In this document: positions 1 to 64,000 of the stretch, piece by piece
Numbering within the stretch: position 1 is the stretch's first letter
Layout of the letters: every line of letters begins with the position of its first letter
Source of the DNA: Candidatus Binatia bacterium
Lineage (GTDB): Bacteria > Desulfobacterota > Binatia > UBA9968 > JAJDTQ01
Assembly (NCBI GenBank): GCA_951813575.1
Contig: OX638375.1
Coordinates: 3,882,752-3,946,751 of the forward strand
DNA length: 64,000 nt
Direction: 5' to 3'
Translations under genes and position numbers: made by a program
The notes under the pieces: model-generated
Database searches by the model: none
What the model was told of the DNA's origin: nothing
What the model saw: the letters and a program-made list of their open reading frames with translations, nothing else

Positions 1-827
1 TCCTCCCACAGGAAGGAGTAGCCGGACCCGGTGAGCATGATGATGTGGGCGCCGGCGCCGTGGCGGTGGGCCTTCTTGTACTTGCCCACGGGGAACTCCG
101 AGAGGTGTGCGCTCATGGTGTTGTCGACGAACTCGAACAGCGTGGTGCGGTTGCCGCCGCCGCGTTCCTTGTAGTCCTTGGGCGAGAACTGCCACAGGTC
201 CGCGATGAAGTTGGACTCCCACACCCGGCCCTTCTTCACCCCCTCGAGGTAGCGGCCGGGCTGGCCCCATTGGTTGGCGTCGCCCTGGTAGCGGTCGCCG
301 AAGGTAAAGGCGTTGTTGAAGATGTAGTCCAGGTTCCGGTAGCGGTTGATGATCACGGTGGCGTCGGTCAGGGAGATCATCCGCACCGGCTCCCGTCCCT
401 GGGCGTTGAAGTGCTGGAACCAGGTGTTGAGCGGGACGGAGAAGAGGCTTCCCTTCTGCCATTCCAGGGTGTGCTTTCGGCCGCCCTCGTTCCACAGGGT
501 GGTGGCGCCCTGGCCGGACAGGATGAACACGGCTTCCTCGAACAGGTGCCGTTGCGGCCGCAGTTCCCCGCCGGGGGCGATCTCCTGGATCACCGTGTCG
601 CAGGTGCCGCCGGCGCCGTCGAGGTTGACGAAGGCGCCCTTGCCGCCGGTGCGGGCCCAGTCGCCCAGCTCCAGCTCCAGCAGGTCGTCGACGATGAACC
701 CCTTGTACACCGGGATTCCCTCCCACTGCTGGTAGATCTCGTAGGGGCTGACGGGTGCGAAGGCGGAGGCTTCGTTGAGGTTCCGTTCCGATCCGTTGGC
801 GGTCTCGACAGTGGCTGGTTTGCTCAT
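1..827 (-). CDS. Bicupin dioxygenase-like protein (gentisate 1,2-dioxygenase family), partial; C-terminus lies beyond the window start
   Basis: My own translation of the minus strand: ATG at 825-827 (complement), AGGAGT RBS 7 nt upstream, product MSKPATVETANGSERNL...HRHGAGAHIIMLTGSGYSFLWE. Two cupin-like halves; resembles the neighbouring GDO-like genes. The plus-strand ORF 45-842 is a GC shadow ORF. Confidence 0.6.
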   Translation of the reverse strand, partial: MSKPATVETANGSERNLNEASAFAPVSPYEIYQQWEGIPVYKGFIVDDLLELELGDWARTGGKGAFVNLDGAGGTCDTVIQEIAPGGELRPQRHLFEEAVFILSGQGATTLWNEGGRKHTLEWQKGSLFSVPLNTWFQHFNAQGREPVRMISLTDATVIINRYRNLDYIFNNAFTFGDRYQGDANQWGQPGRYLEGVKKGRVWESNFIADLWQFSPKDYKERGGGNRTTLFEFVDNTMSAHLSEFPVGKYKKAHRHGAGAHIIMLTGSGYSFLWE

Positions 828-838
828 GGTAATGACTC

Positions 839-1858
839 CTAGCGGCGCTCCTCCCGGTAGAGCCCGAAGGCCTCCTTCACCGGGCGGTCGTTGACCGAGA
901 ATAATAGGGCCTCGTCCTTGTGTCCGTTCTCGTGCCGGTGCCAGGACCACAGGGGCACGGTGAAGAAGTCGCCCTGGCTCCATTCGATGCGTTGGTCGTC
1001 GACGATGGTGGCGCCGCTGCCCCGGAACACGTGGTAGATGGTCGTGCTGGTGTGGCGGTGCGGACGTGTCTCCTCGCCGGGCCGGATCATCTGGATCTCG
1101 CAGCCGATGGTCCGCAGCGTGAAGCCGCCGTTCCGGGGGTTGACGTAGCGCAGCAGCACCCCGTCGCACTCGTCTCCCGGGCTCGACGCCAGCGCCTTGA
1201 GGGACTCGTAGGTGGTCTCCCAGGGGTAGCGGAAGGGCGGGTCCGGGAAGTCCGAGAGCTGCTCCGGCGGCCGCGCCCAGCCGAACTGGTGCAGGCTGAA
1301 GTCGGGCATGGCCTCTACCGGTTGCTGTTTCTGGCTGAAGGGCTCCACCGCCATGACCTCCAGGGCCTTGAGCAGGGGGCCGTCGTGGCCGTCCACCCAG
1401 ACGATGTTCTCGCCGGTGCCGTTGTAGTGATCGTGCCAGGTCCACTGGGGCGTGAGGATCAGGTCGCCGGGGTACATGGTGAACCGCTCGCCTTCCACGG
1501 TGGTGAAGGCGCCGCCCCCTTTGATGACGAAGCGCAGCGCGGTCAGGGTATGGCGGTGGGCCTTGGCGATCTCTCCGGGTTTGACCAGTTGGACGGAGGT
1601 GTGCACGGTGTTGGTGGCGCCGGTGACGCCCGGCACGCCGGGATTGAGGAGGCGGATGGTCCGCCGCTCGGACTGCTCCAGGCTGACCAGCTCTCCGGCT
1701 TCCAGCAACCCGTTGTAGATGTGGTTCCACTTCCACAGGTAGGGGACGACGGTGGTCCTGGGCTCGATGACGTCGCCGTCGTTGCCGGTGATGTTGGATG
1801 CCCAGAAACCCGCCAATTGCTTGGTGGCCAGGTCCTTGTTGAGTTCGTCGAGGCTCAT
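839..1858 (-). CDS. Gentisate 1,2-dioxygenase-like bicupin ring-cleavage dioxygenase
   Basis: 339-aa ORF. Two cupin motifs with His triads (HRHTLTALRFVIKGGG... and HRHTSTTIYHVFRGSG...), typical of the GDO / 1-hydroxy-2-naphthoate dioxygenase family. GGGGAGA RBS before the start. Confidence 0.8.
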   Translation of the reverse strand: MSLDELNKDLATKQLAGFWASNITGNDGDVIEPRTTVVPYLWKWNHIYNGLLEAGELVSLEQSERRTIRLLNPGVPGVTGATNTVHTSVQLVKPGEIAKAHRHTLTALRFVIKGGGAFTTVEGERFTMYPGDLILTPQWTWHDHYNGTGENIVWVDGHDGPLLKALEVMAVEPFSQKQQPVEAMPDFSLHQFGWARPPEQLSDFPDPPFRYPWETTYESLKALASSPGDECDGVLLRYVNPRNGGFTLRTIGCEIQMIRPGEETRPHRHTSTTIYHVFRGSGATIVDDQRIEWSQGDFFTVPLWSWHRHENGHKDEALLFSVNDRPVKEAFGLYREERR

Positions 1859-1871
1859 GTTCGTCTCCCCG

Positions 1872-2579
1872 TCAGCCTTCGATGCGCCGCATGGCGTAGG
1901 CCAGTCCGCCGCGGTAGGCGCGGTCGATGACCATGCACTGCCTGGCGGCCCGAAGCACCGTGTCGTAGTCCTCCTGGGTGAGCACGTGCTTGTCGTAGAC
2001 GCCGTCCATCATGTCCGAGTGCTCGGTGTCCGCGGTGGAGTGCACGTTCAGCGAGATCATCCGTTTGAGGCTGATGCCCAGCTCGTTCTCGAACTTCTTG
2101 CCGATGCGGTAGGACATGCCGCCGTCCTTGACGATGTCGGGGTTGTTGCGGCGCTCGAGCATCTGGGAGGACGTGAACGAGGCCAGCCACGGGCCCTTGA
2201 CGGCGATGTGGTGCCAGGCAAGGAAGGCCGCCTGGGCCATGGGCGGCAGCTCCGCCTTGTCGAAGTCCTCGCGCTCCAGTCCGATGACCTCGCCCTGCTT
2301 CACCGTGAGGGAGTAGTGGTCCATGCCCGCCCGGGGGTCGTTGATCAGCTCGTCGCTCTCGTGCTGCCACACCAGCGCCTTGACGTCGAGGGGCGAGGCG
2401 GCCTGCACGTAGCCCCAGCAGTCCCGCCGGTTCCGGGTGTAGAGGGCGTTCTGCAACACGTAGTAGCGCCCGCGCTCCATGGTCCAGGGCAGCGTCAGCA
2501 GGTCCTGGAACTCGTCGGTCGCGTACTGGCGGTTGCACATCTCGTTCAGAGTGCTTTTGAGCTTCGCGATATCGGGCAT
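1872..2579 (-). CDS. Heme-oxygenase-like iron-containing redox enzyme family protein (TenA/PqqC/CADD superfamily)
   Basis: ORF 1872-2627. Start moved to the internal ATG at 2579, which has an AGGAGT RBS 8 nt upstream (MPDIAKLK...). Conserved RRDCWG...LVWQHESDEL...H...E motifs shared with the paralog at 2663-3391 and with 36200-36883. Confidence 0.65.
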   Translation of the reverse strand: MPDIAKLKSTLNEMCNRQYATDEFQDLLTLPWTMERGRYYVLQNALYTRNRRDCWGYVQAASPLDVKALVWQHESDELINDPRAGMDHYSLTVKQGEVIGLEREDFDKAELPPMAQAAFLAWHHIAVKGPWLASFTSSQMLERRNNPDIVKDGGMSYRIGKKFENELGISLKRMISLNVHSTADTEHSDMMDGVYDKHVLTQEDYDTVLRAARQCMVIDRAYRGGLAYAMRRIEG

Positions 2580-2662
2580 GTCGTCGGACTCCTGTGGGGC
2601 GCCGGCCGCCGGTTCGATGTCCCACATGGAGGTTTGCCAGTGTGGGACACGCCGCCGGCGAT

Positions 2663-3391
2663 TCAGTCGAGCGCTTCCATCATGTTGGCGAGCTGCTCGC
2701 GGTAGGCCCGGTCGATCGTGAGACTCTCACGGGCGCCCCGAAGGAGCGCCTGCCGCTCATCCTCGGTGTGGCAGTGTTCCCGCGCCACCGCAAGCAGCAA
2801 CTGGCCGTGCTCCACGTCGGCGGTGACGTGCTCGGCATTGTTGATCTGTCGTTTCAACGGAATCCCCAGGTCCCGTTCGAGGTTCTTGCCGACGCGGTAC
2901 GACAGCGAGCCGCCGCGCACGAGGTCGTCGGAGTTGCGCATCTCCAGCACCGCCGACGCCGCGATGGCCTCCCGCCACGGGCGGTCCTTGGCCAGGTGGA
3001 TCCAGGCGTAGAAACAGGCCACGGCCGCGTCCAGCGGACGCACGCGCTCGTAGTCCTCGGGCGACAGGCCGAAGATCCTGCCTTCCTGCACGGCCAGGGT
3101 GATGTGGTCCACCTTGCCCGCGGCCTTGTCTCCCATGAGCTCCTCGCCCTCGTGCTCCCAGACGAGCCGCTTGACGCTCAACGGCGCCGCCCCGGCCACG
3201 AACCCCCAGCAGTCCCGCCGGTTGGCGACGTAGTGCTTCATCTGGATGGAGAGGGCCTGGGCGCGGGCCTGCGTGAAGTGGAGATCCAGCAGCCGGCGAA
3301 AGGGCGGGGTCTCGAACTGCCGGTTCACCAGCTCCACCAGCTCGTGCCAGACGCTCTCCACGCCGTTCCGTTCCGCGCCGTGCGTTTCCAT
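2663..3391 (-). CDS. Heme-oxygenase-like iron-containing redox enzyme family protein (paralog)
   Basis: 242 aa. NRRDCWGFVAGAAP...LVWEHEGEEL...HVTADVEHG. Tandem paralog of 1872-2579. Lies 18 bp downstream of the tctC-like gene. Confidence 0.65.
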   Translation of the reverse strand: METHGAERNGVESVWHELVELVNRQFETPPFRRLLDLHFTQARAQALSIQMKHYVANRRDCWGFVAGAAPLSVKRLVWEHEGEELMGDKAAGKVDHITLAVQEGRIFGLSPEDYERVRPLDAAVACFYAWIHLAKDRPWREAIAASAVLEMRNSDDLVRGGSLSYRVGKNLERDLGIPLKRQINNAEHVTADVEHGQLLLAVAREHCHTEDERQALLRGARESLTIDRAYREQLANMMEALD

Positions 3392-3409
3392 GCTCTTCCC
3401 CGGGAGCCG

Positions 3410-4450
3410 CTACTTTGCCCCGACCAACTGCTCGAGCCGCGCCTTGGCCCCCGGCCCGATGGAAAAGACCTGCTTCACCAGGCCCAGGATCTCGGCGCCC
3501 GACAGGTACGATATCTCGATGCCGATCTTCTTGGACGCGGCCTTGAACTCCGGGTCGTCCAGGGTGTTCTTGAAGGCGGTCTGGAGCGCCTCCAGCCGAT
3601 CCTTCGGGATGCCCGGCGGCGTCACGTAGGCGCGGAAGAGCTTGTACGGCGCCAGCCACGCCTCGTAGGCCGCGCGCTCGTCGTCGTTCTTGATGTGGTC
3701 GGCGAACAGCGGCAGGTTCTTGAGCACGGGCTCTTCCTTGTCGCCGGTGGTGAGGAAGGGAATCAGCCGGTCGCCTTCCTTGCCTTTGAGCATTTCCGTG
3801 GCCTGGATCCGCACCGACTCCCACGAAGAGCAGTACCCGTCCACCTCCTTGCGTCCCACCGCCGCGCGGATCTGCGCCGTGCCGTTGTATCCCCTGACGA
3901 CGTTGATCTTGCCGCCCACGAAGTCCCGCAGGATCAGCGGGGTGTCGCGGGTGAGGGTGCCCGCCGATCCGAAGTTGACGGGCTTCGGGGCGTTCAGGAT
4001 CCCCTTGAGGTCGGTGACCCCGGTGCGCGACATCACCATGCACGTGGGCGTGGCCTTGCCGGCGCTCCCCAGCCAGCCGAACTTGGCATTGTCGAACCGG
4101 ATGCCTTTCTCGCCGAGCACCTGCTTCATCACCAGCCCGCTGTTGGTCGCCCCGATCACCGAGCCGTCGCGTTTGGCGACGTTGTAGAGGTAGTTCATGG
4201 CGATGGCAAAGCCGGCGCCGGGCATGTTCTGGACGATGATCTTCGGGTTGCCCGGAATGTGTTGGGTGAGAGTGCGGGCGATGGTGCGGGCGTAGGTGTC
4301 GAAGCCTCCTCCCGGAGACGAGCCCAGGATGAACCGCAGGGTCTTGCCCTTGTAGAACTCCGCCACGTCGGCCCATGCGGTGGCCGGAACGGCCACGCAG
4401 AGGAGCAACGAGAATGCGGCAGCAAATCGGTACGGATGTCTCATCGGCAT
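3410..4450 (-). CDS. TctC/Bug-family periplasmic substrate-binding protein (tripartite tricarboxylate transporter receptor)
   Basis: 346 aa. N-terminal signal peptide (AAFSLLLCVAVPATAWA). Typical Bug-family length and motifs (GGGFDTYAR, QNMPGAG). Confidence 0.8.
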   Translation of the reverse strand: MPMRHPYRFAAAFSLLLCVAVPATAWADVAEFYKGKTLRFILGSSPGGGFDTYARTIARTLTQHIPGNPKIIVQNMPGAGFAIAMNYLYNVAKRDGSVIGATNSGLVMKQVLGEKGIRFDNAKFGWLGSAGKATPTCMVMSRTGVTDLKGILNAPKPVNFGSAGTLTRDTPLILRDFVGGKINVVRGYNGTAQIRAAVGRKEVDGYCSSWESVRIQATEMLKGKEGDRLIPFLTTGDKEEPVLKNLPLFADHIKNDDERAAYEAWLAPYKLFRAYVTPPGIPKDRLEALQTAFKNTLDDPEFKAASKKIGIEISYLSGAEILGLVKQVFSIGPGAKARLEQLVGAK

Positions 4451-4537
4451 CTCCTTCTATGTCGCCGGGTACGCGGCGGTGAACCCGTCACGCCCGCTCC
4501 CCTGGTGTCCTTTACCACGTAGTGCCCGTCGCCCGTG

Positions 4538-5986
4538 TCACAACCGGTCCGCCCATTTCGCACGGACCTTGGCCTTGTATTCGGCGCTGACGCCGGAAAT
4601 GCCTGGGAAGTCGTCCTTCCAGGCGTAGGGCCGGCAGGCGTCCACCACCATGCAGCCCGTGGTCAGCTCCCGGCGTTGCTTGTCCTCGGGCGAAAGCCGC
4701 GGGTTGAGGATGCTGGCGGCCACGTCGAGGATCTCCGAGTCGCTCCTGGGGTCCCAGCGGGTGGACATGGCCCAGAGCACCTCGCCCACGTTGGTGATGT
4801 CCACGTCCTCGTCCACCACGATGACCATGCGCACGTCCCGGCCGCCGTCGCGGGTGGCGAGGACGCCGTATCCCGCCTGCTTGGCGTGGCCCGAGTAACG
4901 CTGTCTGACCGCCACGGTCACCACGAAGCGCCCCTGCTTCGGGAACCATACGCCCTGGACGTCCGGGATACCGGCCCGCTCCATGGCCGACCAGATGTTG
5001 GCGGAGCGGATGTACTTGTGGGTCTCGCTGTTGAGGAAGGTCCTGAGAGGCGGATCGCCGGTGATAATGGGATCGTCGCGGTGGTACACGGCTTCCACCT
5101 TCACCACCGGAGCCTGCCGGGAACCGGACGCGTAGTACCCGGGCCACTCACCGAACGGCCCCTCCTCGTGGGTCTCCTGTTCGGGGGGCGGTATATGGCC
5201 CTCCAGGACGATGTCCGCGAAGGCGGGTACGGGCAGCCCGGTCTTTTGTGCCTTGATGACCGGGACCGGGGTCTCCAGGAGCCCGCCCAGGAAGTCGTAC
5301 TCGCTCATGTTCCAGGGGATGCCCACGGCGCTCGCGGTCATCATGCCCGGGGGCAGGCCGCAGACGATGGCCACCGGGCAGCTCTCGCCCCGGGCCCAGT
5401 ACTTCCGGGTGATCAGGTCGCCATGCTTCCCCGGGATCATCCACACGCCCACGGTGTTCTCGTCGTGGACCTGGACGCGGTAGGTGCCGACGTTGACGTA
5501 GCCGGTATCGGGATCGCGGCAGACCGTGGCGGTGAACGTGCCGATGTAGCGGCCGCCGTCATCCGCGTGCCATTTGGGCGTGGGGAACTTGAGCACGTTG
5601 ACGTCGCCGTCGAAGGCGACGTTCTCCAAAAGCGGCGATTCGCCGATCTCGGTCGGGGGGATGGGCTTCAGATCCTGGAGCCGCCCCTTGACGGCCTGGA
5701 CCACCTCCAGACCGCGGACGTCCGGCGGCATGCCCAGGGCCAGGGCGTCGGACTCGGGCGACCGGAGGACGTTGCTGAGCACGCGGTAGCCTTCCGGGTG
5801 ATCCGGAACGGCGTCGAAGAGCAGCGCCGAGCCCTCGCCGGATTCGGCCGCGATCTCGGTGAGGGCGCCGATCTCCAGGTCCCAGTGGGCGTCGCGGATC
5901 TCCTTGAGCTTTCCCGCCTGCCTGAGCCGGTGGATGAAAGTCCGCAGGTTCAGGGCCGCTTCAACGTCCCGTGGCTCGCTCGTCAT
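4538..5986 (-). CDS. UbiD-family (prFMN-dependent) aromatic acid decarboxylase
   Basis: ~480 aa. UbiD-like sequence throughout (…KFPTPKWHADDGGRYIGT…GIPWNMSEYDFLGGL…). Start taken at ATG 5984-5986 (MTSEPRD). Confidence 0.8.
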   Translation of the reverse strand: MTSEPRDVEAALNLRTFIHRLRQAGKLKEIRDAHWDLEIGALTEIAAESGEGSALLFDAVPDHPEGYRVLSNVLRSPESDALALGMPPDVRGLEVVQAVKGRLQDLKPIPPTEIGESPLLENVAFDGDVNVLKFPTPKWHADDGGRYIGTFTATVCRDPDTGYVNVGTYRVQVHDENTVGVWMIPGKHGDLITRKYWARGESCPVAIVCGLPPGMMTASAVGIPWNMSEYDFLGGLLETPVPVIKAQKTGLPVPAFADIVLEGHIPPPEQETHEEGPFGEWPGYYASGSRQAPVVKVEAVYHRDDPIITGDPPLRTFLNSETHKYIRSANIWSAMERAGIPDVQGVWFPKQGRFVVTVAVRQRYSGHAKQAGYGVLATRDGGRDVRMVIVVDEDVDITNVGEVLWAMSTRWDPRSDSEILDVAASILNPRLSPEDKQRRELTTGCMVVDACRPYAWKDDFPGISGVSAEYKAKVRAKWADRL

Positions 5987-6202
5987 GCATCCATCTCCAT
6001 GGGATGTTGGATCCGAGGGTCGGTCCGCAACCATCCATAGGCCCTATAGGCCCACCGCGGGCGGCTGTCAACCTGGACATCCGCGCCCATTTTGTCTAAG
6101 CGTGTAGGGGCGGGTTTCGGACCCGCCCGCGCCCGGTCACGACCGACACCGCCACCGACCGGGGCCGGGACACAGCCATTCACAGGAGGTCGAGAAGCAG
6201 AC

Positions 6203-6799
6203 ATGGCACAGATCACCGACCCGTTGCGACAACACGATTGGAACTCCGAGGAATACGTCGAGGACTGGGCGCAGCGCCAGATGCGCAACGAGACCTTGCG
6301 CGCCCGTCAGTTCGCGCTCATGGCCAGCCTGGTGCCTTTCGAGAACGAGGCCGCCTTCCGGTTCATGGATGTCGGATGCGGTTACGGGGCGCTGAGCAAA
6401 TACCTGCTGGAGACGTTTCCCCGCGCCACCGCCGTGTGCCACGACGGCTCGGCGGCCATGGCGAAGCTGGGCGGCGAACGCATGAAGGAGCTCCAGGGGC
6501 GGTTCGAGTACGTGATCTCGGACTTCAGCAAGAAGGACTGGAGCCGGGTGGCCGGCGGCGAGTTCGATGTCGTGGTCTCCTGCAATGCCATCCACAACGT
6601 CCGGGTCGGAGAGACCATCAAGGCCGTCTACGGGGAGATCTTCGGGCGGGTCCGGTCCGGCGGCCGGTTCTTCAACCTCGACCGCGGCTCGGCAACGATG
6701 GAAGACCAGCTCGCCTGGTTCAAGAGCGCCGGGTTCCAGGACGTGACGTGCCACCAGAAGAGTTCCGGACTCTCCCTCTACGGCGGTTCCAAGCCCTGA
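6203..6799 (+). CDS. Class I SAM-dependent methyltransferase
   Basis: AGGAGGT RBS at 6185-6191. Motif I FMDVGCGYGALS. ~198 aa. Confidence 0.7.
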   Translation: MAQITDPLRQHDWNSEEYVEDWAQRQMRNETLRARQFALMASLVPFENEAAFRFMDVGCGYGALSKYLLETFPRATAVCHDGSAAMAKLGGERMKELQGRFEYVISDFSKKDWSRVAGGEFDVVVSCNAIHNVRVGETIKAVYGEIFGRVRSGGRFFNLDRGSATMEDQLAWFKSAGFQDVTCHQKSSGLSLYGGSKP

Positions 6800-6827
6800 C
6801 CCTTCCCGGACACTAGGATCCTCCTCG

Positions 6828-8027
6828 ATGACGGGTCCACGGGCCGGCAGCCTCGTATTGCTGTACAGCACCGTCCTGCTCATGAGCCTGGGGCAGGGCA
6901 TGGTGTTTCCCACCATCCCGCTGCTGGCGTCATCCTTCGCGGTCTCCGCCGGGCTCGCCGTGCAGGTGGTTACCGCCCATGCCCTGGGCCGCACCATCAT
7001 CCTGATCCCGGCGGGCCTGCTCCTCGACCGGTCCGGAGCCAAGGTCACCATGCTGGTGGGAAGCGCCCTGGTCCTGTGCGGCGCTTTCGTGACCGCCGTC
7101 ACCCCTTACTTCCTGTTGCTTTTTATCGGGCAGTTCCTCGCCGGCGTCGGCGATAGCGTCTGGACCATGGGCCGGGAGGTTTCCGGCGTCGAGATGGTGC
7201 CGCAGCATCAGCGGGGCCGTCTGCTGAGCGGTTTCATGGGGGTCAAGTCCGCCGGCATGGCCATCGGCCCGGTGGTGGGCGGGATCATCACCCAGTGGGT
7301 GGGTTTCCGGATGGTGTTTACGGTCTACGCGGCGGTTGCCTTGGCCGTGTTCGTGACTGCGCTGCTGGCCCGAAAAGACACGGTGCGGGCCAGAGTCGGC
7401 AAGCTCGCCTGGTGGGGAAGGGTCTCGGACGTCCTCCCGCACCTCCGTGCCACCTTCGTGGCAATTGTATTCGCCACCTTCAGCATGCAGATGTACCGCA
7501 CCACCCTGCAGGGCATGTTGCCGCTGTACGCCGGGGTGGAACTGGGCTACTCGGCGGCGCACGTGGGCGGCCTTTTCGGCGTGTCCGGCGTGTTCGTCCT
7601 GCTCATGATCCTGCCTGCCGGCTTCATCACGGACCGCGTCGGCCGCAAGTACTGCAGCGTCCCCAGCACCGCGCTGCCGGGCATCGCGTTCCTGGCCTTC
7701 CCGTTCGCCTCGACGATGCCGCAACTCGTGGCGATCATGCTGGTGATCGGCCTCGCCCAGGGCATGTCCCTGGGCGCCCTGGCGGTGTCCACCTACGACG
7801 TGATCCCGGCGGAGGCCCGGGGACGCCTTCAGGGGCTGCGCAGGACCGTGGGCGAGTCCGGCGCGGTGATGGGTCCGCTGGTGGGCGGTTGGCTCGTTGA
7901 TCTTGTCAGCGCCGGCAGGACGTTCCTCTTCTACGCTCCGATCCTGCTGGCGGCCGCCGCCGGGCTGGCGTTCGTGGCGAAGGAAACGCTGGTGAAGAAG
8001 TTTGACAACCATCCCGCAAGGCTTTAG
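6828..8027 (+). CDS. MFS transporter
   Basis: 399 aa with about 12 hydrophobic segments. MFS-like loop motif (LLDRSGAK, DRVGRKY). Confidence 0.75.
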   Translation: MTGPRAGSLVLLYSTVLLMSLGQGMVFPTIPLLASSFAVSAGLAVQVVTAHALGRTIILIPAGLLLDRSGAKVTMLVGSALVLCGAFVTAVTPYFLLLFIGQFLAGVGDSVWTMGREVSGVEMVPQHQRGRLLSGFMGVKSAGMAIGPVVGGIITQWVGFRMVFTVYAAVALAVFVTALLARKDTVRARVGKLAWWGRVSDVLPHLRATFVAIVFATFSMQMYRTTLQGMLPLYAGVELGYSAAHVGGLFGVSGVFVLLMILPAGFITDRVGRKYCSVPSTALPGIAFLAFPFASTMPQLVAIMLVIGLAQGMSLGALAVSTYDVIPAEARGRLQGLRRTVGESGAVMGPLVGGWLVDLVSAGRTFLFYAPILLAAAAGLAFVAKETLVKKFDNHPARL

Positions 8028-8080
8028 CGTGGTTGCCCCGGCGTAGCGGATGCCGGAACCTTTCAGACAGGAGGACTCCG

Positions 8081-8968
8081 ATGCACAAGGATACGATCGA
8101 TCCGAAGGTCTTCGACCTCTACGACGAGTACTGCCACAGCATGATGGACCGGCGTGAGTTTCTTCGCCGCGCCAGCGCCCTGGCCGTCGTCGGCGGGTCC
8201 GGGCTGCTGATGGCGCGGGCGCTGCTGCCGGACTACGCCGCGGCGCAGATGATTTCGTTCACCGACAAGCGCATCAAGGCGCGCTATGTCCAGTACGATT
8301 CGCCCGGCGGCAACTCCGGCAGGATGCGGGGTTACCTGGTCCAGCCGGCCGGTCCGGGTCCGTTTCCCGCCGTCCTCGTCATTCACGAGAACCGCGGCCT
8401 CAACCCGCATATCGAAGATGTCGCCCGGCGCGCCGCGGTGGAAGGGTTCCTCGCCCTGGCGCCGGACGGTCTGGCGCCCATCGGCGGCTATCCCGGCAAC
8501 GACGACGACGGCAAGAAGATGCAGCGGAGCCTCGACAGGGGCAAGCTCCGCATCGATCTTCTCAACAGCGCCAGGTATCTCAAGGCCCACGCGCTGTCCA
8601 ACGGGAAGCTGGGGGCCACGGGCTTCTGCTTCGGCGGCGGGGTGGTGGGATTCCTCGCGGTCCGGATGGGAGGAGATCTGAACGCCGGCGTGCCGTTCTA
8701 CGGCTCCGCCCCGAAAGACGCGGCCGACGTCGCCAAAATCAAGGCGCCGCTGCTGATCCACTACGCGGAGAACGACCCGCGCATCAACAAGCAGGCTCCC
8801 GGCTTCATGGCGGCGCTGAAGGCCAACGGCGTACCGCACGAGGCGCATACCTACCCGGGCACGCGCCACGGCTTCCACAACAATTCGACGCCGCGCTACG
8901 ATGAAGCCGCCGCCAAGCTCGCGTGGGAGCGGACCGTCGCCTTCTTCAGGAAGCATCTGTCGTCGTAG
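8081..8968 (+). CDS. Dienelactone hydrolase family protein (Tat-signal, secreted)
   Basis: AGGAGG RBS at 8070-8075. Twin-arginine motif DRREFLRRAS. DLH fold motifs (GFCFGGG nucleophile elbow, HGF). Confidence 0.8.
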   Translation: MHKDTIDPKVFDLYDEYCHSMMDRREFLRRASALAVVGGSGLLMARALLPDYAAAQMISFTDKRIKARYVQYDSPGGNSGRMRGYLVQPAGPGPFPAVLVIHENRGLNPHIEDVARRAAVEGFLALAPDGLAPIGGYPGNDDDGKKMQRSLDRGKLRIDLLNSARYLKAHALSNGKLGATGFCFGGGVVGFLAVRMGGDLNAGVPFYGSAPKDAADVAKIKAPLLIHYAENDPRINKQAPGFMAALKANGVPHEAHTYPGTRHGFHNNSTPRYDEAAAKLAWERTVAFFRKHLSS

Positions 8969-8993
8969 AGCGGGCACCATTCCAACGGGAGGA

Positions 8994-9028
8994 CACCGGC
9001 GGCCCTTCGGCCGCCGGTGTGATTTTGT
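8994..9028 (+). terminator. Rho-independent terminator-like hairpin after the DLH gene
   Basis: CACCGGCGGCC-CTTC-GGCCGCCGGTG stem-loop followed by TGATTTTGT. Confidence 0.4.
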
Positions 9029-9052
9029 CAGCCGTCCGCGAATCGGGATGAA

Positions 9053-9481
9053 ATGACCGAGCCATGGCAATACCAGTTACGCCTCACCCTGGCGGATGAG
9101 TTCGCCGAGGGAGCCCGGTGCGGCGGCGGCAATCCGGCTATCGAGCCGCTCACCGAGTTGCTGGCCCGGCACAACGCGACGCTGAAGTGCCAGTACGATG
9201 CCTTCGCCGGCTATTGTGCCGAGGCCGAGCGACAGGGCGTCGACAAATACCCGCTCTACGCCTGGACCAGGGCCACCATCGAAGATCCGGCCAAGAAGGC
9301 GAAGTACATCAAGTCTTTCACGATTTACGTGGACGGAGACGAGGTCTACTCCAAGGCCAAGGCCGATGGACTGGAGGCGGATCTGCAACCTCTGGTTGGC
9401 GGCGGCGTGGTGACCGCCATGGCCAGGCACGACACCAATCCCGCGCACAACCCACAGCCGCCCAAACGTTATCGGTCGTGA
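9053..9481 (+). CDS. Hypothetical protein
   Basis: 142-aa ORF with normal high-GC codon usage. No family recognised. Confidence 0.4.
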   Translation: MTEPWQYQLRLTLADEFAEGARCGGGNPAIEPLTELLARHNATLKCQYDAFAGYCAEAERQGVDKYPLYAWTRATIEDPAKKAKYIKSFTIYVDGDEVYSKAKADGLEADLQPLVGGGVVTAMARHDTNPAHNPQPPKRYRS

Positions 9482-9715
9482 CCACCGTAATCGAGTCTGG
9501 GCGAGATCAAGATTTCCTAAGCGTTTTTTTGGACGAGTAATCGATTCTGTATTTGAAGCGCCGATGATATCGATCTGAGCGACTCCTTGTCGGTTCTCTG
9601 ATTGGTTCAGGTATGTACAAGGCATCGTCCAGCATTATTTGTAATCGTTTTCATATGGAGGTAACTTATTATAAGTCAGACTATACGGTTGTAACCGCCT
9701 TTGGATGAATAAAAC

Positions 9716-11203
9716 GTGCCTAACGAGGAAAAGGCTCCCATAGGCCAGGCTTGGCTCAGGCGAGAGATGGCTTTGGCGGTGCCGCCCCCGGCAACGGAGA
9801 GCTACGTCGTCGCCAGTGCCCGGCGAACCGAGGTGCACGGGCCGCGGACCATCGAGTTGTATCCCCGATCCTATGCCACGGATGGGTCCTTGGCGGCTCA
9901 CGTCCGATTTGCACTGCGTCATGAACCCGTGGACCTCGGCGTTCTAGTCGCGGCTCTCAAGGCCGCTGAACCCTCCGAGTTGGAAGCCTGGGTGCGGTCA
10001 GAGCCTACGGGGGCCTTCAGCCGCCGGGCGTGGTTTTTCTACGAGTCCTTTACAGGGAGAACGCTGGATGTCGAGGACGTCCGCACCGGCAATTACGTGG
10101 CGGCGCTCAATCCCGGCAAGCACATCGTTGCCGAAAGACGCAATTCTCCGCGCCACCGGGTAGCCGACAACCTGCTCGGCGGACCCGCTCTCTGCCCGAC
10201 CGTGCGGCGCACGCCGCGACTGATGGAGCAGATGGGTGTACGGCTGGACCAGGAAGCGCGGACGCTCCTCGAGAGCTATGACCCGCTGCTCCTCGCCCGC
10301 GCCGTGCACTATCTCTACACGAAAGAAACGCGTTCCTCATTCGCCATCGAGGGCGAGACACCGAGCGCGAAGCGCACCGAGCGGTTTGTCGCTGCCCTGA
10401 AAGCGGCGGCGGACTTTGATCCGAGCGACAAGATGGCATTGATCCGCCTCCAGGGAGACATTGTCGATCCGCGCTACGCGTCCGCGGATTGGCGCGATTC
10501 CCAGAACTTCATCGGCACCACTGTCCAAGGGTATCGCGAAGAGGTCCTTTTCATTTGCCCGCGGCCTGAAGATGTGCCCAGCCTCATGGCTGCCTGGATG
10601 GCGTCGACGCGGCGCATCTTGGGCGGCGGAGTCGAGCCCGTCGTCGCGGCGGCGGTCTGTGCTTTCGCCTTCGTCTTCATCCACCCCTTCGAGGACGGCA
10701 ACGGGCGCATCCACCGATTCCTGATTCACCACGTCCTTGCGAAATCCGGGTATGGCCCGCCCGACCTCATCTTTCCCGTTTCCGCTGCCATATTGCGTGA
10801 CCGCGGTAGCTACGACGAGGTGCTCGAAGGCTTTTCGCGGCCGATTTCCGAATTTGTCCAATGGAGATGGGCGGGAGACGGAGGGATCGTCGTCGAGAAC
10901 GACACCCGCGACCTCTACCGTTACTTCGACGCGACGGCGTTTGTCGAATACCTCTACGATCGCGTGGCCGACACGGTTCGCCGGGACCTCAAGGAAGAGC
11001 TTGGGTTCATTGCCACCTTCGACAGGGCGTTTGAAGCGGCGCGCGCCATTGTCGACATGCCGGATCGCCGCGCATCGCTGTTCGTGCGACTGTGCATGCA
11101 GAATGGCGGACGCCTCTCGGCTACCAAGCGCGGGCAATTCACGGAACTGGATGACTCGGAGATCGCTGCAATGGAAGCGGCGATCCAGGACGCCATCCGC
11201 TAA
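9716..11203 (+). CDS. Fic/DOC family protein (putative AMPylator or similar)
   Basis: Canonical Fic motif HPFEDGNGRIHRFL. ~490 aa. GTG start at 9716 is uncertain (alternative ATG at 9767). Preceded by a ~230-bp AT-rich stretch. Confidence 0.8.
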   Translation: MPNEEKAPIGQAWLRREMALAVPPPATESYVVASARRTEVHGPRTIELYPRSYATDGSLAAHVRFALRHEPVDLGVLVAALKAAEPSELEAWVRSEPTGAFSRRAWFFYESFTGRTLDVEDVRTGNYVAALNPGKHIVAERRNSPRHRVADNLLGGPALCPTVRRTPRLMEQMGVRLDQEARTLLESYDPLLLARAVHYLYTKETRSSFAIEGETPSAKRTERFVAALKAAADFDPSDKMALIRLQGDIVDPRYASADWRDSQNFIGTTVQGYREEVLFICPRPEDVPSLMAAWMASTRRILGGGVEPVVAAAVCAFAFVFIHPFEDGNGRIHRFLIHHVLAKSGYGPPDLIFPVSAAILRDRGSYDEVLEGFSRPISEFVQWRWAGDGGIVVENDTRDLYRYFDATAFVEYLYDRVADTVRRDLKEELGFIATFDRAFEAARAIVDMPDRRASLFVRLCMQNGGRLSATKRGQFTELDDSEIAAMEAAIQDAIR

Positions 11204-11317
11204 GTCCTGCGCGCGCACCCTCTTCGCGCCCCAGTGTTGACAACCTGCCCCCGCTCAAAATATGGATAGCGCAGTTCTTCGCAATGAAGAGGGCCGCAGC
11301 GACTCTGGAGGGTAACG

Positions 11318-12445
11318 ATGATGAGAGTTCTTTCCGGGCGATTCGACAGGGGTCTTCTCTTGCGGCGCGCCGCCGTCGTGGCATTGGCGGCCGGTGTGGT
11401 GCTGGCCTCAATCGGCGGGATGGCGGGATTGGCGGCCGCTCAGACGGGCGGCGACGCGCTCAAGCAACTGGTCGCCGCCGCCCAGGGCGAGGGGGAGCTC
11501 AACGTCTTCGGTTCGGGGGACTGGAACTCGCCGAAGCTCATGGCGGCTCTCGAGAAGGGGCTCAACAAGACTTACGGCGTCAACGTCCGGCTCAAGACGA
11601 CCCCCGGTCCCAGCGCGTCGAAGCTGATGCCGCGGATCATCGACGAGGCCAAGACCGGCCGTCCCGCCAGTAGCGACATCTTCTTCGCTCCCTCGCGCCA
11701 GCAGATCCCGTCGGATCAGGCCGGCGCCCTCTTGCGGGTGGACTGGAAGAAGCTGATGCCCGGGCTCAAGGACGAGGAGGTCGGCATCAACGGAGCCGCC
11801 GTCGTCATCGGCGCCTCCATCCACATCATCGGCTACAACACCAACCTGGTGAAGGCCAAGGACCTGCCGAAATCCTACAAGGACTTCACCGACCCCAAGT
11901 ACAAGGGCAAGATCGGCACCACCGTCTTTGCCGTCGGGTGGGTCGAGGCGGCGATCCATTTGGGTGAGGAAGAGGCCACTCGCATCGTCGATGCCATGGT
12001 CGCCAACGGCACCATCATCGGCACCACCCGCACGGGGGTCCAGAACCGCGTGGCCACGGGCGAGTTCCCGATATTCGCCTTCGACACCAAGCCGGTGGCC
12101 TACTCGCGGCTCAAGGCCAAGGGGGCGCCGGTGGACTTCACCACCATGGACGATTTCATGTCGGGCACCGCCAGCGAGGTCAGCGTGCCCAAGACCAGCG
12201 CGCATCCGAATCTGGCCAAGCTCCTGTCCGTCTACATGCTGACGAAGCAGGGCCAGGACACCATCTGGAAGGTCATCGGACGCGATTCACCGTTTCGCGA
12301 GGGCTCCCAGCTCAACAAGCTGGTGGAGAGCAAGCGCGCCGCCGGCGCCAAGATCTACTTCGGCACCGATCAGAACGTGGTGAAGAACGCGTACTTCTAC
12401 CGGAAGGTTTCCCGGAAGCTCGCCAAGAAACTGCGCGGGAACTAG
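11318..12445 (+). CDS. ABC transporter periplasmic substrate-binding protein (Fe3+/thiamine/polyamine-type fold)
   Basis: GGAGGG RBS. Signal peptide (AAVVALAAGVVLASIGGMAGLAAAQ). Family 1 SBP-like. Confidence 0.7.
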   Translation: MMRVLSGRFDRGLLLRRAAVVALAAGVVLASIGGMAGLAAAQTGGDALKQLVAAAQGEGELNVFGSGDWNSPKLMAALEKGLNKTYGVNVRLKTTPGPSASKLMPRIIDEAKTGRPASSDIFFAPSRQQIPSDQAGALLRVDWKKLMPGLKDEEVGINGAAVVIGASIHIIGYNTNLVKAKDLPKSYKDFTDPKYKGKIGTTVFAVGWVEAAIHLGEEEATRIVDAMVANGTIIGTTRTGVQNRVATGEFPIFAFDTKPVAYSRLKAKGAPVDFTTMDDFMSGTASEVSVPKTSAHPNLAKLLSVYMLTKQGQDTIWKVIGRDSPFREGSQLNKLVESKRAAGAKIYFGTDQNVVKNAYFYRKVSRKLAKKLRGN

Positions 12446-12455
12446 TGTCCTGAGC

Positions 12456-14594
12456 GTGAGCGATTCCTACATCGTCGGCGTCGACATCGGCGGGACCTTC
12501 ACCGATTGCGTCGCGGTCAGCGGCGAGGGGACCATGACCCTGGGCAAGGCTTCCTCGACGCCGGACAATTTCGCCCTGGGCGTGCTCGACGCGGTGCGGG
12601 ACGCGGCGCACCATCTCGGGATGGCGGACGAGCGCGGGCTGCTGAGCGCCACCCGGCTCTTCTACCACGCCTGCACCATCGGCGATAACACGCTGATCAC
12701 CCGGAGCGGCGCGCGCACCGGCCTCATCGCCACCGCCGGGTTCGGCGACACCATCCTGATGATGCGCGGCGGCGTGGTGGCCGGACTGCCCGAGGCCGAG
12801 GCCCACCACATGGCGGCGCTCACCAAGCCCGAACCCCTGGTCCCCAAGCGTTTCATCGCCGAGGTCAACGAGCGGGTCGATTTCGAAGGGGAGGTGCTGG
12901 CGGACCTGGACGAGGCGGAAGCCGAGCGGGCGATCCGAAAACTCGTGGACAATGGCGTCGAGTCGGTGGCGGTTTCGCTCCTGTGGTCTATCGCCAACGA
13001 CCGCCACGAACGAGTGATCGGCGAGCTCCTGCGCCGGCGGTACCCGGACCTTTTCGTAACCCTCTCCAGCGAGGCGGCTTCCTTCCAGGGGGAATACGAA
13101 CGTACCGCCACGACGGTCTTCAACGCCTACATCGGCCCGCGGATCGGCTCCTACCTCAACGACCTGCGGGTGATCCTGGCGGACCGGGGCCTGCGGCGCG
13201 AGCCGTTGATCATGCAGGCCTACGGCGGGGTCCTGGGCGTGGACGACTCGGTGCGCAAGGCGGTGGGAACCATCGAGTCCGGCCCGGCGGCCGGGGTCGC
13301 CGCCTGCCGCTTCATGGGGAGCCTGAGCGGCATCGACAACATCGTGGCCGCGGACATGGGCGGCACCACCTTCAAGGTCGGCATCATCCGCGATGCCGCC
13401 GTCGAGCGGGACTACCAGCCGATCTTCCTTCGCTACCGGTTGCTGTCGCCCAAGATCTGGGTGGAATCCATCGGCGCCGGCGGCGGCAGCATCGCCTGGA
13501 TCGAGGAAGGCACCGGTCTTTTGAAGGTCGGCCCCCGGGGCGCCGGGGCCACGCCCGGGCCGGTGTGCTACAACCGCGGCGGCACCGAGCCCACGGTCAC
13601 CGACGCGAGCCTGGTCCTGGGGTACCTGAACCCCGGGTATTTCCTGGGCGGGCAGATCGTCCTGGACGTGGAAGCCGCCCGGCGGGCGGTGGAGGAGAGG
13701 GTGGCCGGGCCCCTGGGCATGAGCGTCACCGAGGCGGCCGGCGCCATCCACCGCATCGTCAACGCCCAGATGAGCGACCTTATCCGCAACGCCACCATCC
13801 AGCGCGGCCACGACCCGCGAGGCGATACCATGTTCGCCTTCGGCGGCGCCTGTCCGGTGCACGCCGGCCGGTTCGCGGCCGAGCTCGGGATCGAGCAGGT
13901 GGTGATCCCGGTCACGGCGTCGGTTCACGGCGCGGTGGGTCTGGTGTCCTCGGACGTGGTGTACGAGGAAGGGGTCTCCGACCGCACCCTGGTGCCGGTG
14001 CCCGCCGACCGGGTCAACGCATCCTTCTCGCCGATCCTGTCCAAGGTCCGCGACAGCCTGGAGAACGCGGGTTTCGGCGCCCGGGACATCACCCTCGCGC
14101 GCAGCGTGGACATGCGCTACCGCTACCAGGTCCACGAGATCAACGTGCCGATTCCACCGGGTGAGGCGGCCTTGACCGAGGAGGATCTCGAGGGCGTCTA
14201 CGCCCGGTTCGACCGGCTCTACGAGGCGGCCTACGGCAAGGGCTCGGCCTACCGGGCGGCCGGCAAGGAGATCGTCACCCTGCGGGTTACCGGGTCCGGG
14301 GCGATGCCCAAGCCGGCCCTGCGGCCCCTGGAGGAAGGCGGCGAGGCCGCGGCGGCCCGAAAGGGCGAGCGGCCGGTCTACTTCGAGGAGTTCGGCGACT
14401 ACGTGCCCACCGTGTTGTACGACATCGCCAGGATGCGGCCAGGCATGGTCATCGCCGAGCCCGGCGTCATCGAGACGCCGATCACGACGATCCTGATCAA
14501 CCCGGGCGACCGGGCGGTGATGGACGACATCGGCAACATCCGAATCACGGTCGGGTCGCAGGCGACTCTTTCCAGGGGAGAGAACCATGGCTGA
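12456..14594 (+). CDS. Hydantoinase A / oxoprolinase / acetone carboxylase beta-type subunit (HyuA family)
   Basis: 712 aa. N-terminal IVGVDIGGTFTDCV ATPase motif of the hydantoinase_A family. Confidence 0.85.
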   Translation: MSDSYIVGVDIGGTFTDCVAVSGEGTMTLGKASSTPDNFALGVLDAVRDAAHHLGMADERGLLSATRLFYHACTIGDNTLITRSGARTGLIATAGFGDTILMMRGGVVAGLPEAEAHHMAALTKPEPLVPKRFIAEVNERVDFEGEVLADLDEAEAERAIRKLVDNGVESVAVSLLWSIANDRHERVIGELLRRRYPDLFVTLSSEAASFQGEYERTATTVFNAYIGPRIGSYLNDLRVILADRGLRREPLIMQAYGGVLGVDDSVRKAVGTIESGPAAGVAACRFMGSLSGIDNIVAADMGGTTFKVGIIRDAAVERDYQPIFLRYRLLSPKIWVESIGAGGGSIAWIEEGTGLLKVGPRGAGATPGPVCYNRGGTEPTVTDASLVLGYLNPGYFLGGQIVLDVEAARRAVEERVAGPLGMSVTEAAGAIHRIVNAQMSDLIRNATIQRGHDPRGDTMFAFGGACPVHAGRFAAELGIEQVVIPVTASVHGAVGLVSSDVVYEEGVSDRTLVPVPADRVNASFSPILSKVRDSLENAGFGARDITLARSVDMRYRYQVHEINVPIPPGEAALTEEDLEGVYARFDRLYEAAYGKGSAYRAAGKEIVTLRVTGSGAMPKPALRPLEEGGEAAAARKGERPVYFEEFGDYVPTVLYDIARMRPGMVIAEPGVIETPITTILINPGDRAVMDDIGNIRITVGSQATLSRGENHG

Positions 14595-16425
14595 CAACGG
14601 TCGGACCGTGGATCCGGTGACCTTCGAGATCCTCTCGCACCGGCTCCAGCGCATCGCCAAGGAGATGGGCACGACCATCGAGCGCGTCGGGGGAACGGTC
14701 AACACTACCCAGATGCACGACTACATGGCCTCGCTTTACCGTGCCGACGGCGAGATCCTTGCCACCGGCGAGTCCATGCCCTGGCACGTGGCCTGCGCCG
14801 GGTTCACGGTCAAGTGGATCATCGAGCGCTTCGCCGAGTATGACGGGGTGAACGAGGACGACGTCTTCCTGTTGAACGATCCCTACGTCTCGGCGGTGCA
14901 CCAGTCGGACGTCTACGTCGTTTCCCCCATCCACGTGGAGGGGCGCCTGATCGGCTGGAGCGCGTCGTTCGTCCACGTGATGGACATCGGTGCCATGTCG
15001 CCGGGCGGCGATTCTCCCGAGGCCAAGGAGATCTGCCACGAGGGCCTGCGCATTCCGGGCATCAAGCTGGTGGACCGGGGCAATCTCCGCAAGGACGTGT
15101 TCGACACCCTGATCAACATGACCCGGCGCCCCGACATGGTGGCCCTCGACATCAACTGCCAACTGGCCGGCCACAGCGTGGCCAAGTCGCGCATGCGGCA
15201 GTTCTACACCCTCCACGGCGTCGACCTCATGGACGCCGTGGCCGCCCAGATGATCGACTACTCCGAGCGGGCCCTGCGCAAACGGCTGGAGGACATCCCG
15301 GACGGTGAGTGGAGCGACAGCGCCGCCATCGAGTCCAGGGAGGGCTCGTGGACCGTGAGGCTGACGCTGAGGAAGCAGGGCAGCCGCATGGTGTTCGACT
15401 TCACCGGCACCGACCCTCAGGCGCCCGTCGGCGTCAATTTGCCCTACCACGCCACCTTCGGCACCTGCTTCGAAGGCCTCGTGGAGACCGTGGCCTATGA
15501 TTTTCCCCGCAACCACGGGCTGTTCCGGCCCATCGAGACCATCGCTCCGCCGGGCACCCTGGTCAACGTCACCCATCCGGCGCCGGTTTCCCTCAACACC
15601 ACCTCGGGGGGCGCCACCGCCAAGTACCTCGTGGTCTCGGTGCTGAACGGCATGCTGGCGGGCAGCCAGGCGTGGCGCGACGAGATCATGGTGCGCATCT
15701 GGGGCGGGCGCCGGGTGCGGACCTCGGGGGTCAACCAGCACGGCATGTTCTATTCGACGAGTCTGGCCATGTCGCCGCTGAGCGGCAGCGGCGCCCGGGC
15801 CACCATGGACGGGGTCGACACCACCAAGCTCGACTTCATGACCTGTCCCAACGTGGAGTGGCTGGAGGCCAACTGCCCGATGCTGTTCCTGTTCCGGCGC
15901 CACGCCAGGGACCAGCAGGGGGCCGGCCGGTTCCGCGGCGGCACCGGCGCGGAGATGGCGTTCTCGGTGCACAAGGCGCCCGACGGCAAGATCGAGGGCG
16001 TGGCCTTCGGCGTGGCCGGCCTCGTCAACGGCGGCCGCGGTATTTTCGGGGGCTACCCGGGGGCGCCGAGCATTCTGGTGCACCTGGGAGGGACCACGCT
16101 GGGTGAGATGCTGGGCGCGGACCGGGTGCCGCAGGCCCTCGACGAACTCGGCGGTACGCCGCGGGTGCTGCCCTACGCGAGCTTCGAGCTCAGGCGGGAC
16201 GACGTCCTCTACTACACCCTCGGCATGGGCGGGGGCTACGGCTGTCCGCTGGACCGGGACCCGGCGGCCGTGTTGAAGGACGTGGAGGACGAGCTGGTGT
16301 CGGCGGAGACCGCCCGCGGCGTCTACGGCGTGGTCGTCGATTCGGATTCCCTCACCGTGGACGTTCAGGCCACCAGCGACCTCCGGCGGCAGCGTCTGCT
16401 GGAGAACCGGGGAGGGAGACCGTGA
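14587..16425 (+). CDS. Hydantoinase B / oxoprolinase / acetone carboxylase alpha-type subunit (HyuB family)
   Basis: 612 aa. Starts MADNGRTVDPVTFEILSHRLQRIAKEM, typical hydantoinase_B. Overlaps hyuA by 8 nt (translational coupling). Confidence 0.85.
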   Translation: MADNGRTVDPVTFEILSHRLQRIAKEMGTTIERVGGTVNTTQMHDYMASLYRADGEILATGESMPWHVACAGFTVKWIIERFAEYDGVNEDDVFLLNDPYVSAVHQSDVYVVSPIHVEGRLIGWSASFVHVMDIGAMSPGGDSPEAKEICHEGLRIPGIKLVDRGNLRKDVFDTLINMTRRPDMVALDINCQLAGHSVAKSRMRQFYTLHGVDLMDAVAAQMIDYSERALRKRLEDIPDGEWSDSAAIESREGSWTVRLTLRKQGSRMVFDFTGTDPQAPVGVNLPYHATFGTCFEGLVETVAYDFPRNHGLFRPIETIAPPGTLVNVTHPAPVSLNTTSGGATAKYLVVSVLNGMLAGSQAWRDEIMVRIWGGRRVRTSGVNQHGMFYSTSLAMSPLSGSGARATMDGVDTTKLDFMTCPNVEWLEANCPMLFLFRRHARDQQGAGRFRGGTGAEMAFSVHKAPDGKIEGVAFGVAGLVNGGRGIFGGYPGAPSILVHLGGTTLGEMLGADRVPQALDELGGTPRVLPYASFELRRDDVLYYTLGMGGGYGCPLDRDPAAVLKDVEDELVSAETARGVYGVVVDSDSLTVDVQATSDLRRQRLLENRGGRP

Positions 16426-17231
16426 ACCGGCCGCTGCGGGAGAATCTCGAGGTGGTGGAGGAGCAGGGCGGCGAATGGGTCCGGTGCGCCGCCTGCGGCC
16501 ACCGGCTCTGCGGTGCCGGCGAGGACTGGCGCGAGGCCTGCGTGAAGCGGCTGCTGCCGCCCGGCCGCATGGGGCCGTTCCACGAGATCATGGAAGGCCG
16601 CGCCTTGCTCGATGAACGCTATTGCCCCGGCTGCGGCGTGTCGCTGGATGCGACGGTGATCGTGGACGAGGAACGGCCGGCGCAGCGCGTCGCGCCGAAC
16701 CGGGTGACGGGGGAACCACTGGTCCTGGATGCGGGGAGCGCCGCGGTGGTGGTGCTCGACCTCAACACCAAGGCCGAGGACGCCTCCCAGCCGGCTCAAC
16801 CCCTGATACGTCCGGCCGGCGTCTTCCTCGACAAGGCCCGGGCGGCCGCGGTGCCGGTGGTCTTCACCGTGGTGGTGTGGGAGAAGGACACGCCGGCCGG
16901 CGCGGTGGCCGGAGCCCTGGCCCGCCGAGACAACGAACCGGTCCTGTATCCCAACGGCTACGACAAGTTCCTCGGCGGCGACCTGCGGGAACTGCTGGAA
17001 GGTTGGGGGACGGACACGCTGGTGTTCCTGGGCGGCGCGGCGAACTTCGCATTGCTCTACACCGCCACCACGGCCGCGCGCGCCTACGGCTACACGGTGG
17101 TGGTGCCCCTCGACGGGGTCTACGCCCATTCCGACTATGAGATGGAGTACACGCTGCACCAGTTCACGGTCCTGCCCCGGGTCAACCACCGGTTCCGCTT
17201 CTCCAGGCTCGCGGCCATTGATTTCCGCTGA
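16422..17231 (+). CDS. Fusion protein: acetone-carboxylase-gamma-like zinc-ribbon domain plus isochorismatase-family cysteine hydrolase domain
   Basis: N-terminal CAACGH...CPGCG four-Cys motif as in AcxC-type small subunits. C-terminal ~180 aa resemble the isochorismatase/cysteine hydrolase fold (VVVLDLN…). GTG start overlaps the hyuB stop. Confidence 0.5.
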   Translation: MNRPLRENLEVVEEQGGEWVRCAACGHRLCGAGEDWREACVKRLLPPGRMGPFHEIMEGRALLDERYCPGCGVSLDATVIVDEERPAQRVAPNRVTGEPLVLDAGSAAVVVLDLNTKAEDASQPAQPLIRPAGVFLDKARAAAVPVVFTVVVWEKDTPAGAVAGALARRDNEPVLYPNGYDKFLGGDLRELLEGWGTDTLVFLGGAANFALLYTATTAARAYGYTVVVPLDGVYAHSDYEMEYTLHQFTVLPRVNHRFRFSRLAAIDFR

Positions 17232-17261
17232 ACGCCTGGCCGCGGGCGGGGAGGGCGCCGG

Positions 17262-18971
17262 GTGAGGTGGCGGCGACTCTGGATGGGCACGCCGCCCTTC
17301 GTCGCCGTGAGCCTGACGGCCCTCGCCGTCATCGCCTTGCTGCTGGCGGTGGTCGTCCAGGTGGCGTTTCTCGAGGACGGCCGCATCGCCGGGGGTGTCT
17401 GGACCCTCGACAACTTCCACGAGATTTTCCGCGACGACTCGGCGTTCCGGGCGGCGCTCAACACGTTCTGGTTTACCCTCGTCGTCGTGGTCACCTCGCT
17501 GGCGCTGGCGGTGCCGGTGGCTTTCCTGGTGGAGCGCACCGACCTGCCCGGGCGCGGCTGGGTGGTGTCGCTGCTCACCATGACCCTCGCCGTGCCGGCC
17601 TTCTTCCCGGCCATGGGCTGGCAGTTCCTGCTTCATCCCCGGATCGGCGTGGTGAACCGGTGGCTGATGGACTTCCTCAACCTCGATGCGGCGCCGTTCA
17701 ACATCGGAACCGTGCCGGGGATGGGTTTCGTGCAGGGTCTCAACTTCGTGGGCCTTGCCTTCATCATGATCGCCCCGGCCTTCCGCAACATGGACCCGGC
17801 CCTCGAGGAGAGCGCCCAGGTTCACGGCGCCCGGTTCCGGGATCGCCTCTGGTGCGTGACGTTGCCGCTCATGTGGCCGAGCATCCTGGCGGCCGGCCTC
17901 TATGTCATGGCGCTGGGAATCACGACCTTCGACGTGCCGGCGTTCCTCGGCATGAGCAACCGCACCTACACCCTGAGCACGTTTCTCTACGTCCGGGCGC
18001 AGCCCCTCGACGCACCGCCGGACTACGGCATCGTGGGCGCCATCAGCGTGTTCATGATGGCGCTGGCGCTGCTCGTGAGCTGGTGGTACCTGCGCACCAT
18101 CCGGCGCGGCGAACGTTACCAGGTGATCTCGGGCAAGGCCTACCGCCCGCGGCTCATCGAGCTGCGGCGGTGGTGGATCGCTGGATGGCTGTTCATCGGG
18201 CTGGTGATCACCCTCAATCTGCTGCTGCCGCTGCTGATGCTGGTGTGGGCGTCCCTGATCCCGTTCCTCATGGCGCCGTCGTGGCCGGCGTTGCGGATGG
18301 TGACGCTGTCGAACTTCGAGAACATCCCGTGGGAGACGTTCTGGTTCGCGCTGCGGAACTCGGCGGTGCTGACGCTGGCGGTGCCCACCCTGGCGACGCT
18401 GGTGGGGGTGGCGCTCTCCTGGAACATCATCAAGTCCAGGAGCCGTCTCTCCGGGCTGTTCGACGTCGTCTCCTTCCTGCCCCACGTGATCCCCAACATG
18501 ATCTTCGCCGTGGGCGCCCTGTTCATCGCCCTGTTCTGGCTGCCCACCTACGTTCCCTTCTACGGCACCCTCTTCATCATCCTCCTGGTGAACGTCGTCG
18601 CCCGGATCCCCTTCGCCACCCGGATGTACAACTCGTCCCTGCTACAGATGCACAAGGAGCTCGACGAGGCGGGTTACGTTTCCGGACTCGAGCCCATGAC
18701 GGTCTTCTGGCGCATCGTACGGCCGCTCCTGGGCCCGACCCTGCTCTACGCCTGGCTCTGGATGGCCCTCCTCGCCTACAGCGAGCTGACCATGGCGGCC
18801 TTGCTGGTGACCCGGGACAACACCACCTTGCCGGTCTACATCTGGGCCATCTGGGGGGACGGAGAGTTGAACCAGGCCGCGGCCGTGTCACTGGTCGCGC
18901 TGCTGCTCGTGGTTCCCCTGATCATGCTCTATTTCTTTCTCGGACGGCGCGCCGTCATGTGGCAGGGGTGA
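17262..18971 (+). CDS. ABC transporter permease, two-domain (FbpB/ThiP-like iron(III)-type)
   Basis: 569 aa. Two repeats of the binding-protein-dependent permease EAA-like loop. About 12 TM segments. Confidence 0.75.
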   Translation: MRWRRLWMGTPPFVAVSLTALAVIALLLAVVVQVAFLEDGRIAGGVWTLDNFHEIFRDDSAFRAALNTFWFTLVVVVTSLALAVPVAFLVERTDLPGRGWVVSLLTMTLAVPAFFPAMGWQFLLHPRIGVVNRWLMDFLNLDAAPFNIGTVPGMGFVQGLNFVGLAFIMIAPAFRNMDPALEESAQVHGARFRDRLWCVTLPLMWPSILAAGLYVMALGITTFDVPAFLGMSNRTYTLSTFLYVRAQPLDAPPDYGIVGAISVFMMALALLVSWWYLRTIRRGERYQVISGKAYRPRLIELRRWWIAGWLFIGLVITLNLLLPLLMLVWASLIPFLMAPSWPALRMVTLSNFENIPWETFWFALRNSAVLTLAVPTLATLVGVALSWNIIKSRSRLSGLFDVVSFLPHVIPNMIFAVGALFIALFWLPTYVPFYGTLFIILLVNVVARIPFATRMYNSSLLQMHKELDEAGYVSGLEPMTVFWRIVRPLLGPTLLYAWLWMALLAYSELTMAALLVTRDNTTLPVYIWAIWGDGELNQAAAVSLVALLLVVPLIMLYFFLGRRAVMWQG

Positions 18972-19019
18972 CATGCCGGCCCGGCCGGTGCGTGGTGCCG
19001 CGACCTTGCGAAATGCGGA

Positions 19020-19625
19020 GTGAACCCGGTAGAAGACTCATTCTTGGAGGTGTGGACCGTGTCCGGAAATGAACGTCAAAGGCGCAGGGAAGGCATCCTT
19101 TTTCTCGTGGGGTTCGGGTTGTGCATTCCGGCCGCCAACTGGCTCATCGGCAACGTGGGCACCGTGTGTCCGCCGAATGCGCCCTGCCTGATTCCGGTGG
19201 CACCGGGGGTCATGGCCCCGAGCGGTGTCATTACCATCGGGCTGGCGTTCGTCCTCCGAGACCTCGTGCAGCGCCGCATCGGGGTCCGCTGGGCGGCGGC
19301 GGCGGTGGTGGCCGGCGCGGGTCTGTCCGCGTTCTTCGCGCCGCCCGCTCTCGTGGTTGCGTCCGGCACGGCCTATCTGTTTTCGGAGACCGCGGACCTG
19401 GCGGTGTACACGCCATTGCAACGGCGGCGACTGGTGCTCGCAGTCTTCGCCAGCAGCATCGTCGGCCTGATCGTCGACAGCATCCTGTTCCTCTATCTGG
19501 CGTTCGGGAGCCTCGATTTCCTGCTGGGGCAGGTCGTCGGGAAGGCCTGGATGGTGGTGTTCGCCTTGCCCTTTATCATGCTGCTGCGCCGGCGTGACGA
19601 GCGGCTCGGGTTGACCGCCGCTTGA
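19020..19625 (+). CDS. Queuosine-precursor transporter-like membrane protein (YhhQ/DUF165 family)
   Basis: Hydrophobic ~190-aa product with YhhQ-like features. True start probably an internal GTG/ATG near 19050-19065. Confidence 0.55.
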   Translation: MNPVEDSFLEVWTVSGNERQRRREGILFLVGFGLCIPAANWLIGNVGTVCPPNAPCLIPVAPGVMAPSGVITIGLAFVLRDLVQRRIGVRWAAAAVVAGAGLSAFFAPPALVVASGTAYLFSETADLAVYTPLQRRRLVLAVFASSIVGLIVDSILFLYLAFGSLDFLLGQVVGKAWMVVFALPFIMLLRRRDERLGLTAA

Positions 19626-19747
19626 GGCACCCGGCGGGGCGCCCGGGCCGCTTGCACCGTCACCGGGAATCGGCTTAGATTGCCCGCGGGATCGGCCGCC
19701 GGGCGGACCAGCGGTTTTCGGCTCGCCAAGGCCCCGCCCCGGTTCCG

Positions 19748-21391
19748 TTGCCGACCGCGGGATTCGTCATGCTTGAAGACGCGCTGCTTTCCACCGGGTT
19801 GCTCATCGTCGTCGCCAAGCTGGCCGAGGGCGTTCTCCAGCGCTTCCGGCTGAACTCCATCATCGCCTACACCGCCACCGGCATCATCCTCGGCCCGGTC
19901 ACTGGTATCGTCGAGCTCAACAGTTACCTCCAGATCCTTCTGAGCATCGGCATCTTCCTCTACTTCTTCCTCATCGGCCTGGACGAGCTGGACGTATCGG
20001 CGTTCATGTCCGCGATCCATCGCCGTTTCTTCATCGCCGCGGTCATATCGGTGGTGGTCCCGATCATGGCTTCGCTGGTGGTCACCTTCGACCTGATCTT
20101 CGACTTCGGTCTGGGCCTCGACTTCAGCGGTTCGCTGGCCCTGGCCGGGGTGCTGTCGCTTACCAGCCTGGGCGTGGTCGCCAAGGCTTTGATCGATGCG
20201 GACCGGCTGCGGCAGCCCATCGGTCTCGAAATGTTCACCGTCGCGCTCATCGCCGAGTTGCTCGTGCTCCTGATCATCGGGTTCACCATCGGCGAGCACG
20301 CCGAGCACGTGAGCCTGGACGGCGTGCTGATCCTGCTGGTGCAGATCGTCGTCTTCATCGCGGGGACCTGGGTGTTGGCCGGACGGGTCATCCCGCCTCT
20401 GATCGAGCTGCTGGAACGGTTGCTGCGGGTCCCGCAACTGTCGTTCGGGCTGATTCTGGGCGTCCTGTTCATCGCCGTGGTGGGCGCGGAAAGGATCGGT
20501 CTGCACGGCTCCCTCGGGGCATTGCTCCTGGGCGTCGCGCTGTCGCGGCTCCCTCACCAGGTCCACCGGGACATCATCCCCGGAATGAAGAGTGTAGCCG
20601 ACGGCTTCTTCGTACCGCTCTTCTTCAGCTCGGCGGGGCTGCATCTCAGTCTGTCGTTCACCGAGATGCAGGTCTGGACCATCGTGGCCTTGATCGTGGT
20701 GCCGCTGATCGGGAACTTCGCCGGCGCCTGGCTGGGCGCTTCGGCGGCCCGTTTCGAAATGCCCTTTACCATCGCCACCGGACTGATGGCCAAGGGCGTC
20801 GCCGAGATCGCCATACTGTTGGTGCTGCTCGAGAACGGTATCATCGGGCCCGACGTCTTCTCGTTGTTCGTGCTCATCATGCTCGCCTACATTCTCCTGA
20901 CGCCGCCGGCCATCAGCCTCGCGGTGAGCCGTGCCAAGCCCACGGAACCGGTATCATTGCCCCAGCCGGTGCCCCCGTCGATGCTTCGTTTCGCTCTGGA
21001 AGATATCACCGTCGGCGACATCATCGACCGCAACCATCCTCACCCGGGAACGAACCTGACGGTTCGTGAGTTCGCGGACCAGTGGATAAACGCCGGGCAA
21101 CAGGACTACGTGATCACGGACCGTGACGGTGTTGTGGGACTCGTGTCGCTCGCCATGCTCAGGTATCTGCCCAAGCACGCGTGGTCGGACACCCCTTTGA
21201 GCAAGATCGCCCGGGTCGCCACGCCGAATACCTGGTTGGACGAGCCGGCGGAAGACGCCCTGCAGCGGATGACGGAGAATTCGCTCACGGCGATGCCGGT
21301 CCTGGACCGGGAGTCCAAGGCATTCGTCGGCTCGATCACCAGCCAGGACGTCCTGGACCTCATCACCACGGAAGTCCGCGGGTCGCGGTAG
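19748..21391 (+). CDS. Cation:proton antiporter (CPA family) with C-terminal CBS-pair domain
   Basis: ~11 TM Na+/H+-exchanger-like N-terminal region. C-terminal ~120 aa has CBS-pair character (…DYVITDRDGVVGLVS…MPVLDRESKAFVGSITSQDVL). Confidence 0.75.
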   Translation: MPTAGFVMLEDALLSTGLLIVVAKLAEGVLQRFRLNSIIAYTATGIILGPVTGIVELNSYLQILLSIGIFLYFFLIGLDELDVSAFMSAIHRRFFIAAVISVVVPIMASLVVTFDLIFDFGLGLDFSGSLALAGVLSLTSLGVVAKALIDADRLRQPIGLEMFTVALIAELLVLLIIGFTIGEHAEHVSLDGVLILLVQIVVFIAGTWVLAGRVIPPLIELLERLLRVPQLSFGLILGVLFIAVVGAERIGLHGSLGALLLGVALSRLPHQVHRDIIPGMKSVADGFFVPLFFSSAGLHLSLSFTEMQVWTIVALIVVPLIGNFAGAWLGASAARFEMPFTIATGLMAKGVAEIAILLVLLENGIIGPDVFSLFVLIMLAYILLTPPAISLAVSRAKPTEPVSLPQPVPPSMLRFALEDITVGDIIDRNHPHPGTNLTVREFADQWINAGQQDYVITDRDGVVGLVSLAMLRYLPKHAWSDTPLSKIARVATPNTWLDEPAEDALQRMTENSLTAMPVLDRESKAFVGSITSQDVLDLITTEVRGSR

Positions 21392-21485
21392 GGGTCAAGC
21401 CCCGCCGTGCCTTCGTCTCTCCCTTTGGTACGGGTCGCTTCGATTCACTACGAAGGAACAACCGGGTTACTATGATTAGAGCCAT

Positions 21486-21503
21486 TCCAGCTATAATAGC
21501 CAC
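21486..21503 (+). promoter_or_regulatory. Putative -10 box (TATAAT at 21492-21497) immediately upstream of the antitoxin ATG; possible leaderless transcript
   Basis: TATAAT ends 6 nt before the ATG at 21504. No room for an RBS. Local AT-rich DNA. Confidence 0.3.
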
Positions 21504-21755
21504 ATGAAAGAAATGGCTGCGAGAGACGCCAAGAACCGTTTCGGTCGTCTGATCGATGCTGTGCAGAGTGGCCCCGTACGCGTAACCAAGAACGGCAGGG
21601 CGGTGGGGGTCATGATGTCGGTGCAGCAATACGAGCGTTTGCGTGGCGCCGCGTGGGAGCGTCTGACGGCGACCATGGACGGCTTGGGCGAGGAAGCGTT
21701 GTCCAGGGGATTAACCGAAGCAAGGCTGGAAGAGCTCCTGGCGGATGAAAGCTGA
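21504..21755 (+). CDS. Type II antitoxin, Phd/YefM (prevent-host-death) family
   Basis: 83 aa. MKEMAARDAKNRFGRLIDAVQSGPVRVTKNGRAVGVMMSVQQYERL is typical of Phd/YefM. Overlaps the downstream toxin gene (ATGA). Confidence 0.75.
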   Translation: MKEMAARDAKNRFGRLIDAVQSGPVRVTKNGRAVGVMMSVQQYERLRGAAWERLTATMDGLGEEALSRGLTEARLEELLADES

Positions 21756-22176
21756 CCGCGTCGTCATCGACACCAATGTGCTGATCAGCGCGGCCCTTCT
21801 GCCACACGGGTCTCCGCGTATGGTGGTGGACGCGGTCCGGTCCGAGAACGGCGTGTTGCCGTTCTCGGACGAGACGTTCAACGAGCTTCGAAACAGGCTC
21901 GGCCTTCCGAAATTCGACGCCTACGTCAGCCCGCAAGGCCGTGCGGTCTACATTGCGCAGCTTCAGGCGGTGTCGGAATGGGTTTCGATAGCGCGTGCCA
22001 AGCTGGGCTGCCGCTACCCGGATGGTGACAAGTTCCTGGAGACCGCGATGATGGGTGGGTCGGACTGCCTGATCACCGGGGACCGGGATCTGCTGGAGTT
22101 GTCCCCGTTCCAGGAGATCCCGATCTTGACCCCCGCAAGCTTCCTCGACTTGAGAAAACGTGGCACAAAGACATAG
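21745..22176 (+). CDS. PIN-domain toxin (VapC-like; putative toxin-antitoxin system toxin component, PIN family)
   Basis: 143 aa. VVIDTNVLISA N-terminal acidic residue. Conserved D residues (GDRDLL) of the PIN fold. Confidence 0.75.
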   Translation: MKADRVVIDTNVLISAALLPHGSPRMVVDAVRSENGVLPFSDETFNELRNRLGLPKFDAYVSPQGRAVYIAQLQAVSEWVSIARAKLGCRYPDGDKFLETAMMGGSDCLITGDRDLLELSPFQEIPILTPASFLDLRKRGTKT

Positions 22177-22222
22177 TGAAGAGGCACTTGCACGAATACT
22201 CTTCGGACAAAGGGGTGACAAG

Positions 22223-22765
22223 ATGAAACAACCCTTCAAGACGGACCTCGAGGCGATCCAGAAAAGGGCCCGGGAAAAGATGGAGCAGGGCGCCATCACC
22301 GGCGCGTACCTGGCCGACCGGGAGCAGGTGCTGTCGGTGCTGAACGAGGTGCTGGCCACCGAGATCGTCTGCATCCTGCGCTACAAGAACCACTACTTCA
22401 TGGCCAGCGGCATCAACGCCGGGCCGGTGGCGGCGGAGTTCCTGCAGCACGCCAACGAGGAGCAGATGCACGCGGACTGGGTGGCTCAGCGCATCACCCA
22501 GCTCGGCGGCTCGCCCAACTTCAGCCCGGAAGGGCTCGCCAGCCGCTCCCACGCCGCGTACGAGGAAGGTGAGACTCTGGAGGCGATGATCAAGGAAGAC
22601 CTGGTGGCCGAACGGGTGGCCATCGAGACCTACTCCGAGATCATCCGCTGGCTGGCCAACGACGACCCCACCACCCGCCGGATCATCGAGGACATCCTCA
22701 AGATGGAGGAGGAGCACGCCGACGACCTGGCCAGCCTGCTGGTGACGTTGGGGAAGAGTGCGTGA
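22223..22765 (+). CDS. Bacterioferritin-like / ferritin-like diiron protein
   Basis: ~180 aa. E...E..H pairs in a four-helix pattern (NEVLATEI...EEQMHADW...EDLVAERVAIETY...MEEEHADDL). Confidence 0.65.
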   Translation: MKQPFKTDLEAIQKRAREKMEQGAITGAYLADREQVLSVLNEVLATEIVCILRYKNHYFMASGINAGPVAAEFLQHANEEQMHADWVAQRITQLGGSPNFSPEGLASRSHAAYEEGETLEAMIKEDLVAERVAIETYSEIIRWLANDDPTTRRIIEDILKMEEEHADDLASLLVTLGKSA

Positions 22766-23169
22766 AGCTCGTCATCGGCGCCGCCGGCGCGGCGGTAGCC
22801 GTCGCGGTGGCGGCATGGGTGCTGTGGCCGGATGGTCACGGCGGGCACCCGCCGGCCGGTCGCCCGCAGTCGGAAATATCGGTGTCGTCGACGGCGGGAA
22901 TGCCGGGCAAGGCGATGTACAATCAGAAGTGCGCGGTGTGCCACGGGCTCCAGGCCGTCGGCTCGCCCCAGGGACCGCCGCTGGTCCACCGGTACTACGA
23001 GCCGGGTCATCACTCGGATATGGCATTCGTGCTGGCGGTGAAAAGGGGGGTCCGGGCGCATCATTGGCGTTTCGGCAACATGGCGCCTGTTCCCGGCCTC
23101 TCCGACACCGATATCAAGGAAATCATTCGTTACGTGCGTGCCCTGCAGCGGGCCAACGGGATCTTCTGA
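22762..23169 (+). CDS. Class I c-type cytochrome
   Basis: 135 aa. N-terminal hydrophobic anchor/signal. Single CAVCH heme-binding motif. GTG start overlaps the upstream stop. Confidence 0.7.
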   Translation: MKLVIGAAGAAVAVAVAAWVLWPDGHGGHPPAGRPQSEISVSSTAGMPGKAMYNQKCAVCHGLQAVGSPQGPPLVHRYYEPGHHSDMAFVLAVKRGVRAHHWRFGNMAPVPGLSDTDIKEIIRYVRALQRANGIF

Positions 23170-23180
23170 GGACTTGAGAA

Positions 23181-23774
23181 ATGACCATAGCATTGCGTCC
23201 GCGGCTCACGGTGGCCGTCCTGGTGATTGTCCTGGCTTCCGGCGCCGTGTATGCGCATCGCGGCGCCACCGGCATCGTCAAGAAGCGCATGGATGCCATG
23301 ATGTCTCTGGGCGATTCCATGAAGGCGCTGACCGCGATGATGCGCGGGAAGCAACCCTACGATGTCGAGCGGGTCAGGACTCACGCGATGGCCGTCGCCC
23401 GGCACGGAGGTAGAGATCTGACCCGGCTGTTCCCGGAGGGGAGCCTGCAACATCCCACGAGGGCGAAACCGGCCATCTGGGCCGATTGGGAACGCTTCTC
23501 GACTCTGGCGAAGGAAATGGCCGTGTACGCCGGCGCGCTGGCATCGACGACGGCCAACCAGCGGCGGTCCGGGCGGGGCGGCAGCATGCCCGTGGACCCC
23601 ACGCCGGAAGAACTCGCGGCCATGGCGCCGGACGTGGTCTTCGAGCGCTTGAGGCGGACCTGCTCGGACTGCCATCGGACTTTTCGCGAGAAAAGCGAGT
23701 TGCCGTCGCGGCCTGCCGAGTGGTTCGGCCGCCTTGCCCGGGTCAATCCAGCTTCGACCGCAGCAAGTCGTTGA
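23181..23774 (+). CDS. Class II cytochrome c (cytochrome c'/c556-like)
   Basis: 197 aa. Signal peptide. Heme-binding CSDCH motif near the C-terminus, as in four-helix-bundle class II cytochromes. Confidence 0.6.
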
Positions 23775-26091
23775 CCAGGCGGGGGTCGGCCTTGCCGTTG
23801 GTGGACTTCATCACCTGCCCCACGAAGAACCCCAGGAGATTGGTCTTGCCCTCGCGATAGAGGGTGACGTTCTCGGGATTGGCGGCGAGGACGGCGTCGA
23901 CGACGGGTTCGAGCTGGTGTGCGTCGGTTACCTGCCGGAGTCCGAGTCTTTCAACGATGCCGGCGGCATCCTCGCCGCTTTCCAGCATGACGGCGAAGAC
24001 CTGCTTGCCGGCGTTGCCGGAGATGGTCTGGCTGTCGATGAGCGCCACCAATTCCGCCAGCGCTGCCGGAGTCAACGGCAGTGAGTCCAGCGGTATGTCC
24101 CTCAGTGCCGGGCGCAGCTCGTTGACGATCCAGTTGGCCATCGTCCGGGGGTTGTCGTGGTTGCGGACGGCCTCCTCGAAGAACCCGGCGAGGCCGTCGT
24201 CCGCGGCCAGCAACAACGCGTCGCCGGCCGCGAGCCCGAGCCGTTCGCGGTAGTTCTCCATCCTGGAGCGTTGGGCCACGGTCAATTCAGCGTCCGCGGG
24301 GACCTGTCGCTCGGCTCGAGCCTTGGCCGTCTTCCCGGGAGCGGCCTGTGTCCCGCGTGGCCGCCTGGGCTCCCCGTCGCCTTCGCCTCGCCGCACGATC
24401 TTGAGCCACGAGTCCCGGAGCGTCACGATGCGGTTGAATACGAGAGCGGCCCCGGTCGAGTCCGGGTCGACGCAGAAGTACCCCAGCCGCTCGAACTGGA
24501 ACCGGTCGCCCGCGCCGGCGGCGGCGAGGCTCGGTTCCACGCGGCTCTTCACGGTTTCCAGGGATTTGCTGTTCAGCAGCTCGCGGTAGTCGCGGCTGGA
24601 GTCGCCCTGGGGGTCGGGCACCGAGAACAGCCGGTCGTAGAGCCGGAGCTCGGCTTCGAGCGCGTGGGCGGCGGATACCCAGTGAATGGTCCCCTGAACC
24701 TTCTTGCCGCTCTTGCCGGAGCCGCTCCGGGTCGTCGGGTCGTAGGAGCACCGCAACTCCGTCACCTCGCCCGTGCGTGGGTCCTTGACCATCTCGTCGC
24801 AGCGGATGATGTAAGCGTAGCGCAGCCGCACCTCCCGGCCCGGCGCCAGCCGGTGGTATCCCTTGGGCGGCTCCTCGAGAAAGTCGTCCCGCTCGATATA
24901 GAGCTCGCGGGAGAAGGGGACGGTTCGCGACCCTTCCTTGGGCACGTCGTGGGGATAGTAGGGCGCCTCCAGCTCCTCCACGCGGCCCTCCGGATAGTTG
25001 GTGAGGACCACCTTGAGGGGACGCTCCACCGCCAGCACCCGCGGCGCCTTCTGGTTGAGGTCGTCGCGGATGAAGTACTCGAGCTGGCCCATCTCCACGG
25101 TGTTGTCGCTCTTGGCGATGCCTACGCTGTGGCAGAAGTTGCGGATCGCCTCGGGCGTGTAGCCGCGCCGCCTCAGCCCCGCCAGGGTGGGCATGCGCGG
25201 GTCGTCCCATCCGGCCACGTGCTTCTCTTCCACCAGCTCCAGCAGCCGGCGCTTGCTCATCACGGTGTAGTCGAGGTTCAGCCGGGCGAACTCGATCTGC
25301 CGGGGCTCGGACGGGACGTCCAACTGCGCCAGGATCCAGTCGTAGAGCTCGCGGTTGTTCTCGAATTCCAGGGTGCAGAGGGAGTGGGTGACCCCTTCCA
25401 GCGCGTCCGACAGCGGGTGGGCGAAGTCGTACATGGGATAGATGGGCCAGGCGTCGCCGGTGTGGTGGTGGGTGACGTGACGGATGCGGTAGATTACCGG
25501 GTCGCGCATCTTCATGTTCGGCGACGCCATGTCGATCCTTGCACGCAGCACGTGGGCGCCGTCAGGGAACTCGCCGTTCCGCATGCGGGCGAAGAGGTCC
25601 AGGTTCTCGGCTACACCGCGGGCCCGGTAGGGGCTCTCCCGCCCCGGCTCCGTGACCGTGCCGCGGGTCTCGCGGATCTCCGCCTCGCTCAGGCTGCAGA
25701 CGTAGGCGCCGCCGCGCTCGATGAGCTGGACGGCGAAGCGGTACAGCTCTTCGAAGTAGTCCGAGGCGTTGTACAGGCCATCGCCCCAGTCGAAGCCCAG
25801 CCAACGGATGTTGTCCTTGATGGCCTCGACGTAAAGGGTATCCTCCTTGGCCGGGTCGGTGTCGTCGAAGCGCAGGTTGCACTGCCCGCCGAACTCCCGG
25901 GCGACGCCGAAGTTCAGGCAGATGGACTTGGCGTGGCCGATGTGGAGAAAGCCGTTGGGCTCGGGCGGGAAGCGCGTCACCACCCCGCCGGGATGTTTGC
26001 CATTGGCCAGGTCGTCCCGCACGATGGTGCGGATGAAGTCCAGGGGAGGCTCGCGCCTGGCGGTGCTGTCGGTCTCTTCCGTCTTGCTCAT
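23743..26091 (-). CDS. glnS: Glutamine--tRNA ligase with C-terminal YqeY/GatB-like appended domain
   Basis: 782 aa. Class I HIGH (FLHIGHAKS) and VMSKR (KMSK-type) motifs and GlnRS-like body. An extra ~230 C-terminal residues (…NWIVNELR…[20 protein letters not shown]…[10 protein letters not shown]) resemble the YqeY/GatB tail. Confidence 0.8.
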
Positions 26092-26235
26092 GGGCGTAAC
26101 CGGGGATCTTCGAGGCAGGTTCCCAGTCTACCTGATCCCGCGCCGGTCATGAAGCCGCGGAGATACACGGGGACGGTCCATACCCTTCGCACCACGTTCG
26201 GGGTATAGAGGATCCATCCGGAAAGGAGGTGCGCG

Positions 26236-26628
26236 ATGCCGCTACTCGACCACGTAGGGGTCAAGGTCACCGACCTCGACCGCTCCATCAGGTTCTACAA
26301 CGATCTCTTCGGCTTCGAGATGGTGGACCGCCGCATGCTCGGCAGCAGCAACGTCGAGGCGGCCGCCCTGCAGGTGGGCGGGAGCATTATCTTCCTGTTG
26401 AACGAGGCTTCGTTCCGGTCCCGGAGTCCGGAGGAGTACGGCGGCGTGGACCATTTCTGCCTGACCTTCACCGACCCGGAGTTTCGGGAGATCCTGGACC
26501 GCATCAAGGCCATGGGGGTGAAGCTCGAAGGCGGGGTGGTGCCCCGGACCGGCGCCACCGGACGCAGCGACTCGCAGTACATCCTCGACCCGGACGGCAA
26601 CCAGATCGAGGTCAAGACGGGACTTTAG
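26236..26628 (+). CDS. VOC/glyoxalase-family protein
   Basis: 130 aa. AGGAGG RBS. LDHVGVKVTDLDRSIRFY...HFCL motifs. Confidence 0.7.
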   Translation: MPLLDHVGVKVTDLDRSIRFYNDLFGFEMVDRRMLGSSNVEAAALQVGGSIIFLLNEASFRSRSPEEYGGVDHFCLTFTDPEFREILDRIKAMGVKLEGGVVPRTGATGRSDSQYILDPDGNQIEVKTGL

Positions 26629-26664
26629 GCCCCCTCCCGTCACCGGCCTCCGGGTGCCCTCCAT

Positions 26665-26693
26665 GTCACCCCGGGCTTGACCCGGGGTCCAGG
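26665..26693. repeat. Solo copy of palindromic repeat arm GTCACCCCGGGCTTGACCCGGGGTCCAGG (family 1)
   Basis: Identical to the left arms at 50326-50354 and near-identical to 30992-31016. Lies between convergent genes. Confidence 0.6.
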
Positions 26694-26713
26694 CGGCGGG
26701 GCGGGGGGTGGAC

Positions 26714-27571
26714 TCACGCCTGCAGCCGGTCCTTGCCGGCCACGGTGGTGCGGCGCAGGAGCCGGCGCTCGCTGTCCGGGTAGAACGTGCGGGCGTGGAT
26801 GGAGCAGAAGTTGTCCCACATCAGCAGGTCCCCCACCTCCCAGGTGTGCTCGTACCGGAAGCTCGGGTCCTCGGTGATGTCGAACAGGTCGCTCAGAATG
26901 GCGTCGCTCTCCGCCCGGTCCATGCCCTCGATGCGCACCGACATCATGCGGTTCACGTAGAGCGCCCTGCGGCCCGTCACCGGGTGGGTGATGAAGATGG
27001 GCTGCACGTAGTAACGGGCGCCGCTCAAGTCGATGTCGGCGTCCACCGTGTGCCGCTGGTAGTCGTAGACCTGCAGCACCTTGCATCCCTCCAGTTTCGC
27101 CTTGAGGTCCGCCGGGACATTGTCGTAGGCGGCACACTGGTTCGTGACCATGGTATGGCCGCCCTGGGTCGACACCTCGATACCGTAGAGGATGGTGACG
27201 TGGTCGGGTATCTCGTGGAACGCGGTGTCCTGGTGGAAGCCCATTTCTCTGTCGCCGTTGGCCGAGGCCCCTTCCAGCGGCTTGCCGTTCTCCTTGATGT
27301 TGCTCACCACCATCACCGGCGTCGTGTAGATGTCGTCGTCGGACTTCCGGAGGCGCGGCCCCACGGTGCGCTTGCCGATGTCGCCGAAGGTGGTGGTGAA
27401 GCGGTTTTGCTGCTCCACCGTCATGTTCTGGCCGCGAAAGAGCAGCGCGACGTGCTCGTAGAACTCCGCCAGGATCTCGTCCCGTACCTTCGCGTCCAGC
27501 GGTTCGCTCACGTCCAGTCCGAGAATCTCCACGCCCAGGGCCGGTGAAAGCGGTCTTGTGGTCAGGCTCAT
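26714..27571 (-). CDS. TauD/TfdA-family Fe(II)/2-oxoglutarate-dependent dioxygenase
   Basis: 286 aa. HQDTAFH (HxD) and HARTFYP motifs. AGGAGA RBS. Confidence 0.75.
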   Translation of the reverse strand: MSLTTRPLSPALGVEILGLDVSEPLDAKVRDEILAEFYEHVALLFRGQNMTVEQQNRFTTTFGDIGKRTVGPRLRKSDDDIYTTPVMVVSNIKENGKPLEGASANGDREMGFHQDTAFHEIPDHVTILYGIEVSTQGGHTMVTNQCAAYDNVPADLKAKLEGCKVLQVYDYQRHTVDADIDLSGARYYVQPIFITHPVTGRRALYVNRMMSVRIEGMDRAESDAILSDLFDITEDPSFRYEHTWEVGDLLMWDNFCSIHARTFYPDSERRLLRRTTVAGKDRLQA

Positions 27572-27600
27572 GGTCGTCTCCTGTTTCGTCGGGTCATGCC

Positions 27601-28455
27601 TCACGCGTGGACGGGCTCTTTCCCGGCCACCGTGCACCGCCGCAGGATTCGCGCCTCCTCGGCGGGAAAGTCGGTGCGAGCGTGGGTGGAGCAGCGGTTG
27701 TCCCACATGAGGAGGTCGCCCACCCGCCACTCGTGGTCATAGACGATGCGGTCGTCCTCGGCGATGTCGAACAGCTCGTCGAGGATGGCCTCGCTCTCGG
27801 CCGGGTCCATCCCTTCGATGTGCGCGGTCATGGTGCGGTTCACGTAGAGCGCCTTCCTGCCCGTCACCGGGTGGGTGATGAAGATGGGCTGCGCATGGCT
27901 GCGGGCGCCGGTCATGTCCACGTTGGGGTCGATGCGGTAGCGGTTGTAGTCGTACACCTGCAGGACGGTGCGCCCCTCCAGCCGGTCGCGCAGGGCACGC
28001 GGGATGTTGTCGTAGGCCCGGTACATGTTCGAAACCCGGGTCAGGCCCCCCTGGCTGGTGACCTCCATGCCGTAGAGCATGGTGACGATGTTGGGGACCG
28101 GGTAGAAGCAGGTGTCGTGGTGGAACCACATCTCGCCGTCGCCGAAGGAGGCCGTGTTGCCCGTGGGCCCGTCGTCGCTGCGGTTGGTGACCATCATCAC
28201 CGGGTTGGCGTAGGTGTCCTTCGGCGACTTGACGAAACGGGCGCCCACGGTGCGCTTGCCCAGCTCGCCGAAGGTCAAGGCGAAACCCGTCTGCTGCAGC
28301 TCCGTCAGGTCCTGGCCCCGAAAGAGCAGGAGCACGTGCTCGTGGAACGCGTCCAGGATCGCCTCGCGGGTCTCTCCGTCCAGCGGCTCCCGCAGGTCCA
28401 GGCCCTCGATCTCCGCGCCGATGGCGGGGGAAACGGGTTTGATGGTCAGGCTCAT
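27601..28455 (-). CDS. TauD/TfdA-family Fe(II)/2-oxoglutarate-dependent dioxygenase (tandem paralog)
   Basis: 285 aa. HHDTCFY and HARTDFP motifs. AGGAGG RBS 9 nt upstream of the ATG at 28455. Confidence 0.75.
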   Translation of the reverse strand: MSLTIKPVSPAIGAEIEGLDLREPLDGETREAILDAFHEHVLLLFRGQDLTELQQTGFALTFGELGKRTVGARFVKSPKDTYANPVMMVTNRSDDGPTGNTASFGDGEMWFHHDTCFYPVPNIVTMLYGMEVTSQGGLTRVSNMYRAYDNIPRALRDRLEGRTVLQVYDYNRYRIDPNVDMTGARSHAQPIFITHPVTGRKALYVNRTMTAHIEGMDPAESEAILDELFDIAEDDRIVYDHEWRVGDLLMWDNRCSTHARTDFPAEEARILRRCTVAGKEPVHA

Positions 28456-28486
28456 GGCTATCACCTCCTGGTTTCGACGGCGTCTC

Positions 28487-28648
28487 TAGTGTTGTGTCTC
28501 ACAAACAGGTTTGCAAAGATGCGCCGGATTTTTTGTTGTCGGCAAGGCGCGATGACGAGCAGTGGCGGTTACCACGCGAGGAAGAGCAACGCAGCCGACG
28601 ACAAAAAAGACCAGCAGATTTGTAAACCTGTTTGTGAGACACAATACT
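28487..28648. repeat. ~160-bp imperfect palindrome with 31-bp near-perfect terminal arms (possible MITE, regulatory hairpin or structured RNA)
   Basis: Left arm TAGTGTTGTGTCTCACAAACAGGTTTGCAAA. Right arm TTTGTAAACCTGTTTGTGAGACACAATACTA is its reverse complement with 2 mismatches. A second inner inverted pair is CCGGATTTTTTGTTGTCGGC / GCCGACGACAAAAAAGACC. Confidence 0.6.
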
Positions 28649-28659
28649 ACGTCCGCCCG

Positions 28660-29697
28660 TCACCGCATCTCTTCGGGGATGATCTTGCCGTCGTCGACGA
28701 TCATCTCGCCATCGAGATGAAACGCGGCCCGGCGCAGGATCAGGTCCTCGTGGGCCAGCGTGGTGTTCTTGCCGCCCAGCGCGTAGTTGGCGCCGAAGGC
28801 GATCTGCACGTTGCCGTAGGTGGAGCGGGCGTCCCGGGCGCCCTCTTCGGTGCCGCGCTGCGCCACTTCCACCCAGCGCGCCCGCGGGTCGGTGCCCCAG
28901 CCGATGTGCGAGATAATGAAGGCCTGGGGGTCTCTCGACTGCTCCAGGTGTTCCCTGAGAAGGATGGCGTCCACCCCGCCCTCGACGGCGGTGATACATC
29001 CGTCCTTCACCTCGATGCGCACGGGCTGCTGCACGTAGCGGCCCAGCATCACCAGCAGATCTCCGGGGTCCAGCATCAGCGTGCCGTTGGCGCTGTCCTC
29101 CAGCGGCGCGCAGTAGAGGAAGCCCGAGGGCCAGCTGTCCCAGCGTCCGGGGGTGTCGCTGATTCCGTACTGGGTGACGCCGCGCCTGCCGTCCTTGCGC
29201 ATGGAGAGGTCCGTGCCGGTCCCGGTGGTAACGCGGATCTCCCCGGCCTCTTCCAGCTTCCTGGCGCCGTTCAGGGTCCGCTGCCGCACCCCTTCGTCCG
29301 GAAAGCAGCGCCTGAGCTGGTCCTCGGTGCCGCGCACCTGGAGCACCCGGGTGCCGCCGGAAAGCACGTCTGCGAGCGCCTTGCCGTAGAGGTAGAGGAC
29401 GCCGGCCGTGGTGAGATCCACCACCAGATCGGCGGTCTTCAGGATCTCCACCACCGGAGCCACGTTGGTATCGTTGCCCGCGGTGCCGGGCAGCAGAGGG
29501 ATCTTGATCTCGAACGCGCTGGCGGCCACTTCCTTGGCGGCGGCGAGAAAAGCAGCGGCGTAGTTGGTGTTGGTACGGGTATCGGTGAAGACGATGACGG
29601 TCTCGTCGGACGTGGCCTTGCACAGGGTCAGCTCGCGCAACACCATGCCGTAGAGGTCGCCCGCGATGGCCCCCGTAGTAGGAAATCGTACAGTCAT
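28660..29697 (-). CDS. Peptidase M29 (aminopeptidase T)-fold protein, possibly NicX-like ring-cleavage dioxygenase
   Basis: 345-aa ORF with good codon usage. Recalled similarity of the N-terminal region (…LRELTLCKATSDETVIVFTD…) to the M29/NicX family. Not verified. Confidence 0.35.
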   Translation of the reverse strand: MTVRFPTTGAIAGDLYGMVLRELTLCKATSDETVIVFTDTRTNTNYAAAFLAAAKEVAASAFEIKIPLLPGTAGNDTNVAPVVEILKTADLVVDLTTAGVLYLYGKALADVLSGGTRVLQVRGTEDQLRRCFPDEGVRQRTLNGARKLEEAGEIRVTTGTGTDLSMRKDGRRGVTQYGISDTPGRWDSWPSGFLYCAPLEDSANGTLMLDPGDLLVMLGRYVQQPVRIEVKDGCITAVEGGVDAILLREHLEQSRDPQAFIISHIGWGTDPRARWVEVAQRGTEEGARDARSTYGNVQIAFGANYALGGKNTTLAHEDLILRRAAFHLDGEMIVDDGKIIPEEMR

Positions 29698-29719
29698 GGG
29701 AATACCGCCGGACGCACCG

Positions 29720-30987
<1,268 letters not shown>

Positions 30988-30990
<3 letters not shown>

Positions 30991-31130
30991 ACTCCGGGCT
31001 TGACCCGGGGTCCAGGCGTCGAACCGGCCAGGTCGCCCCTTCGCTGGACCCCGGGTCAAGCCCGGGGTGACGGGAAGTGGATCCGGGGTGACGGGAAGTG
31101 GATACGGGGTGACGGAGAGTGTCCCCGGGG
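30988..31130. repeat. Composite palindromic repeat element, family 1 (left arm / loop / right arm / 22-bp tandem x2.5)
   Basis: CTCCGGGCTTGACCCGGGGTCCAGG ... CTGGACCCCGGGTCAAGCCCGGGGTGAC, followed by GGGAAGTGGATCCGGGGTGAC x2 plus a partial unit. Confidence 0.7.
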
Positions 31131-31197
31131 CAGCGGGACGCCGGTTTCCGAACCGCACCGGGGATTGGTATGGTACACGCCACAGGAGGTAACGCCC

Positions 31198-32004
31198 ATG
31201 CAATGGCTTGAGAACGAGGTGGCCGTCGTGACCGGGGCCGGATCGGGAATCGGCAAGGCGATTGTGGCCCGTTTCGTCGAGGAGGGCGCGAAGGTGGTGG
31301 CCTTCGACCTTTCGGATACGCGACTGGCGGCCCTCAGGGACGAGGTGGGCGACAACGTGGCCGTGGTTTCCGGCGACGTGAGGAGCCTGGAGGATAACCG
31401 CCGGGCGGTGGCCGCGGCGGTGTCGCAGTTCGGCCGGTTGACCGTCTTCGTGGGCAACGCCGGCATCCACGATGCCAGGCGGCCCTTGGCGGAGCTTTCG
31501 GACGAAGAGCTGGAGCAGGGCTACGACGAGGTCCTCGGGGTCAACGTCAAGGGCTACTTCCTGGGCGCCAAGGCCGCCATTCCCGAGCTCATGAAGACCC
31601 GTGGAAACATGGTGTTCACGCTTTCGACATCGTCCTACTACGTCAGCGGCGGCACCCTGTACGTCGCCTCCAAGCACGCCGCCCTGGGCATGGTCCGGCA
31701 GTTGGCCAACGAGCTGGCGCCGACGGTCCGGGTCAACGGCGTGGCGCCGTCGGGCACGTCCACCGGCCTGCGCGCGGCGCCGTCGCTGGCGGCCGGCGCC
31801 GGCGGAGACGACGTCTTCGGCGCCCCCCGTCCGCCCGCGGGACTCGGCAAGAACCTGCTGGAGGTCGCCGTGGTCCCCGAGGACCACGCCGCCGCCTACG
31901 TGATGCTGGCCTCGTCCCAGTCCCGCATCATGACCGGCGAGGTGATCCACACCGACGCCGGCCGCGGGGTGACGTCGGTGCTGGCGCCTCTGGGCAAGTC
32001 TTAG
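31198..32004 (+). CDS. SDR-family oxidoreductase (cis-dihydrodiol dehydrogenase-like)
   Basis: TGAGSGIGKA Rossmann motif at the N-terminus, YxxxK (YVASK). 268 aa. The longer ORF from 30973 merely runs through the repeat. Confidence 0.8.
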   Translation: MQWLENEVAVVTGAGSGIGKAIVARFVEEGAKVVAFDLSDTRLAALRDEVGDNVAVVSGDVRSLEDNRRAVAAAVSQFGRLTVFVGNAGIHDARRPLAELSDEELEQGYDEVLGVNVKGYFLGAKAAIPELMKTRGNMVFTLSTSSYYVSGGTLYVASKHAALGMVRQLANELAPTVRVNGVAPSGTSTGLRAAPSLAAGAGGDDVFGAPRPPAGLGKNLLEVAVVPEDHAAAYVMLASSQSRIMTGEVIHTDAGRGVTSVLAPLGKS

Positions 32005-32023
32005 CGTCGTATCGGACAGGACA

Positions 32024-32506
32024 CTAGAACAGTCCCGCCAGGTACGGCTCCGGCCAGGGCACGTGGAGGATGTGCTCGAACACGCCGTAGATGAACGTCC
32101 AGGCCAGCGCCGCCAGGAGGCACGACAGGAACCAGCCCCCGCCGTAGGCCTTGGCGTAGCCGAAGACGAACAGCGGCACCGCGGTCGGAAACCCGATGAC
32201 CCGGATGGCGAAGTAGAAGCCGAGGATCCAGGCCCAGACCTCGAGGTTGCCCCAGCGGCTCCCCGACCGCAGGGCGGGCGCGTCGAAGTGGATGCCCTCG
32301 GGCTCTTCCGTGCCGCGGCCGGGTCGCAGATCCCTCAACACCTGGACCGCGGCCAAAAAAACTCCGATGCCGCCGAGCAGGAACACGATGATGGATGCCC
32401 GCAGCTCGTCCCAGCCGTCGGCCACGCGCAGCGCCCAGAGCAGCACCAGCCCAATGACCACGGTGAAGAGAACACCCTCGTAGTGAAGCCGCCTGTCCCG
32501 GTTCAT
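32024..32506 (-). CDS. TctB-like small permease of tripartite tricarboxylate transporter
   Basis: 160 aa, ~4 TM. Overlaps the tctA stop by 4 nt. Confidence 0.6.
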   Translation of the reverse strand: MNRDRRLHYEGVLFTVVIGLVLLWALRVADGWDELRASIIVFLLGGIGVFLAAVQVLRDLRPGRGTEEPEGIHFDAPALRSGSRWGNLEVWAWILGFYFAIRVIGFPTAVPLFVFGYAKAYGGGWFLSCLLAALAWTFIYGVFEHILHVPWPEPYLAGLF

Positions 32507-33999
32507 GCCTCACCTGTTCCGGCGGCGCGCTGCCGCCGCTCGCGCCGCTCCTTCCAGATCGGGTAGCAGAGCGACAACGCCACCAGGGCCAGCAGGATGA
32601 CGACGGCCGGGCGCAGCAGCCACTCGAATCCGTAACGCGTGTAGGAAAGCCACAGGTAGGTCTCCATCTTGGTGCCGAGCACCACCCCCAGGAGCAGCGG
32701 CGGCCGCGGCCAGCCGTGCCGCCGCATCATGAAGCCCAGCAGCGAGAACACCAGCAGCGCGCGCAGGTCGTTGACGCTGAAGTTGGCGGCGAAGGCGCCG
32801 ATGAAGACGAACACCGCCACCAGCGGCACGATGCTGTGGAACGGCATGAAGCATGCCCGTGCCATGGGCTTGGCGAGGGCGCCGCACATGGCCACCGCGA
32901 TGACGTTGCCGATGACCAGGGTCCAGATCACCGCGAAGGTGAGGTCGAGCTGCGTGGTCAGCATGTCCGGACCGGGCTTGATGCCCACCGCCACGAAGGC
33001 CGTGAGGATCAACGCCGTGGAGGTGCTGCCCGGGATGCCGAAGGCCAGGGTGGGGATGTATCCGCCGCCTTCCTTGGCGTTGTTGGACGCCTCGGGCGCG
33101 ATCACCCCGCGTATGTCGCCCTTGCCGAAGTTCTCGGTGTTCTTCTCGGTCTGCACCGCGTGGGCATAGGCGAACCAGTCGGCAACGGAGCTGCCGAGTC
33201 CCGGCAGGAAGCCGACCCATGCGCCGATGGCGGAAGACCGGACCATCAGCCACCAGTGCCGGAACACGTCCTTGATGCCGTCGAGGAAGCCGCTGCCCAG
33301 CTCCTCGTGCTCGGCGATGCTGGTCTTGCGGCTCGCCAGGTCGATGATTTCGGGAATGCCGAACAGTCCCAGGGCGACGATGATGAGGCTGATGCCGTCC
33401 CAGAGATAGTCGTAGTCGAAGTCGAACCGCGGGATCCCCGACTTCACGTCCATGCCGATGGTGGCCACCAGCACGCCGATGATGCCGGCGATGATGCCCT
33501 TGACCGGGGCGTTGCCGCTCAGCACCGCCACCATGGTGAGGCCCCACAGGGTCAGGACGAAGAACTCCGGCGAGCCGAAGGCCAGCACCAGGGGACGCAG
33601 AATCGGCAGGGAAGCCACCAGCACCAGCGCGCCCACGAACCCGCCCAGCAGCGACGCGGCGAAGGACGCGCTCAGCGCCCGGGCGGCCTGCCCCTGCTTG
33701 GCCAGGGGATAGCCGTCCAGGATGGTTGCCTGGGAGCCCGAGCTGCCGGGTATGGAGATGAGTATGGAGGGGAAGGCGCTGGCGGTGTTCCCCACGGCGT
33801 CCAGGCCCACCAGTAGCGCGATGACCGGATAGGGATCCTGCATGGTCATCACGAACGGGAGCATGATGGCCAGCGTGGTGGGGCCGCCGATGCCCGGCAG
33901 GAACCCCACCATGCTCCCGATCAGCACTCCCAGGGCCATCATGCCCAGGGAGTGCAGGGTCAGGATGCCGAGCAGGCCGTCAAACGCGGCTTCGAGCAT
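32503..33999 (-). CDS. TctA large permease of tripartite tricarboxylate transporter
   Basis: 498 aa, highly hydrophobic. TctA-family glycine-rich motifs (GFLPGIGG, AFGIPGS). Confidence 0.85.
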   Translation of the reverse strand: MLEAAFDGLLGILTLHSLGMMALGVLIGSMVGFLPGIGGPTTLAIMLPFVMTMQDPYPVIALLVGLDAVGNTASAFPSILISIPGSSGSQATILDGYPLAKQGQAARALSASFAASLLGGFVGALVLVASLPILRPLVLAFGSPEFFVLTLWGLTMVAVLSGNAPVKGIIAGIIGVLVATIGMDVKSGIPRFDFDYDYLWDGISLIIVALGLFGIPEIIDLASRKTSIAEHEELGSGFLDGIKDVFRHWWLMVRSSAIGAWVGFLPGLGSSVADWFAYAHAVQTEKNTENFGKGDIRGVIAPEASNNAKEGGGYIPTLAFGIPGSTSTALILTAFVAVGIKPGPDMLTTQLDLTFAVIWTLVIGNVIAVAMCGALAKPMARACFMPFHSIVPLVAVFVFIGAFAANFSVNDLRALLVFSLLGFMMRRHGWPRPPLLLGVVLGTKMETYLWLSYTRYGFEWLLRPAVVILLALVALSLCYPIWKERRERRQRAAGTGEA

Positions 34000-34005
34000 C
34001 CACTG

Positions 34006-35055
34006 CTACTTTTTCTTCTTGCCCGTGGGCAGGCCGTGCTCCTTGCGGATGTTGAAGAGGAAGTCCTTGACCTCCTGGGAGGCATTGGTGACCTCCAGGA
34101 CCAGCTTCGCCGTGGCCGGACCGGCACGGGTCCTCCAGGCCTCGCCGAAGAACTTGGTGGCCTGTACCTTGAACTCCGGGTCGTCCACCATCTTGCCCCA
34201 GGCCCCATGCAGGACGTTCATGACGTTGTCGGGCGTTCCCTTGGGGGCGTGCAGAAACTTGTCCACGTCCGAGGGTCCGGCCCACACCTTGAAGGCCTGC
34301 CACGCCACGCCGGAGGGCCTCTTGTCGCCCATCAGCTCCTGGAAGGTCGGGATGTCCGGGAAGTCCCTGCGGCGCTTGTCCGTAAGCAGCACGAGCGGAT
34401 CCACGACGCCGTCCTTCTGGAGGTCCCGGATGAGCTTGGCGTTGCCGGTGCCCCACATCTCGATCTCGCCCTGGCGCAGCGCCAGCACCATCTCGCCGGT
34501 GCCCGCGTAGCCGAAAATCCAGCGGTTGTTCCAGCCCAGATACTTGGCTCCCCACACGGTCATGGCCACCCACGTGCGGATGCCGTCGGAATCGCCCACC
34601 ACCACGGGCTTGGCCTTGGCATCGGTGAGGCGCTTGCGGGCGTCCTTCCGCACCATGAGGATGCTGCCGCCCCGCATGATGGAGCCGACGTACGAGTACG
34701 TGCGGGGATTGAACTTGACCCGCTTGCCGCCGCGCACGTAGGTGCTGAGCGCCGACGACGAATCCTGCAGCAGCGTCAGCCCGTCCGGTTTGGCCCGGCG
34801 CGTGTAGTAGTTGTTGACCACGGTGCCGCCGCCGCCGGGCATGTTCTGCACGATGGTCTTGGGGTTGCCGGGTATGAATTTCGGCAGAAAACGGGAAACC
34901 AGCCGAGCGGTGGCGTCGGTGCCGCCGCCGGGGCTGGAGGAGACCAGGACCCGGATGGTCTTGCCCTCGTAGTAGTCGGCCGCGGGCGCCGGGGCGGCGC
35001 ACAGGACGATCGCCGCAAGGATCGAAGTCAGTATCGTCGCACGGTATCCATCCAT
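34006..35055 (-). CDS. TctC/Bug-family periplasmic substrate-binding protein
   Basis: 349 aa. Signal peptide. Bug motifs (SSSPGGGTDATARL, QNMPGGGG). Confidence 0.8.
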   Translation of the reverse strand: MDGYRATILTSILAAIVLCAAPAPAADYYEGKTIRVLVSSSPGGGTDATARLVSRFLPKFIPGNPKTIVQNMPGGGGTVVNNYYTRRAKPDGLTLLQDSSSALSTYVRGGKRVKFNPRTYSYVGSIMRGGSILMVRKDARKRLTDAKAKPVVVGDSDGIRTWVAMTVWGAKYLGWNNRWIFGYAGTGEMVLALRQGEIEMWGTGNAKLIRDLQKDGVVDPLVLLTDKRRRDFPDIPTFQELMGDKRPSGVAWQAFKVWAGPSDVDKFLHAPKGTPDNVMNVLHGAWGKMVDDPEFKVQATKFFGEAWRTRAGPATAKLVLEVTNASQEVKDFLFNIRKEHGLPTGKKKK

Positions 35056-35119
35056 GGTTAGGGTTCCTCCTTCGCTGGCACGCTCTGGATATTATGGTTA
35101 TCGACGCAGTGTCAACCGG

Positions 35120-36172
35120 CTACATGCCCATGCCGGATTCGTCCAGGCTCTCCTGGCGGTGCAAGCCGAAGGCTTCCAGCACCGGGGCGTCGTGCATGGA
35201 GAAAAGGATCGCTTCGTCTTCAGCCGAGCGGTTGGCGTGCTCGTGCCAGCTCCACAACGGCACGATGAAGGTGTCTCCCTTGCTCCATTCCAGTGTCTCG
35301 CCATTGATCACCGTGGCGCCGCTGCCACGGAACGCGTGGTAGATGCTCGTGCTGTTGTGGCGGTGCGCCCGGGTGCGCTCGCCGGGGCGCAGCATCTGCG
35401 CCCGGCACGCCAGCGTCGGCAGGGTGCTGCCGCCGGTGAGCGGGTTCACGTAATCCAGGGCGACGCCGTCATAGGGGTCGGCCGGGGTATCGGCCAGCGC
35501 CTGGAGCGAACGGTAGGTGTCCTTCCACCGGTAGTGGAGCGGCGTCGGCGCCGCCCCGTCGCCGGAACGCACCGGACGGGTCATGCCGAAGAGGGACGCT
35601 TCCTGCCCGCTCGCGTGGGTGGCCTGTTTCTCTTCGGAGTAGGGCTCGTAGGAGATCACCTGCAGCGACTGGATCAGCGGCACGTCGAGGCCGTCGAGCC
35701 ACACCATGGGCTCGCGGCCCTCGTGGCCGTGGTCGTGCCAGGTCCACTGGGGCGTCAGGATGAGGTCCCCCTCCGCCATCATCAACTTCTCGCCGTTCAC
35801 CACCGTGTAGGCGCCCTGGCCCTGCACGATGAAGCGGATGGCGGCCATGGTGTGACGGTGGGCGGGAGCCACCTCGCCGGGCTGGATCATCTGGCAGGCC
35901 AGCAGCATGGTGTGGCTGGTCATCTCGATGTGCCGCATCCCGGGGTTGACCAGGCGAATGGTGCGCCGCTCGGTGCGGCCCTTCTCGATGCCGATCCGGT
36001 CGCGGGCCTGTCGGAGACTGTCGTAGACGTCGTCCCACTTCCACAGGTGCGGCACCACCTTCGTCTGGGGGTCGGGCGTGCGCTCGTGGCGGTCCAGCTT
36101 CCACAGGCCGGAAAGCCAGCGGTCGGCCAGGAAGTTGTCCAGCTCCGTCAAATCCTGCGTTTCGGTCTTCAT
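35120..36172 (-). CDS. Gentisate 1,2-dioxygenase-like bicupin dioxygenase (paralog)
   Basis: 350 aa. HRHTMAAIRFIVQGQG and HRHNSTSIYHAFRGSG cupin motifs. ~45% identical by eye to 839-1858. Confidence 0.8.
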   Translation of the reverse strand: MKTETQDLTELDNFLADRWLSGLWKLDRHERTPDPQTKVVPHLWKWDDVYDSLRQARDRIGIEKGRTERRTIRLVNPGMRHIEMTSHTMLLACQMIQPGEVAPAHRHTMAAIRFIVQGQGAYTVVNGEKLMMAEGDLILTPQWTWHDHGHEGREPMVWLDGLDVPLIQSLQVISYEPYSEEKQATHASGQEASLFGMTRPVRSGDGAAPTPLHYRWKDTYRSLQALADTPADPYDGVALDYVNPLTGGSTLPTLACRAQMLRPGERTRAHRHNSTSIYHAFRGSGATVINGETLEWSKGDTFIVPLWSWHEHANRSAEDEAILFSMHDAPVLEAFGLHRQESLDESGMGM

Positions 36173-36199
36173 CGCGGTGCCCTCGACAGGAACGCGCGT

Positions 36200-36883
36200 T
36201 CAGCGCAGCTCGTAGCCCATCTCGTAGTGGATGTAGATGCCGTCGAAGAAGAACCAGCGCATCTTGGCGCTCTCCCGCGCGTAGTCGACGGCCATCTGCT
36301 GGAGCTCGGGGGTGGTGCAGTACCGTTCCAGGATCTCGAAACCCCGCCCGCCGTGCTCCGTGTCCACCTCGGCGTGGAGCCAGAAGTGCTCGATGTCCGC
36401 TTCGTCGAAGCGGTAGAGGTCGCGCAGGGCGGGTAGCACCTTGCTGTACAGCATCGGCGACTGGGACTCGGTGCCGATGTTGGTGGCGGCTACGCTGCAG
36501 ATGAAGGACTCGTCCTTGCACACGCGGTTGAACCACGTCGCCCAGGCTTCGGTGGTGGGCAGGCCGCGGCCACGCCGGGCGGCCTCGGCGTCGGCGCCGT
36601 TGGCGGTGGCGAAGCGCAGGATGATGTCCAGGTGCGGCCGTTCCGGGTCGCTCTCCTCCAGGTAGTTGCCGAGCAGGAGCCCTTGCACCTCCAGGGGCGT
36701 GTTGGCCGCCTTGTAGAGCTCTCCGCGGTAGATGTTGCTGATCCAGTGGTACTGCTCGATGGCCCAGCCCGCCATGGCGTTGCGGCTGAGCTTGCCCGCC
36801 GCCCACTTCTCGGTGAGTGGATGGTTGGCGCAGTGCCGTTCCAGCACGGCTGCTTCGAGCCGTTCCCGTAGCGAGCTCGCCAT
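36200..36883 (-). CDS. Heme-oxygenase-like iron-containing redox enzyme family protein (TenA/PqqC/CADD superfamily)
   Basis: 227 aa. …EQYHWISN…HAEVDTEHGG… motifs. Confidence 0.6.
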   Translation of the reverse strand: MASSLRERLEAAVLERHCANHPLTEKWAAGKLSRNAMAGWAIEQYHWISNIYRGELYKAANTPLEVQGLLLGNYLEESDPERPHLDIILRFATANGADAEAARRGRGLPTTEAWATWFNRVCKDESFICSVAATNIGTESQSPMLYSKVLPALRDLYRFDEADIEHFWLHAEVDTEHGGRGFEILERYCTTPELQQMAVDYARESAKMRWFFFDGIYIHYEMGYELR

Positions 36884-37004
36884 GTGCGACTCCCTTCCGA
36901 CTTGCGTGTCCGCGCCCCATGCGCCGGCCGCGGCAGGCCGGGCGATATCAGCACGCCCCGGCCGTGGCTGTCAAGCGCGGCACCGTGGATGCGGCCGGCG
37001 AGGA

Positions 37005-37385
37005 TCATTCCTTCCGGGGCAGTCGATCCCGCTTCACCACCACCCGTTGGTGGCGACCTTCGCCGATCTTCTCCCGTTCGTTGTACGCCTCCACCGTGAA
37101 GGTGAGCCGGCGCCCTTCGACCTCCACGAGCCGGGCCGAGGTGCGGACGGTCTCGCCGATCCGGGTCCCGGCGATGTGAGAGATTTCAACGCGGACCCCC
37201 AGGGAAACCTCGTCGTCGTCGAGGTACGGGGCGACGGTCTCCACGCAGGCGCGCTCCATGTGCCCCACCATGGCCGGGGTCGAATACACCACGAAGCCCT
37301 CGTCGGCAATGTGCGCCGCCGCCATTTCCTGGGTCGTTTCGATGATCCACTGGCCTTCGAGCCCTTCCTTGAGTTCGTCTTTCAT
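37005..37385 (-). CDS. Hotdog-fold thioesterase-like protein
   Basis: 126 aa. Pattern resembling small FlK/4HBT-type acyl-CoA thioesterases (…STPAMVGHMERA…). Not verified. Confidence 0.45.
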   Translation of the reverse strand: MKDELKEGLEGQWIIETTQEMAAAHIADEGFVVYSTPAMVGHMERACVETVAPYLDDDEVSLGVRVEISHIAGTRIGETVRTSARLVEVEGRRLTFTVEAYNEREKIGEGRHQRVVVKRDRLPRKE

Positions 37386-37488
37386 CCTGCCTCCCGGACT
37401 ATGGGGATCCTCGTGCTGTCTGATTGCCTGTTCCCCGTTCCCTACTATTGGCGATATCGTCTATACTGTGAACCGGTCACGATCCATC

Positions 37489-37680
37489 ATGGAAAAGGTC
37501 GTTCGAAAATTCGCATCCTTCGCCGAGGAAGAAGAAGCGGAGTACTCTTACTACCGCCGGCTCTCTGGTGCCGAAAAATTGCAAATCCTGCTTGACCTGA
37601 TCATGCCCGAGAATCCCGATGCGGGAACTATCGACCGATCTGCGCGAGTTCATCCACTTGCTGAACACGAGCCGTGTTAA
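37489..37680 (+). CDS. Small hypothetical protein (possible partner of downstream nucleotidyltransferase)
   Basis: 63-aa ORF in a lower-GC segment. Overlaps the next ORF in another frame. Weak. Confidence 0.2.
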   Translation: MEKVVRKFASFAEEEEAEYSYYRRLSGAEKLQILLDLIMPENPDAGTIDRSARVHPLAEHEPC

Positions 37681-38074
37681 GTACATGCTCGTAGGTGCAT
37701 GGGCACTGGCTCTTCATGCCCGGCCTCGCTATACGGCCGATGTGGACGTGTTTGTGGAGCGAAGCCCGGAGAACGCCGGGAGGCTGATGGAGGTTATCGA
37801 AAAGTTCGGGTTTGGCGGCATCGGGATTGAAGCGGCGGATTTCCTGCAGGTCGACTGCGTGATCCAGCTCGGCAGGGCGCCGAACCGAGTCGATCTTCTC
37901 ACGGGCATCAGTGGAGTCGGCTTCGATGAAGCCTGGGAAGATCGGGTCACGGCGACCCTGTCCGGTGTCGAGGTGGCCGTCATCGGCCGAGAGCATCTGA
38001 TCCGAAACAAGCGGGCTGTGAACCGCGCGAAGGATCGCGCCGATATCGAGTGGTTGGAGCGCACCGGTCGGTAG
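37619..38074 (+). CDS. Minimal nucleotidyltransferase-fold protein
   Basis: 151 aa. VGAWALALH…TADVDVFV resembles the hG[GS]…DxD signature of small nucleotidyltransferases. Located in a locally lower-GC insert. Confidence 0.4.
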   Translation: MRELSTDLREFIHLLNTSRVKYMLVGAWALALHARPRYTADVDVFVERSPENAGRLMEVIEKFGFGGIGIEAADFLQVDCVIQLGRAPNRVDLLTGISGVGFDEAWEDRVTATLSGVEVAVIGREHLIRNKRAVNRAKDRADIEWLERTGR

Positions 38075-38110
38075 CCTTGGCGGGCTCGTGAAAGGAAGGT
38101 GTCCTGAATC

Positions 38111-39289
38111 ATGAACGCGGCATTGCAGGGGACCATGGCGCTGGATCTGAGCGGCCACGTGGCCGGGCCGTTTTGCGGGAGCCTTTTGGGAGACCTCGGG
38201 TGCGACGTGATCAAGGTGGAGCTGCCGGACGGAGGCGACACCCACCGTGGCCGGAATCCCTTGTACGAGGGCTACGGGCCGAGCTTCCGGGCGCTCAACC
38301 GCAACAAGCGGAGCCTGACCCTGGACCTGCGAAACCCTCAGGGGAAGGAGATCCTGCTCAAGCTGCTGGAGAAGGCGGATGTCCTGCTGGAGAACTTCCG
38401 TCCCGAGACGCGCGTGAAGCTGGGGCTCGACTACGAGCGCCTGTCCGAGCTCAACCCGAGACTGGTCCATTGCTCCATCACCGGCTACGGGCAGGAGGGC
38501 CCCTACCGCGACAAGCCGGGGTTCGACACCATCGGCCAGGCCCTGAGCGGCATGCTGAGCCTGATGACCGACTTCGACAAGCCCAAGGTGGTGGGGGTGT
38601 CGGTCACCGACCATTCCACCGGAGTGTTCGCCGCCTACGGCATCCTGGCGGCGCTGATGGCGCGCCACCATACCGGCCGCGGCCAGTTCGTGGACGCGTC
38701 GCTCCTGCGCATCAGCCTGGCCTTCATCGAGTCCCACATGGCCGACTACCTGAACGGCGGCGAGGCCATCACCCGGGAGAACTTTCCGCGGGGGCGTATC
38801 TATTGTTTCGTCCCCAGCGACAAGAAAGCCCTGGTGATCCACCTCTCCGGACACCAGAAGGCGTGGGAAGGGCTGGTGACCGCGGTGGAACGCCGGGACC
38901 TGCTGGACGAGCCTCGTTTCGCCACGCGAAAGGACCGTTGGGAAAATCACTACGATATCGTTCCCATCCTGCAGGCGGAGTTCGAGAAGAAGCCGCGAGA
39001 TCACTGGCTCAAGGCGCTGGACGCGGTCAGTGTTCCCAACGCGCCGATTTACAAGATCGACGAGGTGCTCGACGATCCGCAGGTGGCGGCGCTGGGGCTA
39101 CCGCAGGAGATCCGGCATTCCAGAATGGGGTCGAGCAACCTCATCGGAAATGCGATCCAGCTTTCAGACACGCCCATGCAGTTTCACCGCGCCGCGCCGC
39201 TGCTGGGCGAGAACACCGAGGAGATTCTCCGCGGGCTGGGTTATGACGAGGAGGCGTTGGCGGAGTTGCGGGACAACGGCGTGACGTGA
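38111..39289 (+). CDS. Family III CoA-transferase (CaiB/BaiF family)
   Basis: 392 aa. Characteristic N-terminus LDLSGHVAGPFCGSLLGDLGCDVIKVE and the conserved Asp region. Confidence 0.8.
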   Translation: MNAALQGTMALDLSGHVAGPFCGSLLGDLGCDVIKVELPDGGDTHRGRNPLYEGYGPSFRALNRNKRSLTLDLRNPQGKEILLKLLEKADVLLENFRPETRVKLGLDYERLSELNPRLVHCSITGYGQEGPYRDKPGFDTIGQALSGMLSLMTDFDKPKVVGVSVTDHSTGVFAAYGILAALMARHHTGRGQFVDASLLRISLAFIESHMADYLNGGEAITRENFPRGRIYCFVPSDKKALVIHLSGHQKAWEGLVTAVERRDLLDEPRFATRKDRWENHYDIVPILQAEFEKKPRDHWLKALDAVSVPNAPIYKIDEVLDDPQVAALGLPQEIRHSRMGSSNLIGNAIQLSDTPMQFHRAAPLLGENTEEILRGLGYDEEALAELRDNGVT

Positions 39290-39318
39290 GGGCGGTGCCA
39301 GTGATCGGGAGGCGTTCC

Positions 39319-39966
39319 ATGACGAGCAGCGAATTCGTTCAGGAGTTGCGGGACAAGGTGAAAGCGTTCTGCGCCACCCTCGACGACCGGCCGCCGGCCT
39401 ACAGCTACGTTCCGCTGAGCACCGACGAGGAGCGTGTCCGGGTCATGAAGAGCCGGCTGTGGAACGAGCTTCGGGCCGCGGATCTTTTCGGCGGCTGGCT
39501 CAGGACCACGCCGGAGTTCGAGGTCAAGACCATGATGGCGCGGTCCGCCCACGAGGAGATGGTGCACGCCGGGCTTCTGTCGGCGCGCATCCGGGAGCTG
39601 GGTGCGGACCCCTTCGACTACCGCCCGCTGCCGGCGCAGATGTCCATGTTCAGCGCCATGGAGGGGCTTCGGGACAGTTGCCAGCGGTTGGCCGGCTTCT
39701 CCATGGGCGGTGAGGGAATCGCCAACTACCTCATCGAGAAGTGCTTGGCCGCGCCCTCGGTCCCCGACTGGATCAAGGCCCCGTACAAGCGCATCCTGGC
39801 CGACGAGGAGGGTCACGGCACCGGCCCCGAGGGAATCCTGGAGCGTTACGCCACCACCCCGGAGCTCCAGGACGCCACCCGCCGGGCCGTGGCCATGCGC
39901 CTGGTGCTTATGCGGGAGTACCTCGCCAGCCTGGACCGGTGGGCCATGAACGAGTCGGAATGGTAG
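39319..39966 (+). CDS. Ferritin-like diiron-carboxylate protein (putative oxygenase component)
   Basis: GGGAGG RBS. Two ExxH motifs (HEEMVHAG, ADEEGHG) separated by ~100 aa. Confidence 0.4.
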   Translation: MTSSEFVQELRDKVKAFCATLDDRPPAYSYVPLSTDEERVRVMKSRLWNELRAADLFGGWLRTTPEFEVKTMMARSAHEEMVHAGLLSARIRELGADPFDYRPLPAQMSMFSAMEGLRDSCQRLAGFSMGGEGIANYLIEKCLAAPSVPDWIKAPYKRILADEEGHGTGPEGILERYATTPELQDATRRAVAMRLVLMREYLASLDRWAMNESEW

Positions 39967-40091
39967 TGGGTCGAAACCTGGGCAGGGTGAATTTCGCGCG
40001 GGCGCGATTCTTGACGGCTAAAGACCGGTAATGCTAGACGCTAGAGTAGGTGCGCGAGAATGTTCGAAATGTTCACAAGGGGGTAGATCAA

Positions 40092-41153
40092 ATGGCCGAT
40101 AACGGAACACTGCCGGGCTGTGAAGTCATTGTCTCGTCGGACTCCCACGTCATGGAGCCGTCGGAGATTCTGGTGGAAAGGGCTCCCAAGGCCTACAGGG
40201 ACCAGGTGCCGCGCTTTCCGCAGTTGAAGTTGGGGGAGAGCTTTCAGACCCAACCGGGCGGATCGGATCCGGACAAGCGCATCACCGAGATGGAAACCGA
40301 CGGGGTGAGCGCGGAGGTGCTGTTTCCGACCTATCTGCTGCCACACTTCGCCATGGACGACGCCAAGCTCCAGGAGGTCTCGTTCAGCGCCTACAACGAC
40401 TGGGTGGTGGAGTACTCCTCGGTGGCGCCCAACCGGCTCGTGGGTGTCGCGGCCATCTCCATGTACGACATCGATCACGCGGTGAAGGAACTCGAGCGCT
40501 GCGCCAAGCAGGGACTCAAGGGCTCGCTCATCTGGCAGGCACCGCACGCGGACCTGCCGTTCCACTCCGACCACTACGAGAAGTTTTGGGCGGCGTCCGC
40601 GGACCTCGAGCTTCCGGTGCACCTGCACATCCTCACCGGCCACGGCTACCACAAGAAGACCGTGTTCGGTAACCAGCGCATCGGCGTCGAGCCCTACCGC
40701 GGCAGCGTCAACCTGAAGCTCCAGGAGATCATCAACGCGGTCTTCGACTTCATCTTCTACGGCATCATGGAGCGCCATCCCAAGCTCAAGTTCGTGTGCG
40801 TGGAGAACGAGATCGGCTGGATGCCCTTCATGCTGCAGCAGTGGGACTACTACTGGAACCGGTTCAAGGGGGAGAACCCCATCTCCATCACCAAGAACCC
40901 CAGTGAGTACTTCAGCGAGCAGTTCTTCGGCACGTTCTTCCGCGACACGGTCGCCGGGCACAACTTCGAGTGGTGGGGCCAGGACAACTGCATGTGGTCC
41001 AACGACTACCCGCACGCCAACTCCACCTGGCCGGACTCCAAGAAGTACATCGACCGCGACCTGGGGCACCTGCCGGCGGACATACGGAAGAAGCTGGTCT
41101 ACACCAACGTCAGGAATCTCTACCAGCTCGATCTCCCCGATCCGGTCCAATAG
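40092..41153 (+). CDS. Amidohydrolase-2 family protein (ACMSD/LigW/IDCase-type metal-dependent hydrolase or decarboxylase)
   Basis: AAGGGGGT RBS. VSSDSHVMEP N-terminal metal-binding motif. HxH and D ligands of PF04909-type enzymes. Confidence 0.8.
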   Translation: MADNGTLPGCEVIVSSDSHVMEPSEILVERAPKAYRDQVPRFPQLKLGESFQTQPGGSDPDKRITEMETDGVSAEVLFPTYLLPHFAMDDAKLQEVSFSAYNDWVVEYSSVAPNRLVGVAAISMYDIDHAVKELERCAKQGLKGSLIWQAPHADLPFHSDHYEKFWAASADLELPVHLHILTGHGYHKKTVFGNQRIGVEPYRGSVNLKLQEIINAVFDFIFYGIMERHPKLKFVCVENEIGWMPFMLQQWDYYWNRFKGENPISITKNPSEYFSEQFFGTFFRDTVAGHNFEWWGQDNCMWSNDYPHANSTWPDSKKYIDRDLGHLPADIRKKLVYTNVRNLYQLDLPDPVQ

Positions 41154-41166
41154 TCCGAGGGTTCGA

Positions 41167-41200
41167 AAGCCGCCCGCCTCCGGGCGGCTTTCCTTTTTCC
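41167..41200 (+). terminator. Rho-independent terminator
   Basis: AAGCCGCCCG-CCTC-CGGGCGGCTT followed by TCCTTTTTCC. Confidence 0.55.
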
Positions 41201-41273
41201 GCGGGGATGCGCGACGGAGGCGGGCAGGCTCATCGCGGTGCCCGCAAAGTACCTTGCGTAAAGGGGCAAGCTC

Positions 41274-42392
41274 ATGGCTAGGAACGGTTTTAAAGTACTC
41301 GACAGCGACATGCATATCATGGAACCCCCGGATCTGTGGCATCGGTACATGGCGCCGGAGTTTCAGGCACAGGCTCCGCTGGGGCGCACGTCCGAGAACG
41401 TTCGGGACCTGGGGCTGAGCTTCCCCGACAAGGCGGCTGAAGTGCGCCGCACCGGCACGGAGGAGCATCGTGGCCGCAATTACGAACAGAAACAGAACGT
41501 CTTCCGTGACCACTCCGAAAGGGGCTGGACCGGCGAGGTGCAGCTCGAGGCCATGGACGTGGAGGGCATCGACGCCGCGGTGCTGTTTCCGACCCGGGGC
41601 CTCCATGTGCTCACCTTTCCGGGACACACGCCGCACTTCGCCGCGGCTTTGGCGCGCGCCTACAACGACTGGCTCCACGACTTTTGCCGCGCCGACCCGG
41701 ACCGGCTGTTCGGCGCGGGCATGATCTCGGTCTACGACATCAACGACGCGGTGGAGGAGATTCACCGGGTGGTGGGCGAGTACGGCTTCCGCACGGTCTT
41801 CCTGAGGTCCAACATCGTCAACGGCAAACCCCTGCACGACCCGTACTACGAGCCCCTGTGGAATACCCTGGAGGAATTGGGCCTTCCCATCGGGTTCCAC
41901 GAAGCCACCACTTCCCGCGCGGCCCAGGCCGGCGAGCAGTTCGAGCCCAACTTCGGCCTGAGGCGCGTCTATTCCCAGCCCTTGGAGCAGATGATGGGGC
42001 TCGGGAGCTTTGTTGGCGGCGGCGTGCTCGCGCGTCATCCCAGGCTCCGGGTGGCATTCCTGGAAGCCAACTGCTCGTGGCTGCCGTGGCTTCTCTGGCG
42101 CTTCGACGAGGGTTACGAGCGGGAGGGCGACGTCTACATGCCCGATCTGGACCGGAAACCGAGCGACTACTTCAAGGACCAATGCTGGATTTCCATCGAG
42201 CCGGACGAGACCCCGGCGCGGTTCACCATCGAGGAGTTCGGCTGCGACCAGCTCGTCTTTTCCACCGACTATCCCCACGGCGACTCCAAGTATCCCCACG
42301 CCGTGGAAGGATTCCTGGAACTGGATCTGTCCGATGAGGCAAAGCGCAAGATCCTGTGGGACAATTGCGCACGGTTTTATGGTTTTGAATAG
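41274..42392 (+). CDS. Amidohydrolase-2 family protein (second ACMSD-type paralog)
   Basis: 372 aa. VLDSDMHIMEP N-terminal motif. HE...DYPHGD C-terminal motif. Confidence 0.8.
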   Translation: MARNGFKVLDSDMHIMEPPDLWHRYMAPEFQAQAPLGRTSENVRDLGLSFPDKAAEVRRTGTEEHRGRNYEQKQNVFRDHSERGWTGEVQLEAMDVEGIDAAVLFPTRGLHVLTFPGHTPHFAAALARAYNDWLHDFCRADPDRLFGAGMISVYDINDAVEEIHRVVGEYGFRTVFLRSNIVNGKPLHDPYYEPLWNTLEELGLPIGFHEATTSRAAQAGEQFEPNFGLRRVYSQPLEQMMGLGSFVGGGVLARHPRLRVAFLEANCSWLPWLLWRFDEGYEREGDVYMPDLDRKPSDYFKDQCWISIEPDETPARFTIEEFGCDQLVFSTDYPHGDSKYPHAVEGFLELDLSDEAKRKILWDNCARFYGFE

Positions 42393-42422
42393 TCAGGATT
42401 TCCCGATTTGAAGGAGGGCGCG

Positions 42423-43256
42423 ATGGCGAGACCCCAAGAAGCGGCGCAGCCGGAAACCATTCAGGGCGTGGTCAATTACCTTATAAAAGACACCGAGGCC
42501 CCCGCGAGCTACGGCGGCATGAGCCAGAAGGAGGCCGACCGCAAGCGCCGGGGCAACTACGAGAGCCACGCGGTCACGATCCACAACGCGCGGCTCCTGG
42601 CCGATGAGCTTTCGCTGGAGCGCCAGGGTTTCGTGCTGGTGCGGCACGACACCCTGATGAAGGACTTCTATGACGAAGAAGAGGTACGCACGGTCTACTA
42701 CAAGGAGACCGAGGAGTTGGTGAAGCGTGCCTCGGGGGCGAAGCGCGTGGTGGTGTTCGATCACACGCTGCGCTCGGGCGACGAGGCCACGCGGGAGGCG
42801 AAGCAGGTGGGCGGCCCGGTGCGCGGCGCCCACAACGACTACACGGACTGGTCGGGGCCGCAGCGGGTGCGCGACATCCTGCCGGACGAAGCCGAGGAGC
42901 TGCTCAAGGGCCGGTTCGGCGTGATACAGACCTGGCGGCCCATCAACCGCCCGGTGATACGGGATCCCCTGGCCATCTGCGACGCGCTCAGCACCGGCAT
43001 GGAAGGCGCCATCCCCACCGCGCGCATCTACCCGGACCGGCGCGGCGAGACGCTCCACTACACCTTCAATCCCAACCATTACTGGTACTACTTCCCGCAC
43101 ATGGAACGTCACGAGGCCGTGGTGTTCAAGACCTTCGAGTCCGAGAAGGACGGCCGTGCCCGCTGGACCCTGCACTGCGCCTTCGACGACCCCGACACGC
43201 CTCCGGATGCTCCGGCCCGCGAGAGCATCGAGATGCGCACTCTGGCATTCTTCTAG
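42423..43256 (+). CDS. CmcJ/NvfI-family oxidoreductase-like protein (putative non-heme iron hydroxylase)
   Basis: AGGAGG RBS before the ATG at 42423. HND (HxD) and downstream His candidates. Family assignment from memory only. Confidence 0.35.
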   Translation: MARPQEAAQPETIQGVVNYLIKDTEAPASYGGMSQKEADRKRRGNYESHAVTIHNARLLADELSLERQGFVLVRHDTLMKDFYDEEEVRTVYYKETEELVKRASGAKRVVVFDHTLRSGDEATREAKQVGGPVRGAHNDYTDWSGPQRVRDILPDEAEELLKGRFGVIQTWRPINRPVIRDPLAICDALSTGMEGAIPTARIYPDRRGETLHYTFNPNHYWYYFPHMERHEAVVFKTFESEKDGRARWTLHCAFDDPDTPPDAPARESIEMRTLAFF

Positions 43257-43265
43257 GAGATTTTC

Positions 43266-44741
43266 ATGAGCAACTTCGACGTGGTGGAAACCACCATCGA
43301 CGCGGTCCACAAGGCGTACGAATCGGGGCAGCTGACTCCGCGGGACCTGGTGCAGGCCTACATCGACCGGATCGAGGCCTACGACAAGAAGGGCCCGGCC
43401 CTCAACTGCATCATCACGGTCAACCCCGCCGCCCTGGAGGAAGCCGACCGGCTCGGCGCCTCGCCCCTGACCGGACCGCTTCACGGCATACCCATCGTCT
43501 TCAAGGACCAGGGCGACGCCAAGGGGATGCCCACCACCCTGGGGAGCGTGCTGTTCAAGGATTACTACCCCGACCGCGACTGTTTCGTGGTGGAACAGCT
43601 CAAGAAGGCCGGCGCCATCATCCTGGCCAAGGCCACCCTGGGGGAGTTGGGCGGCGGCGACACCCACGGCTCGCTGTTCGGCTCCAGCCGCAATCCCTAT
43701 GACGTCGAGCGCACGGTGGGGGGCTCCTCCGGCGGCTCCGGCGGCGCCGTGTCCGCCAACTTCGCCACGGTGGCGGTGGGGCAGGAGGGTTACGCCTCCA
43801 TCCGCCGTCCCTCCACCTGGAACTGCGTCGCCGGCATGCGCCCCACTCCGGGGCTCGTGAGCCGGGGCGGCGTGTACGACGGCTGGCCGGACATGACCGG
43901 TTCGCTGGGCCCCATGTGCCGCACGGTGGGCGACATGGCGCGGCTGCTGGACGCGATGGTGGGCTACGACCCCGAGGACCCGGTGACCGCCCGGGGCGTG
44001 GGGCACGTACCCCCGAGCTATACCGACTTCCTGGACGCCAACGGCCTCAAGGGCGCCCGTCTCGGGATCCTGCGCGAGCCCATGGGATACATGGCGGAGC
44101 CGGACACCGACGACTTCCGGCAGATTACCGAAGTGTTCGACAAGGCCGTGGCGGACCTTCAGGCCGCCGGCGCCGAGGTGGTGGATCCGGTGGAGATACC
44201 GCAGCTCAACGAGCTGCTGGCCAAGCGGTCCTGGAACCCCGCCAACGCTGACGCGGCCTTCAAGCTGTACTACGGCCGCAGCGCCAAACGGCCCTTCGAA
44301 TCGCGCCAGGAAGCCATCGATTCCCCGGACTTCGCCAAGGTCCACTACAACGCCCAGAACCGCTGGAAGGCGCCCCTGGACGCGGACAAGCACTACGAGT
44401 ACCTGCTGGCCCGCGAGAAGCTCATGGGCAACCTGCTGAAGGTCATGGCCGACCACCGGCTGGACGCCATCGTGCACAAGTCGGTGGAACACCAGCCCAC
44501 GCTCATCACCGAGGGTATCAAGCCGCCCTGGGTCAACATGAGGGGGGTGCCCCACATCAACACGTTCCTGATCTTCGTCTCGTCGGTGGTGGTGCCCGGG
44601 GGCTTTACCCGGGACGACCTGCCGGCCGGGATCACCTTTCTCGGACGGCCCTACGACGACGGCCGCATGATCAAGTTCGCCTACGCCTACGAGCAGGCCA
44701 CGAACCACCGCAAGCCGCCGGCCACCACGCCCGCGCTGTGA
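43266..44741 (+). CDS. Amidase (amidase-signature family)
   Basis: GGSSGGSGGAVSANF signature. Ser-cisSer-Lys context. 491 aa. Confidence 0.85.
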   Translation: MSNFDVVETTIDAVHKAYESGQLTPRDLVQAYIDRIEAYDKKGPALNCIITVNPAALEEADRLGASPLTGPLHGIPIVFKDQGDAKGMPTTLGSVLFKDYYPDRDCFVVEQLKKAGAIILAKATLGELGGGDTHGSLFGSSRNPYDVERTVGGSSGGSGGAVSANFATVAVGQEGYASIRRPSTWNCVAGMRPTPGLVSRGGVYDGWPDMTGSLGPMCRTVGDMARLLDAMVGYDPEDPVTARGVGHVPPSYTDFLDANGLKGARLGILREPMGYMAEPDTDDFRQITEVFDKAVADLQAAGAEVVDPVEIPQLNELLAKRSWNPANADAAFKLYYGRSAKRPFESRQEAIDSPDFAKVHYNAQNRWKAPLDADKHYEYLLAREKLMGNLLKVMADHRLDAIVHKSVEHQPTLITEGIKPPWVNMRGVPHINTFLIFVSSVVVPGGFTRDDLPAGITFLGRPYDDGRMIKFAYAYEQATNHRKPPATTPAL

Positions 44742-44764
44742 CCGCCGTGCAGGACGTCTCATGC

Positions 44765-45120
44765 CGTCATTCCCGCTCCTCCTCCGGCATTCCGCATCGC
44801 CCTCCGTCATTCCCGCTCCTCCTCCGTCATTCCCGCTCCTCCTCCGTCATTCCCGCGAAAGCGGGAATCCAGGAGGGGTGGGGCGGGGAGCCGCGTGCCC
44901 ATCTCCCCCCTCCTGGATTCCCGCTTTCGCGGGAACGACGGAGGGCCTGGATTCCCGCTTTCGCGGGAACGACGGAGGGCCTGGATTCCCGCTTTCGCGG
45001 GAACGACGGAGGGCCTGGATTCCCGTGTTCGCGGGAAATGACGGAGGGCCTGGATTCCCGTGTTCGCGGGAAATGACGGAGGGGTGTGCGGGGGAGTGAC
45101 AGGACGGGGAGACATGGCGG
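44765..45120. repeat. Composite palindromic repeat element, family 2 (22-bp tandem x3-4 / left arm / loop / right arm / 34-bp tandem x5)
   Basis: Arms CGTCATTCCCGCGAAAGCGGGAATCCAGGAGGGG and CCCCTCCTGGATTCCCGCTTTCGCGGGAACGACGG. Tandem unit GGAGGGCCTGGATTCCCGCTTTCGCGGGAACGAC. Confidence 0.7.
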
Positions 45121-45157
45121 TCGTTAGTTGTTTCAAGGCAACGGGAAAGGACTGAGG

Positions 45158-45712
45158 ATGCCCCGCATACCCGAGCTCACCGAACGGGAGGCCATACCGG
45201 AGGACCAGCGCCACCACTACGACTCCATCATGGCCAGCCGGAAGCGAATCGGAGCGCCCTACGCCAACCTGCTCCACTGCCCGGACCTGGCCGCCCGCAC
45301 GGCGCATCTGGTGGGATATTCGCTGCATACCTCGGATTTTCCGCTGAAGGAGAAGGAACTGGTCATCTGCACGGTGGCGCGGGAGATGGACTGTGTCTAC
45401 GAGTGGGCCGCCCACTCGGGCCACGCCCTGGAAGCCGGGGTACGGGAGGAGGCGGTGGCGGCCATCCGTGACGGCACCGCTCCCGAGGGCCTCGACGAGG
45501 ACGAGGCGCCGTTCGTGAAGTACGTACAGGAACTGCTCCGGCCGCCGCACCGCGTCACCGAGGCGACCTTTCAGGCACTGCGGGAGCGCCTGGGGGACCA
45601 CCGGCTGGCCGAGCTCACGGGCATCGTCGGGGGTTACGTGGGCCTTGCCTGCTCCCTCAACGCGTTCGATATCGGCGCGCCCGAAGGCATGCCGGTCCTT
45701 CCCAAGGAGTGA
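45158..45712 (+). CDS. Carboxymuconolactone decarboxylase (AhpD-like) family protein
   Basis: ~185 aa. CxxxH-type core (…CTVAREMDCVYEWAAHSGHAL…). Confidence 0.65.
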   Translation: MPRIPELTEREAIPEDQRHHYDSIMASRKRIGAPYANLLHCPDLAARTAHLVGYSLHTSDFPLKEKELVICTVAREMDCVYEWAAHSGHALEAGVREEAVAAIRDGTAPEGLDEDEAPFVKYVQELLRPPHRVTEATFQALRERLGDHRLAELTGIVGGYVGLACSLNAFDIGAPEGMPVLPKE

Positions 45713-45717
45713 ACACG

Positions 45718-46773
45718 GTGCCCGTAGCCTACCGCGCGCCCGAGTTCGACGCCGCTGCCCGGAGCGGCATACCCGTGCTGGAAGTCGGCGACTTTCTTGC
45801 CGGTGTTGCCGGCGCCCGGGAACGGTTGGCGGCCGAGTTGCGCCGTGCCCTCGAGCACGTGGGTTTCTACTACATCCACGGCCACGACGTACCCCAGGCC
45901 CTCATCGACGGCGTCTTTGCCGAGTGCGCCCGTTTCCACGCCCGGCCCCTGGCCGAGAAGATGGCGGTGCGCGGCAACGAGCACAACGTGGGATACATGC
46001 CGGTGAACGGCTACGTGTCCCGGAGCTCCCGGGTGGAGAAGGCCACGCGGCCCAACTTCGTCGAGGCGTACTTCCTAAAGCGGGACCTGCCCCAGGACCA
46101 TCCGGACGTGGTGGCGAACGTGCGCTACCGCTGCGCCAACCCCTGGCCCGACCCTCGCGTCCTGCCGGGGTTCCGTGAGACGGTGGTGGCCTATCTCGAC
46201 GCCGTGGAACGGCTCTGCAAGCGCATGCTGCCGCTCTACGCGGCCGCGCTGGATCTTTCGCCGGACTACTTCGACGCGGCCTTCGCCGAACCCCAGTACA
46301 CCCTGAGGATGTCGCACTACCCGCCGGCCGAGCACGGCGACGCGGACCAGTACGGGCTGGCGCCGCACACGGACTCGAGCTTCCTCACCATGTTGCCGCA
46401 GTCGGAGCTGCCCGGTCTGGCCATCCGCATGCCATCGGGCGAGTGGACCGATGCGCCGGCGGCGCCCGGCACCTTTCTGGTCAATTCCGGCGACATGCTG
46501 CGCCGGTGGACCAACCACCGGTTCCTGTCCACCCAGCACCGGGTGGTGAACCGCAACGCGGGACGGGACCGCTACGCCATCCCGTTCTTCTTCGACGCGA
46601 CCCACGATTTCGCCATGGAGTGCCTGCCCACATGCCAGGGGCCGGACAACCCGCCCCGCTACGAGCCCACCACCTACGGCGAGTACATGCGCTGGTTCGC
46701 GCGGCAGTATGACCATGTGCGGGATCGCGACCGCCATGAGCCCGAAGACCCGGGCGTGCCCACGGTCGGATAG
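45718..46773 (+). CDS. 2OG-Fe(II) oxygenase (isopenicillin-N-synthase-like family)
   Basis: HTDSSFLT (HxD) and FLSTQHRV second His. N-terminal non-heme dioxygenase domain. AAGGAG RBS 8 nt before GTG 45718. Confidence 0.75.
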   Translation: MPVAYRAPEFDAAARSGIPVLEVGDFLAGVAGARERLAAELRRALEHVGFYYIHGHDVPQALIDGVFAECARFHARPLAEKMAVRGNEHNVGYMPVNGYVSRSSRVEKATRPNFVEAYFLKRDLPQDHPDVVANVRYRCANPWPDPRVLPGFRETVVAYLDAVERLCKRMLPLYAAALDLSPDYFDAAFAEPQYTLRMSHYPPAEHGDADQYGLAPHTDSSFLTMLPQSELPGLAIRMPSGEWTDAPAAPGTFLVNSGDMLRRWTNHRFLSTQHRVVNRNAGRDRYAIPFFFDATHDFAMECLPTCQGPDNPPRYEPTTYGEYMRWFARQYDHVRDRDRHEPEDPGVPTVG

Positions 46774-47036
46774 TTCGCGGACCGGACACCGAGCGTCAAT
46801 ATTAAGACAAGATGTCAATTTGGTAACAGGTTCTGTGGAAAAACCCTGTGTATATCTCCTGAAGGCGAGCGAAATGGCCCTGTTCATCCGGGATTCAGCG
46901 GATTGCATCATTTTTGCGCACTGATTTTTCGTGGAAAACCGAATAGTTGCGAAGATTGGGTTTCGGTGGACCTCGGGGGTACGCGGCGCCGGCCGGACGG
47001 CCGATTTGCCGCTAAGTTATTGATTTCCAATAGACT

Positions 47037-49151
47037 ATGAGCTTGAACGCCAACCTGCGCGCATTGCTTCGACCCGGATCGGTAGCCGTGGTGGGCGCAT
47101 CCCCAAAGGGAGGCACCGGTGGACGGATCCTGGGAAACGTCCTCGCGTCGGGCTTCCGGGGGACGGTCTATCCGGTGAATCCCAACTACACGGAGGTCCA
47201 GGGCAAGACCTGCTATCCGTCCATCGCCGGGCTCCCGGAGGCGCCGGACTGCGTGGTGGTGGCGTTGCCCGTCACCCGCGTGCTCGGGGTCATCGAGGAA
47301 GCGGTGGCGGCCGGTGTGCCCTCCGGCATCGTGGTGGCCGAGGGGTTCTCGGATGGGAATACCGACGCCGGCCGGCGTCGCCAGCAGGAGCTTCAGCGGT
47401 TGGCCGCCGCCGGCAACATGGCCGTCACCGGTCCCTGCTGCATGGGGGTGGCGAGTCTCCGGTACGGCTTCGCCAACTCCTATTTCTCGATTCCGGAGGA
47501 CGCGGTCCCGGGCGGCGTGTCGCTCATCTCCCAGAGCGGCGGATTGACCAACGCCGTCACCGAGCTGGGCGCCAGCCGCAACATCGGCTTCAACTACATC
47601 ATCTCCAGCGGCAACGAGGCGGTGGTGGAGATGGCCGACTACATCGAGTACTTGGCCGACGATCCCGAGACCCGGGTCATCGCCTGCATCATGGAGGGGG
47701 CGAAGGACGGCACCAAGCTCCGCCGGGTGCTGGCGGCCGCCACGCGGAAGAAACCCGTGGTGGTGCTGAAGCTCGGCCGCACCGAGTCGGGGCAACGGGC
47801 CACGGTGGCCCACACCGGCACCCTGGCCGGTCAGCAGGAAGCCTACGCGGCGCTGTTCCGCGAGACCGGCGTGGCCCCGGTGGAAACCCTCGACGAGCTG
47901 GTGGAGACCGCCGGTCTTTTCCTGCACGGACGCCTTCCGGCGGGGAAACGGGTCGTCTTCCTCACCATTTCCGGTGGGGCCACGGCCCTCATCAGCGACG
48001 TCAACGCCGTGGCGGGACTCCAGTGCCCGCCCTTGTCCCCGGCCGTCAACGCGAAGCTCCAGGCAACCCTGGGCGTGTCGGATCGCCCGTTCAGCAACCC
48101 CATCGACACCGTGGGGATGCCGCGAATCGAGCAGGGGACGAATCTCACCACGGTGCTCGACCTGCTGCTGAACGACGACGCCATCGACCTCGTGGGCATG
48201 GCCCTGAGCGTCAAGCGGACCACGGCTCCCGGGCAGCAGAAGCTGCTGGACCAGGTGGCCGCGTGCGCCAAGACCACGCCAAAGCCCCTGTTCGTGCTGT
48301 CGCTGGCCTCCAACAGCCTCACCGGCGACTGCCGGACCTTTTCCGGCGAGACCGGGGTTCCCATACTGGAGGACGTGGCCGGCGGCATGAAGGCCGTGCG
48401 CAAGCTCGTGGACTACGCGGCGTTCCGCCGCAAGGAGAAGCCGGCCCGGAAACCGGCGGCATCGGTGGGTTTCCGGCCCCCGGACGGCGCGGCCGCCCTC
48501 ACGGAGTACGACAGCAAGCGGATACTCGCGCGTACGGGGATCACCATGACGCGGGAGGAACTCGCCGGGGGTCCCGAGCAGGCCGTCGAGATCGCGGCCG
48601 GCCTGGGCCATCCGGTGGCGCTGAAGGTCCAGTCGCCCGACGTGCCCCACAAGTCGGATGCCGGCGGCGTCCATCTGGGAGCCGCTACCGCCGAGGAAGT
48701 GGCGACGGCGTACCTTCGCGTGATCGGGAACGTCAAGGCGGCCCACCCCGACGCCCGCATCGACGGCGTGCTGGTGCAGGAGATGGTCTCCGATGGCCTG
48801 GAGGTCATCGTCGGCATGGTGCACGACGCACAGTTCGGGCCGCTGGTGATGCTGGGGCTGGGGGGCATCTACGTGGAAGTGTTCAAGGACGCCGCCTTCC
48901 GGCTGGCGCCGCTGGACGACGAGGACGTGCGCGAGATGCTGGCGGAGTTGAGGGGCGGGGCGCTGCTGCGCGGTCTCCGGGGCGGGGAGCCCCGGGACGT
49001 GGACGCCCTGGTGCAGTGCGTGGTCCGCTTCGGTGACTTCGTGGCGCACAACGCCGGCCGGTTCACCGCCGTCGAGATGAACCCGTTGATGGTCCGTCCC
49101 GAGGGCCGCGGGGTGGCGGTGGCCGACGCGCTGATCACGGTATCCGGATAG
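47037..49151 (+). CDS. ADP-forming acyl-CoA synthetase (fused alpha/beta; CoA-binding, succinyl-CoA-synthetase-like flavodoxin and ATP-grasp domains)
   Basis: 704 aa. N-terminal SVAVVGASPKGG CoA-binding motif. Catalytic His region (ATVAHTGTLAG). C-terminal ATP-grasp. Confidence 0.8.
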   Translation: MSLNANLRALLRPGSVAVVGASPKGGTGGRILGNVLASGFRGTVYPVNPNYTEVQGKTCYPSIAGLPEAPDCVVVALPVTRVLGVIEEAVAAGVPSGIVVAEGFSDGNTDAGRRRQQELQRLAAAGNMAVTGPCCMGVASLRYGFANSYFSIPEDAVPGGVSLISQSGGLTNAVTELGASRNIGFNYIISSGNEAVVEMADYIEYLADDPETRVIACIMEGAKDGTKLRRVLAAATRKKPVVVLKLGRTESGQRATVAHTGTLAGQQEAYAALFRETGVAPVETLDELVETAGLFLHGRLPAGKRVVFLTISGGATALISDVNAVAGLQCPPLSPAVNAKLQATLGVSDRPFSNPIDTVGMPRIEQGTNLTTVLDLLLNDDAIDLVGMALSVKRTTAPGQQKLLDQVAACAKTTPKPLFVLSLASNSLTGDCRTFSGETGVPILEDVAGGMKAVRKLVDYAAFRRKEKPARKPAASVGFRPPDGAAALTEYDSKRILARTGITMTREELAGGPEQAVEIAAGLGHPVALKVQSPDVPHKSDAGGVHLGAATAEEVATAYLRVIGNVKAAHPDARIDGVLVQEMVSDGLEVIVGMVHDAQFGPLVMLGLGGIYVEVFKDAAFRLAPLDDEDVREMLAELRGGALLRGLRGGEPRDVDALVQCVVRFGDFVAHNAGRFTAVEMNPLMVRPEGRGVAVADALITVSG

Positions 49152-49170
49152 TTTCAGCCCACAAGGAGCT

Positions 49171-49974
49171 TTGATGACCTACGACAACATCCTATACGAC
49201 GTGACCGATCACGTGGCCACCATCACCCTCAACCGCCCGGAGTCGATGAACGCCATCAACTACAAAACCCGGGACGAGTTGCACGACGCCTGCGCCCGAG
49301 TATCTGCCGATCCGGACGTGTGGGTGTGCATCATCACCGGTGCCGGGGAACGGGCTTTCTGCACCGGGCTCGACTTGAAGGAGCGGGCGCGGGAAGTGGA
49401 CGATTCGACGTTTTTCGAGAAGCGACGGGTACGCAACCGGTCGAGCATGCAGGGCCAGAACATGCCGGTGGCGACGATGGAAAAACCCACCATCGCGTCC
49501 ATCAGGGGCTACGCCGTGGGCGGCGGCCTGGAACTGGCCCTGGCCTGCGACATCCGGGTCGCCGCCGAGGACGCCAAGCTCGGCATGTTCGAGGTGCGCC
49601 GCGGCCGGCTCGGCGGCGGCGGCGGCACCCAACGCCTGCCGCGCCTCGTCGGCATGGCGAAGGCGCTGGAGATGTCGCTCACCGGCGAGGCCGTGGACGC
49701 CCACGAAGCGTTTCGCATCGGCCTCGTGAACAAGGTGGCGCCGGTGGACAGCTACATGGACGTGGCCCGGGAGATAGCGGGCAAGATTTGCCTCGGCGCG
49801 CCGCTGTCGGTCATCGCCATCAAGGAAGCCATCACCAAGGGAATACAGCTTCCGCTCGAGCAGGGTCTCAGGCTCGAGAGCGAGCTGGGGCTGGCGCTCT
49901 CCACCACCGAGGACCAGAAAGAAGGCTCCCGCGCCTTTGCCGAGAAGCGCCCGGCGGTGTGGAAGGCGCGGTAG
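49171..49974 (+). CDS. Enoyl-CoA hydratase/isomerase (crotonase) family protein
   Basis: 267 aa. [13 protein letters not shown]. Oxyanion-hole and catalytic Glu region ([15 protein letters not shown]). Confidence 0.85.
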
Positions 49975-50045
49975 CGCCGGGAGCCGCAACTGCGTCATCC
50001 CGGACTTGCAGAACATCGTGAACTTGCGGAACATTGTCATGGACC

Positions 50046-50748
50046 ACGAAATGCCGTCCCGGCCCTCTAAAACGTCGCCCCGGGCCCCGAAAATGGCGCC
50101 CCGGGCCCCTAAAACGTCGCCGCGGGCCCCGAAGCTGGCACCGTGGGCCTCTAAAACGTCGCCGCGGGCCCCGGAAATGGCACCGTGGGCCTCTAAAACG
50201 TCGCCGCGGGCCCCGGAAATGGCACCGTGGGCCTCTGAAACGTCACCGCGGGCCCCGAAAATGACACCGTGGGCCTCTGAAACGTCGCCGCGGGCCCCGA
50301 AAATGACACCGTGGGCCTCCAAAACGTCACCCCGGGCTTGACCCGGGGTCCAGGGGTGGAGGTGGGTTGGGCATGTTGCTTGCCAAGCCTCCCGCCCCGC
50401 CCCATCTGGACCCCGGGTCAAGCCCGGGGTGACGCAGAGGCGCCCGGGGTGACGCAGAGGCGCCCGGGGTGACGCAGAGGCGCCCGGGGTGACGCAGGGG
50501 CGCCCGGGGTGACGCAGGGGCGCCCGGGGTGACGCAGGGGCGCCCGGGGTGACGCAGGGGCGCCCGGGGGGTGACGCAGGGGCGCCCGGGGTGACGCAGG
50601 GGCGCCCGGGGTGACGCAGGGGCGCCCGGGGTGACGCAGGGGCGCCCGGGGTGACGCAGGGGCGCCCGGGGTGACGCAGGGGCGCCCGGGATGACGCAGG
50701 GGCGCCCGGGATGACGCAGAGGCGTCTGGGATGACGCAGGGGCGTCTG
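50046..50748. repeat. Composite palindromic repeat element, family 1, full copy (42-bp tandem x~6.5 / left arm / 51-bp loop / right arm / 20-bp tandem x~16)
   Basis: 42-bp unit approximately CCTCTAAAACGTCGCCGCGGGCCCCGGAAATGGCACCGTGGG. Arms GTCACCCCGGGCTTGACCCGGGGTCCAGG (50326-50354) and CTGGACCCCGGGTCAAGCCCGGGGTGAC (50406-50433). 20-bp unit GCAGRGGCGCCCGGGGTGAC. Confidence 0.75.
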
Positions 50749-50779
50749 GAATTGCGATTCGTAGGAACCAGGAGGAACC

Positions 50780-51952
50780 ATGAGCACCAATCTGAGCGGA
50801 AAATACGCCATCGTCGGCGTGGGACAGAGCCCCCTGGGCAAGGTGCCCGAGCTCGGCCCCATCGGACTCTTCGCGGTGGCGGCCAAGAACGCCATCGAGG
50901 ATGCCGGCCTGAAGAAGGAGGACGTGGACGGCCTCATCACCCGCGGACCGGACGACGTCTACTGCCACCACCAGCGCGTGGGAGAAGCGTTGGGACTGAA
51001 CGTCACCTTCAGCACCTCCACCGCCAACGGCGGCGCGAGCCAGACCATGGCCGTGGCGATGGCGTGCATGGCCATCGAGGCCGGCGTTTGCAACACCGTG
51101 GTCGTGGGTTACGGCCGCGACACCTGGTCGCGGACCCATCGCAACGCCGAGGCCAAGCAGGCGGTGGCTTCCAGTCCGCGGACCTACTCGGAGTTCGGCT
51201 CCGAGTTCGGCCGGTTCGGCGCGCCGGTGAACTACGCGGTTTCGGCCCGGCGCCACATGGAGCGTTTCGGCACCACCAAGGCGCAACTCGGCGCCATCGC
51301 GGTGGCGTTCCGCAACCACGCCCGCAAGAACCCTCACGCCTTCATGAAGAAGCCCCTGACCCTGGACGAGTACCTGGGCGCCCGGCTCATCGTGGACCCG
51401 CTCTGTCTCTTCGATTGCAGCGTGTTCATCGACGGCGCCGGGGCGGTGGTGGTGACCAGCGCGGAGCGCGCCCGGGATCTCCGGCAGCCGCCCGCCTATG
51501 TCCGCGGCTTCGGTTTCGGCAACCGCCTGAGCGGGTGGTACAACGACGACAACATGATCAACACCGGCGCCAAGGAAGCGGGGGAGGCGGCCTACAAGAT
51601 GGCGGGCATCGGCCCCCAGGACGTGGACACCGCCCAGATCTACGACTGCTTCACCCACATGGTGCTGCTGCAGCTCGAGGACTACGGCTTCTGCGCCAAG
51701 GGCGAGGGCGGGCCTTTCGTCGGCTCCGGGGCCTTGGAATTCGACGGCGTGCTGCCAACCAACACCTCCGGCGGCCAGCTCTCGGAAGGGCACATCGAGG
51801 GCATGCTCCAGGTGCTGGAAGGCGCCCGTCAGGTCCGCCGCGAGCACACCCCCGACCGGCAGGTGAAGGACTGCAACATCGCCTTCGTGTCCGGCCACGG
51901 CGGCAATACGGTGTGCCAGTCGGCGTTGATCCTGGGGAGGGAAGCGGGATGA
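50780..51952 (+). CDS. SCP-x/nonspecific-lipid-transfer-type thiolase (thiolase-like protein that pairs with DUF35)
   Basis: 390 aa. YAIVGVGQSP N-terminus. Thiolase fold. Followed, with overlap, by a DUF35 gene. Confidence 0.75.
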   Translation: MSTNLSGKYAIVGVGQSPLGKVPELGPIGLFAVAAKNAIEDAGLKKEDVDGLITRGPDDVYCHHQRVGEALGLNVTFSTSTANGGASQTMAVAMACMAIEAGVCNTVVVGYGRDTWSRTHRNAEAKQAVASSPRTYSEFGSEFGRFGAPVNYAVSARRHMERFGTTKAQLGAIAVAFRNHARKNPHAFMKKPLTLDEYLGARLIVDPLCLFDCSVFIDGAGAVVVTSAERARDLRQPPAYVRGFGFGNRLSGWYNDDNMINTGAKEAGEAAYKMAGIGPQDVDTAQIYDCFTHMVLLQLEDYGFCAKGEGGPFVGSGALEFDGVLPTNTSGGQLSEGHIEGMLQVLEGARQVRREHTPDRQVKDCNIAFVSGHGGNTVCQSALILGREAG

Positions 51953-52365
51953 GCGAGTACAACAAGCCGCTGCCGCCGCCGACCGTGGAATCCGAGCCCT
52001 TCTGGGACGGGTGCAAGCGCCACGAACTGGTGGTGCCCCGTTGCGACGCCTGCTTGAACCACTGGTTCCCGCCCACCGCCACCTGCCCCAAATGCTGGAG
52101 CACGGACTGGACCTGGACCGGGGTGAGCGGCAAGGGGAAGATCTATTCGTTCGGCGTGTATCACCGGGCCTACCACAAGGGCTTCGCCGACGAGCTGCCC
52201 TACGCGCTGGTGGTGGTGGAACTGGACGAGGGTCCGCGCCTCACTACCAACGTGGTAGGCTGCAAGCCCGACGAGTTGAGTTGCGACATGCCGGTGGAGG
52301 TGGTGTTCGACGACGTCACCGAAGACCGGACCCTGTACAAGTTCAAACCCGTGAACGACAGCTAG
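51949..52365 (+). CDS. DUF35 OB-fold / zinc-ribbon protein (thiolase partner)
   Basis: 138 aa. CDACLNHWFPPTATCPKC zinc ribbon. ATGA overlap with the thiolase stop. Confidence 0.7.
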   Translation: MSEYNKPLPPPTVESEPFWDGCKRHELVVPRCDACLNHWFPPTATCPKCWSTDWTWTGVSGKGKIYSFGVYHRAYHKGFADELPYALVVVELDEGPRLTTNVVGCKPDELSCDMPVEVVFDDVTEDRTLYKFKPVNDS

Positions 52366-52376
52366 CGGAGGTAACC

Positions 52377-53546
52377 ATGCTGCACAGCACCGAACGCATT
52401 CTTGTGACCCATACCGGCAGCCTGCCGCGACCGCGACAGCTCATCGACATGATGCTGGCGGAGAATGAGGGCAGGCCCGTCGATCCGGCGGAGTACGAGG
52501 ACAAGCTCCGGGGCGCGGTCCACGACATCGTGCGCCTGCAGATGGATCTCGGCGTCGACGTCGTCGACGACGGCGAGCTCAGCAAGCGCGGGTTCGCGGT
52601 CTACGCCCACCAGCGGCTCGACGGCCTCAGCCCCACCGGGCGGGTGCGGGTGTCGCCCTGGGACAACTCTCGGGAATCCCAAGCGTTTCCGGAGCACTAC
52701 GGGTACTACAGCCCGGTGCCCGGAGCCAAGCCCAACCCCAGCAACATGCAGATGGCCTGTACCGGCCCCATCGCCTACAGGGCCCAGGAGCGCGTGACGC
52801 AAGACCTGGCGAACCTGAAGGCCGCGGTGGAGGAAGCCGGGGCCGCGGAGGCCTTCGTGCCGGCCATCTCCCCCTGCGACGTGGCCGGCAACCAGGAGAA
52901 CGAGTACTACAAGAGCGACGAGGATCTCCTGTTCGCCATCGCCGAAGCCCTCAGCGTGGAATACCAGGCTATCGTCGACGCCGGCTTTCTGCTCCAGATC
53001 GACGACCCGCTGCTCATCAACTACTACGTCAAGAACCCGGACCTGAGCGTGGACCAGTGCCGCGCCTGGGCCGAAGGGCAGATCGAGGCCATCAACCACG
53101 CCTTGCGGAACATTCCCGAGGACCGGGTGCGCTACCACACCTGCTACGGCATCAACATGGGGCCCCGGGTCCACGACATGGAGATGAAGGACTACATCGA
53201 CATCGTGCTCAAGATCCGCGCCGGCGCCTTCTCCTTCGAGGCCTCCAACCCGCGCCACGAGCACGAGTGGAAGATCTGGGAGGACATCAAACTGCCCGAA
53301 GGGAAGCTCATCATCCCCGGCGTCATCACCCAGTCGTCCGTGGTGGTGGAACACCCCGAGCTCATCGCCCAGCGCCTCGAACGCTTCGCCGGGATCGTGG
53401 GCCGCGAGAACGTCATCGCCGGCAGCGACTGCGGCTTCGGCACCCAGGCCCTGGAGGTCCCGGAAATCCACCCCGCCATCGTCTGGGCCAAGTTCCAGGC
53501 CATGTCGGAGGGGGCACGGATAGCCAGCGAGCGGTTGTGGGGGTGA
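52377..53546 (+). CDS. Cobalamin-independent methionine synthase (MetE) C-terminal-domain-like / UROD-MetE-fold protein
   Basis: 389 aa. …ILVTHTGSLPRP… N-terminus and C-terminal Zn-ligand-like region (…SDCGFG…) typical of MetE-like family proteins. Confidence 0.65.
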   Translation: MLHSTERILVTHTGSLPRPRQLIDMMLAENEGRPVDPAEYEDKLRGAVHDIVRLQMDLGVDVVDDGELSKRGFAVYAHQRLDGLSPTGRVRVSPWDNSRESQAFPEHYGYYSPVPGAKPNPSNMQMACTGPIAYRAQERVTQDLANLKAAVEEAGAAEAFVPAISPCDVAGNQENEYYKSDEDLLFAIAEALSVEYQAIVDAGFLLQIDDPLLINYYVKNPDLSVDQCRAWAEGQIEAINHALRNIPEDRVRYHTCYGINMGPRVHDMEMKDYIDIVLKIRAGAFSFEASNPRHEHEWKIWEDIKLPEGKLIIPGVITQSSVVVEHPELIAQRLERFAGIVGRENVIAGSDCGFGTQALEVPEIHPAIVWAKFQAMSEGARIASERLWG

Positions 53547-55465
53547 GATCCACGACCGCCCCCTTCGGCACCTGGGAGAGCCCCATCACCGCCCGCATGA
53601 TGACCGAGGGCGCGGTGGGGATCGGCAGCCTGAAGGCCGACGGGGAGAGTCTCTACTGGCTTGAGTCCCGACCCTCCGAGGCTGGACGGAGTGTCCTCGT
53701 GCGCCGGACCGGCAGCGGCGCCGTCACAGACCTCACGCCGGCCCCGTTCAACGTGCGCACCCGCGCCCACGAGTACGGCGGCGGCGCCCTCGGCGTGCGG
53801 AACGGCGTCGTGCTCTTCGCCAACTTCGCCGATCAACGCGTGTACCGCCTGGAGGACGGCGCCGACCCGCGTCCCATCACTCCCGAGGGTCCGCTCCGCT
53901 ACGCCGACTTCGACCTGGATCCGTCGGCCGGTCGGGCGGTGTGCGTGCGCGAAGACCATCGCGACGGCGGGGAGCCCGTGAACGCCCTGGTGGCGCTGGA
54001 GCTGGAAGGCGACGGCGACGAGGTTTGCGTCGTGGCGTCCGGGGGCGACTTCTACGCCGCGCCACGCCTCTCTCCGGACGGCCGGCAACTCGCCTGGCTG
54101 TCCTGGGATCACCCCAACATGCCATGGGACGGCACCTTCTTGTGGCTGGCCGACATGGCGGCGGACGGCGCCCTGACGAATGCGCGCCGGGTGGCCGGGG
54201 GCGCGGACGTCTCCGTCTTCCAGCCGGAATGGTCGCCGGACGGGACGCTTCACTTCGTCGACGATTCCATCGGCTGGTGGAACCTCTACCGTTGGCGCAA
54301 CGGCGCGCGGGAGCCCCTGTGTCCCCGGCAGGCGGAGTTCGGCCTGCCGCTGTGGCAGTTCGGCATGCGGAGTTTCGGATTCCTGGCCGACGGCCGCCTT
54401 GTCTGCCGGGTGATCGAGGGCGGAGCAGGACGGCTCGCCGTCGTCACCGAGGCCGGCCTGGAGACGCTGCCGACGCCGTTCTCGCATCCCGGGCTGCCCC
54501 AGTCCCTGGGCGGCCGGCTCGCCTTGATCGGGGCCACCCGTTCGGAGCCAACCCGGCTCAGCCTGTGGGACCCGGACACGGGCGCCGAAGAGGTGCTGAA
54601 ACGGGCGACGGAGACCACCGTCGACCCGGGCTACATTTCGGAAGCGGAAGCCATCGAGTTCCCCACCGCCGAAGAGCTGTCGGCCCACGCTTTCTACTAC
54701 CCGCCTCGCAATCAGCATTATGCCGCCCCGGCGGGGGAGTTGCCGCCCCTGATCGTGCGCTCGCACGGCGGCCCCACGGGGGCCACCAACGACGCGTTCA
54801 CGCTGGCCATCCAGTACTGGACCAGCCGCGGCTTCGCCGTCGTCGACGTCAACTATGGCGGCAGTACCGGCTTCGGGCGCGCCTATCGAGCGCGCCTGGA
54901 CGGGCGCTGGGGCATCGTGGACGTGGACGACTGCGTCAACGCCGCCCGATTCCTCGCCGGCTCGGGCCGGGCGGACCCGGACCGTCTGATCATCCGCGGC
55001 GGCAGCGCCGGCGGCTACACGACGCTGGCCGCGCTCGCCTTCCGCGACACCTTTCGGGCCGGCGCCAGCCTCTACGGCATCGGCGACCTGATGGCCCTGG
55101 CCCGGGACACCCACAAGTTCGAGAGCCGCTACATGGATCGGTTGATCGGTCCTCTGCCGGATTCGGAATCCGCCTACAGGGAACGTTCTCCCGTCCATCA
55201 CCTGGACGAATTCGATTGCCCGATCATTTTCTTTCAAGGGCTCGACGACAAGGTGGTACCGCCCAATCAGGCCGAAGCCATGGTGGACGCGCTGGACGCC
55301 AAGGGGCTGCCGGTGGCCTATTTGCCCTTCGAAGGCGAGGGCCACGGATTCCGCCAGGCGGAAACCATCGTCCGCGCCCTGGAGGCGGAGCTCTACTTCT
55401 ACGGCCGTGTCTTCGGCTTCACCCCTGCCGACGACATCGAGCCGGTACCGATCCGAAATCTCTGA
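53544..55465 (+). CDS. S9-family serine peptidase (beta-propeller plus prolyl-oligopeptidase alpha/beta-hydrolase domain)
   Basis: ~640 aa. GGSAGGY nucleophile elbow. C-terminal D and H (…GLDDKVV…GEGHGF). Confidence 0.75.
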
Positions 55466-55479
55466 AGAAAAATATGGAC

Positions 55480-56085
55480 TCGGATGCGACGATTGGTCGA
55501 CTAAAGTACGGCACATCGTCGAATCGTCTTGGAAGCCTTTCCTGAAGGGTCTCTACGATACCTACGGCGACCGGCTCCGCATCATCGTCACCGGCAGTAG
55601 ACGTCTCGATGTCTACCGCCGCGGCCGTGTTGTGCGATTTCCATCTGGGATTCCTCGTCAGGCCGTGGTTTCGGAACGTCTCGCGATCACTGCGCAAGGA
55701 GCCCAAGTGGTACCTGAGGGACTGGGCCGACATCGAAGACGTCGGGCAGAAGGCCGAGACCTTCGTCGCGTGCCATCTTCTCAAGGCGGTCGAAGGCTGG
55801 AACGACATGGGACTGGGACGGTTCGAACTCGGTTACCTGCGTGACAAGGAGAAGCGCGAAGTGGACTTCCTGGTGGCCAGGGAGGGGAGCCCTTGGATAC
55901 TCGTAGAAGTGAAGTACCGCGACGAATACTTGAGCCGATCGCTCAAGTACTACCAGGATCAACTCAAGGCCCCGTTCGCGTTTCAGGTGGTTCTTGATGT
56001 CGACTTCGTCGATGCCGACTGCTTCGCAAGGCCTGGGTCACCCACGGTCGTGCCGGGTAGAACCTTTCTTTCCCAACTGCTTTGA
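55480..56085 (+). pseudogene. Remnant of a DUF4143 AAA-ATPase gene (truncated and frameshifted)
   Basis: Frame 1 (55407-55844) carries …LRIIVTGSRRLDVYRRG…. Frame 3 (55609-56085) carries the DUF4143-like C-terminus …REVDFLVAREGSPWILVEVKYRDEY…. The N-terminal Walker region is absent. GC content is locally lower. Confidence 0.5.
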
Positions 56086-56338
56086 CCGAAAGGTTGGTTG
56101 TACCTACCGCCGGCCAAGTCTGGCTCTCTAGGCTGAACACTCTCGAAGGGAGCCTTCTGTCGGGCTTCGGGAGGCTCGCTTGTCCTCCGCGTGCCAACAA
56201 ACAGTGAGTTCACCTGCGGTTCTGTCCCACTTCCCAAGCATAGTCGGTGCGGGGCATACTGCCGTACGCCGTTGACAACACGAACTCCCCTTCGGTAAGG
56301 TCTCGCAGTTACAATCACGCGTGTGATCGGGAGGATCC

Positions 56339-56929
56339 ATGGGAAAGCTACAGATGCTTGATCCGAGGGCTGACGTTCTGCTTGAGAACCGCCCACCGGT
56401 GCCCGGGCTGGATGATCTGACGGGGAAGGTGGTTGGGATCATCGATAACGGCCAGGCCAACTCGAGCCCGATGTTCGAGGAGTTGGCGCGGCTGATCGAG
56501 GAGCAGACGGGCGCCGCCGAAGTGCTGTTGCGGAAGAAGCCGAGCCACATGAATGCGGCGCCGGGGGAACTGATCGAGGAGATGCTGAGCCGGTGCGACG
56601 CGGTCGTCACCGGCCTCGGTGCTTGAGGGTCGTGCACGTCGTGGAGTGTCCACGACGCCATCGAGATTCAGAAGCGCGGCACGCCCACTGTGACCCTGTG
56701 TCAGACCATCTTCATGGAGCTGGGACGTAAGGAAGCGACGTTCTTCGGCATGCCCAAGCTGCCGCTGGTGCAGATCCCGCACCATCCGAGCGGCGGCGCC
56801 CGGCCGGGTGAGCACGCCGAGGATGCGAGGATCGCCATCGGTCCGGTGCGCGAGACCCTGACGGACGCCGATGCCGCCGAGTCTGCGCCGGCCGGCGCCG
56901 CGGGAGCTGAAGCCCAGGCGGGCAAATAG
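56339..56929 (+). CDS. UGSC-family selenoprotein; in-frame TGA (56624-56626) read as selenocysteine
   Basis: ORFs 56339-56626 and 56690-56929 are in the same frame, separated only by the TGA. Read-through gives …AVVTGLGA-U-GSCTSWSVHDAIEIQKRGTPTVTLCQ…, containing the U-G-S-C motif. SECIS-like hairpin 11 nt downstream. Confidence 0.65.
56637..56657 (+). promoter_or_regulatory. Putative bacterial SECIS element hairpin
   Basis: CGUCGUGG-AGUGU-CCACGACG: perfect 8-bp GC-rich stem, 5-nt loop with G and U, beginning 11 nt after the UGA. Confidence 0.5.
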
Positions 56930-56977
56930 CGCCCGGGCGGACATCCCTCACCAAGGCGCACCACGGACCCTTTACGC

Positions 56978-58069
56978 ATGCCCGCCGACACGTCACAGGT
57001 GAAGCTCGTCTCCGAAGTCATCGAGGTGGAAGACTCGCTGGAGGCGGTCAACGACTGGTTCTGCGAGCGCCAGCTAAGCGACGGCTTGCCCATCGTTCCG
57101 CCCACCCGCGAGCGGGTGGAGCGGGTGCTCACGGGCACCCACCGCGATCCCCAGGAGATCATCGGGCAGGTGCCGCCCAAGTGGGCACCGGCCACCGTGG
57201 AGAAGATCGCCGTCAGCAGCGTGATGGCCGGGTGCCTGCCGGAATACCTGCCGGTGGTCATCGCCGCGGTGGAGGGGATCATGGAGCCCCGTTTCAACCT
57301 CTACGGGGTCCAGGCCACCACCGGGTACGCGGGTCCGGCGCTGCTGGTGAATGGTCCCGTCCGGAACGAGCTGGGAATCAACTGCGACGCCGGCGTGTTC
57401 GGCCCGGGCCATCGCGCCAACGCCACCATCGGCCGCGCCATCCGCCTGATCCTCATCACCGTGGGCGGCGGCTACCCCGGCGACACCGACCGCGCCACCT
57501 TCGGCTGGCCGGGCAAGTACAGCTTCTGCTTCGGCGAGAACGAGGAGAAGAGCCCCTGGGAGCCCTACCACGTGAGCCGGGGCTACAAGCCCGAGCAGAG
57601 CACCGTGACCGTGTGCGGCATCAACGGCTTCATCCCCATGCACACCGCCGGGAGCACCGGCCAGGAGGCGCTGTCGTCGCTGGCCGAGGTCATCGCCATG
57701 CATCACGGCGGCAGCCACCTGGACGTGGGCAGCTTCGGCGGCGGCACGCCGCTGGTGGCCCTGTGCACCGAGGACGCCGAGATCATGGCGCGGGACGGCA
57801 TCACCCGGGCTGACATCCGCGAGTACCTCTGGGAGCATTCCACCATCACCTTCGCCAGCATCCCGGACCGGCGCAAGGGCACCAAGAACGACGAGGAGCT
57901 GCTGCGGGAGTCGCCCAACGTCACCCCCGACGGCATCGTGCACCTGGCCACCCAGCCCGACGACATCATGGTGATCGTGACCGGCGGCAAGCACCGGCAC
58001 TGCGTGCTGCTGCCCATGTGGACCGGCCGGAACACGCTGGCCGTCACCAAGCCCATACGGACGGCATGA
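56978..58069 (+). CDS. Conserved hypothetical protein (363 aa) immediately downstream of the selenoprotein
   Basis: Long ORF with high-GC codon usage. No family recognised. The start is uncertain (no clear RBS). Confidence 0.5.
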   Translation: MPADTSQVKLVSEVIEVEDSLEAVNDWFCERQLSDGLPIVPPTRERVERVLTGTHRDPQEIIGQVPPKWAPATVEKIAVSSVMAGCLPEYLPVVIAAVEGIMEPRFNLYGVQATTGYAGPALLVNGPVRNELGINCDAGVFGPGHRANATIGRAIRLILITVGGGYPGDTDRATFGWPGKYSFCFGENEEKSPWEPYHVSRGYKPEQSTVTVCGINGFIPMHTAGSTGQEALSSLAEVIAMHHGGSHLDVGSFGGGTPLVALCTEDAEIMARDGITRADIREYLWEHSTITFASIPDRRKGTKNDEELLRESPNVTPDGIVHLATQPDDIMVIVTGGKHRHCVLLPMWTGRNTLAVTKPIRTA

Positions 58070-58135
58070 CGATCCCGCCCCTCGTTATCCTCACTACGAT
58101 TTCACCAAGGTCGCGTTAGCGAACAAGGAGTGTCC

Positions 58136-59350
58136 ATGGATTTCAATCTGCAAGAAGACTCCCCGGAGATGACCGAGTTCCGCAAGGAGGTCCGGGCCTG
58201 GATGGAAGAGAACATGAAGGGCTCGGAGCACCTGCGCTGGTCGGCGTCGTGGTCCACCCGGGAGAACGAGGAGGAGTACAGTTTTCGCCGCGGCCTCGGC
58301 GAGAAGCTGGGCAAGAAGGGCTGGCTGTTTCCCATGTTCCCCGAGGAGTACGGCGGCGCCGGCCTGTCCGTGAACCATCAGTTCGTGTTGGAGACGGAGT
58401 TGAGCCGCTACGGTCTCAACCTGACCCATGTGTTCTACACGCTGGCCCGGATCGTGGCGCCGGTGCTGATCCACTGGGGCACCGAGGAGCAGAAGCTTGA
58501 GTTCCTGCCGCCCATCGCACGGGGAGAGATCGTGGTGTGGCAGGTGTTGACCGAGCCCCAGAGCGGCAGCGATGTGGCCAACTGCCAAACCAAGGCCATC
58601 CGCGACGGTGACGACTACATCGTCAACGGACAGAAAGTCATGGTGGGCCACCATCTGCCGCCGGACGCGCTATGGGCGCTGGTGTGCACCGACCCCGATG
58701 GCAAGCGGCACGAGAACCTGAGCTGGCTGCACATTCCCGCGAACCTGCCGGGCATCACCATCCAGCACATGCACCTGATGATGGGCATCAAGAACGCGGT
58801 GTTCTTCGACAACGTGCGCGTCCCCGCCAAGTATCTCATCGGCGGTGAGAACAACGGTTGGAAGGTGGCCAACACGCACCTGGAGCTGGAGCACGGCGGC
58901 GACGGCCGGGTGGGCACCGATCCGGTGGTGGACCGGGTGGTGGAGTATTGCCGGAACCACGAGGTGGGCGGCAAGCCGCTCATTGACGATCCGCACGTGC
59001 GCGACATCATCGGCGACATGATCCTGGAGATCAACACGGTCAACCGCATGAACCGGCGCATCTTCTGGCACCGTTTCGTCAAGGAGCCGCACGCCTACGG
59101 CGGCGCGCAGTTCCGCTACTACCAGCGCATGGTCCGGCTCAGGAACGGCGAGCGGCTGCAGAAGATCATGGGCGCGGACGCGCTGATCCCGGACCACGGA
59201 GTGCACGAGGTGCTGGACTTCGAGTACGTCATCCGTAGCGGCCCGGGCCAGCTTCACGGCGGCGGCACCCTCGACACCGACCGGCTCATCTTCGCGCGCC
59301 GCGCCGGCATCGGCCGCCAGACCAAGGAGAAGGCGCCGGATACGGTGTAG
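58136..59350 (+). CDS. Acyl-CoA dehydrogenase family protein
   Basis: AAGGAG RBS. ACAD N-terminal, middle and C-terminal domain pattern. ~404 aa. Confidence 0.8.
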   Translation: MDFNLQEDSPEMTEFRKEVRAWMEENMKGSEHLRWSASWSTRENEEEYSFRRGLGEKLGKKGWLFPMFPEEYGGAGLSVNHQFVLETELSRYGLNLTHVFYTLARIVAPVLIHWGTEEQKLEFLPPIARGEIVVWQVLTEPQSGSDVANCQTKAIRDGDDYIVNGQKVMVGHHLPPDALWALVCTDPDGKRHENLSWLHIPANLPGITIQHMHLMMGIKNAVFFDNVRVPAKYLIGGENNGWKVANTHLELEHGGDGRVGTDPVVDRVVEYCRNHEVGGKPLIDDPHVRDIIGDMILEINTVNRMNRRIFWHRFVKEPHAYGGAQFRYYQRMVRLRNGERLQKIMGADALIPDHGVHEVLDFEYVIRSGPGQLHGGGTLDTDRLIFARRAGIGRQTKEKAPDTV

Positions 59351-59358
59351 AGGTAATC

Positions 59359-60480
59359 ATGGATTTACGACTCACTGAAGACCAGGAAATGTTCAAGAAG
59401 GTGGCCGCGGACTTCGTCCAGGCGGAGGCGCCGACCACCATGCTGACCCAGCAGTTCCTCAAGAAGGAGACCTTCCTGCCGGATCTGTACGCCAAGATCG
59501 CCGGGTTGGGCTGGCTCGGCATGCTCATGCCCGAGCAGTACGGCGGCGCGGGGCTGTCCTACCTGGACTGCGGCGTGGTGTTCGAGGAGCTCGGGCGGGC
59601 GCCGGTGCCCGGGCCGGTCTTCTCGTCCGGTGTGCTGGCGGCCCAGATGGTCCACGACGGCGGCTCGGACGCCCAGAAGCAGGAACTGCTGCCGGCCATC
59701 TGCGGCGGCGAGGCCATCGTGATCCCGGCCATCGGCGACCACGGCGCCCACTGGGGGCCGGAGACGGTGGCCACCACGTGCTCGCAGTCCGGCGACACGC
59801 TGACTCTCCAGGGTACCAAGCGCCATGTCTACGACGCCGAGGGCGCCACGGCCTTCCTGTGCGCGGTCCGCGGCGGCGACGGCGGGGTGTCGGTGGTGCT
59901 GGTGGACCGGAACGCGCCGGGGGTGACGGTGACGCCGCACAACGGTTTCATGGTGTCGGTGAGCGAGGTCTCCTTCGACGGCGTCGAGGTGCCGGCCGGA
60001 AACCTCATCGGCGCCGCGGGCGCGGGCTGGGCGCTGTTCGACCAGGCCGCGGAGCGGGCCATCCCCATCCTGTGCGCCTACAAGGTGGGGGCGTGCCAGG
60101 AGATCTATGAGTTCACGGTGCGGTACACCAACGAGCGCCGCGCCTTCGGCCAGCTCATCGGCCGTTTCCAGCGGGTCCAGGACCACTGCGTGGAGCTTTC
60201 GATCCACATGGACCGGGCGCGGATGGCCACCTACGAGACCCTGTGGGAGCTCGACGAGGGAATGCCCGCCGAAGCCGGCATCCACGAGTCCAAGGCCGCG
60301 GCCAGCGAGGGCTACCACCAGGCGTGCAGCTACTCGCACATGGTGCACGCCGGCCCCGGCACGGATTATCTGCACCCGCTGATGGTGCACAGCGTGCTGG
60401 CGCACACGCTGTACCAGTACCTGGGCACGCCGGACTATCACAAGCGCCGCATGGTCGACGCCCTCTATCCAGGCGCGTAA
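59359..60480 (+). CDS. Acyl-CoA dehydrogenase family protein (second subunit or paralog)
   Basis: 373 aa. ACAD-like (…LGWLGMLMPEQYGGAG…). 8-nt spacing from the upstream gene. Confidence 0.8.
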   Translation: MDLRLTEDQEMFKKVAADFVQAEAPTTMLTQQFLKKETFLPDLYAKIAGLGWLGMLMPEQYGGAGLSYLDCGVVFEELGRAPVPGPVFSSGVLAAQMVHDGGSDAQKQELLPAICGGEAIVIPAIGDHGAHWGPETVATTCSQSGDTLTLQGTKRHVYDAEGATAFLCAVRGGDGGVSVVLVDRNAPGVTVTPHNGFMVSVSEVSFDGVEVPAGNLIGAAGAGWALFDQAAERAIPILCAYKVGACQEIYEFTVRYTNERRAFGQLIGRFQRVQDHCVELSIHMDRARMATYETLWELDEGMPAEAGIHESKAAASEGYHQACSYSHMVHAGPGTDYLHPLMVHSVLAHTLYQYLGTPDYHKRRMVDALYPGA

Positions 60481-60497
60481 GGGGTTTTGAGTCTTGG

Positions 60498-60517
60498 GGG
60501 CGGGTTTTGACCCGCCC
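60498..60517 (+). terminator. Hairpin GGGCGGG-TTTTGA-CCCGCCC downstream of the ACAD genes (weak terminator candidate; no U-tract)
   Basis: Perfect 7-bp GC stem directly after the stop codon. Confidence 0.25.
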
Positions 60518-60603
60518 GGGTTGAGGAACGGGAAGAAGCAGGTGAATATCGGGTTCATCGGTAACGGGTCGTTCCGTGAGACGCACGGAGAAAGGAATCC
60601 GCC

Positions 60604-61653
60604 ATGAGAAAGATACGCTTTGCCATCGCCGTCTTGTTCGTCCTCCTGCTTGCCGGCCAGGCGGCCGCGCAGGACGTAAACTTCAAGGGCAAGACCGTCA
60701 ACCTCATCGTCGGCACCGGCGCCGGCGGCGGTTATGACATCATCGCCCGCCTGTTCGCCAAGGTGGCCCCCAAGCACTTGCCGGGCAGTCCCCGGTTCAT
60801 CGTACGCAACGTTCCCGGCGGCGCCGGCCTCAAGGGAACTCAGTACATTAACCGCAGGAAGCCGGACGGTCTCACCGTCGGTCCTCACTTCACCAGCCTG
60901 GTGATGAAGGAGCTGGCGGGCGTGGACGTGCCGGGCTTCAACGTCAAGGACCTCATCATCCTCGGAGCGCCCACGCTGGTGGACGACAGCTACACCATCT
61001 GCGCCGACCGGAAGGTCGTCAAGTCCTGGGAAGACATGCTCAAGATGGGCCGGCCCCTGCGCATGGCGTCGCAAAGGCCCGGCATCGGCCGGGTCCCCAT
61101 GGGCGGCGAGTTCGTGCAGCTCGTGGGCGGTCCCATGAAACTCATCTACGGCTACAAGTCCACCGCCGAGGAGTTGGCGGCCTTTGCCCGCGGCGAGACC
61201 GAGGTGGTGACCTGCCTCGAGCGCCGCTTGCCGCGCATGTATCCGGAGCTGGTGGAGAAGAAGCGGCTGCTGCCGATATTCTGGTGGAACGCTCCGCCGA
61301 GCGAGGGGTGGATGAAGCGGCTGGAAGCCAAGGTGCCGCGCAACATCCTCAAGCTGCCCGGTCTCAAGATCAGCGAGTCCCAGAAGTTGGCGTTCAACAC
61401 GGCCGTGAACATTCACCAGTCCCTGAGGGCCTTCATGCTTCCGCCGAAGACGCCCCAGCCCATCGTCGACACCTGGCGCAAGGCGTTCAAGGCCACCATC
61501 GAGGACCCGGAGTTCGTGAAGATCGCCACCGTCGCCGGCTACGACGTGGGCTACGGCTCTCCGGAGCATTACGAGAAACAGCTCGCCACCATCAAGGATC
61601 TGCCTCCTGACGGCGCGCTGTTCTTCCAGAAGCTGATGGGCGAGAAGCGCTAG
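60604..61653 (+). CDS. TctC/Bug-family periplasmic substrate-binding protein
   Basis: 349 aa. Signal peptide. Bug motifs (GTGAGGGYDIIARL, RNVPGGAG). Confidence 0.8.
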   Translation: MRKIRFAIAVLFVLLLAGQAAAQDVNFKGKTVNLIVGTGAGGGYDIIARLFAKVAPKHLPGSPRFIVRNVPGGAGLKGTQYINRRKPDGLTVGPHFTSLVMKELAGVDVPGFNVKDLIILGAPTLVDDSYTICADRKVVKSWEDMLKMGRPLRMASQRPGIGRVPMGGEFVQLVGGPMKLIYGYKSTAEELAAFARGETEVVTCLERRLPRMYPELVEKKRLLPIFWWNAPPSEGWMKRLEAKVPRNILKLPGLKISESQKLAFNTAVNIHQSLRAFMLPPKTPQPIVDTWRKAFKATIEDPEFVKIATVAGYDVGYGSPEHYEKQLATIKDLPPDGALFFQKLMGEKR

Positions 61654-61684
61654 GAGCCGGTGCGGTCATGGGATCGTGGCGGCG

Positions 61685-61762
61685 GTAGGGCGACCAGCGG
61701 GTCAGCCCTACACGGATCCAACGCGGCGTAGGCATGTAGGGGCGACCGGCGGTCGCCCCTAC
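61685..61762. repeat. Pair of REP-like GC-rich palindromic hairpins (family 3)
   Basis: GTAGGGCGACCAGCGGGTCAGCCCTAC (61685-61711) and the perfect palindrome GTAGGGGCGACCGGCGGTCGCCCCTAC (61736-61762). Confidence 0.5.
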
Positions 61763-61838
61763 CTGGGTCACCGCAGCGTAGCTTGCCAATGTTGCGGGCG
61801 CGGGTTCCGGGACGTGGGTCTCTCGCCGGGAGTCTTCA

Positions 61839-63995
61839 ATGCTCGAAGCTTCCGTTGACGCTTTCTTTCATCTGTTCTCGCCGGGGCCGCTCCTCGCGAT
61901 GCTCCTGGTGCTGCCGGTTGCGCTGTTCTCCGGGCTCATGCCCGGAGGCGGCCTGCCGGTGTCCGTGGTGGTCCTGAGCCTGGCGGTCCACCTCGACCCC
62001 TGGGTCGCCATCACCATCGTGGTGTTCCACATGGCGGCCAGCGACATCACCGAGCCCATCCCTGCCATCCTCTTCGGTGTGCCCGGCGCCCGTTCCGCCC
62101 AGGCCACCGTGCTCGACGGCTACCCCATGGCCCAGCAGGGCCTGGCCGGGGTCGCCCTGGGCGCGAGCTACACCACCACCATCGTGGGCGGAGTCATCGG
62201 CGCCATCGCACTGCTGCTGGCGCTGCCGGTTAGCCGGCAACTCCTGGAGTGGTTCGGCTCGGCCGAGTTCTTCCTGCTGACCCTCATGGGGGTGATGGCG
62301 GTGGCCGTGGTCAGCGCCGGGGCCTTCGTCAAGGGCATCCTCACCGCGGCCTTCGGCATCGCCATCGCCATGGTGGGCTACGCCGACCTGGGCGGCAACG
62401 TGCGCGCCGCCATGGGGTTCGACTTCTACCTGTGGGACGGCTTCGGGCTGGTGCCGGTGGTGGTGGGCCTGTTCGCGCTGCCCGAGGCCATCGCCCTGGT
62501 GGTGGGGGACACCACCATCGCCCGGGCGCGGCTGGACACGCTCTTGCGGGAGGCCAAGGCGGACGTGTGGCGCGGCATGTGGGAGGCCTGGAACCACAAG
62601 TGGCTGATGGCGCGGTCGTCGCTCATCGGCGTGTTCGTGGGCATCATGCCCGGGGTCGGCGGCAGCGCGGCCCACTGGATCGCCTACGCCCAGGCGCGCC
62701 AGACCGAGCCCGGCGGCACCGAGACCTTCGGCAAGGGCGACGTCCGCGGCGTCATCGCCTCCGACGCCGCCAACAACTCGGTGGACGGCGGCGTGCTCAT
62801 CCCCACCGTGGTGTTCGGCATTCCCGGCAGCGGCGGCATGGCCATTGTCCTTGCCATCCTCATTCTCACCGGGATCACCCCGGGCCCGCTCATGCTCACG
62901 CAGCACCTCGACCTCACCGTGAGCATGGTCTACACCATCGCCTTCGCCAACCTGGTCGTCGTGCCCATCATGTTGGCCTTCGCCCCGACCCTCTGCCGCA
63001 TCGCGGTGATTCCGCCCAACATCCTGGCGCCGGTGGTGGTGGGCATCGTCTCCCTGGCGGCGTTGGCGGCCAGCGGCTCTCTGGGCGACCTGGGGGCGGT
63101 GCTGGCCTTCGGCCTGCTGGGCGTCTTCATGAAGCGCTACGGCTGGCCCAGGCCGCCCATCCTCATCGCCGTGGCGCTGGCGGACATCCTGGAGCGGTTC
63201 CTGTGGATCTCGGTGAGCAACTACGGCTGGGGAATGCTCCTGCGGCCCCAGTTCCTGGTCATCCTCGCATTCATGATCGCGGTGACCCTGTTCAGCCTGC
63301 GGGCCCAGCGCGGCGCCCGGCAGGCCATGATGTCCATGACCGAGGGGGAGGAGTCCGGGCAGGTGACGGCGGCAGGGGACACGCCGGCAGCTGTTGACGC
63401 GGCGGGATCTCGGGAGGGTCTGGATGATGCAGCAGTCCGGGACATCGCGGCGGAATCACCGGCAGCCGGCGACAAGGACGGAGATAGTTCGCTCAAGCGC
63501 CGCTTCACCCTCGAGGTCGCCGGAGAGGCCGTGCTCCTGCTCGCGGTGGGCGCGTTCTTCCTCTACATGTTCATCGATTCGTTCAGTTATCCGGAAGGCG
63601 CCGACCTGATGCCGAGGCTCGCGGTGCTGGTGGGGACGCCGTTCTGGCTCATCCGCGCGTGGACCCTGTTGAGCGGCACTCCGGAAAAGCGCATCGAGGA
63701 AGGCGACATCATGGACACGGGCTTCATCCTCGGGGACGATCCCAAGACCGAGAGCCAGCGGTTCGTGCGCATCTTCGGCTTCACCGCGCTCATGTACGTG
63801 GCCATCTGGCTCATCGGCGTGCACGTGGCCCTGCCGGGAATGCTCTTCCTCTACTTGATGTACTACGGCAAGGCCGGCTGGCTGGTTTCCGCGGGCATCG
63901 CCCTGGCATTCCTGGCGCTGATCGTCGGCTTCTACGACATCGCCCTGCACATCGTCTGGCCCGAGGCGCCCTTCGGCCTCTGGCCGACGGGGTAG
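61839..63995 (+). CDS. TctA large permease fused to a C-terminal TctB-like domain
   Basis: 718 aa. N-terminal ~500 aa are TctA-like (GVPGARSAQATVLDGYPMAQQG…). After a ~70-aa acidic/Ala-rich linker, a ~150-aa 4-TM domain with TctB-like features. Confidence 0.75.
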   Translation: MLEASVDAFFHLFSPGPLLAMLLVLPVALFSGLMPGGGLPVSVVVLSLAVHLDPWVAITIVVFHMAASDITEPIPAILFGVPGARSAQATVLDGYPMAQQGLAGVALGASYTTTIVGGVIGAIALLLALPVSRQLLEWFGSAEFFLLTLMGVMAVAVVSAGAFVKGILTAAFGIAIAMVGYADLGGNVRAAMGFDFYLWDGFGLVPVVVGLFALPEAIALVVGDTTIARARLDTLLREAKADVWRGMWEAWNHKWLMARSSLIGVFVGIMPGVGGSAAHWIAYAQARQTEPGGTETFGKGDVRGVIASDAANNSVDGGVLIPTVVFGIPGSGGMAIVLAILILTGITPGPLMLTQHLDLTVSMVYTIAFANLVVVPIMLAFAPTLCRIAVIPPNILAPVVVGIVSLAALAASGSLGDLGAVLAFGLLGVFMKRYGWPRPPILIAVALADILERFLWISVSNYGWGMLLRPQFLVILAFMIAVTLFSLRAQRGARQAMMSMTEGEESGQVTAAGDTPAAVDAAGSREGLDDAAVRDIAAESPAAGDKDGDSSLKRRFTLEVAGEAVLLLAVGAFFLYMFIDSFSYPEGADLMPRLAVLVGTPFWLIRAWTLLSGTPEKRIEEGDIMDTGFILGDDPKTESQRFVRIFGFTALMYVAIWLIGVHVALPGMLFLYLMYYGKAGWLVSAGIALAFLALIVGFYDIALHIVWPEAPFGLWPTG

Positions 63996-64000
63996 GGCGG

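Follow-up and report, generated by a model that had tools for sequence, protein, structure and literature searches.

A gene for a heme-oxygenase-like (HO-like) protein followed by one for a gentisate dioxygenase-like (GDO-like) bicupin is a real conserved association in Binatia: an HO-like gene adjoins 48 of the 72 GDO-like genes that could be assessed. As the pairing recurs with three unrelated versions of the HO-like partner, it has the appearance of a breakdown route not yet described, and not of a three-gene module that was copied. Two clusters with such genes lie in the window, by which we mean the whole stretch of 64,000 nucleotides analysed here (Table 1). The sequence-only reading had taken the second cluster as a repeat of the first. 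It is not a copy of the cluster at 839-4450, however; the element common to both is the Binatia-wide rule of HO followed by GDO.

The second cluster is transcribed in the order FlK-HOa-GDO2-TctC2-TctA-TctB. The gaps between HOa, GDO2, TctC2, TctA, and TctB are short (27, 64, 6, and -4 bp, respectively), which fits an operon. The coordinates previously given for these five genes, all on the minus strand, are exact, and Pfam confirmed their assignment to the HO-like, GDO-like, TctC, TctA, and TctB families. In every close relative except L081, for which no FlK match was seen in the synteny comparison, the FlK gene immediately precedes HOa or, in relatives that have lost HOa, GDO2. Of the two genes transcribed divergently from the operon, the one encoding the CoA-transferase is kept in synteny in 21 of 21 close relatives, while a match for the ferritin-like protein is missing from the synteny listing for five (L014, L016, L025, L030, and L081). 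Other neighbours in the window encode an amidase, Amidohydro_2 enzymes, a dihydrodiol-dehydrogenase-like SDR, and TauD and NicX-like oxygenases. The operon itself lacks genes for a reductase or ferredoxin, and scans for promoters and terminators returned counts no better than those for shuffled sequence.

Table 1. Features of the two clusters and of the genes flanking the second, with positions in the window.
Feature	Position	Strand	Evidence
FlK-like hotdog thioesterase, first gene of the operon	37005..37385	-	PF22636 FlK, 7.5e-35; 4HBT, 3.6e-6
HOa, heme-oxygenase-like (CADD/PqqC-like) dimetal protein, 227 aa	36200..36883	-	PF14518 Haem_oxygenas_2, 1.2e-20, 74.5 bits
GDO2, gentisate/salicylate-class bicupin ring-cleaving dioxygenase, 350 aa	35120..36172	-	Two Cupin_2 domains, 2.3e-30
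TctC2, periplasmic binding protein, tripartite tricarboxylate transporter family	34006..35055	-	PF03401, 51.3 bits against a cutoff of 27
TctA, large membrane subunit	32503..33999	-	PF01970, 428 bits, 3.5e-128
TctB, small membrane subunit	32024..32506	-	PF07331, 39 bits, 9.3e-10
Class III CoA-transferase, divergently transcribed, possible partner	38111-39289	+	PF02515, 7.8e-106
Ferritin-like protein, divergently transcribed, possible partner	39286-39966	+	Weak ferritin-like/COQ7 matches
Cupin3, third bicupin, following GDO1 and truncated at the window start	3..827	-	Translation
GDO1, paralog of GDO2 (49.9% identity)	839..1858	-	Pfam, pairwise comparison, NCBIfam
HOb2, HO-like	1872-2627	-	PF14518
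HOb1, HO-like	2663-3391	-	PF14518
TctC1, orphan binding protein	3410-4450	-	Similarity to TctC2
UbiD-family decarboxylase, head of the first cluster	4538-6034	-	Domain match

The first cluster is transcribed as UbiD-TctC1-HOb1-HOb2-GDO1-(cupin3), and its order from UbiD to GDO1 is conserved in loci L079-L088. It carries two HO-like genes, whose products are 44% identical, and the gene order said to be repeated between the clusters comes down to HO being followed by GDO. Close paralogy between the clusters is confined to the dioxygenases, GDO2 and GDO1 being 49.9% identical over 339 aa. TctC2 and TctC1 share 29% identity (E = 1e-35), and TctC1 itself scores below the Pfam TctC cutoff (21.7 against 27), its placement in the family coming solely from its similarity to TctC2. 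HOa matches HOb1 and HOb2 at the level of the superfamily, with BLASTP E-values of 0.001-0.05 at about 18% identity, and a profile-profile comparison of HOa with HOb gave 21% identity (E = 2e-9). A recent duplication of the clusters was rejected, as these identities are too low; the paralogs are old, as had been proposed. Three GDO-like paralogs had been counted in the window, which holds two; the third protein, cupin3, is a distant bicupin scoring 33.8 bits against the GDO profile.

Nor did GDO1 prove to be the deep partner of HOb1 and HOb2. The HOb1-HOb2 pair is kept at 62-65% identity in the distant Binatia loci L006-L011, and orthologs of the pair in other Binatia are preceded by NMT1-type binding proteins and followed by cupin3, without GDO or TctC. 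Cupin3 of the window is 93% identical to the product of L079:9069-10184, which in turn is 79% identical to the bicupin following HOb1-HOb2 in L006. The partner conserved across lineages is thus cupin3, and GDO1 is present or absent between the same genes, reflecting either insertion or loss.

These comparisons make it very unlikely that a single ancestral TctC-GDO-HO module was duplicated as a unit and then diversified, with its paralogs co-diverging as sets. All three families are present in both clusters, the HO subfamily tracks the dioxygenase clade, and the expectation that pairs co-diverged was borne out within lineages (r = 0.99 for HOb and 0.74 for HOc), where dioxygenases of the HOc lineage at 65-70% identity go with HO partners at about 73%. 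Between lineages, however, the identities are discordant: dioxygenases that are 50-64% identical are paired with HO partners that are 25-29% identical in partial alignments, which argues against co-duplication of the pairs in the window. The divergence between the two clusters is likewise discordant (50% identity for GDO, 29% for TctC, and about 18-21% for HO), although HO evolves no faster than GDO within lineages. The clusters also differ in gene order and in the number of HO-like copies, and the HOb1-HOb2 orthologs elsewhere keep other company. For annotation, the lesson is that the recurrence of family names such as TctC, cupin, and HO-like within a window is not in itself evidence that a module was duplicated.

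The adjacency was assessed in a sample of 80 related dioxygenase genes from Binatia genomes, every one of them a MAG; 72 of these genes had enough upstream sequence. HO-like genes make up 1.5% of the other genes in the same loci. A naive binomial calculation for the adjacency gives a P of about 1e-68, which is not a valid probability because many of the loci are orthologous, and the number of independent clades was used instead. HO-like genes adjoin the dioxygenase gene in at least five separate dioxygenase clades, with the same orientation and short gaps in all but one locus, and one dioxygenase clade lacks HO-like partners altogether. The partners come from three subfamilies, HOa, HOb, and HOc, each found with particular dioxygenase clades. 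These subfamilies are far more diverse than their dioxygenase partners, which is the usual pattern of substrate-specific peripheral enzymes feeding a common ring-cleavage step. Insertion of a GDO gene into a conserved HOc-DHDPS frame was also considered and dropped, the two locus types sharing 30-35% identity in HOc and 41-46% in DHDPS.

The pairing is not obligate. GDO2 is retained in 22 close relatives, of which 4 have no HOa and 2 have a degraded copy; all six of these also keep TctCAB, so that HOa cannot be essential for dioxygenase function. The transporter genes vary as well: tctCAB is deleted in the close relatives L001 and L027, with a TctA remnant still present in L027, and HOc loci and distant HOb loci carry NMT1-type binding proteins instead of TctC. 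The conserved three-part system of uptake, ring cleavage, and diiron oxidation that had been envisaged is therefore not supported, as the transporter or binding protein is interchangeable or dispensable and the HO-like member can be lost.

The seven-helix heme-oxygenase-like fold is indicated by PF14518 matches in all three HO proteins of the window and by a model of HOb1 (pLDDT 90.6), which is closest to CADD (TM 0.75/0.84) and also folds like PqqC and BesC, with TenA likewise among its fold matches. The best PDB match of HOa is the 4-aminobenzoate synthase 9pj4 (6.7e-20), followed by CADD (1e-11), which aligns over the whole length. Of 121 homologs, 120-121 retain the predicted metal ligands of HOa (E77, H84, E139, H170, D174, and H177). 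Putative ligands were placed by motif position in HOb1 (E84, H96, E150, H188, D192, and H195) and HOb2 (E93, H104, E158, H196, D200, and H203), and HOc has a similar pattern of His and carboxylate residues with different spacing. Judged by its ligand set, diiron oxidation by HOa is plausible.

Among solved structures, CADD (CT610) and the Nitrosomonas-type self-sacrificing pABA synthases are thus nearest to HOa, and they give the best fold match for HOb1; HOa shares their fold and six-residue dimetal site. In CADD, Tyr27 is sacrificial and essential, and the Y27F mutant is inactive (PMC9522330). HOa, in contrast, has T24 at this position, invariant in 121 of 121 homologs, and a Val aligned with CADD Lys152; it scores far below the cutoff of the CADD family (TIGR04305, 81.2 bits against 200), and its context looks catabolic, not folate-related. 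A role as a CADD-type pABA synthase was rejected on the basis of the Thr and the score, and one as PqqC on the basis of the score (TIGR02111, 24.7 bits against a curated cutoff of 240).

The kinship with pABA synthases would suit HO-like genes that have a function of their own, such as a CADD-like self-sacrificing or cofactor-forming one, their adjacency to GDO-like genes reflecting inheritance of a neighbourhood in a gene-dense catabolic island. Members of the HOa family with 60-67% identity are found without a bicupin, once beside housekeeping genes; a Chloroflexota homolog (67%) is flanked by arginine-biosynthesis genes and, on its other side, by an NMT1 gene followed by ribosomal-protein genes, with no bicupin. 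HOa has also been lost repeatedly, and the loci are phylogenetically related, so that raw adjacency counts overstate independence. We nonetheless consider this explanation unlikely, given that the adjacency involves three HO subfamilies and at least five dioxygenase clades in the same orientation bar one locus, and that HOa departs from CADD and PqqC in the residue and scores described above. Distant relatives of HOa (34% identity) in Cupriavidus and Caballeronia lie in clusters with a Fd-NAD(P) reductase and an aldehyde dehydrogenase, to which the annotated Caballeronia record adds 2Fe-2S ferredoxins, a GntR regulator, and an MFS transporter; this content fits an oxygenase role. A search of plasmids returned only 34%-identical relatives of HOa, none with a cupin neighbour.

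GDO2 matches gentisate dioxygenase structures (3bu7, 8e-72; 2d40, 2.5e-70). Like the gentisate/salicylate 1,2-dioxygenases (3bu7, 2d40, and 2phd) and MabB, it is a full-length bicupin with a His3 iron site and substrate residues. In the N-terminal cupin, the invariant residues H105, H107, and H146 correspond in the alignment to H119, H121, and H160, the iron ligands of SDO. R69, Q94, R113, H148, and D160, invariant in 12 sequences, are the equivalents of SDO R83, Q108, R127, H162, and D174, which bind the carboxylate, hydroxyl, and 5-substituent of the substrate (PMC10306065). Unlike in these enzymes, the position of Tyr/Trp104, which contacts the 5-OH of gentisate in GDOs, is taken by Leu (Leu90, aligned with Trp104), and an HxH...H motif is retained in the second cupin domain as well. 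GDO2 and GDO1 both fall below the cutoffs for GDO (TIGR02272; 277.7 and 297 bits against 442.1) and for the MabB 5-aminosalicylate 1,2-dioxygenase (NF049978; 340.7 and 317 bits against 650), the latter being the best NCBIfam match of the bicupins. The loci differ as well: the scanned genes near GDO2 include no FAH hydrolase or isomerase, and its pairing with an HO-like gene did not come up in our literature search.

An HO-like dimetal oxygenase beside a cupin iron enzyme recalls SznF of N-nitrosourea biosynthesis, which combines HDO and cupin domains, and nearly all characterised HDOs are biosynthetic. In a split unit of this type, a small molecule would be N-oxygenated by the HO-like protein and then rearranged by the cupin, with the transporter handling the precursor or product. 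This is highly improbable here: HOa and GDO2 are encoded by separate genes, GDO2 is a full-length two-domain member of the gentisate dioxygenase family with its substrate-binding residues, and tripartite tricarboxylate transporters (TTTs) are, as far as is known, uptake systems. No NRPS, PKS, or other biosynthetic genes were found near HOa-GDO2, where the neighbours are instead the amidase, Amidohydro_2, CoA-transferase, SDR, TauD, and NicX-like genes.

All three TTT components are present in the operon, each above its Pfam threshold; TctC2 begins with a hydrophobic signal-like segment, and TctB has four hydrophobic segments. The genes are ordered C-A-B, unlike the canonical tctC-tctB-tctA order of TctCBA systems such as TphC-TpiBA for terephthalate. 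The canonical order is a family convention, not a functional requirement, and in another TTT system of the window TctA and TctB are fused. TTT binding proteins are known to accept aromatic and pyridine carboxylates, for example TphC (PMC8556258) and Bug27/Bug69, which bind quinolinate (PMC11452294). A literature search on TTT systems with gentisate yielded nothing specific.

Our preferred reading, to which we give slightly less than an even chance, is that FlK-HOa-GDO2-TctCAB is a cassette for the uptake and ring cleavage of an aromatic, possibly heteroaromatic, carboxylic acid of the salicylate/gentisate type, with HOa as an accessory. TctCAB would import the acid, and HOa would act as an O2-activating two-metal oxidase or oxygenase that converts a related precursor, perhaps a CoA thioester, into the compound cleaved by GDO2. 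What has been observed is the identity of the families, their catalytic residues, the synteny and losses, and how often the genes adjoin. The substrate class and the order of HO before GDO we infer from genomic context; the involvement of CoA is suggested by the flanking hotdog thioesterase and CoA-transferase. The known salicyloyl-CoA hydroxylase is a flavoprotein, not an HDO. A route to gentisate through a salicyloyl-CoA 5-hydroxylase (SdgC) has been described (PMC13215587), as has a hotdog gentisyl-CoA thioesterase (BH1999) in the gentisate cluster of Bacillus halodurans (PMC516016). As in CoA-dependent routes from salicylate to gentisate, the hotdog thioesterase here has a gentisate-type dioxygenase beside it, with a gene for a CoA-activating enzyme close by; unlike in the SdgC/BH1999 routes, activation would be carried out by a class III CoA-transferase, not a ligase.

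Alternatively, the HO-like protein could act after ring cleavage, by hydrolysis, deamination, or oxidation, and replace the isomerase and hydrolase of the classical gentisate pathway. The window genes that were scanned include neither an FAH-family hydrolase nor a maleylpyruvate isomerase. The fold is also capable of hydrolysis (TenA) and of oxidation without a cofactor (PqqC), and the product of 5-aminosalicylate dioxygenase, the bicupins' best match, needs deamination. A downstream enzyme would be expected to be orthologous along with its dioxygenase, however, whereas three barely related subfamilies are found, and HOa has been lost while GDO2 was kept. Moreover, the six metal ligands are kept throughout the HOa homologs and conserved in HOb, and TenA and PqqC are not known to rely on a metal site of this kind. 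We therefore regard a post-cleavage role as improbable, and return to HOa as an accessory oxygenase upstream of GDO2.

In a broader and more doubtful form, this reading would give the HDO enzymes a catabolic branch, in which at least three deeply diverged Binatia subfamilies are substrate-specific arene/heteroarene oxygenases or oxidative decarboxylases, each feeding a common gentisate-class dioxygenase; HOb1 and HOb2 would possibly form a heterodimer, and cupin3 would be a second dioxygenase type. According to a 2026 review (PMC13108848), the HDOs characterised so far all produce natural products or cofactors, and our literature search found no link of HDO or PqqC-like proteins to gentisate-type ring cleavage. 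As best we can judge, an accessory-oxygenase role beside ring cleavage has not yet been described for the HO-like superfamily. If the broader form holds, it would be the first known involvement of HDOs in the degradation of aromatics, and would offer a new route to gentisate-like intermediates without flavin or Rieske hydroxylases. The clade-structured pairing of HDOs with ring-cleaving dioxygenases provides concrete candidates for new HDO chemistry in a widespread uncultured lineage of soil and groundwater, and suggests how Binatia process aromatic or N-heterocyclic acids.

The open reading frames that a sequence-only reading of this region had named were all found at exactly the coordinates it gave, on the minus strand. 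A gene for a FlK-like hotdog thioesterase, conserved among relatives, lies upstream of them, and most simply the 6 genes from FlK to TctB form one transcription unit, with gaps of 27, 64, 6, and -4 bp from HOa to TctB in operon order. Scans for consensus promoters and terminators returned nothing above chance. The operon encodes a complete tripartite tricarboxylate transporter (TTT) uptake system (TctC2, TctA, and TctB), and genes for a class III CoA-transferase and a ferritin-like protein are transcribed divergently from it. The intergenic region that separates the divergent FlK and CoA-transferase genes (37400-38110) contains a 151-aa DUF2204/DUF6036 nucleotidyltransferase ORF (37619-38074, +), which may be a small toxin-antitoxin-like insertion; the homologous locus L001 has just a 90-aa ORF at this place.

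Genes of the operon (FlK-like thioesterase to TctB) and of the first cluster (UbiD to cupin3)
Feature	Coordinates	Strand	Remarks
FlK-like hotdog thioesterase	37005-37385	-	121 bp upstream of HOa
HOa	36200-36883	-	Pfam Haem_oxygenas_2/TENA-PqqC, 1.2e-20
GDO2, bicupin	35120-36172	-	Pfam Cupin_2 twice, 2.3e-30
TctC2	34006-35055	-	Pfam TctC, 51 bits (cutoff 27)
TctA	32503-33999	-	Pfam TctA, 428 bits
TctB	32024-32506	-	Pfam TctB, 39 bits
UbiD-family decarboxylase	4538-6034	-	
TctC1	3410-4450	-	
HOb1	2663-3391	-	
HOb2	1872-2627	-	
GDO1	839-1858	-	
cupin3, third bicupin	3-827	-	just downstream of GDO1; truncated by window start

An alignment to salicylate dioxygenase (SDO) shows GDO2 to be a gentisate-class dioxygenase, predicted to be catalytically intact. 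The iron ligands H105, H107, and H146 are kept, and R69, Q94, R113, H148, and D160 correspond to SDO R83, Q108, R127, H162, and D174, which are involved in carboxylate binding, hydroxyl deprotonation, and contact with the 5-substituent (PMC10306065). Iron ligands and substrate-binding residues were invariant in 12 family members, GDO1 included. We conclude that GDO2 and GDO1 are probably dioxygenases that cleave the ring of an o-hydroxy-carboxylate bearing a polar substituent at position 5. Neither can be matched to a known substrate: both fall below the curated cutoffs for gentisate 1,2-dioxygenase (GDO) and 5-aminosalicylate dioxygenase, and position 104 (SDO numbering), which is Trp in SDO and Tyr in most GDOs, is Leu in GDO2.

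The closest solved relatives of HOa, the heme-oxygenase-like (HO-like) protein of the operon, are self-sacrificing p-aminobenzoate synthases (9pj4, 6.7e-20; CADD, 1e-11). All 6 CADD-type metal ligands were present in 120-121 of 121 homologs, while the position of Tyr27, which is essential in CADD (PMC9522330), is an invariant Thr. HOa was rejected both as a CADD, given this substitution and a score of 81 bits against a cutoff of 200, and as a PqqC (25 bits against 240). [quoted passage not shown] HOb1 and HOb2 have an equivalent ligand set, as judged by motif position, and the best match to an AlphaFold model of HOb1 (pLDDT 90.6) was CADD (TM 0.75/0.84), with PqqC and BesC next.

The megaplasmid of Cupriavidus metallidurans CH34 and Caballeronia pSBC2-4 carry a conserved cluster that encodes HO-like proteins with 34% identity to HOa. 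Verified neighbors in the former are genes for an ornithine cyclodeaminase, an aldehyde dehydrogenase, and an Fd-NAD(P) reductase, to which the annotation of the latter adds a heme-binding protein, 2Fe-2S ferredoxins, a GntR regulator, and an MFS transporter. These clusters offer a tractable, catabolic-looking HDO system in cultured bacteria.

The operon had been read as a second instance of the gene order in the first cluster. The order is not repeated, however, because the first cluster runs TctC-HO-HO-GDO-cupin3 and the operon HO-GDO-TctC-TctA-TctB; the succession of an HO-like gene and a GDO-like gene is the sole element common to both. The paralogs are indeed diverged and not recent, as had been proposed, and very unequally so: GDO2 and GDO1 are 49.9% identical (339 aa), and TctC2 and TctC1 29%, while HOa and either HOb share about 18% by BLASTP (E 0.001-0.05) and 21% in a profile-profile comparison (E 2e-9). 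HOb1 and HOb2 are 44% identical to each other. A six-frame profile scan of the window found no additional GDO-like or HO-like gene; 39286-39966, a weak BLAST match to HOa, was rejected, as its protein is ferritin-like.

Orthologs of both HOb1 and HOb2, in the same order and with 62-65% identity, were found in 6 distant Binatia loci (L006-L011). There, they are followed by a 360-aa bicupin and no relative of GDO1, and preceded by genes for NMT1/phosphonate-type binding proteins, not TctC. This bicupin is 79% identical to the cupin3 of the window's lineage, represented by a 371-aa protein (L079) to which the truncated cupin3 is 93% identical, and just 24-33% identical to GDO1 and GDO2. Cupin3, whose C-terminal cupin motif reads HRHGAGAH...WWHQH, is thus better conserved than the HO-like genes, and the deep core of the first cluster therefore consists of a binding protein, HOb1, HOb2, and cupin3. 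GDO1 lies between HOb2 and cupin3 in the window's lineage only, reflecting either an insertion there or a loss elsewhere. Duplication of a module is contradicted by the differing order, the unequal divergence, and the association of HOb1-HOb2 orthologs with cupin3 rather than a GDO.

The pairing of HO-like and GDO-like genes itself is robust across Binatia and not previously described. Using profiles for 3 HO-like groups, HOa (121 sequences), HOb (122 sequences), and HOc (a third group beside more distant dioxygenases; TENA/Haem_oxygenas_2 by Pfam), we detected a directly adjacent HO-like gene for 48 of 72 assessable GDO-like genes (80 in GTDB loci, 8 of them at a contig edge). This neighbor was located upstream on the same strand in 47 cases (gaps of -3 to 339 bp) and downstream in one. 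By comparison, HO-like genes made up 1.5% of the approximately 805 other genes called in the same loci; a formal P-value for adjacency is meaningless, given the relatedness of the loci. In the dioxygenase tree, the association covered at least 5 separate clades and all 3 HO subfamilies, with a clade-specific partner type: HOa with the GDO2 clade, HOb with the GDO1 clade and 2 deeper branches (L087 and L089), and HOc with several clades. One clade had no HO partner and was flanked by Amidohydro_2, M24, UbiD, and binding-protein genes. A single Binatia contig (L032:7100-14400) carried HOc-GDO-DHDPS-cupin3-like-HOc-DHDPS-GDO in series, showing that genes of these types have been recombined as building blocks.

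Co-divergence of the pairs, as judged by pairwise identities, held within lineages (HOb, r = 0.99; HOc, r = 0.74), with HOc mostly better conserved than its dioxygenase (73% versus 65-70%), but not between them. Dioxygenases from HOa and HOc loci were 59-68% identical and their HO partners about 29% (partial alignments); for HOa and HOb loci, these values were 49-54% and about 25%. The HOb and HOc profiles recognized each other only marginally (E 0.05). Such discordance would be expected if different HO-like paralogs, separated since ancient times, had been recruited or differentially lost, but not if a fixed module had been duplicated.

A genome scan with the bicupin alignment, using one genome per GTDB species, yielded 79 loci, nearly all from MAGs named Candidatus Binatia or carrying older Deltaproteobacteria-type labels. 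The arrangement of the window, from the amidase side to the TauD/glyoxalase side, was common to 21 close relatives (L001, L012-L030, and L081). The best match to GDO2 was found in OY761465.1 (L012; 97% identity), whose neighboring proteins are 91-99% identical to those of the window. Two of the 21 (L001 and L027) lacked tctCAB; in L027, 60 residues of TctA left between the genes for GDO2 and the SDR mark the absence as a deletion. HOa was absent from L019, L020, L030, and L081, and broken in L016, where a sequencing error is possible. In the closest relative (L012:7495-7970), it lacks residues 46-163 through an internal deletion and its 3' end is degenerate, so HOa is decaying in some lineages, while the window copy is intact. 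These losses are scattered across the GDO2 clade, and among transporter, HOa, and GDO2, only GDO2 is constant. A conserved system of uptake, ring cleavage, and diiron oxidation, as the sequence-only reading envisaged, is not borne out, as transporter and HOa were lost separately from relatives that keep GDO2 and the binding protein differs. What stands of that reading is a real, lineage-specific HO-GDO association, not a three-part or duplicated module.

The surroundings of the operon (26714-29697, -; 40050-46773, +) are rich in oxygenases and hydrolases, all syntenic in relatives: 2 tandem TauD-family proteins (59% identical), a NicX-like protein, 2 Amidohydro_2 proteins, a CmcJ/NvfI-family oxidoreductase, an amidase, a CMD-family protein, and a 2OG-Fe(II) oxygenase. 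This hints at catabolism of N-heterocycles or aromatic amides. An IS110-family transposase gene (29983-30969, +) between the SDR and NicX-like genes has no counterpart in any of the 21 syntenic relatives, and in the adjoining SDR ORF (30973-32004) the N-terminus is artificially long, as homology begins at about residue 60-76. Elsewhere in the window, a third TTT (60604-63995, +) comprises TctC3 (60604-61653) and a 718-aa fusion of TctA (residues 1-495) and a TctB-like C-terminus (about 550-718), ordered A then B like the unfused pair (32024-33999). A 782-aa class I Glx-tRNA synthetase with a C-terminal GatB/YqeY domain is encoded at 23743-26091 (-).

We infer from genomic context in these uncultured genomes that the operon serves uptake and ring cleavage of an aromatic acid, with an unusual accessory oxygenase. 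The TTT would import an aromatic or heteroaromatic acid, which GDO2 would cleave as such or as a derivative, while HOa would oxidize a related precursor to the GDO2 substrate. Action of HOa before the dioxygenase is favored because the HO subfamilies are far more diverse than the dioxygenase; peripheral, substrate-specific enzymes are usually the more diverse ones. It is also favored by the proximity of the Cupriavidus and Caballeronia relatives to Fd-NAD(P) reductase and aldehyde dehydrogenase genes, and by the loss of HOa where GDO2 and transporter persist, a pattern to be expected if GDO2 can also act on the imported compound directly. Counting against this proposal, the operon holds no reductase gene, no FAH-type hydrolase or isomerase gene is found near it, and HOa homologs also occur without bicupins. 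The thioesterase and CoA-transferase (38111-39289, +) recall CoA-dependent salicylate-to-gentisate routes (PMC13215587), and the hotdog thioesterase the gentisyl-CoA thioesterase of Bacillus halodurans (PMC516016); this likeness is only a lead.

TTT systems for aromatic and pyridine carboxylates (PMC8556258, PMC11452294) and gentisate-class dioxygenases are already known; the HDO partner is new. In a 2026 review, HDOs are presented as enzymes that make natural products and cofactors, with the SznF fusion as the sole link to a cupin (PMC13108848), and our literature search found nothing with both "gentisate" and "heme oxygenase-like". The HO-GDO pairing concerns a superfamily that is under active study.

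Follow-up and report, generated by a model that had tools for sequence, protein, structure and literature searches.

The region considered here lies in a 64-kb window (the whole stretch of DNA that was analysed; 66% G+C), in which an amidase gene is followed by a composite block of repeated, hairpin-forming units and then by a gene of the carboxymuconolactone decarboxylase (CMD) family. The features of the block and of the adjoining genes are as follows.

43266..44741, + strand: amidase gene upstream of the block (Pfam Amidase, E = 6.8e-75); its stop codon abuts the block
44742..45126, no strand: whole composite block, ~385 bp, right edge +/- 10 nt, delimited by alignment and blastn against relatives
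44764..44843, + strand: four half-site units of 20 nt each, made up of a C-rich linker, the CGTC tag and the 5' half-stem ATTCCCGC; the loop and the 3' half are missing
44845..44872, + strand: full hairpin arm CGTCATTCCCGCGAAAGCGGGAATCCAG, an exact consensus Neisseria Transformation Sequence (NTS; PMC11893778) and a REP of the CGTC-1 type
44874..44911, no strand: 38-nt spacer between the arms of a tags-outward dimer, with G-runs on the left and C-runs on the right, partly self-complementary
44912..45083, - strand: right array, the inverted arm plus a 14-nt linker repeated five times head-to-tail (34, 34, 34, 35, and 35 nt)
45158..45712, + strand: CMD family gene downstream of the block (Pfam CMD), which adjoins the amidase gene in relatives

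The initial annotation, made from the sequence alone, described a five-part element downstream of the amidase gene, and repeat finding together with inverted-repeat analysis places such an element at 44742-45126. The left unit had been given as 22 bp and is actually 20 nt (Tandem Repeats Finder, 44764-44856, period 20, 4.7 copies, score 149); the unit, CCGTCATTCCCGCTCCTCCT, is present in three perfect copies and one degenerate copy (44784-44803), after which the full arm begins. The arm at 44845-44872 consists of an 8-bp stem (ATTCCCGC/GCGGGAAT) closed by a GAAA loop and carries an unpaired 5' CGTC tag and a 3' CCAG tail. Five right-hand units of 34 bp, the last two of them variant, had also been described, and the right array indeed has a period of 34 with 5.0 copies of 34-35 nt (44912-45083, 97% matches, score 284). 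Copies 1-3 read CGTCGTTCCCGCGAAAGCGGGAATCCAG with a G at the first stem position, and copies 4-5 (45015-45043 and 45050-45078) read CGTCATTTCCCGCGAACACGGGAATCCAG with a bulged stem and a GTGTT/AAATGAC variant. All of the full arms start with CGTC or TGTC and every arm has the tail CCAG. The inverted repeat across the spacer reaches arms of 47 nt with 89% complementarity, and the two ends of 44742-45126 pair weakly with each other (CCGCCGTG / CATGGCGG). A CRISPR array was considered and rejected, as the units abut and there are no unique spacers.

Orthologous loci were sought with a protein-guided scan of metagenome contigs, which yielded L121, L122, and L123 with amidases that are 97, 92, and 89% identical to that of the window. 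The distance from the amidase stop to the next start codon is 10-26 bp in these loci as compared with 416 bp in the window, and alignment found no counterpart of 44742 to ~45126 in any of the three. The flanks align with the relatives at 77.8-92.2%, and for L121 and L122 the blastn alignments run at 81.5-92.2% over ~10 kb with no further large gap; synteny with the three empty-site relatives is otherwise intact over ~10 kb. As regards the terminal inverted repeats and the target-site duplication that mark a MITE, the ends of the block pair weakly, as noted above, and the alignment shows no direct duplication at the empty-site junction. No match to the degenerate Ssn-related motif (SRM) discussed below was found anywhere in the L122 locus. 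Because the block is missing in close relatives it was inserted or built up in the recent past, after the lineages split. That relatives this close have an empty site shows directly that such blocks arise on short evolutionary timescales. In L122, the relative at 92% identity, ~85 bp (3905-3990) separate the amidase gene from the gene upstream, where the window has none (43255-43256). An exact-sequence look-up of the amidase, the CMD family protein, and the IS110 transposase described below returned no record.

Two 112-aa open reading frames on the + strand and part of a 264-aa frame on the - strand cross the block (44738-45099), with the arms translating to peptides such as VIPAKAGIQ and LDSRFRGND. 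These ORFs are very likely spurious because the block is absent from the relatives. The amidase and CMD genes are co-oriented and, in the relatives, separated by the short distances given above, so that the block probably lies inside a transcript. It could then be primarily an RNA element, that is, a stem-loop array that stabilises or attenuates the amidase-CMD mRNA, and both the very stable fold of the block (as ssDNA, -138.6 kcal/mol, z = -11) and reports that REPs elsewhere affect mRNA are in keeping with this. However, a scan of 44600-45300 detected neither promoter-like nor terminator-like sites, and the Rfam search found no family at threshold (miRNA-hairpin matches only, far under the gathering scores and taken as generic hairpin hits); the relatives, moreover, do without the block. 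The arm is also found between convergent and between divergent genes in the window, which is unfit for one transcript-level role, it occurs in both orientations across phyla, and the nuclease SsnA, which recognizes the motif, is inactive on RNA (PMC11893778). A primary role in RNA is therefore considered improbable, and any effect on the amidase-CMD mRNA would be a by-product.

Three further loci of the same kind are present in the window, one of them interrupted by an insertion sequence:

26664..26692, + strand: fourth locus, a single arm TGTCACCCCGGGCTTGACCCGGGGTCCAG with one half-site-like unit before it and convergent glyoxalase and TauD genes on either side
29804-29809 plus 30994-31016: left arm of the third element, split by the insertion sequence
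29810..30993, + strand: IS110-family insertion sequence, 1184 bp, inserted between GTCACC and CCGGGC in the left arm of the third element
30025-30969: IS110 transposase (Pfam DEDD_Tnp_IS110 and Transposase_20)
30994..31130, no strand: third element, with a core of the CGTCACCCCGGGCTTGACCCGGGGTCCAG type and a dimer at 30994-31072
31044-31072, - strand: right arm of the third element, followed by 3.3 half-site units of 21 nt (31061-31130)
50064..50744, no strand: sister element, with arms CGTCACCCCGGGCTTGACCCGGGGTCCAG and a different core on the same plan
50064-50337: left array of the sister element, period 42, interpreted as a pair of diverged 21-nt half-sites
50325-50353 (+ strand) and 50406-50434 (- strand): arms of the sister element, both CGTCACCCCGGGCTTGACCCGGGGTCCAG, with the spacer at 50354-50405
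50422-50744: right array of the sister element, sixteen 20-nt half-site units

All four loci are intergenic and lie amid ordinary metabolic genes. The fourth (span 26629-26713) has a G-rich tail and was absent from the list of the initial annotation. The elements at 50 kb, 31 kb, and 26.66 kb have the 8-bp stem ACCCCGGG/CCCGGGGT and the 5-nt loop CTTGA. The likeness that had been seen between the 44742-45126 block and the element at 50046-50748 is upheld, as the two have in common the tag, the tail, the dimer layout, and a style of spacer in which G-runs are followed by C-runs. The spacers at 44874-44895 and 50354-50375 open with 3-4 G-runs (e.g. GGAGGGGTGGGGCGGGG) and close with C-runs, which places a G-quadruplex-like tract just 3' of the hairpin on each strand. 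Spacers of this form are likewise seen in loci from Binatia and related MAGs, and a near-identical spacer start, AGGGGTGGGGCGGGG, is present in locus L271.

Motifs of this type have been described twice. According to Di Nocera et al. 2013 (PMC3733652), CGTC-tagged REPs have an unpaired CGTC tag (TGTC and CCTC variants are allowed), a stem of 8-9 bp whose first two positions are 'almost invariably' AT, a loop of 4 nt in family 1 and 5 nt in families 2-4, and a CCA tail; they form a dispersed multi-copy family, mostly as tags-outward (HH) dimers, and the dRS3 repeat of Neisseria is placed in CGTC-1. The authors assigned them no dedicated transposase and saw no CGTC repeats at the flanks of RAYT or IS200-type genes. 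Chenal et al. 2025 (PMC11893778) described the 28-nt NTS, CGTCATTCCCGCGMAVGCGGGAATCYRG, and also defined the degenerate SRM. In that study SsnA, a 94-aa single-domain GIY-YIG protein, bound the hairpin only as ssDNA and, in vitro, cut ssDNA a few nt upstream of the tag, RNA not being a substrate. A split motif with its halves on separate strands was still cut, and SsnA activity was lost when the stem sequence was altered and the hairpin retained. The authors also found that ssn genes across phyla have motif flanks, in the layout NTS-ssnA-NTS, and that motif-rich genomes are often host-associated.

The arm at 44845-44872 matches the NTS consensus CGTCATTCCCGCGMAVGCGGGAATCYRG exactly. The SRM pattern has 7 matches in the window compared with 1.04 +/- 1.08 in 50 shuffles; copies 1-3 of the right array fail the pattern at one position (G for A at the first stem position). 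We therefore consider it likely that 44742-45126 is a cluster of Ssn-related motifs, or CGTC-tagged REPs, with an arm of the NTS / CGTC-1 type. Judged by their sequences, the 50-kb, 31-kb, and 26.66-kb loci are CGTC-2-like and the 44742-45126 block is a CGTC-1/NTS dimer cluster. The proposal that the two kinds of palindrome are subfamilies of one element class is sustained, as both cores fit the CGTC-tagged REP / SRM class (PMC3733652 and PMC11893778), at least 120 stretches carry the exact arm, partner arms show compensatory changes in the stem, and IS110-family elements sit at the same relative position in both. The composite palindromes of the window are now identified as members of a published repeat class; as the class was catalogued in 2013 and its protein partner given in 2025, the finding is mostly already explained.

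The agreement with these descriptions is close, with some differences in detail. The window has in common with the NTS/SRM-Ssn system (PMC11893778) the identical 28-nt sequence, the tag, the tail, the occurrence in many phyla and, in fetched loci, Ssn-like genes flanked by the motif, whereas no cognate nuclease gene was found in it and its motifs are packed closely together into one composite, in which a dimer is combined with half-site arrays and a tandem array of 34-nt units. With the CGTC-1/CGTC-2 REPs of PMC3733652 it has in common the CGTC tag, the 8-bp stem, the 4- or 5-nt loop, the CCA tail, the intergenic location, and the tags-outward dimers with a structured spacer of 20-100 bp. In contrast, that paper has tandem dimers as negligible and clusters as rare, while a five-copy tandem and long half-site arrays are present here. 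Its CGTC REPs begin almost invariably with AT; here the first two stem positions are AT in the 44845 arm, GT in copies 1-3 of the right array, and AC in the second, CGTC-2-like subfamily. Additionally, the Binatia MAGs that give the closest repeat matches here are not among the species named in the passages of PMC3733652 that were consulted, where alpha-Proteobacteria predominate.

The repeats also resemble those of Neisseria, since the core fits the dRS3 consensus ATTCCC-N8-GGGAAT, the copies form intergenic clusters, and IS110-like recombinases integrate there. With at most 1 mismatch, this consensus has 6 matches in the window where 0.16 would be expected, and 0/100 shuffles reached 6. The host genome, at ~66% G+C, is not Neisseria, and the units are contiguous, of 34 nt or 20-nt half-sites. 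Despite the dRS3 consensus, a Neisseria NIME was rejected because the hairpins are not separated by RS units of 50-150 bp.

The same features bring to mind the REP/BIME and REPIN-RAYT systems of E. coli and Pseudomonas, which are likewise built of tagged hairpins in inverted doublets, are non-autonomous, and are tied to a single-strand DNA nuclease. In a classical REPIN/BIME the REP doublets are copied by a RAYT, and the short tagged hairpin, the inverted doublets with their spacer, the intergenic and clustered placement, and the empty site in relatives would all suit such an origin. But REPIN-RAYT systems have a GTAG tag and a Y1 HUH transposase, with copying by the enzyme supported; GTAG is required for this assignment and the tag here is CGTC. 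A RAYT or IS200-type gene with CGTC repeats at its flanks was not found by Di Nocera et al. (PMC3733652), and the gene that abuts the motif in the fetched loci encodes a GIY-YIG nuclease. A classical REPIN is for these reasons very improbable.

The exact 28-mer GTCATTCCCGCGAAAGCGGGAATCCAGG was found in at least 120 stretches of species-representative genomes. By record titles, the matches listed include Alpha-, Gamma-, and Deltaproteobacteria, Dehalococcoidia, Binatia, and Nitrospirota, as well as Planctomycetota, Acidobacteriota, Verrucomicrobia, Bacteroidetes, Patescibacteria, Atribacteria, and others. Among the matches listed, those most similar overall to the 44742-45126 element are from Binatia MAGs (81-87% over 100-185 nt, including the spacer), and several of these, judged by their assembly names, apparently come from sponge-microbiome projects. 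The window, which probably derives from a related organism, adds instances whose closest listed matches are in Binatia MAGs, in line with the published remark on host association. The exact motif (27-28-mer) is also present in IMG/VR, in 68 stretches of viral or proviral contigs (L201-L268); in one of these, L216, the motif lies on either side of an ssn-like GIY-YIG gene. Transfer of the system from host to host may be aided by phages or prophage borders.

An inverted partner usually follows the 28-mer after 15-60 nt, often with a different stem (e.g. ACCCCCGC, ATGCCCGC, and ATTCCGGG), and adjacent motif pairs are in 45 cases tags-outward (HH), in 6 tandem, and in 5 tags-inward. A covariance analysis of the hairpins had been proposed and was run on these partners. 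The partner arms were chosen by frame only (NGTC-N20-CCAG on the opposite strand, <=110 nt from the query), which gave 34 distinct sequences whose tag and tail are invariant by construction of the selection. In their 8-bp stem 96% of the cells form standard pairs, as compared with 86.9% in shuffled sequences (0/500 reached 96%), and pairing drops to 23-48% when the partner is slid. Compensatory changes from TA to CG on both sides were found at stem position 2 in 13 sequences and at stem position 3 in 16. The tail CCAG is present in 216 of the 250 matches to GTC plus a perfect hairpin (loci and window), ~145 of the 250 being copies of the query 28-mer itself.

It had been recognized that the palindromes could be chance low-complexity GC-rich sequence if neither further copies nor compensatory base changes existed. 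Copies do exist, at the 31-kb and 26.66-kb loci in the window and in the genome stretches counted above, compensatory changes were found, and chance is excluded, the fold of the block (z = -11) also speaking against it. Slippage alone can make tandem arrays; an exact 28-mer common to many phyla, together with the shuffle statistics and the lack of unique spacers, leaves chance, purely local slippage with no wider family, and a CRISPR-like array with almost no probability.

The further claim of the initial annotation, that both subfamilies are recognized by one common factor, is only inferred; the known binder of this motif class is the Ssn GIY-YIG family (cd10448). The 'common factor' is likely to be a member of this family of ~100-aa GIY-YIG single-strand nucleases. 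In L117, L105, L216, and L008, all of them fetched loci, the motif directly flanks single-domain GIY-YIG ORFs of ~100 aa (Pfam PF01541), in the same layout as the published NTS-ssnA-NTS. No ssn gene was found in the 64-kb window, either with a motif regex or with phmmer using two Ssn sequences against all ORFs >=50 aa, nor was one found in loci L269-L278, and the Ssn link in this organism is therefore inferred. As changes to the stem abolish SsnA activity even when the hairpin is kept (PMC11893778), the two subfamilies may need different Ssn paralogues instead of one protein. Recognition by SsnA is sequence-specific, which makes cleavage of the G-variant and bulged arms of the right array uncertain.

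Published work on the family suggests that the element would act as DNA and not as RNA. The hairpin would form when the strand is single-stranded, as in replication, repair, or DNA uptake, and a ~100-aa GIY-YIG Ssn, presumably encoded elsewhere in the genome, would bind it and nick a few nt 5' of the tag. The dimer probably arrived as one unit via a copy mechanism, possibly an Ssn-dependent one, and the arrays would then have grown locally by slippage or unequal exchange. The near-identity of neighbouring units suggests that array growth was recent.

The arrays themselves have a one-sided structure. The half-site unit, composed of the tag, the 5' half-stem, and the C-rich linker, amounts to the complete 5' strand of an extended hairpin and is repeated every 18-23 nt, in most cases every 19-21. 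Of 232 motif matches from the genome loci and the window, 23 have a second copy of their first 11 nt (<=1 mismatch) 15-26 nt upstream; for the viral contigs the figure is 12 of 141 matches, mostly from redundant Neisseria-like regions. Recurrence of the 3' half downstream was never seen among the same motif matches, and the other controls were also zero. Half-site arrays are therefore found on the tag side only, which is the side of the Ssn cut, in several phyla and in Neisseria-like contigs. They include 44764-44843, 50064-50337, 50422-50744, and 31061-31130 in the window and arrays in L027, L075, L078, L099, and other loci. A single deletion in the 34-nt full unit was rejected as the source of the 20-nt half-site, since the 3' ends of the units differ (AGG vs TCCT).

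One tentative and rather doubtful explanation is that the half-site arrays are footprints of Ssn action, in which the nuclease repeatedly nicks on the 5' side of the tag and strand-displacement repair then duplicates the nicked half. If this reading is true, it would be the first evidence of this GIY-YIG nuclease driving the amplification, and perhaps the spread, of CGTC-type repeats. Alternatively, the arrays could be natural 'split-NTS' substrates, in which each half-site pairs in turn with a single 3' half-stem to give several cut sites. Text searches of PMC11893778 and PMC3733652 returned no mention of half-site arrays, and that of PMC11893778 none of tandem arrays of genomic repeats. Arrays restricted to the tag side appear to be new; their one-sidedness may point to an amplification mechanism.

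The hairpins serve as specific insertion sites for IS110-family elements, as in the 31-kb element. The ends of the insertion sequence (29810/30993) follow from an alignment with two copies of 90% identity whose outer flanks differ, and when the flanks are rejoined, GTCACC followed by CCGGGCTTGACCCGGGGTCCAGG restores an intact arm. The element has a 215-nt non-coding left end, target duplication is absent, and the transposase P0001 is 98% identical to that of the window. Relatives that are ~75% identical, including copies on a 5,675,913-bp Binatia chromosome, are inserted between GTCATT and CCCGCGAAAGCGGGAATCCAGG, at the same position of an NTS-type arm. The position in the hairpin is fixed in 3 + 8 fetched IS110 copies, which represent 7 distinct sites, as L271 and L273 share flanks; L271 and L273, the latter from the Binatia chromosome, also have in common the IS110 transposase (P0014) and the local gene order.

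Two segments of the left end vary with the target. One (CGTCAC vs CGTCAT) matches the left target flank in each IS lineage, and the other (CCCGG vs GCGGG) is reverse-complementary to the 5 nt with which the right flank begins. Bridge-RNA guidance has been described for IS621, and IS110 elements are known to make use of repeats already in place (PMC11208160 and related titles). This covariation suggests that the segments are reprogrammed bridge-RNA guides. Compared with IS110 elements of the IS621/ISPpu10 type, which insert into REPs by means of a bridge RNA (PMC11208160 and related titles), the elements here are alike in the fixed hairpin position and in a non-coding left end with segments matching the target flanks, and differ in that the target is a CGTC-type motif and that the putative guide role is drawn from the covariation of two IS lineages. 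Insertion of IS110 in the 31-kb element, with putative guides covarying with the repeat subfamily, appears to be new, and the two IS110 lineages whose putative guides track two repeat subfamilies are a by-product of the analysis.

The fixed hairpin position in the 3 + 8 copies and the guide-like matching segments could also be taken to mean that the repeats are attachment sites created or maintained by IS110-family elements; the phages of Neisseria use dRS3 likewise, and a known IS110-type gene was found next to dRS3 in a Neisseria-like contig. Most copies of the motif, however, are without an insertion sequence, the known behaviour of IS110 (PMC11208160 and related titles, as above) is to use repeats that already exist, and IS110 recombination would not yield hairpin dimers or half-site arrays. 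Such an origin is thus highly improbable.

An inverted repeat of a different kind lies at 28487-28649 in a divergent intergenic region. It is AT-rich with 36-nt arms that are 89% complementary and 91 nt apart, and could represent a MITE or a pair of operators. One of its arms matches a Binatia MAG locus (L021, 4543-4610) at 85% over 68 nt.

Follow-up and report, generated by a model that had tools for sequence, protein, structure and literature searches.

Half-REP arrays flanking inverted pairs of CGTC-tagged REPs in an enoyl-CoA hydratase–thiolase spacer of Binatia

The insert that separates an enoyl-CoA hydratase gene from a thiolase gene in the 64-kb stretch of Binatia DNA analysed here (the window) most probably represents a cluster of CGTC-tagged REPs whose tag-side arrays of half-REPs grew by local duplication, and which is selfish or neutral DNA (we put the probability of this reading at roughly 80 %). 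Its core is a head–head (HH) dimer, in which two inverted REPs with outward-facing CGTC tags enclose a self-complementary spacer, and each tag side carries tandem truncated REPs that keep the tag and 5′ stem arm and end in a locus-specific linker of 8–11 nt. The flanking arrays are the unusual part, as the original prediction had proposed; we found no description of such arrays in the available parts of the CGTC-REP and Ssn papers (PMC3733652 and PMC11893778).

Architecture of the insert

The original prediction of a non-coding insert in an otherwise tight operon holds: the gap between the two genes is ~800 bp and non-coding, the ORFs across the arrays returned no Pfam match, and relatives carry 22–88 bp at the hydratase–thiolase site. 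The spacer from 49994 to 50755 forms one imperfect palindrome (16 units, REP, 51-nt spacer, inverted REP, 16 units), laid out as follows.

49174–49974, + strand: enoyl-CoA hydratase gene, the upstream neighbour (Pfam ECH_1, E = 1e-62)
49994–50325, + strand: left array, 16 tandem units, 4 of them degenerate (18–24 nt) and 12 of 21 nt, the latter alternating between GTCGCCGCGGGC+CCCGRAAAT and GGCACCGTGGGC+CTCTRAAAC
50325–50354, + strand: left REP, comprising a CGTCA tag, stem ACCCCGGG, loop CTTGA, stem CCCGGGGT and tail CCAGG
50355–50405, no strand: spacer of the HH dimer, G-rich in one half and C-rich, with complementarity to the first, in the other
50405–50434, − strand: right REP, an inverted copy of the left REP, with the minus-strand tag CGTCAC
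50434–50755, − strand: right array, made of 16 units, of which 15 measure 20 nt (one is 22 nt) and 1 is a degenerate distal unit; on the minus strand the unit is GTCACCCCGGGC+GCCYCTGC, drifting distally to GTCATCCCGGGC and GTCATCCCAGAC
50780–51952, + strand: thiolase-like gene, the downstream neighbour (Pfam Thiolase_C_1 and Thiolase_N)

The inverted arms and the ~16 units of 20 bp are present as predicted, far beyond chance. A 25-nt arm core has five matches in the window (at 26665, 30988, 31047, 50326 and 50409) against 0.00 expected, CCGGGGTGAC occurs 16 times against 0.48 expected, and the inverted repeat of the main insert spans 51 nt per arm (80 % complementary, arms 8 nt apart). Tandem Repeats Finder returned a period of 20 (16.0 copies, 96 %) at 50422–50744 and a period of 42 (6.5 copies, 91 % matches) at 50064–50337. 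The latter agrees with the period and copy number first given for a 42-bp unit, but that unit is really two diverged 21-bp units, each of which reproduces the arm's outer 12 nt, GTCACCCCGGGC, in degenerate form (9–11 of 12); a left-array unit is a degenerate REP tag and 5′ stem arm followed by a linker. The left array reaches 49994, giving 16 units, and both arrays are therefore the same type of object in mirror orientation. Linkers are uniform inside one array and differ between loci, unit divergence rises toward the distal ends of the arrays, and the left array shows a 42-bp superunit. The unit at its outer end, CGTCATCCCGGACTTG, can be aligned to the solo REP in a relative (L101), both lying 18 nt past the stop codon.

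The loop between the arms is 51 bp long as predicted; rather than simply G-rich, however, it is self-complementary, with G-rich and C-rich halves, and lengthens the hairpin to ~51 nt per arm with an 8-nt loop. The proposed palindrome within each arm, GACCCGGGGTC, is imperfect, and the relevant fold is an 8-bp stem with a 5-nt loop, ACCCCGGG-CTTGA-CCCGGGGT. A very stable hairpin upon transcription had been anticipated, and the predicted RNA fold of the 161-nt core indeed reaches −121 kcal/mol (z = −10.8); the predicted ssDNA fold of the whole 805-nt gap reaches −271.6 kcal/mol (z = −6.8). A consensus scan returned no promoter-like or terminator-like sites inside the insert, and Rfam returned no family at the gathering score, only sub-threshold microRNA-precursor matches of the long hairpin. 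The AGGAGG ribosome-binding site of the thiolase gene (50767–50772) falls outside the repeat.

Identity and distribution of the arm

Judged by its sequence, the arm belongs to the superfamily of CGTC-tagged REPs, the class of the Neisseria dRS3/NTS, described by Di Nocera, De Gregorio and Rocco in 2013 (PMC3733652). According to the available parts of that paper, members carry a CGTC tag (or TGTC/CCTC) unpaired at one end, an 8–9-bp stem, a 4–5-nt loop and a short CCA tail, are numerous outside genes, where most copies form HH dimers in the gaps separating unidirectional or convergent genes, and usually have A–T as the first two stem pairs. All three superfamily traits are found here, namely the unpaired CGTC tag, the stem, loop and tail sizes, and the extragenic HH dimers; the stem starts with A–T then C–G in the main arm and with A–T then T–A in a variant at 44.8 kb.

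The REP-like nature put forward in the original prediction is upheld by this assignment, whereas the two claims that accompanied it, an undescribed element and a genome-specific family, are not. The arm fits both the CGTC-tagged REP (PMC3733652) and the NTS/SRM motif (PMC11893778), as given in the accessible parts of those papers, and at least 97 genome stretches, which bear no fewer than eight phylum labels, contain the exact 28-mer arm. Its carriers include Sphingomonadales, Binatia, Myxococcales, Nitrospinota, Elusimicrobiota and Armatimonadota, and a related chromosome (OZ244617.1) holds at least 10 exact copies. A phage vector for the cross-phylum 28-mer was rejected, with 0 matches in 2.9 million viral contigs. 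Binatia are not among the groups named for this REP class in the available parts of the two papers (PMC3733652 and PMC11893778).

The NTS, with its degenerate form SRM (Ssn-related motif), is the motif of the small GIY-YIG Ssn nucleases, which cut it as ssDNA according to the portion of Chenal 2025 available (PMC11893778); the single-domain, cd10448-type GIY-YIG gene of this system often lies between copies of the motif. The main arm keeps the NTS layout with a different stem. It adjoins GIY-YIG genes of 98–99 aa at three loci (L074, L079 and L086), and both arms flank an ssn-like gene on Sphingobium megaplasmids, as they do the GIY-YIG gene in L079 and L086. Searches by tblastn and HMM revealed no ssn-like or cd10448-type GIY-YIG gene in the 64 kb of the window or among 14 loci taken from Binatia genomes, and the other loci fetched later held no ssn-like gene except for two ssn-like ORFs in one metagenome contig (L117). 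A database search with a Sphingomonas Ssn is uninformative on Binatia because only Sphingomonadales appeared among the 120 listed matches carrying an organism name.

Other REP loci in the window

Four REP loci lie in the 64 kb, three of them HH dimers, with all copies between genes. The tag reads CGTCAC at 50325 (+), 50434 (−), 26664 and 31072 (−), and CGTCAT at 44845. Apart from the main insert, the following features were identified.

26664–26693, + strand: solo REP with the same sequence as the main arm, lying between a glyoxalase-family gene and a TauD-family gene that converge
29810–30993, + strand: IS110-family insertion sequence (transposase 30025–30969), preceded by GTCACC at 29804–29809
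30994–31130: third dimer, comprising the left REP, of which the first 6 nt are missing, then a spacer of 27 nt, the right REP (31043–31072, − strand) and, after the right REP, an array of ~3 half-REP units of 21 nt (CCGGGGTGAC+GGGAAGTGGAT)
44764–45083, no strand: second composite element, built on a REP of the NTS type, which is preceded by four 20-nt half-REP units (GTCATTCCCGC+TCCTCCTCC)
44845–44873: REP of the second element, CGTCATTCCCGCGAAAGCGGGAATCCAGG, with stem ATTCCCGC, loop GAAA and stem GCGGGAAT, then CCAGG
44912–45083: right side of the second element, five whole inverted REPs with a 34-bp period, after a 38-nt G/C-rich spacer

The further arms predicted at 30992–31072 and 26665–26693 are both present, but the left arm at 30988 is truncated because the IS110-family insertion sequence sits inside it; GTCACC at 29804–29809 is the displaced start of that REP. 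The same insertion sequence occupies the same position (GTCACC^) at locus L110. The variant predicted at 44765–45120 is a composite element as described, although its architecture is not identical, since the right array repeats the whole arm, and not its half, five times at a period of 34 bp; within it, 44845–44872 matches the NTS consensus CGTCATTCCCGCGMAVGCGGGAATCYRG exactly. The spacers of the window's three dimers are unrelated to each other.

The insertion site in relatives and other assemblies

Comparison of orthologous operons, which had been put forward as a check on the original prediction, revealed that the presence of the insert differs between relatives: the spacer is empty (22 bp) in L100, holds one solo REP in L101 and the 3′ half of a REP in L129, and carries the composite in L127 and in the window. 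The insert is lineage-specific, since close relatives have nothing or one solo REP at the site. The flanks of the empty site (L100) and of the filled sites (L101 and the window) are too diverged for a target-site duplication to be read.

The arrays are real and differ from sample to sample. Two short-read contigs from other samples (L098 and L099) start inside the right array, one scaffold from another sample spans the region with a left array of equal length (333 bp), and the unit composition of the arrays varies between samples. The right array has ~2 units in the short-read scaffold, reflecting either repeats collapsed during assembly or an allele that is genuinely shorter, and its copy number, being that of perfect repeats, rests on one assembly. 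That the arrays are an artefact of mis-joined or inflated repeats, a concern attached to the original prediction, can be almost wholly discounted: perfect 20-bp repeats are hard to assemble, and the short right array of that scaffold would fit, but three other assemblies from different samples hold array ends or the whole left array, and similar arrays occur in 21 metagenome contigs and several genomes.

Half-REP arrays as a general pattern

Half-REP arrays are confined to the tag side of a complete REP. A tag-side half copy was present 14–30 nt upstream in 12 of 205 REPs and downstream in none (0/205), while tail-side halves of the same 205 REPs were found once upstream and not at all downstream. 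Periods of 20–22 nt characterize nine of the 12 REPs with an upstream half copy (overall range 14–30 nt). Of 21 metagenome arrays, 19 lead straight into a full REP, the two exceptions being L110, where the terminal REP is cut by the insertion sequence, and L109, where the end is ambiguous; the pattern used for metagenome arrays admitted periods of 19–23 nt only and cannot establish the 20–23-nt mode as real.

Such arrays recur in several phyla with different REP variants, and the arrays of each variant carry its own sequence. Other arrays have periods of 20, 22, 23 and 25, an identical 23-nt truncated-REP unit occurs at at least four loci, and linker lengths range from 2 to 13 nt. Unit counts per side are 16/16 in the main insert and 4/4 at 44.8 kb; coupled growth of the two arrays was rejected as a general rule, since other dimers have 8/0, 3/8, 5/0 and 3/2. 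Short-read assemblies break at such loci because of the half-REP arrays.

Origin of the insert

Under the explanation that we favour, a REP would first have landed 18 nt past the hydratase stop codon, and the arrays would then have expanded as their units were duplicated in tandem on the spot, through replication slippage or unequal exchange. Stalling of the polymerase at the hairpin of the REP would probably have promoted this growth, with single units amplified first and two-unit blocks later. Local duplication is supported by the linkers, uniform inside an array but not between loci, by the 42-bp superunit of the left array, by the rise in divergence toward the distal ends and by the differing unit composition among samples. 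The element would be selfish or neutral DNA and not an operon-serving device. In ssDNA form, it would fold into hairpins of the kind bound by a cognate Ssn-type GIY-YIG nuclease, with cutting just upstream, and it may also be a target for a REP-specific IS110 element. Purely inferentially, the insert may affect the operon, also at the RNA level, where the original prediction had suggested an attenuator or RNA-processing site: a polycistronic mRNA would contain a 28-bp perfect duplex within a ~50-bp stem, most likely a 3′-exonuclease barrier or RNase III site, that would uncouple hydratase and thiolase expression. However, slippage alone leaves unexplained the clustering of periods at 20–23 nt, the recurrence of the 23-nt unit and the equal side counts of the main insert and the 44.8-kb element, though other loci are asymmetric. 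A bolder version, in which half-REP arrays are the footprint of a directional, hairpin-coupled duplication that acts on the CGTC REPs of different phyla and is perhaps initiated by nicks that Ssn makes upstream of the tag, or else are natural multi-site split Ssn substrates, strikes us as unlikely.

A direct role for an Ssn-type nuclease, which would make the arrays or be served by them, is improbable. Nicks upstream of the tag in ssDNA might start displacement synthesis, with hairpin-protected flaps religated and one unit added each time; alternatively, the arrays might be split-site substrates in which each first half pairs with a single second half, multiplying the cleavage sites. The strict confinement of the arrays to the tag (cleavage) side and their recurrence with different REP variants in several phyla are consistent with such a role, as are the properties of SsnA reported in the available part of PMC11893778, which acts on ssDNA only and on the REP strand only, cutting it upstream of the tag at a distance of a few nt, and tolerates motif halves on separate strands or an extended loop. 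However, neither the window nor the Binatia loci yielded an ssn gene, the linkers vary in length from 2 to 13 nt, and the unit phase cannot be tied to the Ssn cut site because tandem units are circularly permuted. Religation raises a further difficulty, as GIY-YIG nucleases are not known to have a joining activity. The HH dimer might instead be a mobile, non-autonomous, MITE-like derivative of REP-ssn-REP that was transposed whole into the operon, with the arrays secondary, which we regard as possible though rather unlikely. Presence/absence polymorphism at the same spacer, the same two arms around the GIY-YIG gene on Sphingobium plasmids and in L079 and L086, the precedent of REPINs and the IS-like NTS-ssnA-NTS layout remarked on by Chenal et al. 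(PMC11893778, available part) all point this way. Yet in L101 the intermediate allele consists of a solo REP and no dimer, a target-site duplication is not readable, and no cognate enzyme for the MITE-like mobility was found in the window; furthermore, the three dimers of the window are not copies of one dimer, because their spacers are unrelated.

It is very improbable that the arrays are a selected protein-binding platform, in which double-stranded GTCACCCCGGG sites two helical turns apart would regulate the operon or organise the nucleoid, in the way that the BIMEs of E. coli bind IHF and gyrase. Periods do cluster at 20–22 nt, and the 333-bp length of the left array is kept in two samples. 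However, the left units share the same 2–3 mismatches to the REP throughout and have therefore spread by copying, not by selection for a consensus; moreover, every REP variant has arrays of its own sequence, the arrays are absent from relatives, and the periods span 14 to 30 nt. Several further candidates were rejected. A CRISPR or TIGR-like guide array does not match linkers that are constant within arrays and metabolic neighbours with no cas/tas genes nearby, and serial nested insertion of REPs into an older loop would leave a TCCAG tail, whereas the right units end in TGAC (the inverted tag). A coding repeat protein (42 bp being 14 codons) is at odds with the lack of a Pfam match, the other periods of 20, 22, 23 and 25 and the relatives without the sequence, and a plasmid-partition centromere or iterons with arrays that are inverted, not direct, and with no par/rep genes nearby.

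Relation to known systems

The insert resembles the CGTC REPs and NTS-SRM in its CGTC tag, 8-bp stem, 4- or 5-nt loop and CCA(G) tail, and in its HH dimers, which have outside tags and complementary spacer ends and lie extragenically after genes; one variant equals the NTS consensus, and identical arms flank Sphingomonadales ssn-like genes. It differs in that, on either side of its dimer, there are arrays of REPs truncated to the tag and 5′ stem arm. With the REPINs of Pseudomonas (Bertels and Rainey 2011) and the BIMEs of E. coli it shares two inverted REPs that give a long hairpin, higher-order tandem arrangements with flanking sequence, and REPs as IS110-family targets; however, the tag here is CGTC(A) and theirs GTAG, GTAG REPs have an associated Y1 (RAYT) transposase whereas we know of no RAYT gene here, and the repeat here is a half-REP of 20–23 nt, whereas theirs are whole REPs or REPINs of ~70–110 bp or more. 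A BIME/NIME mosaic of complete REPs and conserved linkers fits only the 34-bp × 5 array at 44912–45083, the main arrays being tag-side halves.

NIMEs are similar in forming large intergenic clusters, variable between strains, around CGTC-1/dRS3 hairpins. As reportedly described by Parkhill et al. in 2000, they interleave complete dRS3 pairs with RS repeats of 50–150 bp. In contrast, the filler here measures 8–11 nt, and none of the array units has a complete hairpin. Neisseria dRS3 clusters are also noted by Di Nocera in the available part of PMC3733652. Like MITEs, which the original prediction had also invoked, the insert is short and non-coding, has inverted ends and shows insertion polymorphism between relatives; unlike them, its arms are self-folding hairpins with an orientation tag, and a target-site duplication is not readable. 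We know of no transposase with matching ends for these arms.

A conspicuous repeat is now assigned to a known class whose partner enzymes, the Ssn ssDNA nucleases, emerged only in 2025, and the identical 28-mer together with the exact Neisseria-type NTS shows that class in a relative of the uncultured Binatia. The polar half-REP arrays offer a simple, searchable signature for REP cluster expansion and possible Ssn involvement. If the reading as directional duplication or split substrates were true, it would provide a first mechanistic handle on the growth of CGTC REP clusters; current views of REP biology stay unchanged unless the array-forming mechanism is enzyme-driven. The hydratase–thiolase spacer itself, which occurs naturally as an allelic series of empty, solo-REP and composite forms, lends itself to testing how a REP cluster affects operon expression.

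IS110-family elements have been reported to target REPs, and one such element is inserted in a REP within the window.

Architecture of the insert

The enoyl-CoA hydratase stop codon (gene 49174-49974) lies 805 bp from the ribosome-binding site of the thiolase gene (50780-51952), and nearly all of this spacer is a single ordered repeat structure, the insert. Tandem Repeats Finder and matches to the arm core (five in the window vs 0.00 expected by chance) bore out the order array, arm, 51 nt, inverted arm, array given in the original prediction.

Repeat features of the window
50064-50337: 42-bp tandem array, 6.5 copies (Tandem Repeats Finder)
50326-50354: left arm, GTCACCCCGGGCTTGACCCGGGGTCCAGG, between the two arrays, followed by a 51-nt spacer
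50406-50433: inverted arm, after the 51-nt spacer
50422-50744: 20-bp tandem array, 16.0 copies (Tandem Repeats Finder)
26665: solo arm copy between convergent genes
29810-30993: IS110-family element (Pfam DEDD_Tnp_IS110, Transposase_20; transposase 30025-30969)
30994-31072: arm dimer, then ~3 half units of 21 nt
44764-45083: sequence variant, with four 20-nt half units, hairpin CGTCATTCCCGCGAAAGCGGGAATCCAGG, a spacer and five whole inverted hairpins in tandem (34-bp period)

The predicted array of ~6.5 42-bp copies was found, but unit-by-unit parsing resolved each copy into two diverged 21-bp units and extended the array outward to 49994, where it becomes more degenerate, giving 16 units in total. 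Each 21-bp unit starts with a degenerate version of the arm's outer 12 nt, GTCACCCCGGGC (9-11 of 12 positions matching). The right array, on the minus strand, consists of 16 units of GTCACCCCGGGC plus the linker GCCYCTGC. Parsed in this way, the two flanks thus mirror each other in kind: on either side, the arm's tag-side half plus a short linker is repeated in tandem up to a complete arm.

Data from other samples address the concern that the arrays are assembly artefacts, and show that they are real. Two short-read contigs encoding an identical thiolase both start within the right array, with distal units that differ from those of the window. A scaffold from a third sample, with an identical hydratase, spans the region and carries a left array of the window's length (333 bp) with several unit substitutions, an identical dimer and only ~2 right-hand units, which may represent a collapsed assembly or a shorter allele.

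The arm is a CGTC-tagged REP

As defined by Di Nocera et al. (PMC3733652), a CGTC-tagged REP is a hairpin with an 8-9-bp stem and a 4-5-nt loop that carries an unpaired CGTC tag and a CCA tail. Most occur as HH dimers (two inverted REPs, tags outside), often with complementary spacer ends, and are found between genes that are unidirectional or convergent; Neisseria dRS3 belongs to the class. The oriented form of dRS3 was redefined as NTS, CGTCATTCCCGCGMAVGCGGGAATCYRG, the motif cut by the small GIY-YIG ssDNA nuclease SsnA (Chenal et al., PMC11893778). Judged on sequence, the window's arms are members of this CGTC REP/NTS-SRM (Ssn-related motif) class by every structural criterion. The main hairpin and that at 44.8 kb have outer GTCA and inner TCCAGG in common, and their stems differ by paired changes. 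Moreover, CGTCATTCCCGCGAAAGCGGGAATCCAG (44845-44872), in a genome related to Candidatus Binatia, is the Neisseria meningitidis NTS consensus at every position. The arm is thus not the undescribed element it was taken for; Rfam holds no family for it.

Nor is it genome-specific, as had been proposed. A scan with one genome per species returned the exact 28-mer arm in at least 97 genome stretches (L001-L097) labelled with at least eight phyla. By record title, the hosts include many Sphingomonadales and other Alpha-, Beta- and Gammaproteobacteria, Candidatus Binatia, Myxococcales, Thermodesulfobacteriota, Nitrospinota, Elusimicrobiota, Armatimonadota and one Candidatus Vogelbacteria MAG. Binning errors could lie behind some of the single MAG matches; however, the flanks vary in composition and sequence. 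There were no matches in 2.9 million viral contigs. Over its first 7 kb, the window shares 86-91% identity with two chromosomes labelled uncultured Candidatus Binatia. Partner arms in the 28-mer loci keep the GTCA...TCCAG frame with other stems (e.g. GTCATGCCGGACTTGATCCGGCATCCAG and GTCATCCTGAACTTGTTTCAGGATCC), which illustrate stem variation rather than independently testing covariation, as the scan demanded a perfect stem.

In the 31-kb dimer, the IS110-family element splits the left REP exactly where GTCACC would meet CCGGGC (29804-30993 with GTCACC). In metagenome contig L110 (reverse strand, ~1-330), a copy with 95-98% identity follows a half-REP array and occupies the same position of another REP. 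Both insertions agree with the REP targeting already known for IS110 elements, and a putative guide (bridge) RNA for the REP target should be encoded in the 5′ non-coding region (29810-30024).

The same spacer in relatives

Orthologous operons, fetched from other assemblies via hydratase homologues, have the same gene order and a different spacer.

Hydratase-thiolase spacers in orthologous operons (locus, hydratase identity, spacer)
L100, 92%: 22 bp (3802-3823), no repeat
L101, 91%: 77 bp (3802-3878), one solo REP, identical 28-mer, + orientation, starting 18 nt past the stop codon
L129, 91%: 41 bp (3802-3842), containing GCGGGAATCCAGG, the 3′ half of an NTS-type REP
L128, 91%: contig ends in array-like units directly past the stop codon (3449-3487)
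L102/L103, 85%: 88 bp, GC-rich, no REP
L104, 70%: 211 bp, unrelated AT-rich sequence
L127: full composite in the spacer (3802-4325)

The composite (both arrays with the REP dimer) is absent from L100, L101, L129, L102/L103 and L104, which upholds the proposed insertion into the operon; on this comparison, the insert is lineage-specific. In the window, the outermost left unit, CGTCATCCCGGACTTG, lies as far from the stop codon as the L101 REP does and aligns with that REP's first 16 nt, so a solo REP probably preceded the composite. Strains with at least 91% identical hydratase have spacers that are empty or hold a solo REP, the 3′ half of the other REP type, array-like units or the full composite; the spacer behaves as a hot spot at which REPs are gained and decay.

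Half-REP arrays at other loci

Array polarity was assessed in 205 perfect-stem REPs from an unbiased set (97 loci from the 28-mer scan plus the window). Twelve had their own tag-side half (up to one mismatch) 14-30 nt upstream and none at the equivalent distance downstream, while tail-side halves numbered one upstream and none downstream. Nine of the 12 periods were 20-22 nt, and frequency was 5/33 in Binatia loci vs 7/172 elsewhere. In these loci, Tandem Repeats Finder detected REP-adjacent arrays with periods of 14-27 nt (mode 20-21) in Binatia, Sphingopyxis, Lysobacterales (25 nt × 6.6), Armatimonadota and Elusimicrobiota.

Three exact half-REPs spaced 19-23 nt apart were found in 21 metagenome contigs, a scan that sees only such periods and gives no measure of the true spread. 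The run terminates directly in a complete REP in 19 of these; the exceptions are L110, whose terminal REP is the one split by the IS110-family element, and L109, whose run has an ambiguous end. Each locus has linkers of its own. Some arrays are built of a REP cut short after 21-22 nt, GTCACCCCGGGCTTGACCCGGAC, and this 23-nt unit is repeated 2-3 times in tandem upstream of a full REP at at least four different loci (L106/L123, L108, L116 and L121).

Coupled growth of both arrays, considered for the 16/16 and 4/4 counts in the window, is not general: unit counts on the two sides of other dimers often differ (8/0, 3/8, 5/0, 3/2; also 2/2), and the window's counts therefore do not establish it. 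The clearest asymmetric composite is in L116 (reverse strand), where a partner REP of the GTCATCCCGGACTTGATCCGGGAT type and then ~8 half-REP units of 21-22 nt lie downstream of reverse-complement position 4529, with only 2-3 units on the other side.

GTAG REPs are known to form tandem clusters of whole REPs or REPINs, in some cases including flanking DNA, and Di Nocera et al. (PMC3733652) note higher-order REP clusters in general terms; the 34-bp array at 44912 belongs to this type. The arm class and whole-REP clusters are thus already known, whereas the open-access literature examined yielded no mention of CGTC REP arrays built of tag-side halves only and flanking an HH dimer.

Growth of the arrays and the Ssn nuclease

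The identity and history of the REPs are well supported; the mode of array growth we infer. The arrays are most likely a satellite expanding by local tandem duplication, because linkers are uniform within an array and different between loci, a two-unit superrepeat is present on the left, distal units diverge and unit composition differs between samples. The unit's right-hand edge varies from hairpin position 10 to position 21, which, together with the tag-side-only placement, fits a nascent strand that stalls within the REP hairpin before realigning with a copy upstream. This suggests a stall-and-realign route, which leaves the preferred 20-23-nt period and the recurrent 23-nt unit unaccounted for, the latter being unpredicted by random slippage.

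Alternatively, growth could depend on Ssn, with a nick upstream of the tag, displacement synthesis and retention of a hairpin-protected flap. According to Chenal et al. (PMC11893778), the 94-aa SsnA binds NTS exclusively in single-stranded form, its cut falls a few nucleotides upstream of the tag, NTS halves on separate strands still support cleavage, and Ssn-related motifs flank ssn genes in many phyla. Cutting on the array side and tolerance of split sites make this route attractive. The gene association is seen here too: a 98-99-aa ORF begins just past the exact 28-mer in L074, L079 and L086 (Pfam GIY-YIG match in 3/3), and in Sphingobium megaplasmids a small GIY-YIG gene, with the annotation 'excinuclease ABC subunit C', lies between the two inverted arms (L130, 401-786). 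However, no observation ties unit phase to the cut site, and searches of the window and 14 loci from Binatia genomes by tblastn and a small HMM gave no ssn-like ORF, making Ssn-dependent growth unlikely. Only Sphingomonadales were among the named matches listed in a database search with the Sphingomonas Ssn protein. Metagenome contig L117 carries two ssn-like GIY-YIG ORFs (3946-4245 and 5670-6035; HMM E ~1e-7 and 1e-6) 3-5 kb away from a half-REP array. The 28-mer itself may have spread by horizontal transfer of REP-ssn units, or may be constrained by the nuclease.

Folding and possible effects on the transcript

The 51 nt predicted to form a G-rich loop do separate the arms, but are self-complementary and extend the inverted repeat to 51 nt per arm (80% complementary) around 8 nt. 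The outermost ends of the insert region are also complementary to each other. As had been anticipated, the hairpin would be very stable if transcribed (161-nt core as RNA, predicted -121 kcal/mol, z = -10.8). As single-stranded DNA, the whole 805 nt are predicted to fold at -271.6 kcal/mol (z = -6.8), with the inner units of both arrays pairing in register.

In mRNA, the dimer would form a perfect 28-bp duplex inside a ~50-bp stem without a U tract, and a consensus scan inside the insert found no terminator-like or promoter-like site. The thiolase ribosome-binding site is outside the repeat structure. The likeliest consequence for the RNA, if any, would be a 3′ exonuclease block or RNase III cleavage that uncouples hydratase and thiolase.

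Finally, Binatia copies carry a G-rich tract after the CCAGG tail (GGGG runs 1-3 nt apart; window 26694-26715, 44874-44892 and 50355-50375; also L080, L087, L091, L121 and L125), and a C-rich mirror tract precedes the partner REP. These tracts lengthen the dimer hairpin, and the G-rich tract could form a G-quadruplex.
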